A stretch of 64,000 bases of DNA from Turneriella sp. (GTDB lineage Bacteria; Spirochaetota; Leptospiria; Turneriellales; Turneriellaceae), in assembly GCA_965279515.1 (NCBI GenBank), contig CBDIID010000003.1, positions 4,512,001-4,576,000 on the forward strand. The letters are read 5' to 3'. How positions within the stretch are numbered: position 1 is the stretch's first letter; every line of letters begins with the position of its first letter. The position numbers and the translations under genes are program-made. Below are positions 1 through 64,000 of this stretch, one piece after another. The notes beneath the pieces were generated by a model. The model was not told where the DNA came from. It did no database searches and saw only the letters and a program-made list of their open reading frames with translations.

Positions 1-613
1 CGGGAATCGGCTTTGTCTCGGCGACTGTCGAGAACTCTGTCTCGGTCGAGCCGGGGCATAACGTGGTGACATCCACCCCGTATTTTTTCATTTCATACCA
101 CAGGCCTTCGCCGAGCAGCAGGTCATAGACTTTCGTTGCCGCATAATGAGTCATGTATGGCACCGCCTGGAATGACACGACGGAGCTCACCATGATGATG
201 CCGCCGCGGCGGTGCGAAGCCATGATTTTGCCGTACTCATGCGCAATGATCAGGGGGGCGCGGCAGTTGACGTCGAGCATGCGTAGCTCGTAATCGAGGC
301 TGTTCTCGGTAAATTCGCCCGCCAAACCGAACCCGGCATTGTTGACGACGAGGCCGATATTGAGTTTGGCGGTGTGTTTCTTCAGCGTGTTCAGGAAATT
401 AGGTTTTGCGAGATCGAGCGGAACTACCTTCACCTGGATGCCATGCTCGAGCCGCAGCGCTACAGCGAGTTCATTCAGCCTGTCTTTGCGTCTTGCAACA
501 AGTATCAGATCGAGTTTCTGCGCGGCGAGCTGGCGCGCGAATTCGGCGCCGAGACCCGAACTTGCCCCGGTGATCAGGGCCCATGCGCCATAGCGGTTGC
601 GGAAGTCGGTCAT
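1..613 (-). CDS. Short-chain dehydrogenase/reductase (SDR); 3' end runs out of the window
   Basis: Manual translation from ATG at 613: MTDFRNRYGAWALITGASSGLGAEFARQLA (TGxxxGxG), NNAG, catalytic YAATK (YxxxK). Not in the ORF track because it has no stop within the window. Confidence 0.9.
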   Translation of the reverse strand, partial: MTDFRNRYGAWALITGASSGLGAEFARQLAAQKLDLILVARRKDRLNELAVALRLEHGIQVKVVPLDLAKPNFLNTLKKHTAKLNIGLVVNNAGFGLAGEFTENSLDYELRMLDVNCRAPLIIAHEYGKIMASHRRGGIIMVSSVVSFQAVPYMTHYAATKVYDLLLGEGLWYEMKKYGVDVTTLCPGSTETEFSTVAETKPIP

Positions 614-616
614 GGT

Positions 617-1054
617 TTAAGTGACCTCCATTTGTTTTTTGAGTTTCGAAAGGCCATTGCTCACGGCGAGTTTTAATAGCTGTTCTACGACGATGCCGCC
701 GATACCCATCTCAAAGGTAATGTTCCAATCGATGGCGACAGCGCCATTTTCTTCTTTTAATGTGATTACACCGAGATGGTTAGAAAGGGGAGAGCCGCGT
801 GTAATTTTGTATTCGATGGTTTCTGGTTTCCTGCTCTTTACTACGGTCTCGTCAAAATCCGAAAGCCCGAGAATTTTGAGTGTGCGTACAGAACCGGTGC
901 CATTCACTCCCTCGCCGGCGGCAGTGGAATCTTTAGTTCGGCGGATATCCGCCATCATCCATTCGCCCATGCGGTTATGGTCGGCGAGGCGGTCAAAGAC
1001 ATCGCCGATCGGAGCACGGATTTTTTCGGTGATATGCGTTCGGTATTGGGACAT
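617..1054 (-). CDS. SRPBCC/START-fold (polyketide cyclase-like) protein
   Basis: 145 aa with IRAPIGDVFDRLADH...W and G-G-G-VR pattern typical of SRPBCC; directly upstream of the SDR. Confidence 0.75.
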   Translation of the reverse strand: MSQYRTHITEKIRAPIGDVFDRLADHNRMGEWMMADIRRTKDSTAAGEGVNGTGSVRTLKILGLSDFDETVVKSRKPETIEYKITRGSPLSNHLGVITLKEENGAVAIDWNITFEMGIGGIVVEQLLKLAVSNGLSKLKKQMEVT

Positions 1055-1176
1055 GTTTTCGCGTATGGGCTCTCGGTTAAGCCGTCAAGTGGGATGTACC
1101 TCGCGTATCGCTATCTCACTTAGGACCATTTCTTGACAGAGTGTCTAGAACGCAGACCTTTCCTTAACTGTTCAAT

Positions 1177-1193
1177 TTGGCATTGAGTTTGCT
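1177..1193 (+). promoter_or_regulatory. Sigma-54 (-24/-12) promoter candidate for glnA
   Basis: TTGGCATTGAGTTTGCT = TGGCA..TTGC with exact GG-N10-GC spacing, about 65 bp upstream of the glnA ATG; glnA is a classic sigma-54 target. Confidence 0.7.
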
Positions 1194-1257
1194 GAATTTG
1201 TGACAGAAGGGATCGTTTGGTATTTCAATCCCGCTAACTTAAAAACTAGGAGATTTT

Positions 1258-2694
1258 ATGGCGAAATTAAAATTCGGTTCATGGAAAGAAGTCATCGACT
1301 TTGCTAAAAAAAGCGGGGCGATTTTCTATGATTTCAGATTCTCAGATATCGGCGGCGCATGGCACCACGTCTCATACCACGTCGACTCTATCACCGAAGA
1401 ATCATTCAAGGGATTACCATTCGACGGTAGCTCAATCACAAAATGGCAGCCTATTAACCAGTCGGACATGCAGCTCATTCCCGATATGGAAGGTGCTTTC
1501 CTCGACCCATTTACTGCTGATGTGACTCTCGTTGTTTTTTGCGACGTCTATGACATCTATAAGAAGCAGATGTATGAAAAGTGTCCGCGCTCGATCGCGA
1601 AAAAAGCGATCCAGTTCCTCAATAAATCAGGTCTCGGCGACACGGCCTTTTTCGGACCAGAGAACGAGTTTTTTATCTTTGATTCGATCCGCGTGCGCGA
1701 CGACATCAACTGCCAGTATTATGAAATCGACAGTAACGAAGGCGCATGGAATACAGCGACCGCTGCCGTCGGCGACGGCCACAACCTCGGCCACCGCCCT
1801 GGAACCAAAGGCGGTTATTTCCCGGTTGCACCGCGCGACTCACAGGTCGACATCCGCGCTGAGATCGTGAAGACCCTTCACCAGATCGGCCTCGAAACCT
1901 TTGTTGTTCACCACGAAGTGGCGCAGGGACAGGGCGAGATCGGCGTGAAGTTCGGTACGCTCGTCGAAGCGGCTGACAATGTGCAGAAGCTGAAATACGT
2001 TGTGAAAAACGTGGCGAAACGCCATGGCAAAACCGCAACGTTCATGCCGAAGCCGCTCTTCGGCGACAACGGTAACGGTATGCACGTGCACCAGTCGATC
2101 TGGAAAGCGGGCGAGAACCAATTCGCTGGTAGCAAATACCAGGAACTCAGCGACTTTGCACTCAACTACATCGGTGGCGTTCTGAAGTATGCGCGCGCGA
2201 TCGCGGCCTTCTCGAATGCATCGACAAACTCGTACAAACGTCTGATCCCGGGCTTCGAAGCTCCTTCGATTCTGACCTATTCGGCGCAGAACCGCTCGGC
2301 TTCGTGCCGTATCCCGTTTGTATCGGGCGCAAAAGCGAAACGCGCAGAATTCCGTTTCCCGGATTCGACAGCCAACCCATACCTCTGCTTTGCGGCGATG
2401 CTGATGGCAGGCCTTAAGGGAGTTCAGGACAAGATCGATCCAGGCAAACCGATGGAAGAAGATTTGTTCGAACTTTCACTCGACGAAATCCGCGAGAAGG
2501 GCATCAAACAAATGCCACACACTCTGCGTGAAGCGATCGAAGAAATGCTGGCGAACCGCGCGATCTTTGAGCAAGGTGAAGTTTTCACAAAAGAATTCAT
2601 CGAGACTTACAAAGAGCTGAAGTTTGAATCGGAAGTCTGGCCGTGGGAAGCACGTCCTCACCCATTCGAATTCCTCGCTACGTATAGCTGTTAA
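1258..2694 (+). CDS. glnA: Glutamine synthetase type I
   Basis: [63 protein letters not shown] motifs; AGGAG RBS. Confidence 0.98.
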
Positions 2695-2699
2695 TTATT

Positions 2700-2750
2700 T
2701 CAGGGGCAAGCCCCCTGAAATCCCCTAAAGGCCCCGTAAGGGGCTTTTTT
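2700..2750 (+). terminator. Rho-independent terminator after glnA, preceded by a second hairpin
   Basis: GCCCC-GTAA-GGGGC followed by TTTTTT (2731-2750); upstream TCAGGGG-CAAGC-CCCCTGA hairpin. Confidence 0.85.
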
Positions 2751-2789
2751 ATTTGCTAAGACAATATGTTTTACGCGATGTGAGAATGT

Positions 2790-3251
2790 TTGTTAAAGAC
2801 GGTCTCTGTGCCAGAAATTTTAGTTAAATTTGCCCTGCTAAAAGAGCAGGCGGATGTACCTTCCCGCCAATCCGAACATGCAGCCGGTTATGATATCTAT
2901 GCATGCCTTGAAAGTGATTTCACCCTTGAACGGGGCAAAATTTTTCCGGTCCCGACGGGTATTTCCGTGGAAATTCCGCCGGGTTACCATATTTCGATCC
3001 GCGCGCGTTCGGGCATGGCGGTGAAGCATGGCCTGACACCCGTCAATACACCCGGTACGATCGACGCCGACTACCGCGGGGAAATTTTTGTCCCGCTTAT
3101 CAATTTGGGTCAGGCAGATTATACTATAAAGCATGGAGATCGCATCGCGCAGCTGCTGCTGGAAAAAACGTACAACATCCGCTGGGTCGAAGGTGAGCTT
3201 TCAGACACAGCGCGCGGGGAAGGAAAGTTTGGTTCCACAGGTCAGCGCTGA
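2790..3251 (+). CDS. dut: dUTP diphosphatase (true start may be GTG 2808)
   Basis: [34 protein letters not shown] dUTPase motifs. Confidence 0.96.
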   Translation: MLKTVSVPEILVKFALLKEQADVPSRQSEHAAGYDIYACLESDFTLERGKIFPVPTGISVEIPPGYHISIRARSGMAVKHGLTPVNTPGTIDADYRGEIFVPLINLGQADYTIKHGDRIAQLLLEKTYNIRWVEGELSDTARGEGKFGSTGQR

Positions 3252-4890
3252 TCCCGCCGGCATTATCGATTACCCGCGCCGCCTGACACGCGACCGCATC
3301 TATTTTGCCTTTGGCGGCGGCGTCGGTAAGTTTGGTACTAACTTCACGGTCTTTCATCTCAATGGCACAACGATCTGGGTCGATCTGGGTTCGGGATTTG
3401 CCAACCACCATACGCCTGGCATGGATAAAAACCTGCCTAACCGCCAGCTCTTGCTGGGATTTCCCCCGTCGGCGATTTTTCTAACGCATGGCCATGAAGA
3501 CCACATCGGCGCCGTGCCGCATTTAACCGAAGTCATTCCACAGGGCACACCGTTCTATGCCTCGCCGTTCACGACAGCACTGCTTACAAACCGTCTCAAA
3601 GACAGGGCGATCGATCCCGGCCGCTGGAAATTCAACCTGATCGAACAGAACAGCGAGACGACGATTGGCGATTTCCGTGTCTTCACGTTCTTCATGCCAC
3701 ATTCGATTCCGCAGTGTTTTTCTGTCGGTCTTGAGGCAGAGGTCGCGGGTTTGACCAAGCGCGTCTATTTTTCCAGTGACTTCAAACTCAAGGGCACCGA
3801 AGTGCGCCATAAGGTGCAGCAGATCAAAAAATTTGCGCCTGTCGACTTCCTGTTTGTCGATTCGACGGGCTCGCTGCATGACGGTGAGACAGCTGACGAA
3901 AAAGAGGTGGATGAATCCCTGGAAAAGCTTATCCAGAAGACAAAAGGCCGCATTTTTCTGACAACGTTCTCGTCGCAGGTCGAGCGTATTAAAAATCTTG
4001 TGAAGATTGCCGCGCAGGCCGGCCGTCCGATTGGTTTTTTGGGCCGTTCCCTCAAAGCCCAGTGGGAGGCTGCCTTCCAGTCGAAAGAAGTGTCGCAGCC
4101 TCTGCATATGATGAAACAGCCTTCTTTTACGAGCCAAAACGCGCTGTGGCTTGTCGCCGGCTGCCAGGCCGATAAGAACTCATCGTTCTCGAGGCTCACG
4201 CATGGCATGCTGACGAAAATACGCCTCAAAAAAGACGATACGATGATCTATTCGGCGAGTATGATTCCCGGCAACGAAGGGCGCATCTATGAATGCCTGA
4301 ACCTCGCTGCTGCTGCCGGTACGACCGTTGTCGGTGTCTCGGGCGACGTGCGCGTGCATGCCAGCGGGCATGGCAAGCGCGGCGACATCGAGAAGCTAAT
4401 CGGTTACCTGAGGCCGCGCACCATATTGCCGGTGCACGGCGACCCGCTGCATTTTGAATCTTTTCTGCATTTTATTTCCGATAAAAAGGTTCGAGTCGCG
4501 CTCACTGAGGAGCATAAAATCTATGCCTTGGGTGACGCACCGGAATTTGTCGAGTCGGTGCCTAATGAGACCTGTCTCGTCGAGCCCGGTGAGGTGCATT
4601 TCGAAGAGACGATCTACCGCGAGCGGGTGCACATGGGCGGCGAGGGCATCTGCATTGCGCTGTTTGATGCGGCGCGTTTCCAGTTATCCCGCCTCTCGTA
4701 TGTGGGAGTCATGAGCGAAACCCTGACGCAAAAACTGCAGAGCGAACTTTTCAGGGAAGCGGCGAAAATTGCCGCGGACCTTGCCGGCAGTGCCGATGCT
4801 AACCGCGAAAAGAAATTCCGCGACCGTTTGGGCCGGGTCCATCAGGATTTGATCGGCCGAAGTCCCTACGTGAAGATTCTTCAGCCATAA
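3229..4890 (+). CDS. rnj: Ribonuclease J (MBL / beta-CASP hydrolase); start uncertain, TTG 3229 likely
   Basis: [42 protein letters not shown] motifs. Confidence 0.85.
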
Positions 4891-4894
4891 TACA

Positions 4895-5653
4895 GTGAAC
4901 GCGCTCAGAATCATTCCCTGCCTCGACGTTAAAGACGGCCGCGTTGTCAAAGGCGTGAATTTCGTAAATTTACGCGATGCCGGCGACGCGGTCGAATGCG
5001 CGAAGGCCTATGACGCCGCGGGCGCCGACGAGCTGGTCTTTCTCGACATCACGGCGTCGTCAGACCGGCGCAACATCATCATCGATCTCGTCAAACATGT
5101 CGCCGAGCATGTGTTTATCCCGTTCTGTGTCGGTGGCGGTATTCGCACCCTCGAAGACATGCAGCTGATTCTTGCCGAGGGTGCCGACAAAATCTCTGTC
5201 AACACCGCCGCGTTCCAGAAGCCGGAGATTTTGAAGCAGGGCGCCGAACATTTTGGCAGCCAGTGTATTGTCTGCGCGATCGATGTAAAATTTAACGGCA
5301 CGTTCCACGAGGTTTATCTCAATGGCGGCCGCACACCCACGGGCCGCGATGCGACCGATTGGGCGCTGGAGGCCGAATCCTTAGGCGCAGGGGAAATCCT
5401 GCTGACGTCGATGAACGCCGATGGCGCGAAAACCGGCTATGATCTCGAAATCACGCGCAAGATCGCCGCAGCGGTTTCCGTGCCCGTGATCGCCTCGGGC
5501 GGCGCAGGCAAGGTAGATCATTTTGCCGCGGCCTTCGATGCCGGCGCGCGTGCCGCACTCGCGGCATCGCTTTTTCATTTTAATGAACTGCAGATCGCCG
5601 ACCTGAAAAAATACCTGTCGCAAAAGGGATATCCCATGCGGCTGGATTTCTAG
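4895..5653 (+). CDS. hisF: Imidazole glycerol phosphate synthase cyclase subunit
   Basis: [50 protein letters not shown]. Confidence 0.98.
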
Positions 5654-5741
5654 GGATTATAGGTTATTCATCCCAGTACTGAACGCTTGTTCGTTTTCGA
5701 TTTTTGCTTGCTGTCTGGGCCCGGCTCTGTAAGGTCAGGCA

Positions 5742-6317
5742 ATGCGCGAATCGATTAGAGTTAAATTTTTGATACATGCCCCGGCGAAGGCGATCTACGA
5801 CGCCTGGCTTTCGGGCACCGAACACACGGCGATGACGGGCGCGAAGGCGACGGCCTCGCGGCTCGTGGGGGGTGAGTTCACCGCCTGGGACGGCGATATT
5901 TCCGGGAAAAACCTGCTGTTGCTGGACGGCAAAAAAATTGTCCAGAGCTGGCGCTCCTCAGAATTTCCCGAAGACGCGGCAGATTCCGTTTTGTCGGTGC
6001 AGTTCATCGAACAAAACGGCATTACCGAGGTTGACCTTGAGCACAAGGATATCCCACCGGGGCAGGGCGTGCAGTACCAATCGGGCTGGATCGAGTTCTA
6101 CGCGAATCCGATGCAGAAATATTTCGCCGCAAAATTCGGTGCGAAACCGGGCAAGGCCGGTAAAACTGCCGCGGCGAAGCCGAAAAAAGCAGTGCCAAAA
6201 AAGAAGGCAAGCAAAGCTAAAAAGAAAGTAGTCAAACCGAAAAGCAAGGCCAAACGGACCTTAGCCAAGACTAAAGTAAGGTCAAAAAAAACAGTCGCTA
6301 AGAAAAAAGGAAAATAA
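5742..6317 (+). CDS. SRPBCC (Aha1/AHSA1-like) domain protein with a Lys/Ala-rich histone-H1-like C-terminal tail
   Basis: APAKAIYDAWL..GGEFTAWDG..IVQSWR..GWIEFY N-domain; last ~60 aa are K/A/P-rich. Confidence 0.8.
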   Translation: MRESIRVKFLIHAPAKAIYDAWLSGTEHTAMTGAKATASRLVGGEFTAWDGDISGKNLLLLDGKKIVQSWRSSEFPEDAADSVLSVQFIEQNGITEVDLEHKDIPPGQGVQYQSGWIEFYANPMQKYFAAKFGAKPGKAGKTAAAKPKKAVPKKKASKAKKKVVKPKSKAKRTLAKTKVRSKKTVAKKKGK

Positions 6318-7589
6318 ATGGGTGAACAGGCAAAATTTGCAAATCTGATCGCGCTCGCGGTTCCGGTATTTTTCATTTCCATAGGGATTGAAATTGTCGC
6401 CTCGCTGATCATGAAGCGCAAAGTTTACCGCTTTAACGATTCCATTTCAGATCTGAGCGCCGGCATGATGCAAGAACTTGTGGGTGTTTTTACCAAGGTT
6501 CTGGCATACGGTATTTATATTTTTATTTTTGACGCAATCCACAAGCCCGCCAACGCCGCGCCGGGCCAGAGTTATGGCATCCCCATCAATGTCTGGACAT
6601 GGATTGCGGTTTTTCTCCTGGTCGACGTCATCTACTACTGGTTCCACCGCAATTCACATAACGTGGCCATTATCTGGGGCTCGCATGAAGCGCACCACTC
6701 GAGCCAGGAGTATAACCTGTCTGTCGCTTTGCGCCAGGGTGCTTTTCAGCGTCTGTTTTCCTTTCCGTATTATCTGCCGATGGCGCTTGCCGGATTTTCC
6801 CCGTTGCAGTTCATCATCTGCTCCCAGATCAATACACTCTATCAGTTCTTTATCCATACGCGGCTGGTAAAATCGCTGGGCTTTCTCGAATATTTCATGA
6901 ATACGCCGTCGCACCACCGTGTACACCATGGTGTAAATCCGAAATACATCGACAAAAACCATGCGGGCATGTTCATTGTCTGGGATAAACTTTTTGGAAC
7001 CTTTCAAAAAGAAGAAGAAGAGCCGCATTATGGCACAGTGAAGCCGCTGACCACGTTCAATCCTGTCTGGGCGCAGTTGCATTACTGGTGGGGGCTTTTC
7101 CAGCTTTCACTGAAAAGCCGTGGCCTTGATAAGATCAAAGTCTGGTTTAAGGGGCCGGGTTGGAAGCCTGAATATCTCGGCGGCAAACACGAGATTCCGG
7201 AAATTAATCCCAAAACTTACCAGAAGTATGAGCCGGAAAATACCACGCGGCTTAAGATCTATGCCGGTATTGTCTATGCGCTGTCGCTGCCGGTTTTTCT
7301 GGTATTGCAGCAGACCAAAGGTTTGCCGCTCGTCAACCAGCTGATTCTCGCGGTTCCCGTCGTGGTCGGTTTGGCGACGGCGGGCGGGCTCATGATGCGC
7401 AAAAAGTGGGGTTTTATTATGGAGTTTATCCGCGTCCCGCTTTTTACCTTCGTCATTTTTGCTGTCGTGAGTGTTTTGCGCAAAGATATTATGCTGACCG
7501 TGACCGGAATTGCCGCGGCGATCGGCGTTATCCAGCTGATCTGGCTGAGCCGCGAATACGTAAAGGCCGGCGAGCTCAAATTCGGCTGA
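6318..7589 (+). CDS. Sterol desaturase / alkylglycerol monooxygenase-like membrane protein
   Basis: Eight-His motifs YYWFHRNSH, HEAHHSS, FFIHT, TPSHHRVHHG, DKN..IVWDKLFGTF; multiple TM segments. Confidence 0.9.
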   Translation: MGEQAKFANLIALAVPVFFISIGIEIVASLIMKRKVYRFNDSISDLSAGMMQELVGVFTKVLAYGIYIFIFDAIHKPANAAPGQSYGIPINVWTWIAVFLLVDVIYYWFHRNSHNVAIIWGSHEAHHSSQEYNLSVALRQGAFQRLFSFPYYLPMALAGFSPLQFIICSQINTLYQFFIHTRLVKSLGFLEYFMNTPSHHRVHHGVNPKYIDKNHAGMFIVWDKLFGTFQKEEEEPHYGTVKPLTTFNPVWAQLHYWWGLFQLSLKSRGLDKIKVWFKGPGWKPEYLGGKHEIPEINPKTYQKYEPENTTRLKIYAGIVYALSLPVFLVLQQTKGLPLVNQLILAVPVVVGLATAGGLMMRKKWGFIMEFIRVPLFTFVIFAVVSVLRKDIMLTVTGIAAAIGVIQLIWLSREYVKAGELKFG

Positions 7590-7663
7590 AAGCTGCCGGG
7601 TAGCGGCATAATGCTTTGCGGTTTGTCCGAGCGCTGAAATCCTACCCCATATTTTTTCCGGGA

Positions 7664-7740
7664 GCCGGCCTGTACCCAAGGCGTTCGGTACGAACGCCAC
7701 TGGTACGCCGGCCCCTGGATACGTCGTGTATCACAGGAGT
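7664..7740 (+). promoter_or_regulatory. Double stem-loop 5' leader; the second stem pairs part of the RBS of the LipL31-like gene
   Basis: CCGGC..GTACC..GGCGTTCG-GTA-CGAACGCC..GGTAC.GCCGG, then CCTG-GATAC-GTCGT-GTATC-A-CAGG(AG). Confidence 0.5.
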
Positions 7741-7745
7741 AACAA

Positions 7746-8501
7746 ATGAAGAAGATTAGAATTTTTGCCGTGCTGTTAGCTGCGGCGCTGATCGCAGGAA
7801 CATGCGGCGGCGATAAATCACCCTGGTTGTGGAAGATCGAGGGTAAATCAGTTACACTCAAACAACTCGAAGAAGCCTACAGCGGTTTCGGTGTTTTGAT
7901 GAAAGAACAGCTGCAACAACGTATGGGCCGTTTTATTCCTGAAGAAGAGTTCAAACAATTGCTCGAAGATCCGGATAAATCGGGAAATCCACAACTCGCT
8001 GAAATGTTCAAAAGTTTTGGCAAAGACCTCTTTGCAGACCAATACCAGGATATGCTTATCCTGAACATGGAAGCACAAAAGGACGGCTTTGCAAAACGCC
8101 CTGAAATCAAGGCTAAACTCGAATTTTTGCAGAAATACTTTCTCGCGAATATGTACCTCTTCGATTCATTAAAACTCGAAGATATCAAAATCAGCGATGC
8201 CGAAGCCTTTGCCGCCTGGGAAAAAGCCAAGAAAGAAGACAAACGCCTCGCGACGATTCCTATCGACCAGGGCCTTGAGATGATCAAAGGCCGTATGGTC
8301 ATGGCCGGTGCGATGGAAAAACAGCGCACGATCATGAAAAATGCGAAGCAGAAATACCGTATCGACACCAACAAGGATTTTGAGATCGCTAAACACGTGA
8401 AAGAAACGCGCGAAGAAGCGCGCAAGAAACGCGAAGCGGCAGCAAACCAAACACCTGGTACGGCGCCGACACCGACGCCTGTTACTCCACCGAAGAAGTA
8501 A
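7746..8501 (+). CDS. LipL31-like lipoprotein (SurA/PrsA N-terminal chaperone-like)
   Basis: Signal peptide with lipobox LIAGTC; IEGKSVTLKQLEEAY and ILNMEAQKDG resemble Leptospira LipL31 as recalled; Pro/Thr-rich tail; strong AGGAG RBS. Confidence 0.6.
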   Translation: MKKIRIFAVLLAAALIAGTCGGDKSPWLWKIEGKSVTLKQLEEAYSGFGVLMKEQLQQRMGRFIPEEEFKQLLEDPDKSGNPQLAEMFKSFGKDLFADQYQDMLILNMEAQKDGFAKRPEIKAKLEFLQKYFLANMYLFDSLKLEDIKISDAEAFAAWEKAKKEDKRLATIPIDQGLEMIKGRMVMAGAMEKQRTIMKNAKQKYRIDTNKDFEIAKHVKETREEARKKREAAANQTPGTAPTPTPVTPPKK

Positions 8502-8517
8502 CTAAAGGCGCACCCGG

Positions 8518-8796
8518 CTATCCGCCGAGAAGCCGGGTGTGAATTTCGGGATAGAACCGGCGTAAGACCGGTTTAAATTCAAAAAGTTTTACAGAGTGCC
8601 TGGAGAGTACCTTTTCCAGGATTTCAGAATTAGGTTTGGGGGCTCCCCCGTGCAGGTAATACGCCAGTCGTTCTTCCGTGAATTCGGCGATCGCCTGTTC
8701 CACAAAAGGTTTTTCGATATTGGTAGGCTTTTTTCCGCAATGCAATACCGCTGCGAAAAGTACTGCAAGGGATACAAACCTAAGGTTGCGATTCAT
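8518..8796 (-). CDS. Small hypothetical lipoprotein
   Basis: Signal peptide and lipobox AVLHC followed by GKK; overlaps the end of the upstream gene. Confidence 0.65.
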   Translation of the reverse strand: MNRNLRFVSLAVLFAAVLHCGKKPTNIEKPFVEQAIAEFTEERLAYYLHGGAPKPNSEILEKVLSRHSVKLFEFKPVLRRFYPEIHTRLLGG

Positions 8797-11182
8797 AGTA
8801 GCGCAGTTCTGACACGGCTGTCTCGCCGGGAAATGATTTTTCAGCGCGTGTCTTGGCGTCGCGGAAAGCCTCCGCTGGTTTGACTTGCCGCCGGTTTGTG
8901 CGCTGGAAAAAATCGAAAAGGAATGAGGTTTTTGCCTGCAGCGAAAGCGTCTGCGGCATCAGAATCAGGGTGAGGCCCGGCTTCCACCCCAAAGAAAATG
9001 CAGCCTGTATGCTATCCCCGTCGGCGATAATTTTTTCAGGTTTTGTATTACACGGCAGAGTCGGCTTGGATGACCCGCCGGAAAAAATCAGGCTGTCGTC
9101 ATAGCTGCCTGCCGCCGCGGGACAATCGCCGGCCTGCGCTGCGTCGGCAACGACAGAAAAATTGTCGGCGAGATCGTTCTTGAGCGATCGGGCCAGTGTT
9201 TCGTCCTGGGTGAGAATAATCAGGCGCTCGGGTATATTTTCGCTGCGCTTCTGGCACTCGGGGCATTGTGAATAGAACGGCGGCAGGTATGCCGTCAGCC
9301 TGGTTCCGCCCAGTTCGGCTATCGCTGAACCGTAAAGCGTGTAATCCCCCGGGGGGGCTTCATTCAAGACGGTGGTAATGGCCGTTCCCGGGCTTTTGCG
9401 CACCAGCCGCCATTTCCCCTTTTTTGCTGTGGCATCGAAAACGGCGATGAATATGGCGTCGGCGTAGATCGCCTTTTTCCCGGTTGTCGAAGACGGCGGT
9501 AATGCACGGGTTAATTCCGGCACATCGAGCACCGCCGCGGCGGTTTTTTTCAGCGCGATGGCCGCATCTGCCGCAGCGTAGAGAGATAAATTTGCTTCCG
9601 TCAGATTTTTCCAGACGAACCTGCGGTGTAGTTCTGCGATCAGCTCGCGTGCCGTTTTCTCGGAAAGGTTTGCCGGTATCGACGTTAAGGCGATGTCGGT
9701 GAGATCGTCCTTCAGATTGATGCCCCAGTCAAACAGCGCAAATTCGGGCCACAGCGAATTCAGCGTCTGCAGGTAAGCGACAGTGAGCTCCGGCAGCTTT
9801 TCCCGTTGGTTACGGGCAAGCGCATCGGCCAGCAAACGGCGCCGGTTGAGATGGCGTATGACTGCGGATGGGCTGCTTTCATGGGCTTTCATTTCCTTTG
9901 CATCGGCCAGGTGGTATGCGGCGACGGCCCTGATTTCCGCGGAATTTCCCTGTGCTTTGAGCAAAGCAGGCCAGAAGGTTTTCTCCCGGGGCTGATTACA
10001 CTCTTCGAAGAAGATTCTCTCGCGCACGCGCCATTCCCGCTCCATATCGGTTTCGGCAGTGTAAGGCGCCGCCGCAGGGCAGCTGCCCCGGTTGGTAAAG
10101 GCATACATCTTGAGCCGCAGCTGCTCGTTACGGATGGCTTTTTCCAGATCGACGATTTCATCACGCGGAATGTTCCCGGCTTTGCGGTGTTCCTCCAGCA
10201 ACTGCAGTGTCTCGCGCGACACACTCTCCGCATCGTTTTTCAGGCCCAGACGCAGCAGCAGATTCTGGGCGATGCCGCTGTATCCCAGGTAGTCGTTGAA
10301 ACTATCGGCGGCCTTGTTCTCATCGGCGCGCAGTGCGGTCCCGAGCACCCGTTTGGCATCTGTGTATGCCCCGGCATGGATATAAATACGGCCCAGGCCC
10401 ATGGCGTCGACCTGGTCCTTTTGTTTGTCTTCGAGGTACTGCGCGAGAAAGCGCGCGCGCCCCGCATTGCCATGGTGGATATTCTCGAAAATCCGGAAAA
10501 TACTGAGCCGCCGGTGCCAGTAGTTACGCACCGACGGCGCAAGTTTATCGCTGAGCGCCGCAAATTTTTCAGCGCTGACCTGGGGATTTTCCTTTTTGCT
10601 GCGAATGCTGACCGCATCGCGTACGAAACCCACCATCTGCTCCAGGTCAGCGTCCTTTTGGCGCAGCGGAGATCCCAGCTGCCGTTCTGTTTCCAGCACG
10701 AGATTATCGAATCCCGAGGTTTTAAGAATCCCGGTTTCATGCAGTACCAGCATCGACTCGATCTCGAGTTGCAGGCGGCAGAGCAGAAAATCTTCGAAGG
10801 TTTCCCGGTTCTCACCCCACGGCAGGCTCGCGGTCGTTACGGACTTAGGATCGCGCGGCCAGCTGAATCTGCCGCGCAGCGAAGCATAGGCGATGTCGAG
10901 CGCGGTACCGGCTTTTTGAAAATAAAAATTTGCCTGGCGCGCATCGCCACGCAAGGCAAAGTGATTGGCGATGGCGATTTGTCTCTGGAATTCAGAAAAC
11001 GGGCCCTCCTGGAACAGGATGTTCCAGTTGCCCTGCGCCATGATCGAATCGATGAGCCTCTTAGGCAGGGATGTGGCAATTTTAAAGGCATTCTTTTCAC
11101 GCCAGGGAACGGCGTCGGTCTGCGTGAAGAGCAGCGTGCCGCAAAGCAGGGATACTCTTGCGATATCCCTGGCTTTGAGCAT
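8780..11182 (-). CDS. Large exported hypothetical protein, helical-repeat rich, possibly with a degenerate CHAT-like C-terminus
   Basis: 800-aa ORF directly downstream of the acyl-CoA dehydrogenase; N-terminal signal-like segment. Confidence 0.7.
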   Translation of the reverse strand: MLKARDIARVSLLCGTLLFTQTDAVPWREKNAFKIATSLPKRLIDSIMAQGNWNILFQEGPFSEFQRQIAIANHFALRGDARQANFYFQKAGTALDIAYASLRGRFSWPRDPKSVTTASLPWGENRETFEDFLLCRLQLEIESMLVLHETGILKTSGFDNLVLETERQLGSPLRQKDADLEQMVGFVRDAVSIRSKKENPQVSAEKFAALSDKLAPSVRNYWHRRLSIFRIFENIHHGNAGRARFLAQYLEDKQKDQVDAMGLGRIYIHAGAYTDAKRVLGTALRADENKAADSFNDYLGYSGIAQNLLLRLGLKNDAESVSRETLQLLEEHRKAGNIPRDEIVDLEKAIRNEQLRLKMYAFTNRGSCPAAAPYTAETDMEREWRVRERIFFEECNQPREKTFWPALLKAQGNSAEIRAVAAYHLADAKEMKAHESSPSAVIRHLNRRRLLADALARNQREKLPELTVAYLQTLNSLWPEFALFDWGINLKDDLTDIALTSIPANLSEKTARELIAELHRRFVWKNLTEANLSLYAAADAAIALKKTAAAVLDVPELTRALPPSSTTGKKAIYADAIFIAVFDATAKKGKWRLVRKSPGTAITTVLNEAPPGDYTLYGSAIAELGGTRLTAYLPPFYSQCPECQKRSENIPERLIILTQDETLARSLKNDLADNFSVVADAAQAGDCPAAAGSYDDSLIFSGGSSKPTLPCNTKPEKIIADGDSIQAAFSLGWKPGLTLILMPQTLSLQAKTSFLFDFFQRTNRRQVKPAEAFRDAKTRAEKSFPGETAVSELRYYESQP

Positions 11183-11188
11183 TTGAGC

Positions 11189-12853
11189 TTACGCGGCTTT
11201 CAGACCCAGGGCGCGTGCCAGAAGTGCACGTGCAATGACACGCAGCGCGAGAACTTCTTCAGCGCCTTCGAAGATGCTGAAGACGCGTGCATCGACAAAG
11301 AGGCGCGAGACTTCATACTCTTCCGCGTAACCCATGCCGCCGTGGATCTGCAGCGCTTCGCGCGTGACCCATTCAGAGATGCGGCATGAATAGAATTTCA
11401 CGAGCGATGCTTCCATCGAACCTTCGTGTTTATCCATGAGGCGTGCAGATTTATACGTCATCTGGCGCACGGCCTGCGTGATCGCGGCCATCTTTGCAAT
11501 TTTATGGTGGTTGATACCGTAAGCGATGATCGGCTTGCCGAAGATCTTGCGGTCCATGGCATACTGAAGTGCCTTCTCAATCGCTGCTTGCATGACGCCC
11601 GTAGCGCGTGCTGCGGTTTGCAGACGGCCGCCGGCAAAGCCTGCCATTTGCAGGTAGAAGCCTTTGCCGAGACCCGCTTCGCCACCGATGAGATTTTCAT
11701 CGGGTACAAAATAGTCTTCGAACACGACTTCGTACGAATGCATACCGCGGTAGCCGATCGTAGAGATCGCTTTGCCATGAACGCGGCCACCCTGCGGCTG
11801 GGTGTAGTCGAATTCATGATCGCGCGTCGGCGGTTTCTCGGCGAGTAGAATCGACAGGCCCTTATGCTTCAGTTTCATGTCAGGGTTGGTACGCGCAAGC
11901 ACCAGCATGACGTCGGCCATGCCGGCAAAGGTGCACCAGGTTTTGACGCCGTTGATCTTCCAGCCGCCGTCGACTTTAACCGCGGCGACTTTCATGCCGG
12001 CTACATCTGAACCATAATCGGGTTCGGTCACGGCGACGGCGCATTTTTTCTCGCCTGAAGCGAGTAGGGGGAGCCACTTTTGTTTCTGTTCCTCGGTACC
12101 ACCGGCAGCAATGGCCTTGGCGACAATTTCAGGGCGGGTGATGAGGCTGCCGGCAACGCCGACGCTGCCGCGTGAAAGCTCTTCGGTGACGACTGCCATC
12201 GAAGTGTGGTCAGGTGCCGCGTCGGATTGAAATCCGCCATAGGCATCGGAGATCGAAAGGCCGAAACAACCCATTTCGGCGAGGCCGTCGATGATTTCAT
12301 CCGGGATGGTAAGGTCGCCACGGTGCACTTTCTCAGCGATGGGTTTGACCTGGCCTTCGGCAAATTTACGGAACGTGTCGGCCATCATCGACTGGTCGTC
12401 GTTCAGGCCATAGGCGCCGAAATCTTTGGATGACGCCAGCATGTCGGCAATCTTTTTAGCAAAGCCTTCAGAACTGTATTCTGTGACAAAGGCGTAAATG
12501 TCGGCCGAATGGATTTCGTTTTCAAACGTTGCGGGATTAACACCCATCTTGTGCGCGGCGATGCGGAAACGCCCGATGATATCTACCAGCGCGTCCGCGA
12601 TGAAGAACAGCGATAAGCTTTCTTCAATGCTGCCGGCGGCTTTACCTACCTTGCCGGGGTAGTCGATCATCTCATCGATGGCGAAGAGTTCGGCTGCGAC
12701 CCACGCCAGGTCGTAGTTCGCGACCTGGTCGAGATCCATTTTGTCGGTCGAGATATTGTTATTCTCAACGGCCTTATCGGCCAGAAATTTCTCAAATTTA
12801 TTGTAGAAATTTCTGACGTGGCCCGTCAGGGCCTTCGCCTTGTCCAGCGCCAT
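11189..12853 (-). CDS. Acyl-CoA dehydrogenase with N-terminal extension
   Basis: AVTEPDYGSD, INGVKTWCT, GYRG, ALQIHGGMGYAEEY, RLFVDARVFSIFEG. Confidence 0.95.
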   Translation of the reverse strand: MALDKAKALTGHVRNFYNKFEKFLADKAVENNNISTDKMDLDQVANYDLAWVAAELFAIDEMIDYPGKVGKAAGSIEESLSLFFIADALVDIIGRFRIAAHKMGVNPATFENEIHSADIYAFVTEYSSEGFAKKIADMLASSKDFGAYGLNDDQSMMADTFRKFAEGQVKPIAEKVHRGDLTIPDEIIDGLAEMGCFGLSISDAYGGFQSDAAPDHTSMAVVTEELSRGSVGVAGSLITRPEIVAKAIAAGGTEEQKQKWLPLLASGEKKCAVAVTEPDYGSDVAGMKVAAVKVDGGWKINGVKTWCTFAGMADVMLVLARTNPDMKLKHKGLSILLAEKPPTRDHEFDYTQPQGGRVHGKAISTIGYRGMHSYEVVFEDYFVPDENLIGGEAGLGKGFYLQMAGFAGGRLQTAARATGVMQAAIEKALQYAMDRKIFGKPIIAYGINHHKIAKMAAITQAVRQMTYKSARLMDKHEGSMEASLVKFYSCRISEWVTREALQIHGGMGYAEEYEVSRLFVDARVFSIFEGAEEVLALRVIARALLARALGLKAA

Positions 12854-12854
12854 G

Positions 12855-14114
12855 TTATTTGCCTTTCTCTACGCCGACGATGTGCACGACGTTGGTGGTC
12901 GCAGAGCCGCCGATGTTCAGTGTCGCTGCCACTTTCGCGTCTTCAACCTGGTTCTCCCCGGCATTACCTGAGAGCTGTTTGAAGACATCGAGCAGTTGGC
13001 GTGCGCCGGTTGCGCCGACGGGGTGCCCTGCGCCGATGAGTCCGCCAGACGGGTTGAAGGGCAGCTTGCCGCCGATCTTGATGTCGCCCGAGTCGATCGC
13101 CTTATAGGCTTCGCCGGGTGCAGTCATACCAAAGTGTTCGATGGCAGCGTACTCAGAGGTCGTGAAACAGTCGTGGGTCTCGACGAGGTCGAGATCTTTA
13201 GGTCCCTTAATGCCGGCGCGCTTGTAAGCGTCGGTGATGGCCTTGCGCGTATGGGGGAGAATATACTTCCCTTCTTTTTTCGCCGCATAGGCTTCTTCGG
13301 TTTTCACGTCGAAGAGAATCGGTGCTGTTGCATGGCCCCAGCCCATGATGTAGGGGATGTTTTTGAGTTTCAGGTCATGCTTCTTGGCGTAACTCTTCGC
13401 GTATTTCTCTGAAGCCAGAAAGATCACGGCCGCACCGTCAGTCACCTGTGAGCAGTCGGTGATGTGGATAATGCCGCCGACTTCCATGTTGAAGTTGCCG
13501 CGCGTTAAGGCGTGCTGCTTGTTCATGTACCATTCGCGGGTCTGCGCGACAGGGTTCTTTTTCGCGTTGTCATAGTTGATCGCCGAAATCTCGGCCAGGT
13601 GGTCGTATTTCAGGCCATAGAGTTCTTCGTAAACAGTGCCCAGACGGCCGAAGAGTTTCGGGAAAGGGAACTGGACGCCTTTGGCTTCCTTGTCGTACCA
13701 GGCTGCAGTACCGAGGTAATCCCCACCGACCTTGCTGTCGACGGATTTCATCATCTCGACGCCCACGACCATAGACAGGTCATAGTGGCCGGCTTCGATT
13801 TCGGTGCGTGCCACCAGGCTTGAAATCGCGCCAGAAGCGCAGGCCGCTTCGTGGCGGCTGGTCGGCACACCGCGCAGCTTTTCGCTGTAGTTGACGCTCA
13901 TCGCGCCGAGGTGACCCTGCATGGTATAGAGTTCGCCGGCAAAGTTGCCGACGTGGATCGATTCAACGTCGCCCGGATCGATGTCGGTCGCATTGAATGC
14001 CCCGTCCATACCCTCGTGCATGAGCGCCTGGATCGTCTTGCCTTCTTTGCTCCAGTTGCGCGCGAAATCTGTTTGATATCCGCCTAAGATGTATACCCGT
14101 TCTAGTTTTGCCAT
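12855..14114 (-). CDS. Thiolase / acetyl-CoA acetyltransferase (SCP2-thiolase type)
   Basis: EAACASG catalytic Cys, DCSQVTDGA, ETHDCF (HDCF fingerprint), NPSGG..GHPVGATG. Confidence 0.93.
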   Translation of the reverse strand: MAKLERVYILGGYQTDFARNWSKEGKTIQALMHEGMDGAFNATDIDPGDVESIHVGNFAGELYTMQGHLGAMSVNYSEKLRGVPTSRHEAACASGAISSLVARTEIEAGHYDLSMVVGVEMMKSVDSKVGGDYLGTAAWYDKEAKGVQFPFPKLFGRLGTVYEELYGLKYDHLAEISAINYDNAKKNPVAQTREWYMNKQHALTRGNFNMEVGGIIHITDCSQVTDGAAVIFLASEKYAKSYAKKHDLKLKNIPYIMGWGHATAPILFDVKTEEAYAAKKEGKYILPHTRKAITDAYKRAGIKGPKDLDLVETHDCFTTSEYAAIEHFGMTAPGEAYKAIDSGDIKIGGKLPFNPSGGLIGAGHPVGATGARQLLDVFKQLSGNAGENQVEDAKVAATLNIGGSATTNVVHIVGVEKGK

Positions 14115-14149
14115 AGTATGCTCCTTGCCGCTTAAGTGTACTAACTAAA

Positions 14150-15451
14150 TTAGCGGCCCGCTAAAAATTTGCTGACGTCTGCCACGCGGCAAATGCGTCC
14201 TTTATCTTTGAGGTTCTTAAGCCCAGCCGGTACCGGCAGCTTCGCTTTTTCGATGAGGGCGCAGGTCTCTTTGACGCCGCCAAAGAGATCGACCCAGCCC
14301 GAGGCGGGCAGCCAAGAGAAGCCCGACGACATGACTCGGTCGATACCGTGGATGCCATCCTTTTCAGGCGTCACTTCGCCGATGCGCGCAAAGCTGTAGG
14401 CGACATAGCCCAGAATGAAGTGGCGTACGATTTCGCCTTCTTCGCCGGGGGCTGTCTTGATGAGTTTGATGGCGTCCGCGTACATGCCATCCTGGATCGC
14501 GGCCTTGGTCTTCTGCACCCAGTCAATTTTCTCTTTTTTCGTCGGTGCGAATGTCAGATCGGCGATGTTGAGCGTGGTCTTATTCTTTTCCGCGTCGCGG
14601 TTAAAATAGCCGCCTTTGCCCTTCGCCTTGCGGCCGAGCATGCCCTGGTCCATCATGCGCTGCATGTAAGCAGGCATCTTGTAGGTATCGATACGTTCGT
14701 CTTTGACGTTCGCCACAACGTTGTCGACGATCGCCTTATGCACGTCGAGGCCGACGAGGTCAATCGTCGCGAGCGGGGCGAGCGCCCGGCCCGTGTATGG
14801 CCCGAGCAGGTAATCCATCTTATCAACGCCGTATTTCTCGGCATAGATCGCCGCTTCGTTGAGGAACTGGAAGCCGATACGGTTACCCGCAAACGCCGCA
14901 GTATCTTCGGTGATGATGTTCACACGGCGCAGTACCTTTTCGCAGAAGTCGTAGACGAATTCGCGTGTTTCGGCGGGCACCTCAGGGTGAAAGATCAGCT
15001 CGTTGGCGGGCAGTTTGCCGGGGGGATTATAAAAGTGCGTGCCCATGAAATTCTTGCGGAAATTATCGTTTCTGCCTTCGCCCATTTTACGGATCGAGAG
15101 GCCTGAAGAAACGGTACTGACGATCGCATCGGGTTTTTTGAGTTTTTCGATCTTGGCGAAAAACTCATTCTTGATCGCCATGTCTTCGGCCAAACCTTCA
15201 AAAATCCAGTCGCACGAGGGAATCTCTTTCTCAAGATCGTCGTAGCTCGCCGCCTTGATGTATTTCCTGAGCACGTCGGAACGTGCCTGCCCCACAGCGG
15301 CTTCAAGCCCCGCGGTCGCCTTGTCGAGGGAGCGCGCAAAGAAAACGCATTCAATATCAGCCTGTGCGAAGATACCGCCAGACAAGGAACCCATGTTCCC
15401 GGAAGCCCCTAAAACTCCAACTTTCTTGATGATTCGACTCGATTTAGCCAT
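14150..15451 (-). CDS. 3-hydroxyacyl-CoA dehydrogenase
   Basis: Rossmann VGVLGASGNMG, E.LAED..IK, STVSSGL, GTHFYNP, FAGNRI, DLVGLDV. Confidence 0.92.
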   Translation of the reverse strand: MAKSSRIIKKVGVLGASGNMGSLSGGIFAQADIECVFFARSLDKATAGLEAAVGQARSDVLRKYIKAASYDDLEKEIPSCDWIFEGLAEDMAIKNEFFAKIEKLKKPDAIVSTVSSGLSIRKMGEGRNDNFRKNFMGTHFYNPPGKLPANELIFHPEVPAETREFVYDFCEKVLRRVNIITEDTAAFAGNRIGFQFLNEAAIYAEKYGVDKMDYLLGPYTGRALAPLATIDLVGLDVHKAIVDNVVANVKDERIDTYKMPAYMQRMMDQGMLGRKAKGKGGYFNRDAEKNKTTLNIADLTFAPTKKEKIDWVQKTKAAIQDGMYADAIKLIKTAPGEEGEIVRHFILGYVAYSFARIGEVTPEKDGIHGIDRVMSSGFSWLPASGWVDLFGGVKETCALIEKAKLPVPAGLKNLKDKGRICRVADVSKFLAGR

Positions 15452-15540
15452 GTTTACTCCTTTTATTTGAGGCCATTTTTTACCTCAAAGCTCATTTCGG
15501 CTCGCCTAAGTGCGGCTTTTGAACAGACCGACAAGCAAAA

Positions 15541-15732
15541 CCCAGGTAGTTTCCTGACAAGGAAACTGCCGGGCTGGCCCCCGGAACCGAAAAAGTGAAA
15601 AGCAGCAAAGTCGCTTGGCTGCCAAGCGACGACGCGCTTTAGCAGTCGTTTGGCTTTGCAAACGACGCGACCCGTCTTAGGGTCTCCGCCTCGGCGGCTT
15701 TTCGCTTTTTCGGTATTTTTTCCGGGGCCAGC
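15541..15732. other. Highly structured intergenic element with long terminal inverted repeats and internal hairpins (ncRNA or MITE/REP-like)
   Basis: GCTGGCCCCCGGA-ACCGAAAAAGTGAAAAGC pairs with GCTTTTCGCTTTTTCGGT..TCCGGGGCCAGC; four internal hairpins; adjacent GGTAGTTTCCT-GACA-AGGAAACTGCC hairpin. Confidence 0.65.
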
Positions 15733-15735
15733 GTC

Positions 15736-16956
15736 TTATGCAGGGCTGAGCACTGGTCGACCGGGGCGGAAGTAATAGAATGCCCAGACCAATGATATGG
15801 CGGCAATCCCCGCCACACCGGCGATTACCGGTATATTAGCATAGCGCGTCGCATAGGCCGCAAAGGCGACATTGAGGCCCATGCGGATGACCTCTGAGGG
15901 CAAGAGCCATCTTTTAGCTTCGAGTATGCCCGCCCAGTTGATGATACTGTGCCAGAGTAGGGCGGCACCCACCCATTTCAGCTCATACGAAAGCGGTGAT
16001 TTGGGAGAGATTACCAGCAGCATCAGTACCGCCGTCAAAATCACCTGCACGACGATATAGGTTTTCGCGCCGTCAAACATCGGCGAAGCAAAACGCTGCT
16101 GGTTCTTCTCGGTAATCTCGGGTGGCAGTGGTTTCATGCCCTCGGGCGACCAGCTGAGCGGCATAAACCAGATACGGATTTTATCCCACCAGCTTTTCGC
16201 CTTCAGCATGTCTTTGAAGATCAGTACATAGTAGTGGAAATTGATTTTGATGGGGTCAAACGACTTGGGGTGGCTGTACATCCCATAGACGACCTTTTCT
16301 TTTTCTTCGGCGAAACTGCCGAACATGCGGTCCCAGATAATCAGAAACTCGCCGAAATTTTTATCGAGGTACTGGTAATTGACGCCGTGGTGTACGCGGT
16401 GGTGCGAGGGTGTCGTGAAAATAAACTCAATTGGTTTCCAGAGTTTGGGAATAAACTCAGTGTGGTGCAGAAATGAAATGAAGAGATGCAGCGCCGTCAT
16501 GGTATAGATATCGAACGGCGTGAAACCCACCAGTGTCAATGGCCAGAAAAAGAAAAAGGAAAACAGGCGCTGCGTGACGCTGGCCCTCAGGGCCACCATA
16601 AAATTCATCTCTTCGGCGGAGTGGTGGGGCGAGTGCGCGGCCCACATGATTTTCATATGGTGGCCCCAGCGGTGCACCCAGTAAAAGATGAAGTCCACAC
16701 CCAGAAGCAGCAAAATAAAGTTCACGGCGTTCATTTCCAGCGGGCCAGCGATACGGTAATTCGCATGCAGCCAGCCATAGACCTCGTAGACGCCGGCGGC
16801 AACGAGCAGGTTGACGGTCTGGTTGCCGAGGGCGGTACCGAAGTTGGCCACGGCTTCCTGGAAACGGATATACTTCCGCTTGAAAATAAAACAGGCGGCG
16901 ATTTCGAGCAATACAAAGAAGATCGCGATCGGGGTCAGTAATGCGTAGATGTTCAT
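15736..16956 (-). CDS. Sterol desaturase / alkylglycerol monooxygenase-like membrane protein (paralog of 6318-7589)
   Basis: FYWVHRWGH, HSPHHS, FLHHTE, TPSHHRVHHG, DKNFG..IWDRMFG. Confidence 0.9.
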   Translation of the reverse strand: MNIYALLTPIAIFFVLLEIAACFIFKRKYIRFQEAVANFGTALGNQTVNLLVAAGVYEVYGWLHANYRIAGPLEMNAVNFILLLLGVDFIFYWVHRWGHHMKIMWAAHSPHHSAEEMNFMVALRASVTQRLFSFFFFWPLTLVGFTPFDIYTMTALHLFISFLHHTEFIPKLWKPIEFIFTTPSHHRVHHGVNYQYLDKNFGEFLIIWDRMFGSFAEEKEKVVYGMYSHPKSFDPIKINFHYYVLIFKDMLKAKSWWDKIRIWFMPLSWSPEGMKPLPPEITEKNQQRFASPMFDGAKTYIVVQVILTAVLMLLVISPKSPLSYELKWVGAALLWHSIINWAGILEAKRWLLPSEVIRMGLNVAFAAYATRYANIPVIAGVAGIAAISLVWAFYYFRPGRPVLSPA

Positions 16957-17034
16957 GGCCGCTAGTATCCGGCCGGGGCTGGCGGTATACGATTTTTTCT
17001 GTACAGGCGATCCGTAGTCTTCCGAAAATAGAAT

Positions 17035-17541
17035 ATGCTGCGTTTGCTGTTATTTAGCGTGTGTTCAATACCGCTGTTTGCCCAGGGCATGCCGGCAAAA
17101 CCGGCCAGCGAGCCTGTCACCGTAGCACCCGTTGTAAAAACAGTTACCGAGGAACGCAAAGAAACCCTGAAAAAACTCATCGATGCGGCCGTGTTGATGC
17201 TCGAGGCTAAGGCATACCGGCAGTTTATCCAGGCCTTCGTTGATGATGAAGACCGCCGCCGCTTTGAGCAGGCATATACCCGTAGCGGCGCCGTGAACTA
17301 CGATGAATGGGGTAAAGATAAGGGTGTGCAGATGCTGAAGGTGCTCAGGCAAATCGCGGCGATGGATCCCGTGATGACCGAGATGCGGGCCTGTTATGCA
17401 ATGCCGGATATCCCCCGCGGAAAATTTTCATTCGTCTTTATAAAGGGGGCGTGGTTTATCGAAAACAAAAGCGTCTGCCCCGCCGAAATTCTGAAGAAAG
17501 TTGAAACGCCGGTTGAAATTAAACCAGGACCGAAAAACTAA
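17035..17541 (+). CDS. Exported hypothetical protein
   Basis: Signal peptide MLRLLLFSVCSIPLFA; host-like codon usage. Confidence 0.7.
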   Translation: MLRLLLFSVCSIPLFAQGMPAKPASEPVTVAPVVKTVTEERKETLKKLIDAAVLMLEAKAYRQFIQAFVDDEDRRRFEQAYTRSGAVNYDEWGKDKGVQMLKVLRQIAAMDPVMTEMRACYAMPDIPRGKFSFVFIKGAWFIENKSVCPAEILKKVETPVEIKPGPKN

Positions 17542-17551
17542 TACGAAATGT

Positions 17552-17938
17552 TTATCTCTTCTCGATGAGATCCCATTTGTTGCCGTAGAGGTCTTTAAAC
17601 ACCACCACGCGGCCATAAGCTTCATCGCGCGGCTTTTGTATAAATTCAATACCGTGCTTCAGGTAATCCTCGTAGGTCTTTTCAAAATCTTTGGTGTAGA
17701 GAAACAGAAAGACACGGTTGCCGGTTTGATTGCCGATGCGTGAAATCTGTTCCGGCGTAACCGCTTTAGCGAGCAATAGGTTCACGGGCGAGGTGGGGCT
17801 TGGAGCGATCACAATCCAGCGTTTATCATCGTTGATGCGCGTGTCGCCAACGAGCGTAAAGCCCAGCTTTTTTGTATAAAATTCAATAGCCTCGTCGTAG
17901 TCACGGACAATCAGCGCAATCTGTCGGATTTCCAGCAT
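17552..17938 (-). CDS. VOC / glyoxalase family protein
   Basis: IALIVRDYDEAIEFYTKKLGF, RW, GNQTG, PRDEAYGRVVVFKDLYGNKWDL. Confidence 0.92.
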   Translation of the reverse strand: MLEIRQIALIVRDYDEAIEFYTKKLGFTLVGDTRINDDKRWIVIAPSPTSPVNLLLAKAVTPEQISRIGNQTGNRVFLFLYTKDFEKTYEDYLKHGIEFIQKPRDEAYGRVVVFKDLYGNKWDLIEKR

Positions 17939-17946
17939 AGGCTTAC

Positions 17947-18312
17947 TTAACCGCTGCACTTCTCGCGCAAATTGGTTTTTTCAATGGTAATTTTTGCGCG
18001 GCAGCTGCCTGCTTCACAGTCGACAACTCGTTTTTTCTGATTTTCTATCCTATACTGCGTGGCATCCTGATCGCCACAGAACTTGGGCCAGTGGCTCATG
18101 GCGTCCATCAGCGCTGCCTCGCGCGCCATCGCCGTCGCCTGAACCTGCGGCAGGTCAGCTTTCGCTGTTCCTTCCCCGACAAGTTGCAGTGTGTCGCCGC
18201 TGATAAAGCCCTCGCGCCAGCCGCCGGTAGCGCAGGCGAGCGAACTCGCGCAAAACGGGAATGTTATCAGCACCATGAGGAGACTGATATGCCATGGGGC
18301 TTTCATGTCCAT
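17947..18312 (-). CDS. Hypothetical lipoprotein
   Basis: Hydrophobic signal with SLAC lipobox; Cys pairs; abuts the kdsA stop. Confidence 0.65.
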   Translation of the reverse strand: MDMKAPWHISLLMVLITFPFCASSLACATGGWREGFISGDTLQLVGEGTAKADLPQVQATAMAREAALMDAMSHWPKFCGDQDATQYRIENQKKRVVDCEAGSCRAKITIEKTNLREKCSG

Positions 18313-19148
18313 TAGACGCCCAGCTTCACTAAACGGTCGATTTTCAGCGCCGTGGAAATAAAATTCTCAAAGTCGGCGAGGTAAAGCTGGTTAGTCGCAT
18401 CTGATTTTGCCTCGGGCGGGTTGGGATGGATCTCGGAGAAGATGCCGTCGAGCCCCACAGCGACCGCGGCGCGCGCCAAAGGAAACGCCATGCGGCGGTC
18501 GCCACCGGAGGTTTTGCCGCCGCCGGGTAGTTGTGTCGAGTGGGTAGCGTCGAAGACCACGTGTAAGCCCTCGCGCCGCATGATTTCGAACGAGCGCATA
18601 TCGACGACGAGGTTGTTATAACCAAAGGTGTAGCCGCGCTCGCAAATCGTCACTTTCTCAGAACCCGATTTACGGTATTTGTCAGCGATGTTCAGGGCAT
18701 CTTCAGGCGCGACGAATTGTCCCTTTTTGATGTTCGTCCATTTACCGGTTTTCGCCGCGGCAACGACGATATCGGTTTGGCGGCATAAAAATGCGGGTAT
18801 CTGCAGCATGTCGACATACTCTGCGGCGATATCGGCTTCTTCGGCCGTGTGGATATCCGTCAGCGCCGGCAGTTTGTATTCATCGGCGACTTTTTTGAGC
18901 AGTGAAAGCCCTTCGCGAATACCCGGGCCGCGGAACGAATCGATCGAAGAGCGGTTCGCCTTATCGAATGAAGATTTAAAAAGAATTAAAACATCATACT
19001 TGTCGGCGATACGGCGCACCTCTTTAGCGACGGTCTGCAGCAGGCTTTCGCTCTCGATGACGCAGGGGCCGGCGATAAAAAACGGCGGGTTGGTGGCGCC
19101 GATTTTGCGGCCGTTCAGAAATTCAATTTCTTTGTTTTCTGCCAGCAT
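18312..19148 (-). CDS. kdsA: KDO 8-phosphate synthase
   Basis: IAGPCVIES, FKSSFDKANRSS, QIPAFLCRQTD, NIKKGQF, CERG..FGYNNLVVD, FDATHS. Confidence 0.98.
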   Translation of the reverse strand: MLAENKEIEFLNGRKIGATNPPFFIAGPCVIESESLLQTVAKEVRRIADKYDVLILFKSSFDKANRSSIDSFRGPGIREGLSLLKKVADEYKLPALTDIHTAEEADIAAEYVDMLQIPAFLCRQTDIVVAAAKTGKWTNIKKGQFVAPEDALNIADKYRKSGSEKVTICERGYTFGYNNLVVDMRSFEIMRREGLHVVFDATHSTQLPGGGKTSGGDRRMAFPLARAAVAVGLDGIFSEIHPNPPEAKSDATNQLYLADFENFISTALKIDRLVKLGV

Positions 19149-19150
19149 TG

Positions 19151-19468
19151 TTATCCGACTTTAAATGCCATGCGTACGCGGCATGCGCCATTTTTTTCGA
19201 AATATTCGCCGAGGCGCCGGCCTTCATCTTTTGCCTGCGGATGCGCCGCTTTGAAACGCGCTTTAGCCTTCGTGTCTGCCTCTGCACAGTTTTTGCGAAA
19301 ACGTTCTGCCGCGGGTTCTGAAACAGCGGTATTATCCGCTGCTTCGACAAATTGCACATAACCTTTCTCTAATACATAACCATCAGCAAAAAAATTTTCA
19401 TCGGGCACGATGAATTTTCCCGAGGCGCAAAAGGTGAGAAACAGCGGAAGAACCGGGAATATCCGCAT
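19151..19468 (-). CDS. Hypothetical lipoprotein
   Basis: Signal MRIFPVLPLFLTFC with spirochaete-type lipobox; in the kdsA operon. Confidence 0.65.
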   Translation of the reverse strand: MRIFPVLPLFLTFCASGKFIVPDENFFADGYVLEKGYVQFVEAADNTAVSEPAAERFRKNCAEADTKAKARFKAAHPQAKDEGRRLGEYFEKNGACRVRMAFKVG

Positions 19469-19473
19469 TAAGG

Positions 19474-20178
19474 CTAAGCCGCCTCAGTATGCTGCATGAA
19501 CCAGGCTTCGAGTTCACCTGCGGGAATCGACGAGGTTTCAGCCTCGGCGAGAATCTTGCCATTGTGCATCAGGAAAATGCGGTCGGCAATTTCATGCACT
19601 TCTTTCAAAATGTGGCTCGATACCAGTACGGCATGGTCGGTCTTGAATTCTTTCAGCAGGGTTTTGATTTCGCGTATCTGCCGCGGGTCGAGATCGGCGA
19701 TTGGTTCGTCGAGCAGCAACACCTTGGGCTCGTGAACGATTGCCTGCGCCAGGCCGACGCGTTTGCGGAAACCGGCCGACAGCGAGGCGATGTAGTCATG
19801 CCGACGGTCAGCCAGTGCGCAACGGGTCAGGGCGCGTTCGACCGCTGCCTGCTCATTGTCGCGTGTCGCCATGCGTAACCTGTACATGTAGATCAGAAAA
19901 TCTTCAATCGTCATGTCGTTGTAGAGGGCGGGGTTTTCCGGAAGATAACCAATGTGGCTGAGTAACTTTTCACGTTCGTCGATGATGTTCTCGCCTTCGA
20001 AGCGTACTTCGCCCGAAGTCGGCGTAATATACCCGGTGAGCATGCGTAGCGTTGTCGTCTTTCCGGCACCGTTGATGCCAAGCAGCGCCGTGATTTCTCC
20101 CTTTTTCAGTTTAAAAGAAATTTGATCTACAGCTTTGCGGGAGCTGTAGTGTTTCGAAAGGTTCTGAATTTCAAACAA
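19474..20178 (-). CDS. ABC transporter ATP-binding protein (ABC-2 / GldA-like)
   Basis: Walker A GINGAGKTT, signature-like LSAGFRKRVG, Walker B LLLDEP, SSH switch. Confidence 0.93.
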   Translation of the reverse strand: MFEIQNLSKHYSSRKAVDQISFKLKKGEITALLGINGAGKTTTLRMLTGYITPTSGEVRFEGENIIDEREKLLSHIGYLPENPALYNDMTIEDFLIYMYRLRMATRDNEQAAVERALTRCALADRRHDYIASLSAGFRKRVGLAQAIVHEPKVLLLDEPIADLDPRQIREIKTLLKEFKTDHAVLVSSHILKEVHEIADRIFLMHNGKILAEAETSSIPAGELEAWFMQHTEAA

Positions 20179-20181
20179 GGC

Positions 20182-21849
20182 TTATTTCCTCAATTGCAGG
20201 GTTGTTTCTGCCGTAGCGAAATCTCCCTGGATGCTTGAAATAATAGAGAAAAATTTCAGTTTCTCAAGCATATTCGAATAATTCTTCAGCGTCGAACCTT
20301 CTTTGGTTTTTGCTACCGCCTTAAAAATCTGCTGCAGGTCGATGAAGAAGATACCCTGCGCCGCGTCATACGGTAATTTAGTCAGGCGTTCGGTCAGCGG
20401 CGTTTCAGAGCCTTTAGTCGCCTTGAGCGCATTGGCCTTGCTGTTTGAAACGATGATTTCCTCTTCGCGGATTAAAAACACAATGGTGACCGGCTTCTTC
20501 TTGCCGCCGATTTTTTCTTCAGCTTTCACGATCACGAACTTACCTTCGTCAGCTTCTTCATACTCAAATTTGGTTTTCTGGGTTTTGTTCGCTTCTGCTT
20601 TCTTTGCCATTTTTTCACTGGCTTTGAAAACCTGTAGCCAGCTTTCGGCCGTGCCTTTCTTTATGCCATAACTGCCGTTGAGTTCCCATGCGAGTACATC
20701 TTTCATCTTCGCTTCGGCGGGCACATTGAGCACCTGGAAGTTGAAATTACCACGCAGTGTGCCGATGATTTGTTTTTCGAAATCGACTTTGAGTTCTGTT
20801 TTGAACTCCTCCATGGCCTTCGTGTATTTCTGGTTAAAAACCGGGCTCAGTGATTTGAACAGATCGATGAGTCCGCCGACGTTGAGTTTAAGCAGGCTGT
20901 AGTGTACCGGATTTTTTGCGAGCGTATCTGAGGTTAAAGGCTGAGCCTTGACCTGGATGATGCGTGGGTAGATTTTGCTGGTATCACTGAGGTAGCCTTC
21001 TTTATACTTGTACGAAAAATATCCTGAAATGCGATCAGCACTGGCGACCAGTGCGCCGCCTGAAGATTGCAGGTTGTCGCGGATTTCAGCAACATAGGGA
21101 GAGTTCTCGTCGAGAACAGGCTGCTGCTCACCACCCTGGTTCAAGTCTTTCTGCAGCTGGCGCATCATTTCAGTCTGGGCCTTGAGAGACGCGATGATCA
21201 GTTTCGGATTCAGGAAAAAGGCCGCCAGTGGTTGTTTACCGCCGTTGCGCGACCAGAGATGTGCGCGCATCGCCGTATAAAACGAAGCCTCTGCGATCGG
21301 CTTTGATGCGCGGCCCGCCATTGCTTTCGCCAGTTCAAGTTTATTGCTGACGAGAAGGGCATCCTCACTTTTCACGAGGTAACCCGGGTCGTTCTCCGTG
21401 CCGAAATAAAACACGCGGCCGGGTTCGATCTCTTTATTGATCGCCATCTGGCTTTCGGCGATTTTTCCTTTCAGAAAATCATAGAGCTTTGAGTTAGACT
21501 GTACGGGAATGATCATGACGAATTCCGGCTTTACGGGATTTCCCGTAGTTTCGATTTCCATGTTCACAGCGAGGCCCCAGGGTGTCTTGGTGTTAATCCC
21601 CATCTCTTCGAGTTTGACGGGATCGAGCAGATTTAAGCCACTGCGCTGCTCGAAGTTGGCCGACAGCATCGACCAAACACCTTCACCTGCGACGGCGCTG
21701 ACAACGGTGCGCAGCGAAGCCAGGCCTTCGGCGAGCGGAGCGCCCTCGACGAAGACGGCGGTATCCGCCGGAACGCGGTCACCTGGGGCGAGCGCCGAGA
21801 GGGAGTGCAGGCAAACTACGCCTGCGATTAAAATCTTTCGCAATTGCAT
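20182..21849 (-). CDS. Exported hypothetical protein (DUF3352-like); start MQLRKIL at 21849
   Basis: Signal peptide then VPADTAVFV, a start seen in DUF3352-like periplasmic proteins; host-like codon usage. Confidence 0.65.
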   Translation of the reverse strand: MQLRKILIAGVVCLHSLSALAPGDRVPADTAVFVEGAPLAEGLASLRTVVSAVAGEGVWSMLSANFEQRSGLNLLDPVKLEEMGINTKTPWGLAVNMEIETTGNPVKPEFVMIIPVQSNSKLYDFLKGKIAESQMAINKEIEPGRVFYFGTENDPGYLVKSEDALLVSNKLELAKAMAGRASKPIAEASFYTAMRAHLWSRNGGKQPLAAFFLNPKLIIASLKAQTEMMRQLQKDLNQGGEQQPVLDENSPYVAEIRDNLQSSGGALVASADRISGYFSYKYKEGYLSDTSKIYPRIIQVKAQPLTSDTLAKNPVHYSLLKLNVGGLIDLFKSLSPVFNQKYTKAMEEFKTELKVDFEKQIIGTLRGNFNFQVLNVPAEAKMKDVLAWELNGSYGIKKGTAESWLQVFKASEKMAKKAEANKTQKTKFEYEEADEGKFVIVKAEEKIGGKKKPVTIVFLIREEEIIVSNSKANALKATKGSETPLTERLTKLPYDAAQGIFFIDLQQIFKAVAKTKEGSTLKNYSNMLEKLKFFSIISSIQGDFATAETTLQLRK

Positions 21850-21961
21850 GGCTCTGAAACGGGGCCTCAGCATCTCCCGACAAGCGGAATTCGATACCGC
21901 AGCCATAGGGGAAGCTCCTCCATAATAATGGACAGGGTGTTTCAGCCTCGGGTTTTTACCC

Positions 21962-22726
21962 ATGGCTTTGGACATTAAGGGATTTCGTGCACGGCGAAAA
22001 GCGTTGCGTGCACAGGCTGCGGGGGCCGCTCCGGTTATCCTGCCGGCTTCCGAACATGTGCCATTGGGGCACCGTATTTCACTGTGGCTGACCGAGAACC
22101 CCAAAACCATCCGTAATACTATCTTCGCCATTCTGGGCGCGACAGTCGTTGTGGTGCTCTTCCTGGTATTGCGCGCGGCCGCGAAAGATGAGCACAGCCG
22201 CAAGTTGCATCAGTCGCTCGAAAAATACGAACAGATTAAGATACTGCCGCGCGGCGAAGCCCGGGCATTGCAGATGAAAGAGTTTGGCCTGTCGCTGAAG
22301 AGTGTCTGCGAGCAAACGCTGGCAACTCTCGAGAGCGCCGGTGCCTGTTTTACTGCCGGCAATGCCCTGCTTGAGGGGCGCGAGTTTTCCCTGGCTGCTT
22401 CTTTCTTCGGGCGTGCGGTTTCAGGTTATGACAGCGAAGCGATGATTTCTGTTGCGCGCTTTATGCAGGCGCAGGCATACGAAAGTGCCCGTGAGTTTGA
22501 AAAGGCGCTGGCAGTTTATAAAGACCTGGAAAAAGAATACGCCATCGCGAAAAAAACTGAAATGGCAACCTTTCACCAGGGCCGCATGCTTTATTACCTC
22601 GGTAGGTACGACGAGGCCGAAGAGAAGTTTGCCAAACTGTCGCGCGAGAGCGAAGGCAAGGAATTTGCGGCGCCGAGCCGCAATTATATTTCACTTCTAA
22701 ACGCCGAGCGCGCCTCAAAGAAGTAA
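21962..22726 (+). CDS. Membrane-anchored tetratricopeptide repeat protein (YfgM-like)
   Basis: One TM helix followed by TPR-like repeats (AQAYE...KALAVY, GRMLYYLGRYDEA). Confidence 0.8.
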   Translation: MALDIKGFRARRKALRAQAAGAAPVILPASEHVPLGHRISLWLTENPKTIRNTIFAILGATVVVVLFLVLRAAAKDEHSRKLHQSLEKYEQIKILPRGEARALQMKEFGLSLKSVCEQTLATLESAGACFTAGNALLEGREFSLAASFFGRAVSGYDSEAMISVARFMQAQAYESAREFEKALAVYKDLEKEYAIAKKTEMATFHQGRMLYYLGRYDEAEEKFAKLSRESEGKEFAAPSRNYISLLNAERASKK

Positions 22727-22727
22727 T

Positions 22728-23351
22728 TTGACCGCCGATAAGCTGCGGATTGCCCTTCCCAAGGGGCGCATGAGCGATGAAAGCCTGGAGTTTTTTTCGA
22801 AGCGCGGCCTGTGTAATCTCTCTAAAACGCAAGATGGCCGGGAACTCATTCTGCACGATGAGAAGAGCGCCATTGATTTTTACCTGATACGCAGCAAAGA
22901 TGTGGGTGCCTATGTCGAGCAGGGCGCCGCGGATCTCGGCATTATGGGGCTCGATCTGCTGCTCGAGCACAACTTCGATGTCTTTATTCCCGCCGCTTTG
23001 CCGTTCGGCGAATGCCGGCTCTCGGTAGCTTATCCGCAAAACCGGACCGAATGGCAAAAAAAGCGGGAAATCCGCGTTGCCACCAAATACCCGCGTCTTG
23101 CGACCGAATACTTTTTCCGCCGCGGGTTTAATATCCGCACGATTGAACTTTATGGTTCGATTGAGATTGCGCCTTTAACCGGGCTTTCTGACGTCATTGT
23201 TGACCTCGTGTCGACGGGAGCGACGCTGAAGGCAAATAACCTCGTTGAAGAAGAAATCATCCTCACCAGCACGGCGCGGCTGATCATGAATCCGTCAGCT
23301 TTTGCCCTCCGGCGTCCGCGGATTATGCAATTCATTGACAAGGTGTTTTAA
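22728..23351 (+). CDS. hisG: ATP phosphoribosyltransferase, short form
   Basis: LRIALPKGR, DLGIMGLD, RVATKYP, GSIEIAP..GLSDVIVDLVSTGATLKAN; 207 aa, no C-terminal regulatory domain. Confidence 0.96.
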   Translation: MTADKLRIALPKGRMSDESLEFFSKRGLCNLSKTQDGRELILHDEKSAIDFYLIRSKDVGAYVEQGAADLGIMGLDLLLEHNFDVFIPAALPFGECRLSVAYPQNRTEWQKKREIRVATKYPRLATEYFFRRGFNIRTIELYGSIEIAPLTGLSDVIVDLVSTGATLKANNLVEEEIILTSTARLIMNPSAFALRRPRIMQFIDKVF

Positions 23352-23369
23352 GTTCATTTTCCGACTTAA

Positions 23370-23573
23370 ATGGCCGTACCCAAGAGAAGACTTTCACACT
23401 CCCGCAGGCGCAACCGCCGCGCTCACCACGCGATCGGCAAACCGAACCTTCGCCCCTGCGCCAACTGCGGTGCTTACGGCCTGCCACACCGCATCTGCAC
23501 AGCTTGCGGATATTACAACGGCAAACAAGTTCTTATCCCGCGCGTTAAGAAAGCAAAATCCGCTAAGGAATAA
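23370..23573 (+). CDS. rpmF: 50S ribosomal protein L32 (Zn-ribbon form)
   Basis: [27 protein letters not shown]. Confidence 0.97.
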
Positions 23574-23606
23574 ACGACACGGAGAGCGCCCGGGTAATCA
23601 GAAACC

Positions 23607-24167
23607 ATGGCGCCAGTGACCGGCCGCACAAGCAGCGTAGGGCAGCAGTTGCACCACAGCAACTGCCTGGGCTGCGGTGCTCTCAACAATTACTCCTTCC
23701 ATATACCCTCAACCTTTAACGAACAAAAAGGCGAGGTAGAATTTACGTTCCAGATGCGGCGCGAACATGAAGGTGCGCCGGGCCATGCCCATGGTGGTGG
23801 CCTGGCCCTGATTCTCGATGAAGCACAGGGCGTTCTTTGCCACCATCTCGGCCACTTCGTCATGACCGATGGGTTTTCCATCAAATACCACAAGGCGACA
23901 CCACTCTATAAAGATCTGAAAATCACTGCCTGGCTGACCTCTGCTCGTTCGAAGCGCCTTTACACCAAGGCCCGAATCCATCTCGGCGATGAACTTTTGG
24001 TGGAATCCAAGATAAAGTGGTATATCATTCCCGAACGCCTGCTAGAACGCCGGTTCAGCGCAGGCGGTAACCCCGGTCTTATGCTGAAGGACTTTCTCGA
24101 ACCCAACCGGATGCGGGCAAAGGAAATCCGCCGCCGCTTGCGCGGCGAGAAGAAAGCCGCGTCGTAA
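23607..24167 (+). CDS. PaaI-family (hotdog) thioesterase
   Basis: CLGCG..N, HEGAPGHAHGG..ALILDEA. Confidence 0.85.
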   Translation: MAPVTGRTSSVGQQLHHSNCLGCGALNNYSFHIPSTFNEQKGEVEFTFQMRREHEGAPGHAHGGGLALILDEAQGVLCHHLGHFVMTDGFSIKYHKATPLYKDLKITAWLTSARSKRLYTKARIHLGDELLVESKIKWYIIPERLLERRFSAGGNPGLMLKDFLEPNRMRAKEIRRRLRGEKKAAS

Positions 24168-24215
24168 CGCAGCTTTCGCTGTTTACAACCTGTTTGAAAT
24201 TCCGTTTATCCCCGC

Positions 24216-25127
24216 ATGCGTATGCTTGTTGTGGGTTCGGTCGCGTTTGACGATATCCAAACCCCGTTCGGTGTAAAGAAGAACGTGCTCGGTGGTGCTG
24301 CGAGCCACTTCTCCATTGCCGCCTCGCCGCTCATTGAGCCTAAAATCATCGCGGTGATCGGCCAGGATTTTCCACAGAAATACGTCAAATACCTGGATGA
24401 TTTCGGCATCGATACCTCGGGTATTGAAAAAAGCGATGGCAAGACATTCCACTGGTCGGGCTTTTACGAGCACGACATGGCGGTAGCGCACACGCGTTCG
24501 ACAGAGCTCGGCGCTTTTGCGTCGTTCGAGCCGAAACTGACCGACGAAGACAAACAACGCCAGGTTTTATTTCTCGCCAACATTGACCCGGTCATTCAGT
24601 ACAAAGTTCTAAAACAAATGAAGAATGTGCATCTTGTCGGTCTCGACTCGATGAACTTCTGGATAGAGAGCAAAAAAGCACAGGTTTGGAAAGTTATCAA
24701 AGAAGCGGACATCATTTTCCTCAACGATGCCGAAGTGCGCATGCTGGCCGGTGAAGCCTCCCTCATTAAAGCCGCGAAAGTCATCCAGAAGCATGGCCCC
24801 GATATTGTGATCGTAAAAAAAGGCGAGCACGGAGTCATGGCGGTTTCGAAGGGCGAAATCTTCGTAAGCCCGGCATACCCGACAGAAAAAGTGATCGATC
24901 CGACCGGTGCTGGTGATGCCTTCGCTGGCGGTTGTATGAGTTACCTTGTCGCTAATACGCAACCGGGCAAGAAAATCACCTCAGACACGCTGCGCAAGGC
25001 AGTCTCGTGGGGTTCTGCGGTCGCAAGTTTTGCGGTTGAGGGTTTCTCGACTGCGGGCGTTGCGAAAGCTACAAAAAAGGCCATCGAGGCGCGCGTCGCG
25101 GCGTTGAAGAAACTGTCGGCGTTTTAA
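24216..25127 (+). CDS. PfkB-family carbohydrate/nucleoside kinase
   Basis: VVGSVAFDDIQTPFG, LGG, DPTGAGDAFAGG. Confidence 0.93.
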   Translation: MRMLVVGSVAFDDIQTPFGVKKNVLGGAASHFSIAASPLIEPKIIAVIGQDFPQKYVKYLDDFGIDTSGIEKSDGKTFHWSGFYEHDMAVAHTRSTELGAFASFEPKLTDEDKQRQVLFLANIDPVIQYKVLKQMKNVHLVGLDSMNFWIESKKAQVWKVIKEADIIFLNDAEVRMLAGEASLIKAAKVIQKHGPDIVIVKKGEHGVMAVSKGEIFVSPAYPTEKVIDPTGAGDAFAGGCMSYLVANTQPGKKITSDTLRKAVSWGSAVASFAVEGFSTAGVAKATKKAIEARVAALKKLSAF

Positions 25128-25236
25128 CCCCACCCCGGCCTTAGGCCACCCCTCCCCACTGACGTGGAGAGGGGTTTGTAGGCCAGTCTTGTTCCCCCTC
25201 TCCATGTTAATGGGGAGGGGGCTAGGGGGTGGGGTC
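25127..25236. repeat. Inverted pair of REP-like palindromes between convergent genes
   Basis: CCCCACCCC..CCCCTCCCCAC-TGAC-GTGGAGAGGGG and inverted copy CCCCCTCTCCAT-GTTA-ATGGGGAGGGGG..GGGGTGGGG. Confidence 0.75.
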
Positions 25237-27103
25237 AGCTTATATAATTCGCGGGTAAGCCGCGTATCCATTCGTCGGTATCGATAGCGATTTGGCGCAC
25301 CGTCTCGGGGTGTGTGATGATGCCGAGATGTCCCTGGCGGTATTCGGCAATCTTGTTTTTAGGTGACTTGCCGGCCAGATGTCCCTGGCGCACGGTGTCG
25401 GGCGGAGCGATCTCGTCGATCGTGCCCACGACCGTGAAGTGGGGAATTTCCAGCTCATTGAGTTCGAGTGTGTAATTGATCTCTTTGTCGGTTGAGGTGA
25501 AATTGTCGCCGTCGATGAGCGAGCGGATAAACTGGCTGATCACGAGCATCGATTCTTCGCAGAAGACATCCTCCATAAAGAAGTACCACTCGGGCGGAGT
25601 GATCTGCTCATAACCGATGAATTCCTTGAGCGTCGGCAGGCGGTACGTGACGTCGAATGACATTGTGCGGATCGACGCCGAGATGTTGTGCAGGAATTTA
25701 AAAAACTTGTTGAGGTCGATGCCGCCGATCGTCGAGGTCAGCGTGAAGTTGATGATGCGCATGAGCGGCTCGGCAAGAATATTACCGGTCAATAACTTCG
25801 CCGAATTGCGGAACATGTTGAACCAGGCCGATTGCGCGGCGATGCGTATGTAAATCGGCGTTGTGATCGAAACGATACCGTCGATGATCGATTCGGGTTT
25901 GATCGCCAGGTCGCCCGAACGCTTCTTGCCATGCCTGTCGTAGGCCGCCGAATAGAAGAGGGGGATCATCCCCCCCATGCTGTGGCCATAGACGATGATC
26001 TTCTTGCCGGGGTGGGCATTTTTCAGCCATTGCAGCGCCGCCGGAAAATCTTCCCAGACATAGTTGTCGACCGACCAGTGGTAGTTATTCAGCCACTTGT
26101 TCGGCAGTGTTTCCTTCGAGCGGCCGCGCACATCGAGCGTAAACACGGCGTAGCCGTGCTCCAGGGCGAGTTCCTTCGCGAGGCGGTCGCAGATCGAGCG
26201 GTTACAGAAAAAACCCGGCAGCATGAGAATAATCCGGTTCTGGCCGTTCTGATGCTCGGGCAGGTAACGTTTGAGACTAATATTATAGCCATTGACCGTG
26301 GGCACGATGTAGTTGGTGTCCTGGCGGTATTTTTCGGTATAGCGGTTCGAATAGAGCACCATCGACTTGATCGGTTTTTCCTGCTCGGGCAGCTGTGTGT
26401 AGACCATGCTCTCGAGGTTCGCCGTCGGGTCGTGCTTTTCGATTTTGCGCCGCGCCGCGAAGGCATCGACGGTATCGGAAAGTTCTTCTGAAATAACAAA
26501 ATCGATCGCGCGGCTAAGCGATATCATCTGCTGCCGTACGTCGCGGCGCTCATCGCCGGTGAACGACTTGCGGTGGATGCCCCACAGCACGCCTACGGGG
26601 CGGCGGTCGATGATGATGGGAATCCCTACCGCATAACGCACACCCTTAGGTGCGAGACGCTTCATGGCCCCGTGCAGACGCTCTTCTGAAGGGATATGCA
26701 GAAATTCAACCATCGGCGGCAGGTCGTGTGCGATGTTGTAGAGCGATTGCCGCATCATCTGTGCCGAGAGATTTTTTTCGTGATTGATCGCCAGGGGCCG
26801 GGTACGGGCGATAAATTTCTTAAAGACATCGACTTTTTTGTTCTCTGCGATCTCTTGCAGATGAAACTGCGACGACGAGGCCGTGACGCGCATCGCCGCG
26901 CCGTCGATCATTTCGAAGACGCTGTATTCAAAACAGTTGCTGAAATCAGGAAAGGTAAACGAGACAACCTTGTTGACGAATGCCGTCTGCACCTGGGAAA
27001 TAAACTCGAAGCGTGTCCGGGGCAAGGAGGGAATGTAGAGATATCCGGGACCAGGTTCATACGACTGGTCGAGGAGCAGCCCAGAGGCCATACCGCGCTT
27101 CAT
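25235..27103 (-). CDS. GAF-like domain fused to an alpha/beta hydrolase
   Basis: N-terminal YAVGIPIIIDRRPVGVLWG (GAF-like); C-terminal GHSMGG nucleophile elbow, GTIDEIAP Asp, GHLG His; start uncertain between 27091 and 27130. Confidence 0.8.
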   Translation of the reverse strand: MKRGMASGLLLDQSYEPGPGYLYIPSLPRTRFEFISQVQTAFVNKVVSFTFPDFSNCFEYSVFEMIDGAAMRVTASSSQFHLQEIAENKKVDVFKKFIARTRPLAINHEKNLSAQMMRQSLYNIAHDLPPMVEFLHIPSEERLHGAMKRLAPKGVRYAVGIPIIIDRRPVGVLWGIHRKSFTGDERRDVRQQMISLSRAIDFVISEELSDTVDAFAARRKIEKHDPTANLESMVYTQLPEQEKPIKSMVLYSNRYTEKYRQDTNYIVPTVNGYNISLKRYLPEHQNGQNRIILMLPGFFCNRSICDRLAKELALEHGYAVFTLDVRGRSKETLPNKWLNNYHWSVDNYVWEDFPAALQWLKNAHPGKKIIVYGHSMGGMIPLFYSAAYDRHGKKRSGDLAIKPESIIDGIVSITTPIYIRIAAQSAWFNMFRNSAKLLTGNILAEPLMRIINFTLTSTIGGIDLNKFFKFLHNISASIRTMSFDVTYRLPTLKEFIGYEQITPPEWYFFMEDVFCEESMLVISQFIRSLIDGDNFTSTDKEINYTLELNELEIPHFTVVGTIDEIAPPDTVRQGHLAGKSPKNKIAEYRQGHLGIITHPETVRQIAIDTDEWIRGLPANYIS

Positions 27104-27229
27104 CGGCCATTTTGGCGCGGCGCATAGCACGGCAAGCCCTAGTAGTGCGCGGCGAAATGTAAAATTATGGGATGGATTTCCTCCTTAAATACACCTTTAC
27201 CATGTGTCTGTTTTTCCTATTTCGCAAAC

Positions 27230-28099
27230 ATGTTTTCTAAGATGAATTCGCTTCTCTTTGTCGTCGCCGCGGTCGGCTATCTGGGCTGCACGAAACGCAT
27301 CGAATCCTGCGGAAAGCAGATCCCCGGCATGGCCTGCATCCCCGCCGGCGAGTTTATCCGGGGTTCGAATGACCACGAGGCGGATGAAAAACCTGCCGAG
27401 AAAGTTTTTGTCAGCGAATTCTTTATGGATCTGCACGAGGTGACGAACAAAGAACTCAACGAATGTTTTGCCGCGGGAAAATGCCGCGACTGCATGAAAA
27501 CCGGGAAATGTAAAGAGATCGGTGCCCGCTACGGTTACCGCTATAAACGCGACGAGCAGCCGGCGAGCGGCATCAGCTGGTTTACAGCAAAAGAATACTG
27601 TGAGTTTCGCGGCAAAAGACTGCCGACCGAAGCCGAATGGGAAAAAGCCGCGCGCGGTCCCGATGGGAACATCTATCCCTGGGGAAATGAGATAGCGGAT
27701 TGCAAGCGTGCGATTATCCAGATCGGCGACGGCAAAAAGGCCATCAAGGGCTGCTTCGCCAAACGTCTCGACCCCGAATGGCATATGCACACCGCGCCCG
27801 TGATGTCACGCCCCGCGGGTGCCTATGGCCTCTACGATATGGCGGGCAATGTGCATGAATGGGTTAATGACTGGTATGAAGAGAATTATACAAAATGCGG
27901 CGACAAATGCCGCGGTCGCGATCCCAAAGGCCCCTGTGATGGCGCGGATGTCTGCCCCGGTTACCGCATGCGCAGCGTGCGCGGCGGCTCATGGTGGTGG
28001 ACAGCCACCTATGCGCGGGGCTCTAAGCGCAGGGCAAATCCCCCTGGCAATTTCCCGGCTGTGGATTACCACCACTTCGGCTTTCGTTGTGCGCAATGA
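27230..28099 (+). CDS. Formylglycine-generating enzyme family (SUMF1/EgtB/PvdO) lipoprotein
   Basis: IPAGEFIRGS, HEVTN, RLPTEAEWEKAARG, YPWG, GLYDMAGNVHEW, RGGSW, GFRCA; YLGC lipobox. Confidence 0.93.
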   Translation: MFSKMNSLLFVVAAVGYLGCTKRIESCGKQIPGMACIPAGEFIRGSNDHEADEKPAEKVFVSEFFMDLHEVTNKELNECFAAGKCRDCMKTGKCKEIGARYGYRYKRDEQPASGISWFTAKEYCEFRGKRLPTEAEWEKAARGPDGNIYPWGNEIADCKRAIIQIGDGKKAIKGCFAKRLDPEWHMHTAPVMSRPAGAYGLYDMAGNVHEWVNDWYEENYTKCGDKCRGRDPKGPCDGADVCPGYRMRSVRGGSWWWTATYARGSKRRANPPGNFPAVDYHHFGFRCAQ

Positions 28100-28169
28100 C
28101 ATCTGGCGCGTATCCGGATTGACGCCGCATAGAAAGGGCGAATACTGCCCGACGAACACATGATTATTT

Positions 28170-28850
28170 ATGCAGCAAAGGCCTAATTATATCCCACCCA
28201 GAAAACCACCGGGCGACGGTGGTGGCGGAGGGGGCGGCGGCCGGTTTAACCGATTCTCCAAACTTCGAAGACCTACACGCGAACACCGTATCAATGACGA
28301 TATTACCGAGCCGCAGGTTCGTATTATCGGCGAGAAGGGCGCAGAGATCTTATCGACGCGCGACGCACTGGCGCGGGCCAAAGCACAGGGCGTTGATCTT
28401 GTAGAGATCACCAAAGGGCAAGAAGTTCCCATTGTCCGCCTCGTGGACTACGGTAAGTTCAAATTCGAAAAAGCCAAAAAAGAGAAAGAAGCCAAGAAAA
28501 AGCAAAAGGTCATCCAGATCAAAGAGATCAAGATGGGGCCGAAGATCGATGTCGGCGACTTTGACAGAAAAGCCAAAGAAGCGATCGGCTTTCTCAACGA
28601 AGGCGACAACGTTAAGATCACGATGAAATTCCGCGGCCGTGAAATGCAGCATACTGCTCTCGGCGCAGAGAAGTTAACGGAATTCTATACAAAAGTTGCT
28701 GAAGCGGCACACATGGATAAGAAGCCCAACCTCGAAGGCCGCATGATGAGCATGACGCTGCGCAGCAAGGGTGCGAAACCCAAGCCAGCAGCTGCGCCTG
28801 CAGCCGCACCAGCGACGAACGAAGCTGCCCCAACAGCCGCTCAGCCTTAA
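28170..28850 (+). CDS. infC: Translation initiation factor IF-3
   Basis: RINDDI...VRII, DLVEI, DYGKFKFE, KEIKMGPKID..D, GDNVKITMKFRGRE, EGR. Confidence 0.96.
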   Translation: MQQRPNYIPPRKPPGDGGGGGGGGRFNRFSKLRRPTREHRINDDITEPQVRIIGEKGAEILSTRDALARAKAQGVDLVEITKGQEVPIVRLVDYGKFKFEKAKKEKEAKKKQKVIQIKEIKMGPKIDVGDFDRKAKEAIGFLNEGDNVKITMKFRGREMQHTALGAEKLTEFYTKVAEAAHMDKKPNLEGRMMSMTLRSKGAKPKPAAAPAAAPATNEAAPTAAQP

Positions 28851-28853
28851 ATC

Positions 28854-28883
28854 CTTTGCCCCGGAATTAATTCCGGGGCAAAG
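28854..28883. terminator. Perfect 30-bp palindrome between convergent infC and ferritin-like gene; possible bidirectional terminator
   Basis: CTTTGCCCCGGAATT/AATTCCGGGGCAAAG. Confidence 0.6.
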
Positions 28884-29685
28884 TTCGGGATAATTCAGCC
28901 AGTTCCGCGTCCGTAAATCCGGCTTTTTTACGCGCTTCGAAATTCAAATTCTTCTTTGTTAGCTTCGTGCCGGGGATAGCCCGCTGCACATCGTCAGCGA
29001 AAACGTCGGGCATCACTCCATCCACTGCGCAGGCATAGCGGAACCAGAAGTCGCCGGCGGCGACGTGGCCGATCTCATCGTCAAAAATAATCTTCAGCGC
29101 CGCGCGTATTTTGGCCGCCATCGGGTCGGTAAAAGTCTCGAACTTACGCGCCAGGTCAGGGTGGGCGTCGAGGCCATTGGCTTCGAGATGGCGGTGCGTC
29201 GCCGCCATGCGCCGGCGGAGCGAATCTTCAGAGCGCACCATGGCGTCGTGAATGCCGGTATGTACCGTGAGTGCGCCGTACCTGCTGCCGAGCTCGCCGA
29301 GCAGCTCATTCAGCATGGCGAAATGCCGCGCCTCATCGAGGGCGACGCGAAACCAATCTTCATAGAATTGCGGCGGCAGGCCGCGAAACCGGTACGCCGA
29401 ATCGAGCGCGAGGTCGATCGCCGAATATTCGATGTGCGCCAAAGCATGCACGAAAATAATCCGGCCTTCTGTGCCACCGAGGTTGCGGCGCTTTTCGACC
29501 TGTGAGCCGTGTACAATTTTGCAGATTTTTGCAAACGAAGGTTCGCCCGCGGGGGCAACGGCTGCGCCGGCGTCGAAAGCAACCGCGCGCTGAGACAGGG
29601 CCGCATCGAGGCCGGCGAGCGCGGTGAGTTTCCGGGGGATATCCCACTCATTGCGGATGGCTTGTAGTGCTGAGAAAAACTCCAT
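28867..29685 (-). CDS. Ferritin-like domain protein (DUF455 family)
   Basis: HALAHIEYSAIDLALD, DEARHF, EANGLD, DEIGHV..G..WF di-iron motifs; start MEFFSAL at 29685. Confidence 0.9.
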   Translation of the reverse strand: MEFFSALQAIRNEWDIPRKLTALAGLDAALSQRAVAFDAGAAVAPAGEPSFAKICKIVHGSQVEKRRNLGGTEGRIIFVHALAHIEYSAIDLALDSAYRFRGLPPQFYEDWFRVALDEARHFAMLNELLGELGSRYGALTVHTGIHDAMVRSEDSLRRRMAATHRHLEANGLDAHPDLARKFETFTDPMAAKIRAALKIIFDDEIGHVAAGDFWFRYACAVDGVMPDVFADDVQRAIPGTKLTKKNLNFEARKKAGFTDAELAELSRTLPRN

Positions 29686-29734
29686 GGCATTAAACGCTTT
29701 TACAATCTGCAACGGTGATGGAAACCGCCAGTCA

Positions 29735-30985
29735 ATGAGTAAAGGAGTCAGACTTTGTATCACCGGCAGCGAAGTCATGAACGGCTTTGTCCTCGATAAA
29801 AACACGCAGTTTTTCGCCAGCGAACTCTATGCATTGGGTTATGAACTCAGGGAAAGCCGGGTACTGCACGATGACCGCGAGCAGATTCTGCGCACTTGGC
29901 GCGAATACCGCGAGACCGGCGACATCATCATCAATTCGGGTGGGCTGGGCCCAACCAGCGACGACCTGACAGTCGACCTGCTCTGCGAGTGGCTCGGCGA
30001 TACGCCGGTCTATGAAAAACATGCCGAACGGCGCACGCGGTTCTTTTTTGAGAAAAGAGCGCGTGACCAGACGCGCGCTATGTCGATTGATGTTGCTTTG
30101 CGCCAGGCACGTATTCCCTCGCGCGCGCGCGCGATTAAGAATCCTGTCGGCCTTGCTCCAGGCATTTTCATTCCCGAAATTCCTTTTATAGCGTTGCCGG
30201 GTTTTCCCGACGAGATCAAGGGCATGTGGGCCGAGACGCTCAGCCTCATCGAAGCGCAGGGCGTCAGCCGCGCCGCGACGAAAATTATTCCTGTGTGGGG
30301 CGTGGGGGAGAGCCAGCTATTCGGTGACCTGCCGCAAACCGAGGGTGTCACCGTCGGCGTCCATGCGCTGCCGTGGGGCTGCCGTTTGTTTCTGCGCACG
30401 GCGCCCGAGACCGCTGGCAAGCTGAACGGTATCGCAGATTTTATCAACGAGAAATATCCCGGCCAGGTGGTCGACGCACCGCTTGTGGAAATTCTGGAAT
30501 ATTTAAAGAAGGAAAAACTTTCGATTGCGGTGGCCGAGAGCTGTACCGGCGGTCTGGCCGCGAAGCAGATCACCGATATTCCCGGCGTTTCCGCAGTTTT
30601 TAAGGGTGGCGTGGTGACGTATGCAAATGAGGCCAAGACGGCACTTGTCGGCGTCAGCGAAGACATTTTAAAGCAGCATGGCGCCGTGAGTTATGAATGC
30701 GCCGCGGCGATGGCAAAGGGTGCGGCGCGTGCCTTGTCGGCCGAAATCGCGCTGTCTTTTACCGGCGTTGCCGGCCCCGATGGCGGCACAGAGACCAAAC
30801 CCGTGGGCACTGTCTTTATCGGCATGCACGATGCACGCAGTGGGATAACCCGCGTCGGCAAATTCCTGTTTCCGTTCGGTCGCGAGCGTTTCCGCAATGC
30901 CACGGTGGCCTGCGCCTACCTGGCGCTCTGGCAGTCGTTGACCCAGGGAGAGGGGCAGCTGTGGCCGTTCCGCCAGTTTCAGTGA
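29735..30985 (+). CDS. cinA: CinA / PncC nicotinamide-nucleotide amidohydrolase
   Basis: GSEV..G..D.N, GGLGPTSDDLT, LPGFP.E, AESCTGG, GAVS, TGVAGPDGG..KPVG. Confidence 0.93.
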   Translation: MSKGVRLCITGSEVMNGFVLDKNTQFFASELYALGYELRESRVLHDDREQILRTWREYRETGDIIINSGGLGPTSDDLTVDLLCEWLGDTPVYEKHAERRTRFFFEKRARDQTRAMSIDVALRQARIPSRARAIKNPVGLAPGIFIPEIPFIALPGFPDEIKGMWAETLSLIEAQGVSRAATKIIPVWGVGESQLFGDLPQTEGVTVGVHALPWGCRLFLRTAPETAGKLNGIADFINEKYPGQVVDAPLVEILEYLKKEKLSIAVAESCTGGLAAKQITDIPGVSAVFKGGVVTYANEAKTALVGVSEDILKQHGAVSYECAAAMAKGAARALSAEIALSFTGVAGPDGGTETKPVGTVFIGMHDARSGITRVGKFLFPFGRERFRNATVACAYLALWQSLTQGEGQLWPFRQFQ

Positions 30986-31004
30986 GGGGTATCCTAAAGA
31001 GAGA

Positions 31005-31074
31005 ACAAATGTTCACCAAGTGACACATTTGTCATTAATTTAGCCTTTTTTGGCACAAAGCAAGCGTCGTGCCG
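31005..31074. promoter_or_regulatory. Regulatory region of the surface-protein operon: inverted repeat plus overlapping sigma-54-like elements
   Basis: ACAAATGT-TCAC-CAA-GTGA-C-ACATTTGT dyad; TGGCACAAAGCAAGC on + and CGGCACGACGCTTGCT on -, both GG-N10-GC. Confidence 0.45.
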
Positions 31075-31101
31075 CATATAACTATGGGGTAATCCCGTTA
31101 C

Positions 31102-31938
31102 ATGCGCCCGAATTGTGTACATAAGTTTCTTCACTGGGTAAAAGCGCCCATTTTAGCGTTACTAATCCTGTATTCGCTCCATCCACTCCATGTGTTTGCG
31201 CAAGGTGCTGACAGCTTTTTCGACGATGAATTGCCCGAAGAAAAAAAGAATTCGGGTGATTTGAAATCGAAGCCCGTCGAGCTCAAGGGCGAAGACGAAG
31301 AAGAAAGAAAAAAGGCCCTGCAAAAGACGAATGAGAAGGGCGAAGTTATTTTGCCGAAAGAAAAACCCAAGGCCGATGGCCCGACAGACCAGGTCGCTCC
31401 GCTCTCGGCGCGCCCCAGGGAAACCATTCTCGACAATTCCCGTTTTTCTCTCGCCGGTGATTATTTTCTGAACGTCGGCCGCAGCACTGCAACATTGCCT
31501 TCGGGCTGGGGTGCATTCCTGGCTTACGATGCCGATGAATCGAAGGGCAGGGGTTTTGACCTGCGCTTCGAGGGCGGCTTTTTGAACATTGCCAAGGGTG
31601 CTTCATCCATCACGGGCGGTTATCTCGAAGCCGGTCCGACATGGATCTTCCGCCTGCCGCGTATGCCGATGCAGTTCATGACGGCGATTTTGCCGGGTCT
31701 GGGTTTTTATTCGTTCAAGGATTCCACGGGGCAGGCGAGTGCGCTTAAATTTACCGCGCACATTGCACTCGGTGTGGAGTTTCCGATGTCGATGAAACGC
31801 AGCGACCGCACCGATGAGTTTGTGCCTTTTCTGCAGGTGCGCAGCGGCATTATTTATGATACGCAATTACCCATTGTTCACTACGGAGTTTATGGTGGTG
31901 TGGCTTACAAATTCGGTCAGGTGATTTTCAAATACTGA
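31102..31938 (+). CDS. Putative outer-membrane beta-barrel protein with a charged N-terminal linker
   Basis: Signal peptide (VFA|Q); alternating amphipathic strands; ends GVYGGVAYKFGQVIFKY. Confidence 0.7.
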   Translation: MRPNCVHKFLHWVKAPILALLILYSLHPLHVFAQGADSFFDDELPEEKKNSGDLKSKPVELKGEDEEERKKALQKTNEKGEVILPKEKPKADGPTDQVAPLSARPRETILDNSRFSLAGDYFLNVGRSTATLPSGWGAFLAYDADESKGRGFDLRFEGGFLNIAKGASSITGGYLEAGPTWIFRLPRMPMQFMTAILPGLGFYSFKDSTGQASALKFTAHIALGVEFPMSMKRSDRTDEFVPFLQVRSGIIYDTQLPIVHYGVYGGVAYKFGQVIFKY

Positions 31939-31947
31939 GAGAAAAAT

Positions 31948-34900
31948 ATGGCAAAAAACAGACAACTAACCTTACTTGCAGCGGCGGCACTTCTGGTGCT
32001 GGCGGCCTGCGCGAAAAAGAAGAAGTCCGACGACTTCCAGAATTTCGGCGGTGTTGCATATAATGCCGCACCGAAAACTCTCATCAATAGTTTGGGTCTC
32101 AATATTGCCGTGCAACCCATAGATATTAACTTTGACGGTAAAATGGACGGGCTTTATGTCTGCCGCACGGGTGGAATGAAGCAAGATATTTCTTTTTTGC
32201 CCGCAGGTTCAGGGGTCGGATTTACAAATTCACCAACGGTAACAATTGCAGGTAGTGGTTGCTCTACCACGCCTAAAGCACATGCCGTGGTTGCGAACGG
32301 TCGTGTGGAGCGCATTGTGATTCTGAACCAAGGGGCAGGCTGCACATCGAATAGCTTCTCCGTTAATATCGTTGGCGGCAGTGGCACAGGCGCTGCCGCG
32401 CAGGTGACGGGCGCAAGTGGCGGCACGGTAACGCGCATTTCTTTGATTAACAAGGGTTCAGGTTATAACTCACCCTCGGTGACGATTACAGGTGCCGGTG
32501 GCAGCGGGTTAACTGCGGGGGTGAACGTAGGTCATGACGCGAACGGGGCATTAACGATGTCAGGTATCATTTCCGGCGTCTATGTCCTTAACCCTGGGGA
32601 TGGCAGGTATAATTTAACAGATGCTGCTATTACCCCTCTTACGGTATCTTATTCTGGAGATAGTGGTACTGTGACGCCATACACAGTGCCAATTGGAAAT
32701 ATTGTCGACTCGGAACTCAAATCGGACGGTTCATGTTCTGTAACTTACGACCCGACGAATGTGAATCCGAATTTGCGCCATATTCCGCAGATGCTCTTTA
32801 CCTGGCCTGTTACACCCACCGTTGGTCTCGATACCAACGGCGACAGCAATGCGGATTATTTCCTTTATAGCAACGGCGATGGCTCCGCCCAAGTGATGAC
32901 CAACGCCGATGGCTCGGGTGCGGCAGCAAAACTCATTGTTAAAAACCCTGCGGTCGATGAGACCAACGACTGGATTTACAGAAATCTTGCCTATGGTCAG
33001 ATCATTGGTTTCGACGTGCTCAATAACAGCACAATTGCAAATAACATTTTGGGTAAGATCGCGCTGGACCGCGAGGATGCAACCTTTGTCGCCGCGGCGA
33101 ATCCTACGCCGATCATTTCGCCGATTCGCAATGGCGAGTTCTATGGTGCACCGATGGATGTTAATATTCTCTGCTCTGACCTGGTTGCCTGCAATGCGAT
33201 TACGTATAGCCTCGGCCTCGGTATCAATCCCGTCACACCGGATTTTGGGAATGTAAATCTCGATCAGACCGGAGTCGATACCTCCGGTACAAAACATACC
33301 ATTCGCCCTGGTGACAGCAGCACGATTTCATTCCAGAGCCTTTCCCCTGGCACCTATACCCTGAAATATATCGTACGCGACGCCGCCGGCCGGGAATCTT
33401 CTCTGCAGTCGATTACCTTTACCGTTGGTCGCAAGCCGACCATTACGATCAATCCGATCCTCAATCCTTATGTTTCCTTACCTGTAGGCTCGACAGCAAC
33501 GGTTCCATGGAGCGCTGAAACGCTCGATAACAACAAGCCCTTTCGCTACATCATTCTCGCGAACAGTTCCTGTATCGAATATTCCCGCGCAGATTACATG
33601 GCGGCGCCGACCGGGAATATCCTGCTCAGCAGTTTTCCCGGCCCCCCTATTGCGCGGAACACCCCAATCTCGTCCGCTATTCCGGCTGCTGGGTTATTCT
33701 TCACGAATGTTGAGCATGGTGTGAACTACATCACCATCTGCGCCATCACGTGCGAGAACACGACATGCAATGCTGCCACCGACCTCTCAGTCTGGGGCGA
33801 CAAATATACGATTATCACGCGCGACGACACTGCGCCGGACATCAACGCATCCCCGGGAAGCGGCATTTATGCACGGCCGCTGGAAGTGGGTTTGATTGGT
33901 TCTGTCACGACAGGTGCGCCGGTGAACGGCTCTCTGGCCCCCAATGAAATCTGTTATACATGGGGCGCCGATGCGGCTGGAAATCCGACACCCGGTACCA
34001 CGCCGGCAGACCCGGTGTTTCCCTGTCCGACCCAAAACAACGTTGTCCGCACCGCAGGCGCGAGTACACAATTTAATGTCGGATTTAACCAGCGTGCGAT
34101 GGTGACGGATACCGTAACTTATAACGCCTTAAATTGCCAAGGCTTGGGCAGCGACCCTGCCTATTGCTCGAGTTTTACACCTGGTATTTACCGCATTAAA
34201 TACATCGCCCGCGACCCGGCGGGCAACGTGACTACGGTACAGTCGCAGGCATACGCCGTGGGTGTTACGCCGCAGATTACTACCAATTCACCGCCCTCGA
34301 AGCATGTCTGGCAGTATACGGCTGGCTGGACGGTTTCCTCAGGAAGCAATCCCAATACACCGACGACCTGGAACTGGCAGGTTGACTTTCCCGGAACCTA
34401 TGAAATCCGCGTCAATGATACTGTGGGAGATTGCACGACTGGCAATATAATCGTCAGTTCGACGGCAGTGGCTCCGCTGACCCCCGTACTGACCTCGCTG
34501 GCAGCAACGAATCTGCCGACGATGGGCACGAACACAGTGAAGATTTGTTTTTCTCCTTCGGGGGGTGGTTCTATTGCGCAGGCGAGCCAGGTTATCTGGC
34601 GCGTGCAGCCGCAGAATTTTGCCGAGGATAACGGGCTGACGCTTGCGAACACGGGGTCAGCGACTGTTCTTCGTATTCCTGACGGCAAATGTGCTGATGT
34701 GCGCTACAGTGCCGGCAATTATATTCAGTGGAATTTTGACGGTGTGCAGCGGCAAATTCAGAGCTGCGACGGGTCTCCCGGGGGACGCGATGACCTTACG
34801 CTTGTTGCTGCCTCGGCGCTCTCTTCTGCCCCGGCCAACGTCGCGAATATTGTGGTCAATACCAACTATACAAAATCATACCACAATAAGAATGGCATCG

Positions 34901-36897
34901 TGACGATTGATACGGCCGCTGATATTTTCAATCCGCCGAGCGCAATCAGAACGATTGTGTTCACCTGCGTGACTGATGGTGCTGCTGCAGATACCGCCAA
35001 TGCTTCGCTGGGGTCGGACGGCGCCGCAGCGTGCATTCAGCCGACGGCGAGTGGTACTGCCTTGGGCGGTGGGCGACCGGGCCCCGATGTGTTTCCGCAA
35101 TACACCATCGATACGAACGCGGTGCTGAATAACAAGATTACGACCCTTGCTTATAACGTTACGATTACCATGTGCGATACGAGCGGTGCATGTCCTGCTG
35201 CTGGTCCGACATTTAACACTTCTGGTACTGCAACGAATACATCGACAGTCACTGTTAAACTTTTTATCGTTAAAGATAAAACTTATGGTACCTCAATCTA
35301 TGTCGATCCGGGTGGAGCAGACACGAATACCGGTCTCATAAAACAAATCGGTATCGGGAATAACAACGGCCCCAAGCGCAGCATCAGTTCTGCAGCAGCT
35401 GTAGCGGGTGGGGGAAAAACAATTTACGTCAAGGCCGGTAATTATTGCGGCAATGGTGCGCCGGCCTGTGCTACAACGACGGGAACTTTGACATTGCCAA
35501 GTAATACCAGTGTTTTTGGTGGTTACAGTGCAAATTGGTACCGGCCCAATGCTTCGCTCAACATGGCGAATATTACCGCAGGTAGTGACGCGAGTGCTGA
35601 CAGTATTGGCATCAGCGTCGGGGCAGTGAATGCACCCGTATGGATCGAGGGCCTTAATCTGACTACGCAACGCTCGACGCCGACCGTTGTGCAGGGTTAC
35701 AATACGATTGGCGTTCGTGCCACCAGTGGTACGAATACCCTGACACTTTATCGCAATACAATTGTGTCTCAAGGTGATGTGACCCTTGCCGGCGGCAGTA
35801 ATCCCGGCGGTTCATACGGCGTTTATATTTCCGGCGTGAATCGCTTAGATATGATTTCAAATACTGTTAATTCGGGCCGCGGCTGGCAGGGATCCAATGG
35901 ACCTGGTGGCGGTGCGACAGGTGGAAATGCCGCGAATGCTTCCGGTGGAACTGCCGGTTTTTCAGGGTGCCTTGCCTGTTGTAACGATGACACCGGTCAT
36001 GCGGGTGGCGGCGCCGGTGGTAACGGTGGTGCTGGTGGAGCTAACCGTGGTGGCAACGGAGGTGCCGGTGGGTATCAGAATGATGGTGCAAACGGAGGTT
36101 TTGTAGGCGAGACCGCACCGAATGGTGGTGGCGGTGGCGGGTCAGCCGGACCAGGCGCTACCTGTGGTAATTTTAACACGGGCGGCAACGGTGGAATCGC
36201 TCCCGCGCCCGGTAATGGTACCCCGGGGCCTGCCGCTGGTGTGAATTGGGGACAAATCGCAGGTTCGACATTTTTGCAGGCATATTCCGGCGGTTGGGGA
36301 ACGGACGGTGGTCAGGGACTTGGCGGCGGCGGTGGCGGTGGTGGCGGTGGCGCCGGTAACGATGGCGCCGGTTGTTTGAACGACAGCGGCTCAGGCGGCG
36401 GCGGCGGTGGTGGCGGTGGAGAACGCGGCACTGGTGGCGAAGGTGGTGTTGCCGGTGGACCTTCCATCGCGCTTTACCTGAATTCTGTAAACATCATAAA
36501 TCTCAGCTCAAATACGTTCAATCGTACGCAGGGTGGAACCGGCGGAAATGCCAAAGCCGGTGGCGGTGGTGGTACAGCGACCGGGGGAGCTGGCGGTGGC
36601 GGCACGCATGATGATGGCGGTAACGGTGGAACCGGTGGCAATGGGCGCAATGGTGGTAGTGGTGGCGCTGGCGCCGGCGGCAACGGCGGACAGTCCTTCG
36701 GTATTGTCATATTCCCTAACACAACTCCTACCTGTTCAACTGCGAACGGTCATGCGGGCGGCGGCGCTGCAACAGGTGGGTCTAGTACAGGTAATGCCGG
36801 CGTGGCGGGCATCAACCGGCAGTGTGCGATTTTTAACAGTACTACCCCGGGCGCTTTAACAGCATGCCCTGTGAATTGTGGTAGTACGGGTCCTTGA
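31948..36897 (+). CDS. Giant surface lipoprotein (1649 aa): Ig/chitobiase-C-like modules, beta-helix-like region, PGRS-like Gly-rich C-terminus
   Basis: Lipobox LVLAAC; DxNxDG Ca-type loops; repeated Y.(L/I)KYI.RD.AG modules; IYVDPGG.DTN.G..P.RSI..A..IYVKAGNY (DUF1565-like); GGxGG repeats. Confidence 0.9.
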   Translation: MAKNRQLTLLAAAALLVLAACAKKKKSDDFQNFGGVAYNAAPKTLINSLGLNIAVQPIDINFDGKMDGLYVCRTGGMKQDISFLPAGSGVGFTNSPTVTIAGSGCSTTPKAHAVVANGRVERIVILNQGAGCTSNSFSVNIVGGSGTGAAAQVTGASGGTVTRISLINKGSGYNSPSVTITGAGGSGLTAGVNVGHDANGALTMSGIISGVYVLNPGDGRYNLTDAAITPLTVSYSGDSGTVTPYTVPIGNIVDSELKSDGSCSVTYDPTNVNPNLRHIPQMLFTWPVTPTVGLDTNGDSNADYFLYSNGDGSAQVMTNADGSGAAAKLIVKNPAVDETNDWIYRNLAYGQIIGFDVLNNSTIANNILGKIALDREDATFVAAANPTPIISPIRNGEFYGAPMDVNILCSDLVACNAITYSLGLGINPVTPDFGNVNLDQTGVDTSGTKHTIRPGDSSTISFQSLSPGTYTLKYIVRDAAGRESSLQSITFTVGRKPTITINPILNPYVSLPVGSTATVPWSAETLDNNKPFRYIILANSSCIEYSRADYMAAPTGNILLSSFPGPPIARNTPISSAIPAAGLFFTNVEHGVNYITICAITCENTTCNAATDLSVWGDKYTIITRDDTAPDINASPGSGIYARPLEVGLIGSVTTGAPVNGSLAPNEICYTWGADAAGNPTPGTTPADPVFPCPTQNNVVRTAGASTQFNVGFNQRAMVTDTVTYNALNCQGLGSDPAYCSSFTPGIYRIKYIARDPAGNVTTVQSQAYAVGVTPQITTNSPPSKHVWQYTAGWTVSSGSNPNTPTTWNWQVDFPGTYEIRVNDTVGDCTTGNIIVSSTAVAPLTPVLTSLAATNLPTMGTNTVKICFSPSGGGSIAQASQVIWRVQPQNFAEDNGLTLANTGSATVLRIPDGKCADVRYSAGNYIQWNFDGVQRQIQSCDGSPGGRDDLTLVAASALSSAPANVANIVVNTNYTKSYHNKNGIVTIDTAADIFNPPSAIRTIVFTCVTDGAAADTANASLGSDGAAACIQPTASGTALGGGRPGPDVFPQYTIDTNAVLNNKITTLAYNVTITMCDTSGACPAAGPTFNTSGTATNTSTVTVKLFIVKDKTYGTSIYVDPGGADTNTGLIKQIGIGNNNGPKRSISSAAAVAGGGKTIYVKAGNYCGNGAPACATTTGTLTLPSNTSVFGGYSANWYRPNASLNMANITAGSDASADSIGISVGAVNAPVWIEGLNLTTQRSTPTVVQGYNTIGVRATSGTNTLTLYRNTIVSQGDVTLAGGSNPGGSYGVYISGVNRLDMISNTVNSGRGWQGSNGPGGGATGGNAANASGGTAGFSGCLACCNDDTGHAGGGAGGNGGAGGANRGGNGGAGGYQNDGANGGFVGETAPNGGGGGGSAGPGATCGNFNTGGNGGIAPAPGNGTPGPAAGVNWGQIAGSTFLQAYSGGWGTDGGQGLGGGGGGGGGGAGNDGAGCLNDSGSGGGGGGGGGERGTGGEGGVAGGPSIALYLNSVNIINLSSNTFNRTQGGTGGNAKAGGGGGTATGGAGGGGTHDDGGNGGTGGNGRNGGSGGAGAGGNGGQSFGIVIFPNTTPTCSTANGHAGGGAATGGSSTGNAGVAGINRQCAIFNSTTPGALTACPVNCGSTGP
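35880..36810 (+). repeat. Gly-rich coding repeats (GGN runs, GGAGG/GGNGG)
   Basis: Many (GGC/GGT)n runs, e.g. a run of 10 Gly at about 36323-36352. Confidence 0.9.
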
Positions 36898-36898
36898 T

Positions 36899-37792
36899 GT
36901 GAAGCGATTGAGAAACTACATATTACTTTCACTATTGCCGATTCACGGTTTACTTTACGCGCAGGGTAAAATTCAGCTTAAGCGGCCGACTGCTGAAGGG
37001 TCATCGGGTGCCGCACCTGGAAAGATTACGCTGACCCGACCCGGTGAGGCACCTGCGGCTGCCGCGCCAGAAGAAGACTATACTACTTCCAAAGGGCCGG
37101 AATCAAAATCCAGGACATTTTACCTGGGTATCTTTGGCGGTTTTAACGTTGCCGGGCCTGCGAAATCCCCTACTGGCAATTCCAGTGTCTCTGGAGCTTC
37201 GGATGCTGCGGATAAGGGAGGCAGTTGGGAACTTTCTCCGATGGTTGGCCTACGCAGCGAGCTGTATTTTAAGCGTGTGTATGGCGTTGTGCTGGATCTG
37301 GGATACCAGCAAAATCGTTCTTATATTATCGATCAGTATACAAATGCCCTGGGCTATTTGCGGACGGATTATGCCATTGCGCGATTGATGTTTTCATACC
37401 GTTATTCCTTGTCTAAGGTTATCGGGAAAGTAAAGTTCCTGCGTCCAGTGGCGGAAATCCTCAAACCTTTTGCCGGGAACCTGCAGGCGGGCGGGTATGT
37501 CAAAACACCACTGTCGGCGCAGCTGGAAATCCAGGACACCTCTGTGGGTGATCCCAACGATCCTTTTTACGATGTGAAACCATTTACGAATAGCGTGAAT
37601 GCAGGAGTTATGGCCGGCATTGGTTTTGAAGTGCGTCTGGCTTCGGCGATTTTTTTTATCGAGGGCCAGTACTTCAGGGGCCTAACAGATTCGTATAAAG
37701 ATGTACGGAGCAGGTATTTTTATGCAGATAAGTTTGCGGAGCAAGGCATATATTTTACTTCAGGGATTAAAACGGGGATTTATGGTTTCTAA
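36899..37792 (+). CDS. Putative outer-membrane beta-barrel protein (PorT / OMP_b-brl-like)
   Basis: Signal peptide from GTG 36899; YLGIFGGFN, LDLGY, GIGFEV..FFIEGQY..GL; terminal aromatic ..GIYGF. Confidence 0.75.
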   Translation: MKRLRNYILLSLLPIHGLLYAQGKIQLKRPTAEGSSGAAPGKITLTRPGEAPAAAAPEEDYTTSKGPESKSRTFYLGIFGGFNVAGPAKSPTGNSSVSGASDAADKGGSWELSPMVGLRSELYFKRVYGVVLDLGYQQNRSYIIDQYTNALGYLRTDYAIARLMFSYRYSLSKVIGKVKFLRPVAEILKPFAGNLQAGGYVKTPLSAQLEIQDTSVGDPNDPFYDVKPFTNSVNAGVMAGIGFEVRLASAIFFIEGQYFRGLTDSYKDVRSRYFYADKFAEQGIYFTSGIKTGIYGF

Positions 37793-40745
37793 CAGATTTT
37801 TCAATCGTGTATCACCAAAAATAACGCGGGCTTTTCCGGTTTTGCTGTTGTTGAGTTTTACGAACTTCTATTGTTTTTCTTCAGAAAAATCCCTTCCAGG
37901 TGTAGTGGGGCAGGGGCAAATCTCCGGAACAGTTGTCGGTGCGACTGGAACAGCAATTAAAGACGCGGTCATTACGACATCATACCGGGGCCAAACACTT
38001 TCAACGACATCCGATTCTGCGGGTAAATTCAGTTTCAAGATTGCCGAAGTCGAACGCGGCGACGGTTTTACATTAGCCTTTTCGAAAAAAGATTTTGATA
38101 ATACCAATCGTGCCGCTCTCATCACCTTGCCGAATCTGAAAACCGATGTCGGTTCGGTGACCATGAAGATTTCAGGGTCTGAAGATACCGTGACGAGAAC
38201 GATCGTCGGTCAGCTCTATGACAACTTTTCCTATGCGCCGCTGGTTGGCGGTAACGTGACGGTTACAGATGCAGCGGGTCAGGTTATCGTCGTTACAACG
38301 AACCAGGCTGGGAAATTTGTTTTGGAAAGCGCGTATTTTCCCTTGAATGCATCTTATAGTATCAGCGTTTTCAAATCGAACTACATTACACGAACCGACA
38401 TCACGGCGCAGATCAGCGCCGAAGAAAATGCCATGGATAATAGTCCGGCAAGGTTGTACCATAAGTTTGGCTCGGCCTATGCATACATTGCTGACGATAC
38501 ACGAATCGATGCCGGGACTAACAAGCCCTACTCGGTGGATGGAGCCGTCGTCACGGTTACGAACAGCAATAATAAACTTCTGACCTGTATTTCCAGCGTG
38601 GGCAAAAACCCCGGCGGACCTTATGACTCGGGTAGCCCGCTGCCGGTTGGTACGTACTGCCCTGACCTCAGCACGGTGACATCGCCCATGACCACGCTGA
38701 TTCCTTATACCGGGGCACCGGCGCGCACCAACAATTCGGGTGGCGTAAAGTTTCAAAATGATTTCCTTTATATCGGTAACCGTTATACCCTGAATGTATC
38801 TAAAACCAGTGCGAATTGTACCAGCCGAGCGAATACCGCCTCAGGTTGTTACCGTGCAGCGACGAGCTATGTCGATATGGGAGTGACCGGGGATAACGCG
38901 GTCTCTGGCGGAACTGTTCGCCTGATATGGGATTCGTGGTTGTATGGAAATACCCGCGTCCAGGATCCTTATGCGACTTCGACGATGTGCACGGCCGGAA
39001 ACGGGGCGACGAATATAACCAGTTGTCCGGGCGCAGGTTGTAATTGTACGTTATCTGGTATTACCGTTAGGTTACGTCGTTCCACCGACAATGAGAGTGA
39101 TACACCTTTAGCAACCACAACGACCGACACCAATGGCCGATTCATTTTTGACACGCCGCTGATTACCCGTGACAGCAATTATAAAGTATCTTTTGAAAGG
39201 ACGGGAACATATTCGCGTCGCATCGGTTTCAGTAATACTGTGCCACCGCTGGCGCAACAACCCCCCACATTAATATACCAGGCGCCCGTGGATATGTCGG
39301 TGCCGCTCGCACCCAATCCCGGTGGCCCGAGCTATGGCAATGGCGCGAACACGCATGCCGCTGAGCCGTGTACGGGTGGTGCGATTTGTATTACTGCGCT
39401 GCCGGCCCCCACACATTGTGTACGGGGTACTGTTAAGGATTATTGGAGTACATTGCCTGTAGCAGGCGCAACCATTTCAATCTTCGATGGCGGCTGGCGC
39501 ACGGCTACAACGGGGCCACTGCCGGCATCACCGCCGTATCCGGCATTGGCCACAGGCGAATTCATCATCCAGGGGAATTTTGCCAATACTGCAGTGAATG
39601 CGTATGATGTCGAGATTTCTAAAACCGGTTATACGGGATCAACCCTTGTGGCAAAGCAGACCTTCAAATTCTCCCACGATGGTGTAGCTTTATGCCCTGG
39701 TGCACCCTATGATCTGGATACAGCCGGCGCCTGTAATGCGACAGGCGTGGGGCCGGTGGGCGGCGCGAATTGCGTCAATAACCTCGTGCTGTATCCGATC
39801 GGACTCTACGCGGTTATCAATGGCGGGTCAAAGTTCTTCAATTCGCAGGTCAAGCAGACCTATGAAAAGTTCCTGACGGAAAAAAACGGACTGACGATTT
39901 CAGGCCGCACCGGCGATTTGCAGCTCACATCGGGCCCGCAGAAGAACAATGATTATCACGGTATCTACCTGCATTTCGATAATACGCCAATTGTGCTCTC
40001 CAATGTGCCCGAAGGTAAATGGTCGAATAACGTACCTGTAAACCCTTCTGCTACGAAGTGCACGCCCACGGTGACGACGAACTGCTCTCCGCGCGCCAAT
40101 GGTGTTATTACGGAAAGTATCGGTACCGATAACCGTATTACGCCATGGGATATTAAGACATACATTTATTACCATTTCTATGCCGCTGCACCGGGGTCTT
40201 ACACGATAGAAACCACGGGTTCAACCGATACCAAGATGACGCTCATCGCCCAGACAGGCGCCAATCTGGGCTCAGATGACGATAGCGGATCGGGATCGAA
40301 TGCGCGTATCACCCAGAACCTGCTGCGTGGTTGGTACTACATCAAGGTGATGGGCAAAAACGATAATGTTTTCGGCTTTTTTGATGTCAGCGTCACCGGG
40401 CCTCCGCAAGCCGAAACAAATTATTCGACGATGTTTTCAACACCTGTCGAGACGTACCAGACAGTTGCAGGGTCGGCGGTATATTCAACGAATTGCGCTC
40501 CCAACAACGGCAACCTCGTTGTTTCCTGGTATGATGCAGTGGGTCACTTATTATACATCGCCGCGCCTGGTGAAAATGGCGGATGTTTCGCGAATGCAAC
40601 GATTGAAAAGCATGGTCCGATCGGCGATATTATCCGTGGCAGGTTTGACGGCAATTTAAGGCCGATCGCGCCTTCTGGCGCAAATGCGACCATTTCAAAC
40701 ACGCTGCCGTTTCGGGGCTTTTACAATATCATACGCCAGGAATAG
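37782..40745 (+). CDS. Large lipoprotein with several carboxypeptidase-regulatory-like (transthyretin-like) modules and a C-terminal PPC-like domain
   Basis: Lipobox TNFYC; repeated ISGTV..G..I..A.I....TT.D..G.F pattern; YTIETTGSTDT..TL....DDDSGSGSNARI..L..G.YYI.V. Confidence 0.8.
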   Translation: MVSNRFFNRVSPKITRAFPVLLLLSFTNFYCFSSEKSLPGVVGQGQISGTVVGATGTAIKDAVITTSYRGQTLSTTSDSAGKFSFKIAEVERGDGFTLAFSKKDFDNTNRAALITLPNLKTDVGSVTMKISGSEDTVTRTIVGQLYDNFSYAPLVGGNVTVTDAAGQVIVVTTNQAGKFVLESAYFPLNASYSISVFKSNYITRTDITAQISAEENAMDNSPARLYHKFGSAYAYIADDTRIDAGTNKPYSVDGAVVTVTNSNNKLLTCISSVGKNPGGPYDSGSPLPVGTYCPDLSTVTSPMTTLIPYTGAPARTNNSGGVKFQNDFLYIGNRYTLNVSKTSANCTSRANTASGCYRAATSYVDMGVTGDNAVSGGTVRLIWDSWLYGNTRVQDPYATSTMCTAGNGATNITSCPGAGCNCTLSGITVRLRRSTDNESDTPLATTTTDTNGRFIFDTPLITRDSNYKVSFERTGTYSRRIGFSNTVPPLAQQPPTLIYQAPVDMSVPLAPNPGGPSYGNGANTHAAEPCTGGAICITALPAPTHCVRGTVKDYWSTLPVAGATISIFDGGWRTATTGPLPASPPYPALATGEFIIQGNFANTAVNAYDVEISKTGYTGSTLVAKQTFKFSHDGVALCPGAPYDLDTAGACNATGVGPVGGANCVNNLVLYPIGLYAVINGGSKFFNSQVKQTYEKFLTEKNGLTISGRTGDLQLTSGPQKNNDYHGIYLHFDNTPIVLSNVPEGKWSNNVPVNPSATKCTPTVTTNCSPRANGVITESIGTDNRITPWDIKTYIYYHFYAAAPGSYTIETTGSTDTKMTLIAQTGANLGSDDDSGSGSNARITQNLLRGWYYIKVMGKNDNVFGFFDVSVTGPPQAETNYSTMFSTPVETYQTVAGSAVYSTNCAPNNGNLVVSWYDAVGHLLYIAAPGENGGCFANATIEKHGPIGDIIRGRFDGNLRPIAPSGANATISNTLPFRGFYNIIRQE

Positions 40746-40746
40746 C

Positions 40747-41457
40747 ATGAAAGTTATCGCCGTCGGTCTGATTTGCCTGACTTCAATCTGGTCGCTCGAA
40801 GAGGGCGAATTGAAGTTTTCTATCGGCGGAAAACAATATGCGACCACGAACGCGCAGGGCCTTGTTCAGGTCAAAAAAGGGAAAGCGCGGATTTACATTG
40901 CCGTCAAGGACATTGAATCGCGCTTTATGCTGGTATTGACTGCGGACGTTCCCCAAGGGCAGGAAACACAGCAGCTGAACCTCAATACATCGGATTCAGA
41001 GCTGACAGCATCATTGCGCACGCGCAATGGAACTTTTGCAGTTATGCCGCAGGTGCAGCTCGCCAAGATCGATCCACAAATCAGCTATGTTGAGAGTAGT
41101 CACGTGGAAACAGGAGAGCTGGAAGATGATCCGGAAGATAAGGCCGACAAACATTCCGGTAAGCACACCATTAAGAAACGCAAAAAAATGCGCAGCGAGT
41201 ACAAACGGGTTAAACCGCGCTGGCACACGATGACCCATAAAGAACGGGTCAAATCGGGAGAAGGGGTTATTGAAAATAATTCATTTCGAGAGACCCACTT
41301 TGCTCTCCAATTAACTCCTGTTTTGTCGCAAGGTAAGGTCGTTTCATATACGGGAACCTTTGCGGGTTCAGGTAGATTTTCCAATACGGTTTCGGGCAGT
41401 GAAGTGCGGCCGATAAAGAACGGAGTTTTCCGCGTCAGGGTGGATAATGTTCAATAA
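40747..41457 (+). CDS. Exported hypothetical protein
   Basis: ATG 2 nt after the upstream stop; signal MKVIAVGLICLTSIWS; beta-rich with a charged insert. Confidence 0.75.
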   Translation: MKVIAVGLICLTSIWSLEEGELKFSIGGKQYATTNAQGLVQVKKGKARIYIAVKDIESRFMLVLTADVPQGQETQQLNLNTSDSELTASLRTRNGTFAVMPQVQLAKIDPQISYVESSHVETGELEDDPEDKADKHSGKHTIKKRKKMRSEYKRVKPRWHTMTHKERVKSGEGVIENNSFRETHFALQLTPVLSQGKVVSYTGTFAGSGRFSNTVSGSEVRPIKNGVFRVRVDNVQ

Positions 41458-42865
41458 GACAAGGAATGCTCTTGTTATTGCTGTAGTTTTTGCAGTTTGC
41501 AATTCAGCGCTTTCTGCCTTTACAACGAACGTGCACCAGAATATGCCGGAGGAAGGTCTCCTCTACATGGAGTTCCAGGGAAGCAACCAGATGCGCTGGG
41601 CCGCGGATTATATGAAAGCCAAGGCCGGCGGCAGGTATTCTGGAACCTGCGTGAACATTAATTATACGCCTGAAGAGATGCACTATGGTAATAACACCCA
41701 ATGCGGGGCCCACGGTATTGAACGTGTCGGCGGCGTGAAGCCGGATTATTTCTGGGATGCCTTCTGGGACGATCTTTTATTTTTTAACTGGCATGTAACG
41801 GATTTTGGAATTTACTCCAATAATTTCAGCTCATGGTTCCATTTCGTCAATCTCCTGAAAACGAATGACGATGGCAACAAGCTCATCACCAATAATTATA
41901 ATGCATTTGATGGTTATGGTTATAACCAGACTTATGGTTTTCCGAATATAGGTATCGATTACCTGCTGGCAGTTTTTATGAACAATGCCCAGATGAGCGT
42001 AAATTTACCCAACTGCACGGATAGTACTTGCATGTCATGGCAGGGAGTATCCAATGTGTACAAGGCAAACCCCGCCACGGATTACCGGCAGAATGGTTCT
42101 ACGACGCCGGTCTCAAACGGTAGTGGCTCGAAGGCAACCGAGCAGCAGAACGGAACTAACTACAACTGTTTCAGCGACCTGACACTGCTCGGAAATTGCC
42201 CCGACAAAGGATCGGACTACGACGGGACGACGCAGTATGCGAATACCGTGCCTGGCGGTGGTGGGATCTTCTCGGGAGATGAGGACTGGGTAATTTACGA
42301 GCCAGCAACGAATGCATCCACGTTTTATTATAATCAAATGTGGCTTGAAGGGCTTGGCGCGAAAAACAGTTCACTCGAAACCGGCTTTATTGCAGGCCGT
42401 TATTATTCCCTAAGCGGCGCGGAATTGCTGTATTTTACCGTCGTGCAGCACTGGGCCGGCGATATGACGCAGCAAGCGCACATCTGGTCGACAATCGGCT
42501 ATAATCATGGCGACTATGAGAGTTACGCCGACGAAAAGTACGGCGCGCGGCAAATTGGCGGCACCGATGCCGATAAAAATTATGAAGACTATGTAGAGAG
42601 TCAGGCCTATGCCAATTCTTGGCAGAACCGCTATAATTTACCCGCAGGCAATATTGACCGCGTATTGATGGAGCAAGTGTTCCGTACTTATCACATACGC
42701 CTGCGCGCTGGTTATGATTTTATGACCACGTCGAATAAATCCGTGTGGACGACGGCCGCCATCTGGGCGGTGCGGAACTCCACAGCAGAGATGGCAATCA
42801 TTAGCGAAAAGGCAATCATGGATGTCAGGAAATGCCGGAACAGCGGTGCTTGTAACAATCTCTGA
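41447..42865 (+). CDS. Secreted Zn-dependent phospholipase C / P1-nuclease superfamily enzyme
   Basis: Signal ALSA|F then FTTNVH; KPD; WFHF; HWAGDMTQQAH (compare nuclease P1 HFIGDMTQPLH); NHGDYE. Confidence 0.7.
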   Translation: MFNKTRNALVIAVVFAVCNSALSAFTTNVHQNMPEEGLLYMEFQGSNQMRWAADYMKAKAGGRYSGTCVNINYTPEEMHYGNNTQCGAHGIERVGGVKPDYFWDAFWDDLLFFNWHVTDFGIYSNNFSSWFHFVNLLKTNDDGNKLITNNYNAFDGYGYNQTYGFPNIGIDYLLAVFMNNAQMSVNLPNCTDSTCMSWQGVSNVYKANPATDYRQNGSTTPVSNGSGSKATEQQNGTNYNCFSDLTLLGNCPDKGSDYDGTTQYANTVPGGGGIFSGDEDWVIYEPATNASTFYYNQMWLEGLGAKNSSLETGFIAGRYYSLSGAELLYFTVVQHWAGDMTQQAHIWSTIGYNHGDYESYADEKYGARQIGGTDADKNYEDYVESQAYANSWQNRYNLPAGNIDRVLMEQVFRTYHIRLRAGYDFMTTSNKSVWTTAAIWAVRNSTAEMAIISEKAIMDVRKCRNSGACNNL

Positions 42866-43330
42866 TTATCGTTGGCGTAAAAATTCCAGAAAACCCGTCA
42901 TCGAATCGCTGAGAATTGCAAAAACTTCTTCAAACGCCTCACCGCCTTGTCCCCAGGGATCGGGCACTGAAAGTCCCTTTTTGCCCGGCGCAAAATCACG
43001 CATCAGATGGAGCTTGTTTTCAGGGAAATGGAATTCATAGAGCAATGAGCGTCGGTTGGCTGTATCCATAGCAATGATGTAATCAAAAATCTCTGCGTCT
43101 TTGGCATGAACCGGCCGGCTACGCTGCCGCTCTATTGAGACGCCGTATTTCTTTGCGACCTCAATGGAACCGCGATGCGGCTGTTCGCCCTCATGCCAGG
43201 CCGAAGTACCCGCCGAGTCGGCATCGAAACCCGCAGCCAACCCGGCCTGTTCTATTTGTTTCTCGAAGATTCCCTGGGCTAGGGGCGAGCGGCAGATATT
43301 GCCGAGGCAGACGAAAAGTACGCTCTGCAT
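42866..43330 (-). CDS. Low-molecular-weight protein-tyrosine phosphatase
   Basis: VLFVCLGNICRSP, DSAGT, DYIIAMD, VPDPW. Confidence 0.96.
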   Translation of the reverse strand: MQSVLFVCLGNICRSPLAQGIFEKQIEQAGLAAGFDADSAGTSAWHEGEQPHRGSIEVAKKYGVSIERQRSRPVHAKDAEIFDYIIAMDTANRRSLLYEFHFPENKLHLMRDFAPGKKGLSVPDPWGQGGEAFEEVFAILSDSMTGFLEFLRQR

Positions 43331-43767
43331 CAGATGCCGGCGTAAGATGCCAGAATCGTAAAACCTGCGATTACTATTTCATGCGGATTTTCTGTAACCT
43401 CTTCATCTGGCATAGCCCAGAGTTCGTAGAAATAGCGGCAGATGTGGGCTCCTTCAGCGGGTATGTAGCCGTACTTGCCCGATGCATCGGCATATATTGG
43501 AATCTGGCTTTTGAGCAAGATAGGTGAAATTTCCAGTTTTTTGCCATCATACTCTGCCGTCTGTTTTAGAAGCGGCACCGCAGTCTGCGGCAAGGGAAAG
43601 ATTCCCAGGGTGTCCAGCTTCATCTCCCTCGTATTCAGGCGCTGAATACGCCCGTCGAATTCTGCCCTAAGGGCAGGGATATCGCTAAGCAGGTAGGCAC
43701 CACCCGCGGCGGTAAAAATACCTTCCCGAATCTTCTGGAGTCCTGTGATCGTAATGACCGCCTGCAT
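43330..43767 (-). CDS. Hypothetical protein
   Basis: 145-aa ORF whose stop overlaps the PTP start. Confidence 0.6.
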   Translation of the reverse strand: MQAVITITGLQKIREGIFTAAGGAYLLSDIPALRAEFDGRIQRLNTREMKLDTLGIFPLPQTAVPLLKQTAEYDGKKLEISPILLKSQIPIYADASGKYGYIPAEGAHICRYFYELWAMPDEEVTENPHEIVIAGFTILASYAGI

Positions 43768-43842
43768 TGCAGTGAGGCCGCACCGCTTTGACGCGCCGTA
43801 AACATTTTTACAAGGTGGGCATTTATCCCAGAAGGGTCTGGT

Positions 43843-44274
43843 ATGAGTTCGTCCGCTGAATTAGAAGAATCGCTGCTGCTAAAGCTGGATTTTGAAAAAT
43901 TAAGCCACATTGGCCGCACCGGGCAATCCCTGCTACCCGTTGCAGTGCAAGACGCGCATTCGCTTGAAATGCTTCTGATTGCATACGTGAACGAAGAAGC
44001 GCTGAGGCTCTCCATTGCCGAGAAGCGCGCAATTTTCTTTTCGACTTCACGTAATGAAATCTGGCGCAAAGGAGCAACCAGCGGGGATGTCTTGCAGCTG
44101 GAAGAGATCAGGGTTAATTGTGAGCAAAATAGCCTGCTTTTTTTGGTAACACGAAAAACAGGTGCATCTTGCCACACACGCGATGAAAAAGGCCAGGCTC
44201 GTGGCAGTTGTTATTACCGGCGGATTGAGGGAATTGAAAAACTTGCATTCCTTAACCGTGACTCAGTCAGCTAA
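43843..44274 (+). CDS. hisI: Phosphoribosyl-AMP cyclohydrolase
   Basis: LLPVAVQD, FFSTSRNEIWRKGATSG, VNCEQNSLL, GASCHT, SCYYR. Confidence 0.93.
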   Translation: MSSSAELEESLLLKLDFEKLSHIGRTGQSLLPVAVQDAHSLEMLLIAYVNEEALRLSIAEKRAIFFSTSRNEIWRKGATSGDVLQLEEIRVNCEQNSLLFLVTRKTGASCHTRDEKGQARGSCYYRRIEGIEKLAFLNRDSVS

Positions 44275-45939
44275 ATGCGCTTACCCGCGATACGTAATCG
44301 GAGCCGCTATTCGCCGCTGATTGTCTTACTGGCTGTCTACTCACTGCTACTGATTTTTTTTCCACTGAAAATGCAGGCGATTGAATCTTACAACTATGCG
44401 GCTGGTGCAGAAGGTATTTATAGTCTGGCGTCAACTTTTCAATCGTCGCAGCCTGATATTAAGTTACCCGATTTTTCCCGCTACCACCCGAATCACCCGA
44501 TTCTGCACGCGCTCGCAGGATTTATTTTCGATCGGACAAAAATACCGACCCTGACGATTTTCAAAGCCGTCAATTTTCTAAGCTCCTTAGTTGCACTGGC
44601 AATTTTTTACCTGCTTTGCCTGAAGCTATGGGAACGGCGCGGTAGGGTCGGAAAAGCAGCCCTGGTGGCCGCGACGGCGGCAACCTCTGTTATGGCCGCG
44701 TCGCATGCTTTCTGGATGGCAGCTTTGTCGGGTGAGGTGCACTTGGCGGCGCTGGCCTGTTTTCTGGGCGCAGTTTATTTCCTGGTCTGCTACCTGTCCG
44801 TGGGGGAGAAACACGGAGACAAATATCTGATATGGGCCGCGGTCTGTGCGGCTGTAGCGCTGGCGCTGCACCTGGTGGTTGCGTTCGTGCTTCCCATGGC
44901 AATCGCAGTTCTTTGGGAACAGCGGTGGCGGAAACAATGGAAGCTCTATCTCGTCGCTGGACTGATTATTGCTCTGGTGGCCGGTTTGATTTATGGCGTT
45001 TTGTTGATCTATGTTCTGGGGATTGATTCCTTCAGGCAATATTATGGTACGATTTTTGTCTATAAATTCCTGCGTCATGTGCGCTATGAGGGGCTGGAAT
45101 GGTACTGGATATTTATTAAATCGTGGGCTCACGTCATCATTTATGGTTTTTCCTCCTGGGGAGCCATTCTCCAGGTTCTTTTCGCCGGCCTGTACCTTGC
45201 CGGATTCGCGGCCATATTAAAATCTACTCTGATGAAGCCGATCAAGATGCTACTGGTACTCTGGCCCGCATGCTACTTGGGCATGCATCTGTTGTTCAAT
45301 ACCCGGGCCGACGGTATTAATTACTGGCATTTTGCCCTCCCCGGTACGTTTATTGCAGTGGGTTATGCATTTCACGCTCTGCACAGGCGCGGCTTGCTTC
45401 GGCTGCTGATCTATGCGACTCCCGCGGCGGTTTTTGCCGCAAATTTTTCAGGCGCAGTTTTTCCCAACACAAGCTTGAAAGAGAAGGATTATTTATATAT
45501 TCAGGACCCGGCCCGGATGCTGAAGGAGTCGGGAAGGGCAATTCAGGTACTTCCAGATCACAAAGTTGCCGTCCTTACCAAAGACCCTGTGTTGACATTT
45601 CCGGAAATTTACCGACTGGCTTCGGAATTTGGATTCAGGAACCAGGAACTTTTCATATTTTGTTGCGGCAAGACCGGTTATGTTGAGCCGCTGAGAAACT
45701 GGATCGCCACCCATAATTCTTTTTTTCTCGTTGTCGATGAGCATACGGCCGAGATCGGGCAAATGCTCACGGATGCGCACAAAAAATTCATCGTACTTCA
45801 GGAGGTTTCGGGGGAAATCCAGCATAACTGGCTGGCGGCCTCAATTTATTTCCAGCGCCCCGCGGATTATCGCATCTTTAAGAATATCCGGATTTTTCTT
45901 ATTGACCCGGGTTTAACGGAGAAAGCAATTCCTAGGTAA
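44275..45939 (+). CDS. Polytopic membrane protein, GT-C fold glycosyltransferase-like (ArnT/PMT/DUF2723-like)
   Basis: About 11 TM helices; first loop with ES..Y and HPNHP; FW..A..GEVH; soluble C-terminal domain. Confidence 0.65.
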   Translation: MRLPAIRNRSRYSPLIVLLAVYSLLLIFFPLKMQAIESYNYAAGAEGIYSLASTFQSSQPDIKLPDFSRYHPNHPILHALAGFIFDRTKIPTLTIFKAVNFLSSLVALAIFYLLCLKLWERRGRVGKAALVAATAATSVMAASHAFWMAALSGEVHLAALACFLGAVYFLVCYLSVGEKHGDKYLIWAAVCAAVALALHLVVAFVLPMAIAVLWEQRWRKQWKLYLVAGLIIALVAGLIYGVLLIYVLGIDSFRQYYGTIFVYKFLRHVRYEGLEWYWIFIKSWAHVIIYGFSSWGAILQVLFAGLYLAGFAAILKSTLMKPIKMLLVLWPACYLGMHLLFNTRADGINYWHFALPGTFIAVGYAFHALHRRGLLRLLIYATPAAVFAANFSGAVFPNTSLKEKDYLYIQDPARMLKESGRAIQVLPDHKVAVLTKDPVLTFPEIYRLASEFGFRNQELFIFCCGKTGYVEPLRNWIATHNSFFLVVDEHTAEIGQMLTDAHKKFIVLQEVSGEIQHNWLAASIYFQRPADYRIFKNIRIFLIDPGLTEKAIPR

Positions 45940-45946
45940 AGATGTT

Positions 45947-46717
45947 ATGATGACGCGCATACTCCCCCTTTTTCTTCTGTTTTCGACCGCTGTCTGGAGC
46001 GGTAAATATTCCCGGCAGATTGAGAAGGCCATTGCCTACCTGAATGCCCAGCAGGGCGATCTAAAGTTTGATACCTTAATTGGCCTCGAACTACTACAAA
46101 GGAATTTTGGCATTACTTTGAACGTGGCCAAGGCCAAGGCACGCCTTTTAAAAAAATCACCAGGAAAATACCGGCCATTCTTACGGATTTTTGATCCGGG
46201 GGTGAAGCTCAGTCATCTGGAGGTAAGCGCATTGCGCGGATGGACTGGAATAGTTGCAAAAGTTACGCATTGCGATATATATCCGCTACCCTGGGATTTC
46301 TTTCCAGCAATGAAGAAGCTTTCATCGGCTCACGAGAGCAACGTTTTGAATGAGCTTTTGGTTCTGACACTCATCGATTGGATGCGCTGCAATGTAGATA
46401 AGCAGGCGCTGGAAGCAGAAAGACAGATATTGGCGGAGAAGGCCCGTGGCCTGTTGGCTAAGGGCAGAGTGGGTTCTTTCCTTTGGGCAAATTCTGTGCT
46501 TGGTTTGTTTCAGGCGGGGAGATCTGATTGGGTTCGCCGGGAAGAGCTTGATAAGCTAGCCAGTCTTCAGTTACCGGACGGCTCTTGGAATAAGGACGAC
46601 TTGTATACTTCGAAAGCATTAGCTATTTTATTATGGGCAGAGGAATTGTCAAATCCAGTTAAAAAAGGGCAGCGTCCTGCGCGACCCCTGATAGATATCT
46701 ATCCGTCAATGAGTTAG
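45947..46717 (+). CDS. Exported hypothetical protein with prenyltransferase/terpene-cyclase-type QW motif
   Basis: Signal peptide; IEKAIAYLNAQQ and LASLQLPDGSW..DLYTSKAL. Confidence 0.55.
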   Translation: MMTRILPLFLLFSTAVWSGKYSRQIEKAIAYLNAQQGDLKFDTLIGLELLQRNFGITLNVAKAKARLLKKSPGKYRPFLRIFDPGVKLSHLEVSALRGWTGIVAKVTHCDIYPLPWDFFPAMKKLSSAHESNVLNELLVLTLIDWMRCNVDKQALEAERQILAEKARGLLAKGRVGSFLWANSVLGLFQAGRSDWVRREELDKLASLQLPDGSWNKDDLYTSKALAILLWAEELSNPVKKGQRPARPLIDIYPSMS

Positions 46718-46742
46718 GTAGTGCACTAGTCCTAACACCAAA

Positions 46743-48008
46743 TCAGGATATTCCTTTCTTAAAAAAATTCATGAATAAAATCGCTCCAACAGTATTCATA
46801 TACACTGACGCGACCAACAGAATCCATGCGAAGCGAGTCAGTTTCTGTGTCAGAATGAGCAGAATTAATATGAGGAATAGTTGAAAATCCAGGGTATATC
46901 GCGCGGAAAATTGCATATAGCCGTGTCCGGATAAAAGGAATAGGAAAGCCGCGGTAGCGCTGGCTGCGACAAGACAACCAAATGCAACATTGGATATGTT
47001 GCCCGGTCTTGCATTACTCAAGTATTGTTTGTATAAGTTCACTATGCCTGGAAACAGAAGCAAATACGCCGGCGTCGCCCAAAGAATGCCGAAACCGTGG
47101 GCATCGAGGTTGATAAATGGGAAGATTCTGACAAAGTCGGGTGGTTTTAATATCTCGTGGAAAAAGTTCGGCAAGATATTTTGAAAGGAAAACTTACCGA
47201 CTTCGGCGGCACGTTGAGCAAAACCGGACATGGTTTCCAGTTTCATAAATGATAATCCCATCTCCAGAGCATTGCCGAACCGCAGATAGTTGTAAGCCAG
47301 CATCAATATTCCACCTATCAACAAAGGCGTGAGGAAATAGCCAAAGCGCCGGAAGAGTTTTCCATTTGAGTCCTCCCGGATTCTGATTGCCGTCGCGAAG
47401 AAAAAGAAGCCGAAAATGAGATCGTAACGCGTGAAACAGGCGAGGGCGAAAAGAAAACCCGATGCGGGTAAGGTTGCCGGGCGGGTACCGAAAATCAGCC
47501 AGACTGCTGCGAGCAAAAAAGTTTGAGCCATAGTCTGGGAAATATGCCATATATCGCCGTGCATAGACATATAGAAATGTACCGTTCCCAGACCCCAAAG
47601 TAACGCATAGAACCAGATATCAGTTTCCCGGATCAGCTCGCCCGGTTGCAATTTTCGGCGAATGCGCAAGAATACGAGGATAAATAAGAGGATATTAACA
47701 GTGCCAACAATTGCTGCGATAAGAGAATCGGGAGTTGATCTTTCCCAGAATAATACCGGAATAATAAAAGTCAATGCCGGCACAGGACCGTAATAAAAAT
47801 AGTTTTTCCCGTTAACAGATAACATATCATGGCATCCGGTTCCCTCAGGGCAGGGGATGTCCAGTTTCCCCACGCTAAGCGAAAGTGCCAATTCCTTGTA
47901 GTAGTTGAATTTATTCGGTTTGGTACGGATCTGCCCGGACAAAAAGAACCCGGTATAAAACCCCAGGCAAAGAACCGGGATTACAATGAATTTCAATACC
48001 TTTCTCAT
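46743..48008 (-). CDS. Polytopic membrane protein, GT-C-like
   Basis: About 10 TM helices; D....NGKNYFYYGPVP loop, LACFTR, YNYLRFGNALE.G, RYTLDF; downstream of a GT2. Confidence 0.65.
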   Translation of the reverse strand: MRKVLKFIVIPVLCLGFYTGFFLSGQIRTKPNKFNYYKELALSLSVGKLDIPCPEGTGCHDMLSVNGKNYFYYGPVPALTFIIPVLFWERSTPDSLIAAIVGTVNILLFILVFLRIRRKLQPGELIRETDIWFYALLWGLGTVHFYMSMHGDIWHISQTMAQTFLLAAVWLIFGTRPATLPASGFLFALACFTRYDLIFGFFFFATAIRIREDSNGKLFRRFGYFLTPLLIGGILMLAYNYLRFGNALEMGLSFMKLETMSGFAQRAAEVGKFSFQNILPNFFHEILKPPDFVRIFPFINLDAHGFGILWATPAYLLLFPGIVNLYKQYLSNARPGNISNVAFGCLVAASATAAFLFLLSGHGYMQFSARYTLDFQLFLILILLILTQKLTRFAWILLVASVYMNTVGAILFMNFFKKGIS

Positions 48009-48730
48009 TTTCGAAAAAACCAGTATAAAATACGGTAAAAAACCATATTTTTTAGAAATTCAAAGATTGCTGGCAGGCCGATGAACGATTTCCGCCAATT
48101 ATTCTTTGTCGTTATACTTGGCATTTCGCTCACTTTTAAATTCAATCGCATTGCTTCCAGGATAATCTCCGCGTCGACAAACCAATCGTTGCTAGTCAAG
48201 CACATGTTGCTGTATGCTCTGCGGGTTAATATTTTGGGTTTAGCATTGATATCCCTTACCCTGACAGTTGGAAAAAAAAAATGAAAAAGAGCGTTAAATA
48301 CCACCGATACGGCACGGCGAAATTGAGTGTCTTCACGATACACCCGGTAGGATTTGCATAGATCCGTGTCCTGTTCTTTCATCAAACGGAGTAACCTGAC
48401 AATATCGTCCGGCGGAGTTTGTCCGTCACCATCCAGAAAAGAAATATACTTACCATGACTTCGAGCCAGACCTTGCCGTAAATCCCAGCCCATACGACCC
48501 TTTTTAGGCTCTGCAATCGAGGCGCATTTCCCTAACTGGCGTGCAAGCGTGGCCGCGATATCAGGCGTCTTGTCGTCCCGGGTGTTGGCATCGTAGTTGG
48601 CGACGAGAATTAGCTCAAAATTGCCGATGTTTGCGGTGAGTTCACGATGGATCATCGTCACGTAGGGGACGATGTGTTCCCCGCCCCGGTAACATAGCAG
48701 AACAACCGAAAGTTCCGGCTGGCGATTCAT
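48005..48730 (-). CDS. GT2 glycosyltransferase (polyprenol-phosphate sugar synthase, DPM1-like)
   Basis: ELSVVLLCY, D.TPDI, FLDGDGQ (DxD), DINAKPK, W..DAEI. Confidence 0.88.
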   Translation of the reverse strand: MNRQPELSVVLLCYRGGEHIVPYVTMIHRELTANIGNFELILVANYDANTRDDKTPDIAATLARQLGKCASIAEPKKGRMGWDLRQGLARSHGKYISFLDGDGQTPPDDIVRLLRLMKEQDTDLCKSYRVYREDTQFRRAVSVVFNALFHFFFPTVRVRDINAKPKILTRRAYSNMCLTSNDWFVDAEIILEAMRLNLKVSEMPSITTKNNWRKSFIGLPAIFEFLKNMVFYRILYWFFRK

Positions 48731-48949
48731 CGTTGGAAGCGTCGGGACATCATGCTCCTCCGGTAGATAATATGAAAACCAAATTGCTCTGCCCATCGAT
48801 AACAGCATGCCCGCTGATGATGGCCTCAAAGCTTCCTACCATATGCCAGCGGGTATTCAGATTGGATACCTTAACTCACCAGATCGCAATACATCCTGAA
48901 AAAACTGTCTTTGAAGCAGCGGTGGCGCGATGGGTTTGCAACGAAAGTC

Positions 48950-48986
48950 TTAATGTTTTTTAATGTTTTTATTTTAATGTTTTTAT
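48950..48986. repeat. Three direct repeats of TTAATGTTTTT in a divergent promoter region
   Basis: Copies start at 48950, 48960 and 48974; followed by TTGACG at 48991. Confidence 0.7.
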
Positions 48987-49029
48987 CGCCTTGACGTTCC
49001 AGGCTTGATGACCATCAGGATCACACGCT

Positions 49030-50634
49030 GTGTTGCTGAAATTTCTTATTCAAGGTAAGCGTGTCGTTTACTTTGCGTTCATTCTGACAAATCTTGTTCT
49101 TGCAGCGAGAAATCTCGAAAGCAAACCTTTCTGGATTGACGAATCCATTGCCGTGATGCCGGCAAAAAATCTTCTTCCATACCAGACTTTTGACACTAAT
49201 TTTATGCCCTGGCAGATTAAATACAATCTCTGGGATCCGGGCACTCCACTGTACAGAATTACTTTAGGCGTTTTCGTCCGGGTATTCGGTTTCTCAGAAA
49301 ACTCGACGCGGGCTTTTTCGCTCCTTTTTGGCATATTGACACTATGCGTCTTCTTTGCTTTTCTTTACAGGTTGCGGGGCTTTGATTTTGGTCTAAGGGC
49401 CAGTGCCCTGGTTGTGGTTTTGCCCGCATTTATTGGCATAAGCTCTGAAGCGCGCCATTATTCATTTGCAATGTTCTGGATTTTTTTTTCTGCGTATGCC
49501 TGTCTGCGCTTTCTTCAAGCGCAATCGGAGCGCGCCTTCATGTTTCTTTTGCTCATTCTTGCGGGATCTGTGCTTTCGCATGTCATGGCGTATTTCGTCG
49601 TACCGATTATTGTTGTTTTCCTGTTCCTGAACAATGTGAAGATCAAGCATTTAATCCTGAGATTTGGACCATTATTAATTATCTGCATTCTTGCAGTTTA
49701 TCTACTCATTTTTTTAGATACATTGCCTTTCATGCATGTAGTAAATTGCAGTAACAGGAATTTTGGCTGCGAGAAGGGGCACATGTATTATTTAGGTACG
49801 ATTTGGAAGGTGCTTGAAGGCCTCAGGATTCAGTATGAAACCTTTGTGCCGGCCGCGGCAAACTCATTTTCTTTTATGGGTGTATTTGGTCTTGCTGCTA
49901 AACAGTTGACGATCGCGCATATGGCAATTTTCCTGGGATTTTTATGCTTGCTAAGGAATTTCAGGCAAGATAAATTTGTTTTGAAGCAAGAAGGAGTGTT
50001 CCTTGCTCTCCTGCTGTTACCGTTGGCAATTCTGTCGGTGCGCGAATATAAGGCCCACAAGTATTTTTTGGTTTATGCCACACCGGTTATCGGTTATATC
50101 ATGGCGTACGCCTTTGATTTCTTCCGGAGCTATCCCACCCATTTCAGGCATTTGTCAGAAATATTCTTTTTTCTCGCAATTGCGGCTTCGCTGCACTTTA
50201 ATATTAGTGAAATCATAATATCTCCCCGATTATATTTCCTCGATTTCGGGAAGAAATTGTCTTTACCAAGGCGGGATAATTTTGAGCGAATTGATGCGCA
50301 GGTAAGATATTTACGCGCTAATGCCCGCCCTACTGATAAGATTGTTGCAACCATGGATGACGCTAGCCTCAGTCATTATTTGGGCCGATTTGTTTTCAGC
50401 TTTTTAAATAACGGGCATGACGATGGTTTTTTTCTGGATTTGTTACGGAAGGCGGAAAAAAGCAAGACGCGGGTATATTTCATTAATATGGTAGAGTCAA
50501 ATAACCACTGCCTGACGGATGAGCCTGAACCTCGTTCCATAGATTGCCGGACAAAGTACCGGGTATTTTTTGAGCGTTGCACTTCGGGATTAGATAAGAG
50601 TTGCATTGAAATTAAGCCTCAGAACCTGCCTTGA
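49030..50634 (+). CDS. GT-C glycosyltransferase (GT39 / PMT-like)
   Basis: FWIDES after TM1, PLY..L..F..VFGFSE..RAFS, S.EARHYS, SH; many TM helices; Cys-containing C-terminal domain. Confidence 0.85.
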   Translation: MLLKFLIQGKRVVYFAFILTNLVLAARNLESKPFWIDESIAVMPAKNLLPYQTFDTNFMPWQIKYNLWDPGTPLYRITLGVFVRVFGFSENSTRAFSLLFGILTLCVFFAFLYRLRGFDFGLRASALVVVLPAFIGISSEARHYSFAMFWIFFSAYACLRFLQAQSERAFMFLLLILAGSVLSHVMAYFVVPIIVVFLFLNNVKIKHLILRFGPLLIICILAVYLLIFLDTLPFMHVVNCSNRNFGCEKGHMYYLGTIWKVLEGLRIQYETFVPAAANSFSFMGVFGLAAKQLTIAHMAIFLGFLCLLRNFRQDKFVLKQEGVFLALLLLPLAILSVREYKAHKYFLVYATPVIGYIMAYAFDFFRSYPTHFRHLSEIFFFLAIAASLHFNISEIIISPRLYFLDFGKKLSLPRRDNFERIDAQVRYLRANARPTDKIVATMDDASLSHYLGRFVFSFLNNGHDDGFFLDLLRKAEKSKTRVYFINMVESNNHCLTDEPEPRSIDCRTKYRVFFERCTSGLDKSCIEIKPQNLP

Positions 50635-50778
50635 GGAAGATCCCGGATTAAACCTTTAGTAACTTCAGCAAATGAGCAAAGGAACGCCGATGCGGAGATG
50701 TGAGCGAAGACACCGTCACTTGGTGCATTAGGATTGACAAGATTCGCGGCGGAAAGATACCTGCTGGGTTCAGTTGGC

Positions 50779-51555
50779 ATGGAGATTTACCCGATTCGCA
50801 AGATTTCCTATACCAACCTTACTCTGGACGGGCTTCTGGGTTTACAGCAGCCGGTGAAAATTCAGGGCTTCAAACCGTGGACGAACGTTTTTGAGAAAAA
50901 ACGTTTCATCAGAAAAATACACGATATGACGATGGATGTCTATAAATTGACAGGCTATGACCTTGCCGTTTCAGGCAAAGATGGTATCCGTTACCGACAT
51001 TCTGGTAAACCAGGCAAGGCATCACGACGGCCGCACTATATGGCGCAAACCATTGCTGACCACGAAAGATTTTTCTCAGAATTCCGTGGTATTCCTTTTG
51101 GTTGTCATGAGAGTTCTTACTTTAAAGCAAGGGTGTGGGTTGGCACCAAAGGAACGCGTACGCCGTTGCATCGCGACTTGGCTCATAATCTTCTCCTGTT
51201 GATTACGGGGAATAAGAGCATACGCCTTGTGGCGCCTTCGGCAAAACGCTTTGTTTATTCGCACAAACTTTGCAGCAGGACCCCGAATTTTGCCGAGCTT
51301 AACCTGCATAGGCCCGATTTCCGCCGTCATCCGCTCGCAAACAATCTGACGATCTACGAAAGCCGGCTTGTACCCGGAGAAATTCTCTATATACCACCCC
51401 TTTGGTGGCATGATGTCCGGAACACAGAACTCTCTGAGAGTATTAATTTCTGGTTTGCACCGTTTGGAATCTATTCCATAGCTGCAGGACTGGCGAATTT
51501 TCTGAATTCGACGATACGCATCTGGACGCGTCGGTCAAATGAATATGAAAAATAG
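50779..51555 (+). CDS. JmjC / cupin-8 Fe(II)/2-oxoglutarate oxygenase
   Basis: VWVG..GT.TPLHRD (HxD), GNK, PGEILYIPPLWWHDV, SINFW; start at ATG 50779 or TTG 50734. Confidence 0.88.
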   Translation: MEIYPIRKISYTNLTLDGLLGLQQPVKIQGFKPWTNVFEKKRFIRKIHDMTMDVYKLTGYDLAVSGKDGIRYRHSGKPGKASRRPHYMAQTIADHERFFSEFRGIPFGCHESSYFKARVWVGTKGTRTPLHRDLAHNLLLLITGNKSIRLVAPSAKRFVYSHKLCSRTPNFAELNLHRPDFRRHPLANNLTIYESRLVPGEILYIPPLWWHDVRNTELSESINFWFAPFGIYSIAAGLANFLNSTIRIWTRRSNEYEK

Positions 51556-51570
51556 CAGCGTGATTTTGGC

Positions 51571-52425
51571 ATGAGTAGTGGGCACCCAGCCCGTGATGTT
51601 TCTTTCGCCCAGCTTCTGCTCGGCGTGCCGGTCTTAGGCGCAACGATCTTCCCTTTGTGTGCGCTGATTTTCAAGTTTTTGCGCGCGGAGGGCGTTCTGC
51701 TTGCCATAAATTTTTCGCTGCTTTGGTATCCGGGGAAGCAAGAAATTCTGCACACGTTTTCGGCAATGCTCTTGTCGACGCTGGTCCTGGCTCAACTCTA
51801 TGGTTTCAACGATGTTTTGGATGCGGCGAATGATATCAGGGATCAAGATAAGAGATCCGAAATCGCAGCATTAATTCTCAAAAATTACGCAGCCTTCGTC
51901 GCTGCAGCAACAATTTGGGCGATTGGATTGCTGCTGGGTGCTTACTTTCTTTTTCCCAAAGCATTGCCGGGAGTCACAGCCATGCTGGTGATCAATATGC
52001 TTTATTCGATGATCTTTAAAGGAGTGCCGGTGGCTGATGTTGTTGTCGTCGCTTTTTGGGGTGGGTGTTTCCCTATGTTGCTTGGAGAGCCCGTGGACAT
52101 AGGGTTAATGGTTATTGTTGGGGCTATGACCGGTGTCAGCCACGTATGGCAGACCATGCGCGATAAAGATGCTGATGCCTCGGGTGGTATTAAGACCATT
52201 GCGGTCTTTTCGCGGTTCTGGGCAATAACTGCCGTTTTTCTATTCAGTTTCCTTATCGCCGCGATAACCGTCGGGCGCCTTTCTGGGGCGCAGACAATTT
52301 GCGCGGTGCTATTATGTGCCTCGCCATTATTTCTTTATTTTACCATGACCAGAATACGCAGTATCTGGGTTCTGACGAAAGTCGCCTTTGCGGTACTCTG
52401 GGTAATGATCTTATGGTTTCAATGA
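51571..52425 (+). CDS. UbiA-family prenyltransferase
   Basis: YGFNDVLDAANDIRD (NDxxDxxxD), YS..FKG, RDKDADASGGIKTIAV; 8-9 TM helices. Confidence 0.85.
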   Translation: MSSGHPARDVSFAQLLLGVPVLGATIFPLCALIFKFLRAEGVLLAINFSLLWYPGKQEILHTFSAMLLSTLVLAQLYGFNDVLDAANDIRDQDKRSEIAALILKNYAAFVAAATIWAIGLLLGAYFLFPKALPGVTAMLVINMLYSMIFKGVPVADVVVVAFWGGCFPMLLGEPVDIGLMVIVGAMTGVSHVWQTMRDKDADASGGIKTIAVFSRFWAITAVFLFSFLIAAITVGRLSGAQTICAVLLCASPLFLYFTMTRIRSIWVLTKVAFAVLWVMILWFQ

Positions 52426-52510
52426 AAAGGCTGGTCGCATTCTGCGCTTGCGACGTTACCCCTAACGGATTATCGTTCGTGCCTGCACATCCAGTCCTTT
52501 GACTTGTTTT

Positions 52511-53542
52511 TCAAAGCGAACCATAACCGGAATAAAGGCCAAGCAGGGATGAGAGTGGTTCGGTGAAAAGAAGATTTAGCTGAAGATATGGACCACAAAT
52601 GCAGCTATTACAGGGTTTTTTACCGTCATACGATTTCATCCACTCGTCGCGCAGCATGTTCACACCCGGTGTAGTCTTTTTAATCAGAGCACATGGATAT
52701 GCGGTGCCTTTGGAGTCAATGTAGATATACCCGTATCCAGCAGCGCAGTGGTTCTTCTCAAGGTTGGTCCGGATTTCGCGGTAATCCTTCCAGGCTATTA
52801 CCGATTCGATGTACCGTCGCGAGTTGGCTATCACGCGGGTCGTTTTCTGGAGAGTGAGAAGGTTTTTCCAAATGTCCCGATAGTGTTCGTTCGTAAATTC
52901 TGCCGAGAAGTTACCGCGGATGATGTCGGTGACGGGCGCCAAGGTCGAAACCCCTTTTATTTGAAAATGGAGCTTGAAACGGTATTTTTCTGCAAGTTCG
53001 ATGAGCTTAGGAATGCCCTCCGCGCTCTTCTCGTCGACGACGGTGATGGCAACCAGAGGGATGCCTCGCCTGCGAATGTCGGCGATCGCCTCGATGACGC
53101 CTATTGAAGATCCCGGGCCACGGTTTTTCTCGTGCAACTCAGCTGGACCGTCAAGGCTCGTGAAGGCGAAATCAATCTTGGTGAACACCTCCGGTTTATC
53201 GGCGTAGAGGAGCAGGTTTGAATTCAGCGAAACGTAGAAACCTCGTTTTTTAGCCAGGGTGATGATATCGCCGATGTCATCGCGAAGCAGCGGTTCACCC
53301 CCTGTAAGACCGAGGCGATAGATGCCGCTCTTGCGCAGGTTGTCGAACAAAAGGGATATTTCATCCAGGGTTAGTTCGCGGTCCTTGAGAAACGGGGAAT
53401 TGCAGTATCTACAGGTCAGGTTGCATCGGTTGCAAACCACAAAAACCGCTGAGAGGGGCCTGGGCCGATTTAGGTAACGGAAGTTTACGAAGCTGCGTGC
53501 GAAATGTGCACCGGCCTTCAGGTTATCCAGTGTGCTGGGCAT
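52511..53542 (-). CDS. Radical SAM enzyme with SPASM/twitch domain
   Basis: CNLTCRYC, TGGEPLLR, SLDG...H...RG, CAAG..YIDSKG..YPC..CNSC. Confidence 0.93.
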   Translation of the reverse strand: MPSTLDNLKAGAHFARSFVNFRYLNRPRPLSAVFVVCNRCNLTCRYCNSPFLKDRELTLDEISLLFDNLRKSGIYRLGLTGGEPLLRDDIGDIITLAKKRGFYVSLNSNLLLYADKPEVFTKIDFAFTSLDGPAELHEKNRGPGSSIGVIEAIADIRRRGIPLVAITVVDEKSAEGIPKLIELAEKYRFKLHFQIKGVSTLAPVTDIIRGNFSAEFTNEHYRDIWKNLLTLQKTTRVIANSRRYIESVIAWKDYREIRTNLEKNHCAAGYGYIYIDSKGTAYPCALIKKTTPGVNMLRDEWMKSYDGKKPCNSCICGPYLQLNLLFTEPLSSLLGLYSGYGSL

Positions 53543-54428
53543 AATTTTGTTGGCGGGCTACACACCACGCCTCTCCGCCGTTTTCGGAAAGTAACATTTG
53601 GTTATTTGAGGAAAAGTTTTCCAGAATCTCCCCGACTGGATCGGAGAGGAAATCCGCCACGTCCTTATCCTTGAGAACGGCTGGGCAGAACCTTAATTTT
53701 CCCGCTGTATTGATATGGAGATATAGGTTCGACATCGGTGGGCATTTTACGCCTGTGTCGCCTTCGTATTCCGGGTCATAAGACTGTATAAAGGTGAATC
53801 CAAGCCGTGCTGCAGCTTCGCGGCACTTCTCAAATATTTCCACAGCCTCGAGGCCGCGCCGCCACGGATTGCCACGTCCGGTGCTCTCCCAGATGCGAAA
53901 GCGGCTGAGTCCCGCGTCGTTGAGCTCTGCGAACATTTCGGGAATTTTGACGAGATTGTACTGGCCCACTGTGATGGTCGCTGTCACTTCGAGGCCGACT
54001 GCAAGCGCCGCGCGAATACCTTTCTGCTGCTCGTTGAATGCTCCCGGTATACCGTGCTGCGCATCGTGGAGTTCACTGCCCTGGTAGTTAACCTGTACCT
54101 GTTTGACTTTTTCGGTACTGAGGAAGTCAGCGAGCCGCTGCAGATTACCGCCATGCGTCACTACGTGTGTTAGGAAATCATGGCTGCGCGTTTCCCTGAC
54201 AAACGATTCGAATTCGGGATGCTCCGTTGGCTCGCCGCCCGACAGGGTGACCTGCAAAATACCGATGTCGCGTAATTTACGCAGAATTAATTTGAAATCT
54301 TCTAACCGCATTTCGTCAGTCAGATGGCCGTTAAATCCGCCATAACACCAGCCGCAACGGTGTGTGCAGCGGCTGGTGATGTTGATATAAGCCCACAGCG
54401 GCCGGCCGCTGAATTGGTCCAGCTTCAT
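53523..54428 (-). CDS. Radical SAM enzyme with twitch-like C-terminus
   Basis: ITSRCTHRCGWC, LSGGEPTEHP, CPP..LHINTAGKLRFC; start MKLDQF at 54428. Confidence 0.92.
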   Translation of the reverse strand: MKLDQFSGRPLWAYINITSRCTHRCGWCYGGFNGHLTDEMRLEDFKLILRKLRDIGILQVTLSGGEPTEHPEFESFVRETRSHDFLTHVVTHGGNLQRLADFLSTEKVKQVQVNYQGSELHDAQHGIPGAFNEQQKGIRAALAVGLEVTATITVGQYNLVKIPEMFAELNDAGLSRFRIWESTGRGNPWRRGLEAVEIFEKCREAAARLGFTFIQSYDPEYEGDTGVKCPPMSNLYLHINTAGKLRFCPAVLKDKDVADFLSDPVGEILENFSSNNQMLLSENGGEAWCVARQQNYAQHTG

Positions 54429-54509
54429 TCTCGAAGAGTATTGTTCAGCTTTCGAGAATGAGATCAAACACATCCGGAACCTAAATACAGGTCGTGTGCA
54501 CTCAAGCAA

Positions 54510-55307
54510 TCAGAAAAGAAGAATCCGGGGCAGAAGTATGCACAGCCACGCCGTCGCTTGCGTGGCTTTTAAGGCAAGCCACGCCTTATGCGAGAAACCA
54601 GCCAGCGCCCGCACACCGCCGCCTGCGAGGGCCAGCAAAGCGGCCCAGACAAAACCTTCGATCAGAAAAGCGCATGAAGCACCTGCCGTGGCAAAGTAGT
54701 AACCGGCGCTTTGCAGCCGGGGCGAATAAACCGCTGAGGTTGAAATACCGGCCGCGGTGTCCACACCCAGGTCACGCTGCATCTGAAAAGTATGGTTCAT
54801 CGCCAGCATAAATCCGGCTGCAAGTTTGAGGGTAAGGGGCGCCGCCGGGCAATACGCGTGGATAAAAAATGGCCCCCAAAGAAAGACCAGGAGAAGATCG
54901 AGACCGGGTCTTCCTTTTGCACCCAGGTTATACGACGTGCTAAGCGCGAAGGTTGCTGAGAGGCTGAGAAGGTGAGCAAGCGAAATTTGCCAGGCAAACC
55001 CGAGCAGAACCAGCGAATATGCCCCGTTCAGCAGATACGCATACGCCGGATACGCAGCGAGCGTTTTTAGCCAGGCGGCGGACCTGCGGGGATCGCGAAG
55101 GTCTGCCGGAGCGTCGTGGATGTCGTTCAGTGCGTACATGACTGCCAGGCCCGAGGCGGCCAAAACTAAGGTATGCGCACCATGGGTCACGGAAGTATAC
55201 AACCAGAGGAGAAAGGCGGTTAAACCCAGAAGTGCCCCTTCACCTTTTCTGAACCGGGAACCGAGGGAGAACAGGGGTGCGCACAAGAGATAAAGAAAAC
55301 GCATCAT
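54510..55307 (-). CDS. UbiA-family prenyltransferase (paralog of 51571-52425)
   Basis: YALNDIHDAPADLRD, Y..GAKGRPGLD, QRDLGVDTAAGISTSAV. Confidence 0.82.
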   Translation of the reverse strand: MMRFLYLLCAPLFSLGSRFRKGEGALLGLTAFLLWLYTSVTHGAHTLVLAASGLAVMYALNDIHDAPADLRDPRRSAAWLKTLAAYPAYAYLLNGAYSLVLLGFAWQISLAHLLSLSATFALSTSYNLGAKGRPGLDLLLVFLWGPFFIHAYCPAAPLTLKLAAGFMLAMNHTFQMQRDLGVDTAAGISTSAVYSPRLQSAGYYFATAGASCAFLIEGFVWAALLALAGGGVRALAGFSHKAWLALKATQATAWLCILLPRILLF

Positions 55308-56100
55308 ACGGTCTGTGCAGTATCGGTGGCTAGCGGTTTTACCCAGGCGTACTTATTGACACCGATGATTTTTCTCAGATAGAATGATCCGGCCGCAAGC
55401 AACTCATTGAGATTCGCCGGGGCGAACCAATGGTTTATGCTCGTGGCCTTTTCCATGTTTACAATGTTGTGCCACCAAAAAGGCGGAATATAGATGAGTT
55501 CAACCGCTTCGATGGTTGCGAGCCGCACGCTTTTCGGAAAGCCGTCTGTGCCTGGGGCGCGCAGATCGACCCGGGCAAAATACGGTGCCTTGGGAAAAAG
55601 GGAATGTCGGTACACTTCGGCTCCATTTCGGGGCTCGAGCATCAGGATGTCTTTTGCCCTTGCAGTGATGAGGATAAGCGGTTGCCCCGTATATCGCGGT
55701 GCGATGGCGTTCTGCTCGAGCCACCCGCAAGCGAGAGATGGTCGCGGAACCAAGCGAGCTTGTCGCATGCATGGGGTACGGGCAGGTTCCTGCTGAGCGC
55801 AGGTAGCAGGTTGCTGACAGATCCGGAAAAATAATAATCATCCCAGATGGTGAGCCGGTTCATGATTTCCCGGCCGCTAAATGTCGCGATCAAAAAACTG
55901 TTTGGCCCTGAAAGATCGAGCTTGTGTCCGTCGAGTTTTGCTGCCGTAATTCTCAAACTTTGCAGGCTTGCCAAAAGATAACGCTGCGTTAACCACCCCA
56001 CGGAAGGGACTCCCGTAAGTTTCAGGGGTTTCCGCGCATTCATGATCCGCCGGATATCGGAAGACGGGAAGCACGCGTTAGGTACATTCAATTCTCGCAC
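55304..56100 (-). pseudogene. Frameshifted JmjC / cupin-8 oxygenase (paralog of 50779-51555)
   Basis: 5' ORF ends RTPSHRDIRGN..LQGQK then stop; 3' ORF in another frame carries ILMLEP..VY..ELIYIPPFWWHNI..SINHWFAP; frame change near 55650-55685. Confidence 0.8.
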
Positions 56101-56162
56101 GCAGAATTTTCTGAATATTCGATACAGAGAGAGTCAACTCTAAAATTGATCCCGGAACAGGA

Positions 56163-57617
56163 ATGGATTCAAATTCAAAAACGGACGGTACCCGCGCGCT
56201 TTTGGTCGTAGCGGCTTTTGCCGTCATAGCGGCCTTTCTCCTCGGCCGCACCGAGCGGAACTTTGACGAAGGCGTATATATCCAGCAGGCGAAACTCATC
56301 AGCACCGGTAAATTTCCTTTCGTGGATTTTTTCCACCATCAGTTCCCGCTTTACATCTATATCCTCGGTGGCTGGATTTTTCTTGGGTTCGAAAGCTTCG
56401 AGGCATGCCGCCTGCTTTCGCTGCTCTTCGTTTGCGCGGCGGCCTGGATGCTGGCGGAGATCCCGCGGCTGAATGGCCGTCCGGGGGCGGGGCCTTGGAT
56501 CGCCGCGCTTTTTCTTTTTTCACCGCTTACCCGGTTTTCCCTGATGGCTATGCCGACAGGACTCATGCTGTTTCTGATCACCGCGGGCTTCTGGAGCTTT
56601 TTTCGCGGCGGACGGTCGCTCTGGATGTCGGCCTTTTTTTTCAGCGCCGCACTTTTTGCGAAGCCGGTCGTATTGCCCGCGCTTTTGGTCCCCCCGGTTT
56701 TGCTCATGGCACAGCGCCGCTGGCGGGACTTGTTACTTTTTTCTAGCGGCGGTTTTCTTTTTTGCTTGGTTCTTGGAGGGGCAGTGCTTGCGGCAAGCAG
56801 TGGCAGCTTCATACAATTGTTTGCCGCCCAGTCGTCGCGTTTTTCGGGCAAACATGTGTTTCAGGTGCTACGCACAATGCCGCTCTTCTCCGAGTATCTT
56901 AGCGCGTCTAGTATTACATCCATGCTTGAGTATAACATTATAGAGCATACTCGGAATTTTTTTTCGCCTTTTCCGTTCAACCCGGGATTGCTTTATACTG
57001 TATTGGGTATCGCCGGAGCGGTTAAGCTTGCCATAACAGAACCGCGAAGGCTGCTATTTCCCGGAATCTGGTTCCTCCTTACTTTAGTTTTTCTCGTCTT
57101 CTTGATGAACCCCTCGTTTGATCACTATCAGGTCCAGTATGTTGCGCCGCTGGTGCTACTGGCCGTCGAAGTTCTGCGACCCGATGAAGAGGGTCGATGG
57201 AAAATCATCTTATTCTTAGTGATTGCAGCTACAGTGGTCTCCGGGTCTTTCTGGAAGGTGATGTCGCCGGTGACCGTTGCTCATCTGCGTGAGCGTTTTA
57301 AACCCGGCGAAGTCGTTGTGGCGCTGAACCCCCTGATTCATGCAGTGGCCCGCACCAATCCGGTTTGTGACGTGATAGATCCAATTAACACGTACGGAGA
57401 TACAGCACTCCCGGGGATCAAGCGTACGCAGGATTGGGAAAAATTTCTGATATCCGACGCGCAGATTAAAGAATGCCTCAGGAATCATCCCGATTCCAAG
57501 GTTTATCTACACCCGGTTTTCCGCGCCTTTGTCCATAAAGAACTTGCGGAATTCGCCGTTACTTTGCCTGAATGGAGGTTAGTTTCAGAACCAGCAAATA
57601 TCAAAAAGTTCCCGTAA
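56163..57617 (+). CDS. GT-C glycosyltransferase (ArnT / GT83-like)
   Basis: NFDEGVY after TM1, G..PFVDFFHHQFPL, RLLS, AK, FDHY; many TM helices. Confidence 0.82.
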   Translation: MDSNSKTDGTRALLVVAAFAVIAAFLLGRTERNFDEGVYIQQAKLISTGKFPFVDFFHHQFPLYIYILGGWIFLGFESFEACRLLSLLFVCAAAWMLAEIPRLNGRPGAGPWIAALFLFSPLTRFSLMAMPTGLMLFLITAGFWSFFRGGRSLWMSAFFFSAALFAKPVVLPALLVPPVLLMAQRRWRDLLLFSSGGFLFCLVLGGAVLAASSGSFIQLFAAQSSRFSGKHVFQVLRTMPLFSEYLSASSITSMLEYNIIEHTRNFFSPFPFNPGLLYTVLGIAGAVKLAITEPRRLLFPGIWFLLTLVFLVFLMNPSFDHYQVQYVAPLVLLAVEVLRPDEEGRWKIILFLVIAATVVSGSFWKVMSPVTVAHLRERFKPGEVVVALNPLIHAVARTNPVCDVIDPINTYGDTALPGIKRTQDWEKFLISDAQIKECLRNHPDSKVYLHPVFRAFVHKELAEFAVTLPEWRLVSEPANIKKFP

Positions 57618-57653
57618 TCCTGCTGGCATATTCCCCGGGAGAGGCAAGGGTTC

Positions 57654-58370
57654 TTAATAACTCAGTTTGCGGTTTGTGCGCATTGCATACTCCTCGAGTT
57701 CGTCCGGAGTTCCCAAATGCTCAAATGTTTCAGTAGGGAATGCAACTACAGAGCCCGTGCGTTTAATCGTGAAATTGTACACCGGAGAGATACTGAACAC
57801 TTTCGCCGCAAGGGCCGCTTTAGCATCGGTAACGAAATCTTTCCCGCTTCGCCACCAATAGGGTCCGGTAGTGGACCATGGACTAAACGGATCTTTTTCT
57901 CTCGTTTCCAAAACTTCGGTATCTCTTAATCTACAATAAGAATATTGCGGGTTCACAGCCCTCCGGATGGTTACGCCGCCCGAGGCGCGGCGGGAACGGA
58001 AAAAATCCAGCGCCCGCACCAGCTCGTCCGGGTCAATCAGGGCGTCGCAATCCGCGATCAGGATTTCATTTTCTTCGCTTATGCTTTGACTGCCAAAAAG
58101 CAGGGAAATTGTTTCTAGTGGACCGCGCGTATACGTCGCGAGGGGCAAGAATGAGATCTCACGGTTTTTTTGAATTTTCGCAAATTCTTTCTCGAATTCC
58201 GGCCGAATGATTACGAGATAACTGGCCCCCGGAGGGTATGAGTGAATAGCCCATTCGAAGAGCGTTTTTCCGTCCAGCCGTATGAACGGCTTATATGTTT
58301 GAATCCCCGCGTGCCTGAATCTTTCACCCGTTCCGCCGATCGGAAATATGACTGTCAGGGGATTATTCAT
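57654..58370 (-). CDS. Sugar-phosphate nucleotidyltransferase (NTP_transferase family)
   Basis: PIGGTGERF...YKPFI, TRGP, ILIADCD, YSY, EKDPFS, TGPY.W, LGTPDEL. Confidence 0.88.
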   Translation of the reverse strand: MNNPLTVIFPIGGTGERFRHAGIQTYKPFIRLDGKTLFEWAIHSYPPGASYLVIIRPEFEKEFAKIQKNREISFLPLATYTRGPLETISLLFGSQSISEENEILIADCDALIDPDELVRALDFFRSRRASGGVTIRRAVNPQYSYCRLRDTEVLETREKDPFSPWSTTGPYWWRSGKDFVTDAKAALAAKVFSISPVYNFTIKRTGSVVAFPTETFEHLGTPDELEEYAMRTNRKLSY

Positions 58371-58692
58371 CGACTATTACCTTATCCGACGCTCCGACTG
58401 ATGGAACTTTTACCACGATAACTTCACAATCGGTAAGAAAAACCGGTTTCGCGGCTTCTTTAGGTTCAAAAGTAAAAATCTGCTTCGCATGCAGCGTGAT
58501 GCCATTGACCATCATCGAACCGCTAAGTAAGAGATTTATTTCCATTGCGGTTTTTTGGTAATGATTGGGCCAGTCTTCCCCTTGCCGGTGGAACTTATAG
58601 CCTATTTCGAATGCTTCAGATCTAAAGACGCTAGGCTCAAAATTTCCAATAAAATAACCCAAGTGCATATCATCGAGTGAATAGATTTTCAT
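58363..58692 (-). CDS. Small cupin-fold protein
   Basis: G.FIGNFEPS, HYQ...EINLLLSG, P.F..DC..IVVKVPS..DK; translationally coupled on both sides. Confidence 0.75.
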   Translation of the reverse strand: MKIYSLDDMHLGYFIGNFEPSVFRSEAFEIGYKFHRQGEDWPNHYQKTAMEINLLLSGSMMVNGITLHAKQIFTFEPKEAAKPVFLTDCEVIVVKVPSVGASDKVIVDE

Positions 58693-59741
58693 TTTGAACT
58701 CTGTAGGGCATCGAGAAAAGCACGCGCCCCGGCTTCTATCCCGTTTTTATGGCCATGTATGGCCCCTCCGGCACTGATCATAATATCATTGCCGAATATT
58801 CTTCGCAATTTCCCCACGAGGCCCGGATGTGCGCCGCACGAGAAACTTGGAATAGTGTTTCTAAGTGCTTTGATTCTACTATGTAGAACAGCGGGGCTTT
58901 CATTGAGGTAACCGCCGAGCATCCCCACGTGAGAAAAATCGCACCCTATAAGGTTGATAATACGGCACAAGACATCAAATTGAATAGCGTTGGGGCCCGT
59001 GGTTAAGACTTTATCGCCCGATTTTTGAAAAAAGATTGCGATATTTACAAGCTTCCGGATCGCGTGAAAGGTGCCGAAGCCGCTCCAAATATTCATGTGT
59101 ACGGCTTTTATTCCCTGCTCTGCAGCCAGTTGCGCCTTTTCGATTGCTTCATTGCCGTCGCCGGTAATACACGGCGCGTAGATCATGCGGAATTCACCAA
59201 GCGCATCCCTAATGATCCGAATTCTTTCGGCAAATCTCGCGAAATTCTGGTCATTCAGGATCTCATCTTCTTTGATGAAGTCTGCTCCTCCCTTGGCCAT
59301 CTTTCGGCAAATTCCGGCAAACTCACTGGCGGCAAGACCTATTTTCGGTTTAACAATACCGCCTATGAGGGGCCGATCGTAGACCTGTAAGAAATCCCGA
59401 ATTCCCTGAATTCCGAACCGGGGGCCAGGAAACTGATGCTCGATAGCTGAGAGATCCAGGCCCACGAGTTTACATTCCTGGATATGATCTATATCCAGCT
59501 GCCCACCCATGATTACACTCAAAATATGACTAATGCCCGAGTTGCTGAATATTTCCGCAGGAAACCGTACCGTAATACGGTTTCCGCGGTATGAGCCTTG
59601 GGCAATAAAGGCGCCGAGTTTTTCATCCAATGGAGTACGAATATCCGGATTCCCGATAGTCTGGCCGATGCAAATATCACGGACTGCCTTGCGCATATTT
59701 TTTGCACGAACGCTGTAAGTGGCCGTAATAAATCGATCCAT
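58689..59741 (-). CDS. RuBisCO-like protein (form IV-type large-subunit homolog), compact 350 aa
   Basis: FPGPRFGIQGIR, RPLIGGIVKPKIGL, GGADFIKEDE, GCDFSHVG, PSFSCG.HPG, FGND....GGAIHGH..G..AGARA. Confidence 0.93.
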   Translation of the reverse strand: MDRFITATYSVRAKNMRKAVRDICIGQTIGNPDIRTPLDEKLGAFIAQGSYRGNRITVRFPAEIFSNSGISHILSVIMGGQLDIDHIQECKLVGLDLSAIEHQFPGPRFGIQGIRDFLQVYDRPLIGGIVKPKIGLAASEFAGICRKMAKGGADFIKEDEILNDQNFARFAERIRIIRDALGEFRMIYAPCITGDGNEAIEKAQLAAEQGIKAVHMNIWSGFGTFHAIRKLVNIAIFFQKSGDKVLTTGPNAIQFDVLCRIINLIGCDFSHVGMLGGYLNESPAVLHSRIKALRNTIPSFSCGAHPGLVGKLRRIFGNDIMISAGGAIHGHKNGIEAGARAFLDALQSSK

Positions 59742-59843
59742 CAGGAGCTTTTTTGAAACTAATCAGATATCAACTTGTCAATAAGTTTCATCGGAGATTG
59801 TTCTTGACTCTCGACGGAATACAAATCAAGTTGCGTCAAAAAA

Positions 59844-60605
59844 ATGTCAAAAGTTCGCCGACGCGTCAATACTTCTATTGTTATTCCGTGTTATAATGAA
59901 GAGGAGAATATTGAAAAAATGCTTGCTGGGTTTAGTGCAGCTTTGCGGGACGATTTTTTCGGCATAGAAATTATTTTTGTTAACAACGGATCCACAGACC
60001 GTACAGGTGAACTGTTGCAAAAAAAAATAGCTGACCATAAATTCGCGAAGGCTATTCACCTGGCGCACAATTTTGGTTACGGCCACGGCATATTAGCAGG
60101 TCTTAACAATGCGGATGGAAGTCTTGTGGGATACATGCACGGTGACATGCAGGTTCTTCCGGCATCAGTCATCGAAATCGCACGTTCACTATCATCGATC
60201 AAAATCAACGCACCATTGTTCTTTAAGGCGCGAAGATATGGTAGGAGTTTTTTTGAAGTTGTTTTTACTCTTTGTATGACTTTGTTTTGCTCGTTCTTAT
60301 TTAAATTCTGGTTAGCCGATATTAACGCTCAACCCACCTTTTTCAGAAAAAATCTCCTGGAAGATTTGACTGAGATTCCCGGGGATTTCTCCTTTGACCT
60401 TTTCTTATTCCTGATTGCAAAAAAAAGAGGCATTCAGTTGATCCGGAAGCCTGTTCGGGTACATAAAAGAATCGGAGGGATTTCCAGTTGGAATCATGGC
60501 ATCATTTCAAAGTTTGTATTATCATGGTCCTTTGTTAAGGCGGCCCTGAGTATCAGGAAAACTTTTCGGATTACAAGTAGTAAGCATCAGGTTCAAAAGA
60601 TATGA
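59844..60605 (+). CDS. GT2 glycosyltransferase (polyprenol-phosphate sugar synthase-like)
   Basis: SIVIPCYNEEENI, VNNGSTD.T, N.GYG..I..G, HGDMQ, DINAQP, FSFDL. Confidence 0.9.
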   Translation: MSKVRRRVNTSIVIPCYNEEENIEKMLAGFSAALRDDFFGIEIIFVNNGSTDRTGELLQKKIADHKFAKAIHLAHNFGYGHGILAGLNNADGSLVGYMHGDMQVLPASVIEIARSLSSIKINAPLFFKARRYGRSFFEVVFTLCMTLFCSFLFKFWLADINAQPTFFRKNLLEDLTEIPGDFSFDLFLFLIAKKRGIQLIRKPVRVHKRIGGISSWNHGIISKFVLSWSFVKAALSIRKTFRITSSKHQVQKI

Positions 60606-61204
60606 ACGGCAAAACGCACATTATCGCCCATAGAGTTAATACGGCCCTTGAGCTTTCGCGGATTCCGCCCGAGTTTGGAGTTGAAATTGATCTCCGCGAT
60701 CGGGAACATGGAATCATCCTGCAACATGATCCCTATCTTGGAGGGGAATTACTCGAGGACTTTCTCACTCATTACCGGCATGGTACGCTGATCTTGAATG
60801 TCAAGAGCGAACGGGTTGAGTTTAAGGCCATTGAAATTTTGCAAAGACTTAAGATCGATGAGTATTTTTTCCTGGATTCGAGCTTTACAATGATCAACCA
60901 CTTTACGCGGCTGAATAACAAGAGATTTGCGCTCCGTTTTTCGGAATTTGAGAGCATTGAGACATGCCTGGCTATGGCTGGCAGGCTGGAATGGGTTTGG
61001 GTGGACAGCATTGAAAAACTACCGCTCAGCCCGGAGGTATTTGCGCTTCTTAAGAGCAATGGCTTTAGAGTATGCTTGGCTTCTCCTGAGCTTTTAGGCA
61101 GGCCGGGGGAAATTTTCCAATACCACGAGTTTCTCCGCAAGAACGGGATTTTACCGGATGCAGTCTGCACGAAACTGGGGAATGCAGCGTTATGGCAAAG
61201 TTGA
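60602..61204 (+). CDS. Glycerophosphodiester phosphodiesterase / PI-PLC-like TIM-barrel protein
   Basis: IIAHRVN, GVEIDLR, HDP, ILNVK, RFSEFE, WVWVD, CLASPEL, AVCTK; ATGA overlap with the GT2. Confidence 0.82.
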   Translation: MNGKTHIIAHRVNTALELSRIPPEFGVEIDLRDREHGIILQHDPYLGGELLEDFLTHYRHGTLILNVKSERVEFKAIEILQRLKIDEYFFLDSSFTMINHFTRLNNKRFALRFSEFESIETCLAMAGRLEWVWVDSIEKLPLSPEVFALLKSNGFRVCLASPELLGRPGEIFQYHEFLRKNGILPDAVCTKLGNAALWQS

Positions 61205-61227
61205 CGGGCTGATTCTACCTGCGGAGC

Positions 61228-63998
61228 CTATCCCAACGCCCGATCCATCAGTTCTTTCTGCTCCCGTTCGTGCACCTTGAGAAGGCCAGCTGCCGGTGAA
61301 GGGCTGGTCTTGCGCGCCACGCACTGGATCATATTCTGAAACCGGCCTTTCGCGAGGCGCTCGTCGAACCGGTCTTTGACATAGAACCAGGCGCCCATGT
61401 TCTTGGGTTCTTCCTGAACCCAGTACAGCTCTTTCAGGTTTTTAAATGTCTCGAGCATTATGCCGACCGTTTCATACTTAAAGGGATAGAGCTGCTCGAG
61501 GCGCAGAATGGCAATGTGTTCAATCTTGCGCGCCGCCCGTTCTTTGACAAGGTCGTAATAAACTTTGCCGCTGCAGATGATGGCGCGCGTGACTTTGTCG
61601 GGGGTGGGCGTGGCATCGTTGATGACTTCGCTGAATTTCCCTTCTGTAATATATTTTAGGTCGCTGATAGCTTCGGGATGCCTTAAGAGGCTCTTCGGCG
61701 TCAGAACGATCAGCGGCTTCTTCTGTTTACGCAGAGCCTGGCGCATCAGTACGTGAAAGATTTGCCCCGGCGTCGTCAGGTTGCAGACGATCATGTTTTC
61801 CTTGGCGCAGAGCTGCAGAAAACGTTCCATGCGGGCACTCGAGTGCTCGGGACCCTGGCCTTCATAGCCATGGGGTAACAGCAGCACGAGACCGCTCATG
61901 CGGTTCCATTTTACCTCGCCGCTCGACAGGAACTGATCGATGATAATCTGGGCACCGTTAGCAAAGTCGCCGAACTGTGCTTCCCAGATCGCCAGCGTCG
62001 CCGGTGATGAAAGCGAATAGCCGTACTCAAAACCCAGCACGGCATATTCCGAAAGCGGGGAGTTCAGAATCTCTATCTTTCCCTGGCCTTCGCGTATGTG
62101 ATTGAGCGGCGTATATTTCGCGGCCGTCGAACTCTCGAGCAGAACTGCATTGCGGTGGGCAAAAGTGCCGCGTTCGGCGTCCTGGCCGCTGAGGCGGATG
62201 GAGATCCCCTTGTTGAGCAAGGCGCCGAAAGCCAGCGCTTCACCCATGCCCCAGTCGAGAGGCAGCTCACCCGCGGCCATCTTCGCGCGGTTATCGAGAA
62301 TATTCATAATCTTTTTGTGCGGATTAAAATTTGCGGGAACTGTCGTCAGTCCCTTGGCGATACTACGCAGCTCTTCGGCACTGATGGCCGTCACGGGTTC
62401 AGCATCTGCGCTTTTCGAAAAATCAGACCACAAACCTTTCATGCTGTCGACGTTGATGGTAACGTTTTTCTCTTCGGTCTCGAGGAAACTTTTCTCCAGA
62501 GATTCGTTGACTTTCGTTTTTATCGCGTCGAGCTCAGATACGGGCATGCCGCCCGCGACCAGGCGCTGTTCGTAAATTTCCACAGGCGTCGGGTGTTTGC
62601 GGATGATATCGTACATCGTCGGCTGTGTGAATGCCGGTTCGTCTGTTTCGTTGTGGCCGTGGCGGCGGTAGCAGACGAGGTCGATGACGACGTCTTTTTT
62701 GTAGCGCTGCTTGTATTCCATAGCGAGCGAGAGCACGCGGTGGCAGGCCTCGGGATCGTCGCCGTTGACGTGGAAGATCGGCACCTGGAATCCTTTGGCG
62801 AGGTCTGTCGCATAACCGGTCGAACGCGCCTCATCGGGCGTGGTTGTGAAACCGATCTGGTTGTTGATGACGATGTGTAGCGTGCCGCCGGTGGTATAGC
62901 CGGGAATATTCATGAGGTTCAACGTCTCGGGCACAACGCCCTGGCCGATAAAGGCGGCGTCGCCGTGAATGAGGATGCCCATGTACTTCTCGCGCGCATC
63001 GTCGTTATTGAGTGTCTGCCGCGCGCGCACCGAACCCATACATACGGGATTTACCGCTTCGAGATGGCTCGGGTTGAACATCAGGGTCAGGTGCACTTTT
63101 TTGCCGCTTGAGGTGATGTGTTCTGAAGAGTAGCCGAGATGGTATTTGACGTCGGCGTTATCGTAGGTGTTGACGTCGGCTTTTTCTTTAAATTCCGCAA
63201 AGATAAACTGTGCCGGTTTTTCCATGATGTTTTCCAGCACATTGAGGCGGCCGCGGTGGGCCATGCCGAGCACGATGCCGTTCATGCCCATCGCGCCGGA
63301 TTGCTCCACCGCCGCAGCGAGCATCGGGATTAATGCGTCCCCGCCTTCGAGAGAGAAACGCTTTTTGCCGACGAATTTTTTCCCCAGGAACTTTTCAAAA
63401 TAATCGGCTTGGTAGAGTTTTTCAAAGATGCGTAACTGCTGTTCTTTGGGCAAAGGCGCAGAATTGGCGCCGACTTCCATTTTATACTGCAGCCAGATAC
63501 GCTCCTGGGCATTGCGCAGGTAATAATGTTCCGCGCCGATCGAGGCACAGTAGGTTTTCTCAAACCAGGCGACGACATCCTTGAGTTTGGCAACACCCAG
63601 ACCCGGAACTTCGGTATCAAATTCGCTTTCGAGGTCGTCGCGGGTAAGATTGTTGAGGCGATCTTCAATGCCTGCGCGGTTAGGTTTTAAGATTCCGAGC
63701 GGGTCAAGGTGCGCAGCGAGGTGGCCGCGGCTGCGGTAGGCATTGAGTAAGTTCTGAACTCCCATTTCCTTGAGGAGCGAGATATCAATGCCAGCACCGA
63801 GCGTGAGTTCTTCGTTCTGTGCGACGCCATTGGCGCGGCGCCGTTGTTTCCGTTCGTTTCAATGTCGCGGAAAAAATCGCGCCAGTCAGAAGTCATCGTC
63901 TGTGGCTGGGTCTGGAACTTGGTGTAGAGGTCTTCGAGGAAGTATGCCTGATCGGCGCTGAGGGCGCTGCCGTAGCCGTCGCCGGATTTCGAACTCAT
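61228..63998 (-). CDS. sucA: 2-oxoglutarate dehydrogenase E1 component, with a frameshift near 63835 in the sequence as given
   Basis: YRSRGH..LDPL, KRFSLEG, GMAHRGRLN, DVKYHLG, NPSHLEAV, HGDAAF.GQG, WEAQFGDF, HGYEGQGPEHSS; N-terminal LEDLY...DW.DFF lies in another frame (63687-63998). Confidence 0.95.
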
Positions 63999-64000
63999 GC

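What the first reader, a model, noticed from the sequence alone, without database searches (positions are those of the whole stretch)
57654..61204. RuBisCO-like protein in a sugar-activation and glycosylation module
Seen: a 350-aa RuBisCO-like protein (RLP) heads a translationally coupled operon RLP > cupin > nucleotidyltransferase. It is divergent from GT2 > GDPD-like and next to a GT-C transferase. No methionine-salvage (mtn) genes, phosphoribulokinase, or sugar-acid transport/catabolic genes are in the window. Known: characterised RLPs act in methionine salvage (DK-MTP-1-P enolase, MTRu-1-P isomerase) or in catabolism of branched or four-carbon sugars (apionate, hamamelose, erythronate/threonate). 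Inference: this RLP is anabolic. It would rearrange a ketose phosphate into an unusual, possibly branched, sugar phosphate that is isomerised by the cupin, NDP-activated, loaded on polyprenol-P by the GT2 and transferred outside the membrane by GT-C enzymes.
Basis: partly seen in the sequence, partly recalled or inferred. Interest (0 to 1): 0.92.

Follow-up and report, generated by a model that had tools for sequence, protein, structure and literature searches.

The report
RuBisCO-like enzyme in sugar-activation cassette
A relative of RuBisCO that cannot fix CO2 sits in a small acquired gene cassette with a sugar-activating enzyme, and the same pairing recurs in many bacteria, tiny archaea and hundreds of phage contigs, so this branch of the family probably helps build an unusual activated sugar for surface glycans, a job never tested for it.

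Summary
At 57654-61204 a 350-aa RuBisCO-like protein (RLP), a 109-aa cupin and a 238-aa nucleotidyltransferase overlap start-to-stop on the minus strand. They are divergent from a GT2 glycosyltransferase and a 200-aa protein with a GDPD fold, and a divergent GT-C transferase lies on the left. The right neighbour is 2-oxoglutarate dehydrogenase E1, not a transferase.

The RLP belongs to the 'Form IV-like' clade of Jaffe et al. 2019 (phages, Beckwithbacteria; function unknown). It keeps the metal and carbamate site but lacks N123, H294, R295 and K334.

Among loci with both flanks, a related nucleotidyltransferase lies within 1.5 kb of the RLP in 34 of 35 genome loci, 68 of 70 viral loci and 48 of 50 metagenome loci. 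It does so in 0 of 27 loci of other RuBisCO forms. The cupin and a miniature GDPD-like protein usually travel with them, and fusions link the parts.

The cassette lies in a low-GC 17-kb island between hisI and sucA and was not found in 13 of 13 congeners. The genome has MtnA, MtnB and MtnC elsewhere.

An anabolic, donor-building role is well supported. The substrate, the product and the order of steps remain inferred. This scan found the same module before on other DNA.

The parts
58689..59741 (-). RuBisCO-like protein, 350 aa, 'Form IV-like' clade
   Evidence: PF00016 at 131.9 bits. It is the only RuBisCO-fold gene in the genome. It sits in a clade with SH-aLRT 99 together with phage and Beckwithbacteria sequences. 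K131, K133, K157, D159, E160 and H271 are kept; G80, Q239, K240, D243 and Y278 replace N123, H294, R295, H298 and K334.
58363..58692 (-). Small metal-type cupin, 109 aa, start overlaps the RLP stop (ATGA)
   Evidence: The family profile hits solved cupins. Motif H44-x-(H/Q)46...E51...G58. It lies within 1.5 kb of the RLP in 9/35, 55/70 and 30/50 loci with both flanks. It is fused to the nucleotidyltransferase in 8 viral loci.
57654..58370 (-). Nucleotidyltransferase, 238 aa, overlaps the cupin gene by 8 nt
   Evidence: PF12804 at 27.8 bits. The family profile A2 best matches PDB 4evw, 'NDP-sugar pyrophosphorylase', at 130.4 bits, followed by ManC, GlmU and RmlA. 23 of 28 family members hit sugar-1-P nucleotidyltransferase models. 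It lies within 1.5 kb of the RLP in 34/35, 68/70 and 48/50 loci.
59742..59843 (.). 102-bp divergent spacer between the RLP operon and the GT2 operon
   Evidence: Coordinates; sequence. Promoters were not tested.
59844..60605 (+). GT2 glycosyltransferase, 253 aa, candidate polyprenyl-phosphate sugar synthase (GtrB/DPM1-like)
   Evidence: PF00535 at 71.4 bits. The best NCBIfam rows include PgfS, ArnC and PpgS but also PgaC and others, and all are below cut-off. Homologues sit next to the GDPD-like gene in L164, L252 and L254, and in L252 directly after GtrA.
60602..61204 (+). GDPD/PI-PLC-fold protein, 200 aa, start overlaps the GT2 stop
   Evidence: AF2 pLDDT 91.6. Foldseek top hits are GDPDs at E 1.2e-6. 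The family holds 3798 proteins. It shares the H-R-x-N / E-x-D / H-D motifs with the miniature GDPD-like partner of the clade.
56163..57617 (+). Divergent GT-C-type membrane glycosyltransferase, 484 aa, convergent with the nucleotidyltransferase
   Evidence: 9 hydrophobic windows, three of them overlapping each other. 270 homologues; 22 of 30 scanned carry PMT_2 or GT87. Membership of the module is inferred from position only.
44275..61204 (.). 17-kb low-GC glycosylation island between hisI and sucA; the RLP cassette is its right-hand, lowest-GC part
   Evidence: hisI and sucA are 18-19 bp apart in 2 of 5 congeners, about 1.65 kb apart in 2, and 17.5 kb apart in one whose insert shares the UbiA, radical-SAM, GT2 and GT-C genes but not the RLP cassette. 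GC is 0.484 for the island, 0.459 for the cassette and 0.533 for the rest of the window.

Best explanation
The RLP is the first committed enzyme of a small, horizontally mobile cassette that makes a nucleotide-activated, carbohydrate-derived donor for surface-glycan decoration.

Proposed steps:
1. The RLP binds a ketose phosphate. It uses its retained carbamylated lysine, Mg2+ site and K175/K177 equivalents to form an enediolate. It returns the proton elsewhere, so it epimerises or isomerises and does not carboxylate.
2. The metal cupin performs a further isomerisation.
3. The nucleotidyltransferase couples the product to an NMP.
4. In this window the divergent GtrB-like GT2 would load the sugar on polyprenyl phosphate, and the adjacent GT-C would transfer it outside the membrane.

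The GDPD-fold protein handles a phosphodiester at a step that is not resolved.

Shown: gene identities, clade membership, loss of the carboxylase residues, conserved linkage, fusions and island status. Inferred: substrate, product, order of steps and use of the GT2 and GT-C.
For: Linkage:
- A related nucleotidyltransferase lies within 1.5 kb of the RLP in 34/35 genome, 68/70 viral and 48/50 metagenome loci with both flanks. It does so in 0/27 loci of other RuBisCO forms.
- The cupin is present in 9/35, 55/70 and 30/50 of these loci, and the miniature GDPD-like protein in 20/35, 51/70 and 37/50.

Fusions:
- nucleotidyltransferase~cupin in 8 viral loci;
- miniature GDPD~RLP in P0023.

Analogous clusters where another sugar-phosphate enzyme stands in for the RLP:
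- phage Bellamy has nucleotidyltransferase~RpiB followed by the cupin;
- L252 has a kinase, a HAD phosphatase, a class II aldolase, a double nucleotidyltransferase, GtrA, the same GT2 and the same GDPD-like protein.

Context and enzyme features:
- Neighbours are glycan genes throughout.
- The active site keeps K175, K177, K201, D203, E204 and H327. It replaces N123, H294, R295, H298 and K334 in all 48 clade rows.
- The nucleotidyltransferase resembles sugar-1-P nucleotidyltransferases.
- The closest relative (87% identity, L164) keeps GT2, GDPD-like, RLP and cupin in the same arrangement.
- The genome already has MtnA, MtnB and MtnC.
- The RLP was not found in 13/13 congeners and lies in a low-GC island.
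Against: - No biochemical data exist for any member (searches; Jaffe et al. passages).
- The core cassette holds no kinase or mutase that would make a sugar-1-phosphate, so a glycosyl donor is not the only reading.
- The window's own nucleotidyltransferase matches no NCBIfam model at E 0.001 and only just passes Pfam.
- The window lacks the miniature GDPD-like gene. Its 200-aa GDPD-fold protein belongs to a much larger family (3798 proteins) that usually accompanies the GT2 without any RLP. The GT2 and GDPD pair may therefore serve another sugar.
- The loci are related to each other, so the counts overstate independent events.
- The control loci have only about 1.5 kb of flank.
Confidence: 0.68

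Rival explanations
1. The cassette makes an NDP-linked phospho-alcohol donor in the manner of CDP-ribitol. The nucleotidyltransferase activates a primary phosphate of the RLP product. GDPD-like or LicD proteins then transfer the sugar- or alditol-phosphate to a glycan as a phosphodiester. In that case the GT2 and GT-C in this window serve another sugar.
For: - LicD (PF04991, 147 bits) lies beside the RLP in the 4 Legionella/Tatlockia loci, which lack the miniature GDPD.
- GDPD-like genes are often present in 2-3 copies per viral locus, interleaved with transferases.
- The core holds no kinase or mutase for an anomeric phosphate.
- The window nucleotidyltransferase's only weak named hits are MobA-like and IspD.
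Against: - 23 of 28 family nucleotidyltransferases resemble sugar-1-P enzymes most closely, and the best solved relative is an NDP-sugar pyrophosphorylase.
- A GDPD~RLP fusion suggests a metabolic step next to the RLP rather than a terminal transferase.
- No GDPD-fold enzyme is known to me to use an NDP-alcohol as donor (recalled, not tested).
Confidence: 0.2
2. The cassette diverts a 5-substituted ribose-1-phosphate (5-methylthio- or 5-deoxy-ribose-1-P, made from SAM by-products). It passes through the ketose-1-phosphate, and the RLP acts as a C3 epimerase. The result is a xylo-configured sugar-1-P, which is nucleotide-activated and passed on through GT2 and GT-C. This resembles the methylthioxylose cap of mycobacterial lipoarabinomannan.
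For: - Known RLP substrates are 1-phosphates of this series (established knowledge of MtnW and the R. rubrum RLP; recalled).
- The glycine-rich site that binds the C1 phosphate in RuBisCO is kept, while the C5-phosphate site is changed to K, D, H and Y.
- The architecture of nucleotidyltransferase + epimerisation + GT2 lipid-donor synthase + GT-C matches the MTX pathway. I recall that model from Angala et al. 2017. Only the MtxS/MtxT statements were seen, as passages.
- The own genome has MtnA to make the ketose-1-P.
Against: - A complete 1.37-Mb Pelagibacter genome carries the module but no MtnA, and its locus lacks the cupin.
- No MTA phosphorylase or nucleosidase recurs next to the module.
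- The Angala paper could not be read.
- The GDPD-like partner is unexplained by this model.
Confidence: 0.1
3. It is a conventional RLP: either a methionine-salvage enolase or isomerase, or a sugar-acid catabolic decarboxylase that merely happens to lie in a glycan island.
For: The NCBIfam MtnW models are among the best partial matches (162.2 and 127.6 bits).
Against: - All scores are far below cut-off: 409 and 513.6 for MtnW; OiaX scores 116 against 700.
- It forms a separate clade with SH-aLRT 99.
- The genome has MtnC acireductone synthase beside MtnB, which makes MtnW unnecessary.
- The gene was not found in 13/13 congeners.
- Linkage to a nucleotidyltransferase is near-universal.
- No transporter, kinase or dehydrogenase of sugar-acid pathways lies in 31948-64000.
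Confidence: 0.03
4. It is a true CO2-fixing or nucleotide-salvage RuBisCO (Form III-like).
For: The Form III models give the top partial scores (170 bits; PDB 2cwx at 193 bits). K201, D203 and E204 are kept.
Against: - K334 is Y, H294 is Q, R295 is K, N123 is G and T65 is N in all 48 clade rows.
- The score of 170 is far below the cut-off of 497.
- The true Form II and III rows in the same alignment keep all 18 sites in at least 2 of 3 and in all 5 rows respectively, as does the single Form I row.
Confidence: 0.01

Closest known systems
'Form IV-like' RuBisCO-related proteins of phages and Beckwithbacteria (Jaffe, Castelle, Dupont & Banfield 2019, PMC6389311; abstract and passages read)
   Same: It is the same clade by my tree. 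A Beckwithbacteria MAG sequence (L027) and 18 IMG/VR sequences fall with the window protein in one group with SH-aLRT 99. T4-like hallmark genes (PhoH, UvsX, gp41-like helicase) lie on the viral contigs. The pattern of partial loss of RuBisCO residues is also the same.
   Different: The paper treats them as phage and CPR proteins of unclear function. In the passages I read it does not report the nucleotidyltransferase, cupin and GDPD linkage. This window's protein is a shorter (350 aa) chromosomal member of a branch of the clade that holds only cellular rows, next to the Nonomuraea and Elusimicrobia sequences. Their own sequences were not in my tree by accession.
Methionine-salvage RLPs (MtnW DK-MTP-1-P enolase; R. 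rubrum MTRu-1-P isomerase with its cupin methylsulfurylase)
   Same: The RuBisCO fold is shared, with the carbamate-Mg site used for enolisation of a ketose-1-phosphate. The R. rubrum route also pairs an RLP with a small cupin (recalled from Erb et al. 2012 and Warlick et al. 2012, seen only as references).
   Different: Scores are below the MtnW cut-offs. It is a separate clade from the MtnW-like (sub-cut-off) rows; no MtnW row over its cut-off was in my tree. It has no lysine at the N123 position. No mtn genes are adjacent, and MtnC is present elsewhere. The partner is a nucleotidyltransferase.
NDP-heptose type pathways (isomerase, kinase, HAD phosphatase, nucleotidyltransferase)
   Same: The logic is the same: a ketose phosphate is remodelled and then nucleotide-activated for glycans. 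The RLP-less sister clusters (Bellamy, L252) hold exactly these enzyme classes beside the same nucleotidyltransferase, cupin, GT2 and GDPD-like genes.
   Different: In the RLP cassette the kinase and phosphatase are missing, and an RLP plus a GDPD-like protein stand in their place. How the activated phosphate arises is therefore unknown.
Gtr / Arn / mycobacterial MTX three-part systems (polyprenyl-P sugar synthase GT2, flippase, GT-C transferase)
   Same: A GT2 of this type and a GT-C flank the cassette. In L252, GtrA precedes the homologous GT2. MtxS makes the MTX lipid donor (passage).
   Different: No GtrA was detected in the island part scanned here. The GT2 is below every equivalog cut-off. 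Use of the RLP product by this GT2 is inferred from position alone.

Membership tests
RuBisCO large-chain superfamily | Catalytic barrel domain (PF00016) over the curated cut-off | tested here: met
   131.9 bits against a cut-off of 30.1. The PDB profile search gives 193 bits to 2cwx.
RuBisCO large-chain superfamily | Carbamylated lysine and metal ligands (K201, D203, E204) plus K175 | tested here: met
   K157, D159, E160 and K131 are invariant in the clade. Carbamylation itself is not testable here.
Carboxylating RuBisCO (Forms I-III) | K334, H294, R295, N123 and T65 present | tested here: not met
   They are Y278, Q239, K240, G80 and N31 in the window and in all 47 other clade rows. The Form I and Form III rows keep all 18 sites in every row; the Form II rows keep them in at least 2 of 3 rows.
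Carboxylating RuBisCO (Forms I-III) | Score over the NCBIfam Form III or Form II cut-offs | tested here: not met
   TIGR03326 scores 170 against 497.45; NF010002 scores 74.8 against 489.
MtnW (DK-MTP-1-P enolase) | Score over the equivalog cut-off | tested here: not met
   NF007095 scores 162.2 against 409; TIGR03332 scores 127.6 against 513.6.
MtnW (DK-MTP-1-P enolase) | Part of a salvage route that lacks MtnC | tested here: not met
   The genome encodes MtnB with MtnC acireductone synthase (235 bits against 128) on contig 1 and MtnA on contig 3.
OiaX / apiose-type catabolic RLPs | Score over the equivalog cut-off and clade membership | tested here: not met
   NF042437 scores 116 against 700. 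True OiaX rows (772-786 bits) form a separate group with support 100.
'Form IV-like' clade (Jaffe et al. 2019) | Groups with phage and Beckwithbacteria sequences, apart from other RLPs | tested here: met
   One clade of 48 rows has SH-aLRT 99 and holds the window protein, the Beckwithbacteria MAG (L027) and 18 IMG/VR rows. The clade HMM scores 448-550 bits for full-length members against at most 227 for outsiders. The paper's own sequences were not included.
Cupin superfamily | Motif G-x5-H-x-H-x3,4-E-x6-G and profile similarity to cupins | tested here: met
   H44, E51 and G58 are invariant and H46 nearly so; the window protein has Q46. The PDB profile hits cupins at 2.8e-6 to 7e-4. There is no Pfam hit for the window protein itself. 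The fold was not modelled.
GDPD / PI-PLC-like phosphodiesterases | Pfam PF03009 match | tested here: not met
   No Pfam family at E up to 10.
GDPD / PI-PLC-like phosphodiesterases | TIM-barrel GDPD fold with the H-R, E-x-D and H-D motifs | tested here: met
   pLDDT is 91.6. The top ten Foldseek hits are almost all GDPDs, at E 1.2e-6 to 3.5e-6 and TM up to 0.71. H10, R11, E28, D30 and H42 are invariant and D43 nearly so.
GT-C glycosyltransferases | Multi-span membrane protein homologous to PMT_2, GT39 or GT87 families | tested here: inconclusive
   The protein has no Pfam hit of its own, and pairwise comparison with the window's PMT_2 protein is not significant. However, 22 of 30 homologues (E 9e-54 to 2e-6) carry PMT_2 or GT87.
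Polyprenyl-phosphate sugar synthases (GtrB/DPM1/ArnC type GT2) | GT2 domain plus an equivalog-level match or GtrA partner | tested here: inconclusive
   PF00535 is met. PgfS scores 64.4 against 500 and ArnC 46.5 against 529, both below cut-off. GtrA precedes the homologous GT2 in L252, but none was detected in the island part scanned here.

The most novel reading that the evidence does not exclude
The Form IV-like RLPs are dedicated ketose-phosphate epimerases or isomerases. They would have turned RuBisCO's known side reaction, misprotonation of the 2,3-enediolate that gives the xylulose epimer, into their main reaction. Alternatively they would perform a carbon-skeleton rearrangement to a branched sugar.

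Together with a cupin, a miniature phosphodiesterase and a dedicated nucleotidyltransferase they would make a nucleotide sugar that is not yet described. T4-like phages, giant viruses, SAR11, Legionella relatives, CPR bacteria and DPANN archaea would use it to decorate their surfaces or those of their hosts. This would be the first anabolic role for the RuBisCO fold outside CO2 fixation.
Probability: 0.3. Interest if true: 0.9.

Novelty: new variant of a known kind. Interest (0 to 1): 0.78.

Why it matters
All RLP functions that I know of (recalled) are salvage or catabolic. A biosynthetic RLP wired to nucleotide activation would add a new reaction class to the most studied enzyme superfamily. 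It would also assign a function to the large phage 'Form IV-like' clade that has been open since 2019.

The cassette is abundant:
- 388 of 403 pattern-matching stretches of IMG/VR encode a relative;
- 306 or more metagenome stretches do so;
- 46 species genomes carry it, including SAR11 and Legionella relatives.

The unknown product may therefore be a common component of aquatic microbial and viral surfaces, with consequences for phage-host recognition.

The hypothesis can be tested directly with three or four small soluble proteins.

Tried and rejected
- **Own-genome notes:** none.
- **Papers not held:** Tabita et al. 2007, for a possible identity with the 'IV-GOS' clade that I only recall, and Angala et al. 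2017. Both comparisons rest on recall.
- **Deposited phages (INPHARED):** no RLP match. The cupin is found only in Synechococcus phages Bellamy and SynMITS9220M01.
- **MtnW reference:** I tried to obtain a true MtnW row for the tree. 0 of 151 genomes of the sampled phylum passed the cut-off, so the tree has only MtnW-like rows below cut-off, and no R. rubrum-type or Chlorobium-type reference.
- **DUF7796:** this frequent viral neighbour has no solved relative by sequence.
- **APH-like kinase next to the RLP in some viral loci:** no PDB sequence match, so its possible kinship to MTR kinase is untested.
- **200-aa GDPD-fold protein versus the miniature GDPD family:** direct similarity is weak (hhalign probability 31.7%). 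The link rests on shared motifs and on two family members hit by the miniature-family HMM.
- **The 484-aa protein:** the word-based search found only one homologue; the full HMMER scan was needed.
- **Host MtnA idea:** I rejected the idea that a host MtnA is generally required, because one complete Pelagibacter genome lacks it.
- **UbiA, radical-SAM and JmjC genes to the left:** I considered them part of the RLP pathway and rejected that. None recurs in the 46 genome loci, and a congener has them at the same site without the RLP cassette.
- **Taxonomy of the organism:** not determined.

Full report
**What is there**

The ORF list and family scans confirm the layout.

On the minus strand:
- a 350-aa RuBisCO-like protein at 58689-59741 (PF00016, 131.9 bits);
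- a 109-aa ORF at 58363-58692;
- a 238-aa nucleotidyltransferase at 57654-58370 (PF12804, 27.8 bits against a cut-off of 27).

The first two share an ATGA stop/start. The second and third overlap by 8 nt.

Across a 102-bp spacer, on the plus strand:
- a GT2 at 59844-60605 (PF00535, 71.4 bits);
- a 200-aa ORF at 60602-61204 that overlaps it by 4 nt.

To the left, convergent with the nucleotidyltransferase, lies a 484-aa membrane protein at 56163-57617. To the right lies 2-oxoglutarate dehydrogenase E1 at 61228-63765. It is a core gene, not a transferase.

**Checking the labels that Pfam does not give**

*The 109-aa protein.*
- A family alignment of 28 sequences (A4) keeps H44, E51 and G58 invariant and H46 nearly so. 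That is the first cupin motif; the window protein has Q at 46.
- The family profile hits solved cupins: 2h0v at 2.8e-6 and the 113-aa mannose-6-phosphate isomerase 7zvm at 2.2e-4.
- The Atlas places it beside Cupin_2 clusters at 0.96. Its three nearest clusters are 72-91% viral.

*The 200-aa protein.*
- With 27 homologues it folds at pLDDT 91.6.
- Its best structural matches are glycerophosphodiester phosphodiesterases, at Foldseek E 1.2e-6 and TM 0.71.
- The Atlas agrees.

*The 484-aa protein.*
- It shows nine hydrophobic windows, three of which overlap each other.
- The word-indexed search found one close homologue. A full HMMER scan found 270.
- 22 of 30 scanned homologues carry PMT_2 or GT87. 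It is best read as a divergent GT-C.

**Which RLP**

It is the only RuBisCO-fold gene in the genome. It scores far below every NCBIfam cut-off:

| Model | Score | Cut-off |
|---|---|---|
| Form III (TIGR03326) | 170 | 497 |
| MtnW (NF007095) | 162 | 409 |
| MtnW (TIGR03332) | 128 | 514 |
| OiaX (NF042437) | 116 | 700 |

Against solved structures a family profile scores almost equally for a Form III enzyme (193 bits), an uncharacterised RLP (190) and MtnW (177).

The protein search found 1341 relatives among 3661 candidates. Two are at 88% and 83% identity; the rest are at 54% or less.

I built a maximum-likelihood tree of 74 rows. Reference rows were labelled by their NCBIfam scores:
- the window protein;
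- 29 cellular and 18 viral relatives;
- Form I (1), Form II (3) and Form III (5);
- OiaX (4) and OiaX-like (4);
- MtnW-like rows below cut-off (2);
- other rows (7).

The window protein and all 47 relatives fall in one clade with SH-aLRT 99. Within it the window protein joins a Nonomuraea and an Elusimicrobia sequence (support 94). A Beckwithbacteria MAG sequence nests among the viral rows.

This matches the 'Form IV-like' group of Jaffe et al. 2019. From the abstract and passages I read, they describe about 80 phage sequences plus Beckwithbacteria, divergent from other RLPs, with function unclear.

Limits of the tree:
- It has no MtnW over cut-off, because 0 of 151 sampled genomes had one.
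- It has no R. rubrum-type or Chlorobium-type reference.
- It used the quick search.

**Active site**

In a MAFFT alignment anchored on the Form I row, all 48 clade rows agree at these positions.
- Kept: K175, K177, K201, D203, E204, H327, S379 and G381.
- Replaced: N123 by G, H294 by Q, T65 by N and K334 by Y in all 48 rows. R295 is K in all but two rows and H298 is D in all but three.

In the same alignment the Form I row and all five Form III rows carry the RuBisCO residue at all 18 positions, and the Form II rows do so in at least two of three.

From established knowledge of RuBisCO (recalled):
- The retained set is the enolisation apparatus plus the glycine-rich site that holds the phosphate next to the carbonyl.
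- The lost set is needed for CO2 addition and for binding the distal phosphate.

This is an enolising enzyme and not a carboxylase.

**Neighbourhood conservation**

I collected three sets of loci:
- 46 clade loci from species genomes: Nonomuraea, Elusimicrobia, Azospirillum, three Legionella species, Tatlockia, Francisellaceae, many Pelagibacteraceae, Patescibacteria, Woese-, Pace- and Nanoarchaeota;
- 80 of the 388 viral stretches that encode a relative, out of 403 matched;

Using HMMs built from the partners, I counted hits within 1.5 kb of the RLP.

| Partner | Genome loci, all (both flanks) | Viral loci, all (both flanks) | Metagenome loci, all (both flanks) |
|---|---|---|---|
| Nucleotidyltransferase | 42/46 (34/35) | 76/80 (68/70) | 69/80 (48/50) |
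| Miniature (~150 aa) GDPD-like protein | 23/46 (20/35) | 58/80 (51/70) | 50/80 (37/50) |
| Cupin | 11/46 (9/35) | 61/80 (55/70) | 45/80 (30/50) |

'Both flanks' means at least 1.5 kb on each side of the RLP.

In 27 loci of other RuBisCO forms and RLPs none of the three partners was found. Those loci carry only about 1.5 kb of flank. The loci are kin, so these are not independent events.

The usual viral order is nucleotidyltransferase, cupin, RLP, GDPD-like. In the window's own sub-branch it is RLP, cupin, nucleotidyltransferase, as here.

The viral contigs are real phage DNA in good part. PhoH occurs in 19 loci, a gp41-like helicase in 9 and UvsX with the T4 C-terminal domain in 8, with ThyX and glutaredoxin as well. 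Several contigs are giant-virus MAGs by name.

Other neighbours are glycan genes everywhere:
- SDR epimerases/dehydratases, GT2, GT25, GT11, GT6 and GT4;
- DegT aminotransferases, methyltransferases, WavE-like proteins and DUF7796;
- LicD in the Legionella/Tatlockia loci.

**Fusions and stand-ins**

- The nucleotidyltransferase and the cupin are one ORF of about 350 aa in 8 viral loci. One of them is an 874-aa frame that may be over-extended.
- P0023 (550 aa, 49% identical to the window RLP) is a miniature GDPD domain (residues 1-160, 134.6 bits) fused to the RLP (residues 171-544).
- No RLP was found in deposited phages. Synechococcus phage Bellamy has the cupin preceded by a nucleotidyltransferase fused to RpiB. 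It lies among a PfkB-like kinase, HAD phosphatases, a class II aldolase, a double nucleotidyltransferase, DUF7796 and glycosyltransferases.
- A same-class genome (L252) has an RLP-less version. In order it carries: GT-C fused to a PRK-family kinase, a HAD phosphatase, a class II aldolase-family protein, a 522-aa double nucleotidyltransferase (336.6 bits to the RLP-partner HMM), GtrA, a homologue of the window GT2 (150 bits) and a homologue of the window GDPD-fold protein (187 bits).

In both stand-in clusters an enzyme of sugar-phosphate isomerisation or epimerisation occupies the place of the RLP. The rest follows the logic of the NDP-heptose pathways: isomerase, kinase, phosphatase, nucleotidyltransferase (established knowledge).

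**The nucleotidyltransferase**

- The family profile best matches PDB 4evw, an 'NDP-sugar pyrophosphorylase', at 130.4 bits. ManC, GlmU and RmlA enzymes follow.
- 23 of 28 members hit the archaeal GlmU-type sugar-1-phosphate nucleotidyltransferase model, and 22 hit RmlA-long. Only 9 hit IspD.
- The window's own copy is the most divergent. It gave no NCBIfam hit at E 0.001 and an IspD hit at 0.0087.

**The GDPD-fold proteins**

*The miniature partner (alignment A3).*
- It keeps H6, R7, N19, E34, D36, H48, H68, K70 and D88.
- It hits solved GDPDs by profile at 6.9e-5.
- It folds at pLDDT 92.1.
- Its top structural matches are GDPDs, at Foldseek probability up to 0.99 but E no better than 0.02.

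*In the window.*
- No copy of the miniature partner was found here.
- The 200-aa protein belongs to another, much larger family of 3798 proteins. That family is sparse in the window's phylum, in 6 of 401 genomes.
- Of the 5 other carriers found, 3 were given a wider region. Two of these have the GT2 homologue adjacent (L252, L254) and one has a single gene between (L253).
- The two families share the N-terminal motifs (hhalign probability 31.7%). The miniature-family HMM hits two members of the large family at 6.3e-9 and 3.8e-5.
- I read the window protein as a relative that may play the same role, but this is not shown.
- The closest RLP relative (87% identity, L164) keeps GDPD-like, GT2, RLP and cupin exactly as here.

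**Island status**

- The RLP was not found in 13 of 13 same-genus genomes, 8 of which are at least 90% complete.
- hisI (43843-44274) and sucA flank a 17-kb stretch holding three GT-C-type genes, two GT2, two UbiA-type, two radical-SAM and two JmjC/cupin_8 genes plus the RLP cassette.
- In 5 congeners the hisI-sucA gap varies: 18-19 bp in two, about 1.65 kb in two and 17.5 kb in one.
- The long insert shares the UbiA-like, radical-SAM, GT2, 421-aa and TMEM260-like genes with the window. It has no RLP, cupin, partner nucleotidyltransferase or GDPD-like gene.
- GC is 0.459 for the cassette, 0.484 for the island and 0.533 for the rest of the window.

The cassette is therefore a separately acquired sub-module at a variable site. 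The UbiA and radical-SAM genes are not part of it; none recurs in the 46 genome loci.

**Not methionine salvage**

- The genome has MtnA (404 bits, over cut-off) 2.4 Mb away.
- On another contig it has an operon with MtnB (185.7 bits) and MtnC acireductone synthase (235.2 bits against 128).
- With MtnC present an MtnW is not needed (established pathway knowledge).

**How it most likely works**

*Shown:* an enolising, non-carboxylating RLP is genetically locked to a nucleotidyltransferase, usually to a cupin and a GDPD-fold protein, inside glycan loci.

*Inferred, step 1.* The RLP forms the enediolate of a ketose phosphate and reprotonates it to give an epimer or isomer. RuBisCO itself makes xylulose bisphosphate this way as a side reaction (recalled).

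*Inferred, step 2.* The cupin isomerises further.

*Inferred, step 3.* The nucleotidyltransferase activates the product.

*Inferred, step 4.* The donor is used by locus-specific transferases. In this window these would be the GtrB-like GT2 and then the GT-C.

I put 0.68 on the general statement.

Whether the donor is a glycosyl donor or a phospho-alcohol donor is open.
- For a glycosyl donor: the nucleotidyltransferase resembles sugar-1-P enzymes, and the GtrA-GT2-GT-C context exists.
- For a phospho-alcohol donor: LicD sits in the Legionellales loci, GDPD-like genes are multi-copy, and no kinase or mutase is present.

A variant that starts from 5-substituted ribose-1-phosphates, by analogy with the mycobacterial methylthioxylose cap, fits the retained and lost phosphate sites. 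It is weakened by a complete Pelagibacter genome that has the module but no MtnA.

**Literature**

No paper in the library joins RLPs with the following terms:
- cytidylyl- or nucleotidyltransferases and cupins;
- nucleotide sugars;
- giant viruses;
- 'IV-like' with phage, from 2019 on.

'IV-GOS' appears once, in a review (listing only). The GOS paper reports new RuBisCO branches without function (passages). Supplements of Jaffe et al. were not opened and may list neighbourhoods.

**Earlier notes of this scan**

I reached the reading above before looking. I then found that the scan had noted the same module before: 27 findings in at least 26 other genomes. They draw the same conclusion and name the same closest known clade.

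They are not independent evidence. One lead from them ('BcbE-like' nucleotidyltransferase) found no support in the 25 NCBIfam families listed.

What this window adds:
- a chromosomal bacterial member of a branch of the clade that holds only cellular rows;
- its insertion site;
- the larger GDPD-fold family coupled to a GtrB-like GT2;
- the RLP-less sister clusters that show which enzyme classes the RLP replaces.

Noticed in passing
window 44275-56100: The left part of the island holds a TMEM260-like GT-C, a GT2, a PMT_2 GT-C, a JmjC/cupin_8 protein, a UbiA-type protein with a weak match to decaprenyl-phosphate phosphoribosyltransferase (37.6 bits), two radical-SAM proteins, a second UbiA-like protein and a small cupin_8 protein. 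It may be a separate polyprenyl-phospho-sugar modification system. A congener has most of it at the same hisI-sucA site without the RLP cassette.
   Followed up: partly
L252 (G819:C1:186000-204000), 6097-13102: An RLP-less analogue of the cassette. In order: GT-C (GT87/PMT_2) fused to a PRK/uridine-kinase domain, a HAD phosphatase, a class II aldolase-family protein, a 522-aa double nucleotidyltransferase, GtrA, a GT2 and a GDPD-fold protein.
   Followed up: partly
L136 (Synechococcus phage Bellamy, NC_047838.1 157654-169950): Gene 206, annotated 'phosphatase', is a nucleotidyltransferase fused to RpiB. Gene 207 is the cupin. Gene 209 is a double nucleotidyltransferase. Gene 212, annotated 'phosphoheptose isomerase', matched only a PNKP-type HAD domain weakly.
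   Followed up: partly
P0023 (metagenome protein, 550 aa): A single protein joins the miniature GDPD-like domain to the RLP. I did not see its DNA, so a gene-calling artefact is not excluded.
   Followed up: no
L075, L094, L098, L100, L104-L106, L108, L129, L130, L132 (viral loci): A second conserved block follows the RLP in these phage contigs: an APH-like kinase, a 3-dehydroquinate-synthase-like protein and a short-chain dehydrogenase in all eleven, followed in eight by an unknown protein and a radical-SAM protein. It may be a cyclitol or heptose-derived branch.
   Followed up: no
L146, L148 (genomes G173, G082): Two 423-aa proteins from the phylum of a Clostridia MAG keep all 18 RuBisCO active-site residues examined. 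They group with Form III and Form I in the tree, so they are probably true carboxylases.
   Followed up: no
L005-L007 (same-family genomes G015, G019): Relatives in the window's family, but of another genus, carry Form II RuBisCO (801-844 bits against a cut-off of 489). The window's genus has none in the 13 genomes searched.
   Followed up: no
window 31948-40745: Two very large secreted or surface proteins: 1649 aa with Ig-like repeats, and 1014 aa with CarboxypepD_reg and PPC domains. An outer-membrane beta-barrel gene lies between them.
   Followed up: no
viral loci, e.g. L085 8183-8923; L136 6306-7058: DUF7796 proteins (about 246 aa) occur in 34 of 80 viral loci, often directly upstream of the nucleotidyltransferase and in several copies. 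They have no solved relative by sequence. They are candidate transferases for the unknown donor.
   Followed up: partly

Follow-up and report, generated by a model that had tools for sequence, protein, structure and literature searches.

The window, that is, the whole stretch of 64,000 nucleotides of Turneriella sp. DNA that was analysed, carries a gene for a Rubisco-like protein (RLP). This gene is the first of an operon that continues with a cupin and a nucleotidyltransferase gene, and a GT2 glycosyltransferase gene and a GDPD-like gene run divergently from it (Table 1). The cupin itself has no Pfam match, and one of its relatives matches Cupin_7/Cupin_2 weakly. A comparison of the cupin with the PDB gave no meaningful match; its own-family HMM detects it with E=2e-43, and H44 and E51 are invariant and H46 near-invariant among 45 sequences. 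The nucleotidyltransferase, which we take to be BcbE-like, is matched by its family HMM with E=1.5e-55 and groups with the RLP-linked enzymes of loci L261, L002 and L003, and the best PDB match of a relative is the NDP-sugar pyrophosphorylase 4evw. The GDPD-like protein is likewise without a Pfam match; its Atlas neighbours are named PI-PLC/GDPD (0.97), and a viral scan with this protein confirmed nothing. No consensus sigma-70 promoter was found in the gap between the two divergent units. A promoter and terminator scan gave 3 sites of each kind, and shuffled sequence gave more. Besides the candidate GT-C-type protein of Table 1, GT-C-like genes with PMT_2 and TMEM260-like matches lie at 49030-50634 and 44275-45939.

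Table 1. Genes and features of the RLP locus, with positions numbered from the first nucleotide of the window.
Feature	Position	Strand	Basis or remark
Multi-pass membrane protein, candidate GT-C-type acceptor transferase, candidate cassette member	56163..57617	+	Hydrophobic by eye, no Pfam match
Nucleotidyltransferase, 238 aa	57654..58370	-	PF12804 E=3.3e-6; 8-nt overlap with cupin
Cupin, 109 aa, HxHx4E metal motif	58363..58692	-	Start overlaps RLP stop by 4 nt
RLP, Form IV-like, 350 aa; proposed ketopentose-phosphate isomerase, head of cassette	58689..59741	-	PF00016, AF2 model, residue table
Gap between divergent RLP operon and GT2-GDPD pair, 102 bp	59742..59843	.	Coordinates
GT2 glycosyltransferase, GtrB/ArnC-like	59844..60605	+	PF00535 E=1e-19
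Miniature GDPD/PI-PLC-like phosphodiesterase, 200 aa	60602..61204	+	Overlaps GT2 by 4 nt

The RLP reading frame of 350 aa is genuine, being matched by PF00016 in a Pfam profile search (E=3.6e-38) and predicted to adopt the full Rubisco fold; it is the sole PF00016 gene of the host genome, which is 99.99% complete. An AlphaFold2 model built from an alignment of 113 sequences reached a pLDDT of 96.3 and superposed on Rubisco chains over 343-349 residues, with Z of 41-43 and rmsd of 1.7-2.0 Å. The model spans spinach residues 32-429 with both domains present; as modelled, the RLP is a complete Rubisco large-subunit fold with no domain missing. Among PDB entries, it matches form III and ancestral form I Rubiscos best. 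Its bit scores fall far under the NCBIfam cut-offs for RbcL (170 vs 438), form III (170 vs 497) and OiaX (116 vs 700), and under both cut-offs for MtnW (162 vs 409 and 128 vs 514). With its predicted large-subunit fold and non-canonical active site, the protein falls within the broad definition of form IV. The sequence-only reading had called it much shorter than typical RLPs. Its short length indeed results from trimmed tails and loops, but its relatives are of comparable size, as the 47 best full-length matches measure 335-404 aa (median 363) and four DeepYkr-type RLPs that were fetched measure 371-377 aa.

Active-site positions were mapped via HMMER alignments to PDB chains and fetched form I CbbL, using spinach numbering and residue roles that we assume to apply here, and residues were counted in 338 family sequences, a redundant set that reduces to 183 at 80% identity. 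These alignments confirmed the residues that had been read by eye as retained, namely K175/K177 (K131/K133 of the RLP), K201/D203/E204 (K157/D159/E160, with Glu at the D202 position, hence KEDE), H327 (H271), S379/G381 (S301/G303) and G403/G404 (G325/G326). K175, K177, K201, D203, E204, S379 and G381 each occur in 338/338 family sequences, G403 in 334, G404 in 327 and H327 in 311 of the 338. The replacement of H294, R295 and K334 by Q239, K240 and Y278 was also recovered against both form I CbbL and the PDB chains, and the same residues are found in 337/338, 316/338 and 332/338 family sequences, respectively; neither H294 nor K334 is therefore conserved in a formal alignment. Conversely, the reading of N123 as Gln was off by one, as an ungapped block places G80 at N123 (Gly in 338/338) and Q81 at the position of V124. 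The region around E60 is altered as proposed, with a GQ motif (GQ[ST][IVL]G[NH]P in 337/338), but the residue at E60 itself is G26; T65 corresponds to N31.

Further changes include M266 to H215 and G380 to C302, both in 338/338 family sequences, H298 to D243 (308/338) and, in the RLP of the window, H292 to F237. Q27, Q81, D83, H215 and C302 are new invariant residues of the family. H294 is kept in 12/12 references (forms I, II, III-type, OiaX, tetronate-type, NonPhoto and DeepYkr) and in MtnW, and Q294, Y334 and H266 appear to mark the RLP clade among the clades compared. The carboxylation set of bona fide Rubiscos (E60, N123, H294, R295, K334) is absent, reading G, G, Q, K and Y in the RLP, and the remainder of the Rubisco set, made up of the retained residues listed above, is present in full. 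As judged from these residues, CO2 fixation is unlikely because the whole carboxylation set is replaced. That enolisation is intact, as had also been suggested, agrees with the kept metal and carbamate residues, but H294 is lost, so this chemistry is presumed rather than observed; the invariant His266 may compensate.

A protein search with the RLP gave 1298 matches at E<=1e-20, and among the best 120 of these, 119 are relatives 38-88% identical to it. Species-representative genomes contained 52 loci. Five of them (L046 and L048-L051) keep N123, H294 and R295 and were used as true-Rubisco controls, left out of family counts, and the 47 kept as family belong to SAR11, Legionella, Woesearchaeota and other DPANN, Beckwithbacteria, Nonomuraea, Elusimicrobia and others. 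IMG/VR contributed 295 RLP matches, 80 of which were taken for locus analysis, and 50,697 INPHARED deposited phage records contributed 0; the cupin matched 3 INPHARED records, and both of the 2 that were fetched are RLP-free. A quick ML tree, built without MtnW and IV-Photo, split 63 family representatives from 17 references with an SH-aLRT of 100. A Beckwithbacteria sequence (L022) and the viral rows fell inside the family clade, and the terminal branch of the RLP of the window was long (0.82). dN/dS was measurable in 35 of 59 disjoint pairs at 80-97% identity, the other 24 being saturated, and had a median of 0.058 and a maximum of 0.138; for the RLP of the window itself, which has no close DNA relative, dS is saturated. 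The family substitutions are, according to these sequence comparisons, under purifying selection. Random decay, for which dN/dS would lie near 1, does not fit values <=0.14, and none of the characterised RLP clades compared has the same substitution pattern. The proposal of a distinct RLP subfamily thus holds in that the clade is conserved, distinct and probably has its own reaction, but the clade is not new.

Jaffe, Castelle, Dupont and Banfield described, in the text available, about 90 'Form IV-like' sequences from phage contigs and Beckwithbacteria that form an outgroup to other RLPs and whose function they left unclear (10.1101/386292 = PMC6389311). The RLP clade is most likely this 'Form IV-like' group, because it has the same make-up (IMG/VR phage and Beckwithbacteria) and stands apart from other RLPs and Rubiscos. 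Both are deep clades with a divergent active site, as far as the available text describes the published one, whereas the clade presented here also occurs in SAR11, Legionella, DPANN, Nonomuraea and the Turneriella host. Furthermore, sequence names in their supplement include IMG taxon 3300000116, the id of our locus L132, a circumstantial link that compares names only. The terms 'nucleotidyl' and 'glycosyl' are absent from the searchable text and supplement text of PMC6389311, the image of genomic context in its Fig. S1 being where neighbours may be shown. In the text available, the GOS paper notes new RuBisCO groups but says little about them (PMC1821046), and RLPs form a collapsed outgroup in a 2025 biochemical survey (10.1101/2025.11.05.686826). 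Literature on an RLP-nucleotidyltransferase cassette, a phage RLP with a nucleotidyltransferase or CDP-xylulofuranose biosynthesis was not found in a search whose scope was open literature, outside subscription journals; relative to that literature, the biosynthetic context of this described clade is new.

Gene linkage was examined across the family. A nucleotidyltransferase lies <=1.5 kb from the RLP gene in 38/47 genome and 73/80 viral loci (111/127 together), and in 30/32 and 64/67, respectively, when loci with full flanks are counted. A GDPD-like gene is found nearby in 31/47 genome and 65/80 viral loci, and a cupin gene in 9/47 and 62/80. None of the three occurs in the 5/5 true-Rubisco control loci. 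One protein, P0023, is a GDPD-RLP fusion. Other neighbours include glycosyltransferases, NDP-sugar dehydratases and DUF7796/WavE-type genes, and no dehydrogenase or kinase was found as a fixed partner. A Methyltransf_24-like gene, absent in the window, follows the RLP gene in 54/110 RLP+ vs 1/50 RLP- loci of the cupin-anchored set described below.

We then compared 160 cupin-anchored loci, 80 of 508 viral and 80 of at least 576 metagenomic ones, retrieved with a query drawn mostly from RLP-linked cupins. A HAD phosphatase is present in 16/110 RLP+ vs 33/50 RLP- loci. Among loci with flanks >=2.5 kb, the contrast was 5/38 vs 15/20 after dereplication at 80% (p=4e-6) and 4/21 vs 7/12 after dereplication at 65% (p=0.05, within a range of 0.02-0.05 at this level), and these p-values overstate the contrast as kin are not independent. 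RLP and HAD do not strictly exclude each other, since 16 RLP+ loci carry both. Where both are present, 10/12 loci have two nucleotidyltransferases, and 47/56 RLP-only loci have one; 17 RLP- loci, some of them short, have neither RLP nor HAD. In a FastTree phylogeny of 87 nucleotidyltransferase domains, in which labels can be wrong for two-cassette loci, there are 10 changes of the RLP label, of which starred branches force 6, and RLP-linked enzymes are interspersed among those linked to HAD or RpiB. RLP-free plasmid cassettes carry GDPD, HAD and at least one nucleotidyltransferase, often with cupin and WavE. Three RLP-free loci (L142, L146 and L214) encode a nucleotidyltransferase-RpiB fusion, a PfkB-like kinase and a KdsC-like phosphatase, a set found in 0 RLP+ loci.

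The closest counterpart of the locus in the window is a Gtr-type cassette with PRK, HAD, class II aldolase and two nucleotidyltransferases (L318-L320), whose kinase is nearest to true phosphoribulokinases (E=1e-37, vs 3e-18 for uridine kinase). The GT2 and GDPD-like genes are homologous and in the same order, with GT2 before GDPD in both, and have 38-40% and 43-45% identity, respectively, whereas other GT2s of the host are <=24% identical over full length to that of the window. The nucleotidyltransferase also belongs to the same family. In contrast to the window, L318-L320 combine an ATP kinase with a phosphatase, and neither RLP nor cupin was found there. Kinase and phosphatase together would produce a net shift of phosphate from C5 to C1. 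In one genome (G045), an RLP cassette (L002) is found alongside a PRK cassette (L331), which suggests either different products or redundancy.

A precedent for such a shift is the R. rubrum RLP, described in the available text as a 1,3-isomerase that converts MTRu-1-P to MTXu-5-P and MTRu-5-P (PMC6302742, PMC4958253) and whose gene adjoins a cupin gene (PMC4958253). This DeepYkr enzyme is the works-like model for the RLP studied here, as it combines, in the portions of those papers available, a one-phosphate ketopentose substrate, a 1-P/5-P swap, a length of about 370 aa and a cupin partner. However, it belongs to a separate clade (about 27% identity), has KDDH, no K177, a kept H294 and GGRF in loop 6 in place of KEDE, KPK, Q294, H266 and GGYL, and works in a catabolic rather than a biosynthetic context. 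MtnW (YkrW, the DK-MTP-1-P enolase) also uses a one-phosphate substrate, and HAD and RLP interchange in its pathway, but it has Lys at 123, H294 and P295 where the RLP has G, Q and K, and mtn genes are absent near the RLP. MtnW presumably shares Gly at the E60 position. OiaX and the four-carbon-acid-sugar RLPs (IV-NonPhoto type) carry out sugar-phosphate chemistry on the common fold, and OiaX also has Gly at 123; in contrast, OiaX and tetronate-type RLPs keep H294/R295/K334, are without K177 and adjoin sugar-acid kinases and transporters.

With regard to host metabolism, the only PF00485 match of the genome is uridine-kinase-like, and neither PF00485 nor PRK-cassette profile searches found PRK in the host genome. 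RuBP from PRK is therefore unlikely to be on hand. MtnA-like, MtnB, MtnC and MtnD genes are encoded elsewhere in the genome, over cut-offs, and the RLP is thus not needed for methionine salvage.

Taken as a whole, the cassette, the best pointer to function and one that the sequence-only reading had not taken in, very probably gives the RLP a role in nucleotide-sugar synthesis. Our preferred reading, which we put forward tentatively, is that the RLP is a functional, non-carboxylating front-end enzyme that makes a pentulose-1-phosphate for a nucleotide-activated ketose used in surface glycosylation. By analogy, the exact reaction would be the conversion of a pentulose-5-phosphate to a pentulose-1-phosphate by carbonyl migration, a proposal to which we give far less credence than to the cassette role and which we hold to be somewhat less likely than not. 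We propose it because those sister front ends that point to a substrate handle pentulose phosphates, because the R. rubrum enzyme swaps the same positions and because the RLP keeps the P1 site and has Lys and Asp at the second site. Nucleotidyltransferase linkage, front-end replacement, the match of GT2 and GDPD-like genes to the PRK cassette, the lack of PRK in host searches and the R. rubrum precedent all seem to support this reading, at the level of sequence. Other observations argue against it: the products of the sister cassettes are not described in the literature searched, the RLP/HAD anticorrelation weakens at 65% dereplication, G045 has cassettes of both the RLP and the PRK kind, and the 16 RLP+ loci noted above also carry HAD. 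Known 1,3-isomerases (DeepYkr) differ in both clade and active site, a hexose bisphosphate may be the starting compound of HAD-only cassettes, and the nearly RLP-specific methyltransferase-like gene hints at a different product.

Mechanistically, carbamylated K201 together with D203 and E204 would bind Mg2+, and the single phosphate would sit in the kept P1 site. Two enediolate proton transfers could then shift the carbonyl from C2 to C4 and convert ribulose- or xylulose-5-phosphate to a pentulose-1-phosphate without ATP, in the reverse of the R. rubrum reaction from MTRu-1-P to MTXu-5-P. The invariant His266 may take over from His294, which is lost, and K295 and D298 may hold a free hydroxyl end and not a second phosphate. 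GDPD-fold enzymes work through cyclic phosphates. Such chemistry would allow the 1-phosphate to be converted to the anomeric 2-phosphate, and on to the NDP-ketofuranose, with no kinase involved; the nucleotidyltransferase and GDPD-like enzyme would shift the phosphate to C2, the anomeric carbon, via a 1,2-cyclic phosphate. The cupin could be an optional epimerase or isomerase, and in the host genome the GT2 would load the sugar on polyprenyl phosphate for a GT-C transferase. The most far-reaching version, in which an anabolic, ATP-free 'phosphate-flipping' RLP with His266 in place of His294 opens a hitherto undescribed route, by nucleotidyl transfer followed by GDPD-type opening of a 1,2-cyclic phosphate, to NDP-ribulose or NDP-xylulose for the surface glycans of bacteria, DPANN and hundreds of large phages, we regard as doubtful.

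Other reactions would also suit a sugar cassette. The RLP could be a tailoring enzyme, a C3 epimerase or a 2-to-3 ketoisomerase that sets which sugar is made while the phosphate stays where it is. The same linkage to nucleotidyltransferase, GDPD and cupin genes would follow, misprotonation is a known side reaction of Rubisco, and both the RLP-specific methyltransferase partner and the joint presence of RLP and PRK cassettes in G045 speak for it; we nonetheless judge it unlikely, as it gives no reason for the absence of kinase and phosphatase front ends from most loci that have the RLP. Alternatively, the RLP might enolise a ketose bisphosphate and expel one phosphate, handing a deoxy-dicarbonyl to the cupin and thereby replacing the HAD functionally. 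The RLP/HAD anticorrelation fits such an elimination, and elimination products escape from Rubiscos mutated at E60, N123 and K334. The interchange of MtnW/MtnX with MtnC provides a precedent in the available text of PMC6302742. The failure of host searches to find PRK, the presence of D298 in the second phosphate site and the occurrence of the cupin in only 9/47 genome loci make this elimination quite improbable. Next below it in probability comes carbon-skeleton chemistry (oxygenase, decarboxylase, transcarboxylase or rearrangement) leading to a sugar acid that is branched or shortened. The accessible parts of PMC10176493 and PMC6302742 report RLPs that act as decarboxylases, transcarboxylases and oxygenases, and the new invariant residues Q27, Q81, D83, H215 and C302 could serve such chemistry; however, a dehydrogenase or kinase is never a fixed partner, and OiaX (score of 116 vs 700) and tetronate-type RLPs keep H294/R295/K334.

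A methionine-salvage role with MTRu-1-P or DK-MTP-1-P as substrate would account for the adjoining cupin, as in R. rubrum according to the text available (PMC4958253), and for the MtnA-like gene of the host. This role is very improbable given that host MtnB, MtnC and MtnD exceed their cut-offs, that the MtnW score is 162 vs 409 with a different clade and different residues, that RLP-free cassettes have the cupin as well, and that the surrounding genes are glycan genes. It is just as improbable that the RLP is a bona fide carboxylase or a decaying, non-catalytic remnant. Form III and ancestral form I Rubiscos as best PDB matches and the end branch of 0.82 would accord with the one or the other, but replacement of the entire carboxylation set and a host in which no PRK was found disagree with a carboxylase, and a median dN/dS of 0.058 (35/59 pairs) and metal ligands conserved in 338/338 sequences disagree with decay.

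The characterised RLPs named in the available text of the cited papers act in salvage or catabolism. If our preferred front-end reading is true, a biosynthetic nucleotide-sugar role would be a new use of the Rubisco fold and an unstudied way to activate ketoses. It would also explain phage 'Rubisco' genes, which should then not be counted as carbon-fixation genes. The clade concerned is large, with 295 IMG/VR matches and 47 species-representative genome loci, and is probably the deep-branching group to which Jaffe et al. assigned no function. From the sister cassettes, the candidate substrates can be narrowed to a few commercially available pentulose phosphates.

Finally, a search of 13 genomes from the genus did not find the RLP gene, and the GDPD-like neighbour was found in 0/40 relatives, 4/40 of which carry other Rubisco-family genes with 29-34% identity. 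The GC content is 48% for the RLP gene, 41% for the cupin gene and 50% for the nucleotidyltransferase gene, compared with 53% for the genome. This sparse occurrence and GC content fit a laterally gained island.

Within the cupin-anchored set, a Methyltransf_24-like family occurred in 54 of the 110 loci that carry a gene for the RuBisCO-like protein (RLP) vs 1 of the 50 that lack it. The carriers were for the most part viral, and no such gene was found in the Turneriella sp. genome carrying the window.

We also observed a viral sub-branch (L064, L080, L089, L102 and similar loci) in which the genes after RLP differ: an APH-type kinase, a dehydroquinate-synthase-like gene and two short-chain dehydrogenases stand in place of the GDPD-like phosphodiesterase gene.

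The window also holds a block with GT2 and GT-C-like neighbours, whose two UbiA-like prenyltransferases share 30% identity and whose two radical SAM proteins share 26%. The gene content suggests another modification system of the lipid-linked kind. The second JmjC-like gene of the block is split between two overlapping frames, and the intact paralog is matched by the downstream piece only; the two-frame state reflects either a frameshift or an assembly error.

Coordinates of the accessory features
Feature	Location	Strand	Remark
Methyltransf_24-like family	L167:4140-4814		and relatives
Two JmjC/Cupin_8, two UbiA-like prenyltransferase and two radical SAM genes	window 50734-56100		
Intact JmjC-like paralog	window 50734-51555		
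Second JmjC-like gene	window 55304-56100	-	overlapping frames 55642-56100 and 55304-55768
RLP-free HAD cassette	L316:1-3995		directly after erythritol-type catabolic cluster
Membrane GT-C-like protein fused to kinase domain	L318, L319, L320, L331		
693-aa protein	L322:1300-3381 (G000:C3)		outside window

The erythritol-type cluster beside the RLP-free HAD phosphatase cassette comprises an FGGY kinase, a dehydrogenase, a TIM barrel protein, triose-phosphate isomerase and RpiB. This adjacency may be due to chance, or it may point to tetrulose phosphates.

In the phosphoribulokinase cassettes, the domain fused to the GT-C-like protein is nearest to true phosphoribulokinases, and its partners are HAD, a class II aldolase and a double nucleotidyltransferase. 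The C-terminal domain of the 693-aa protein is nearest to uridine kinases, and its N-terminus appears cNMP-binding-like by eye.
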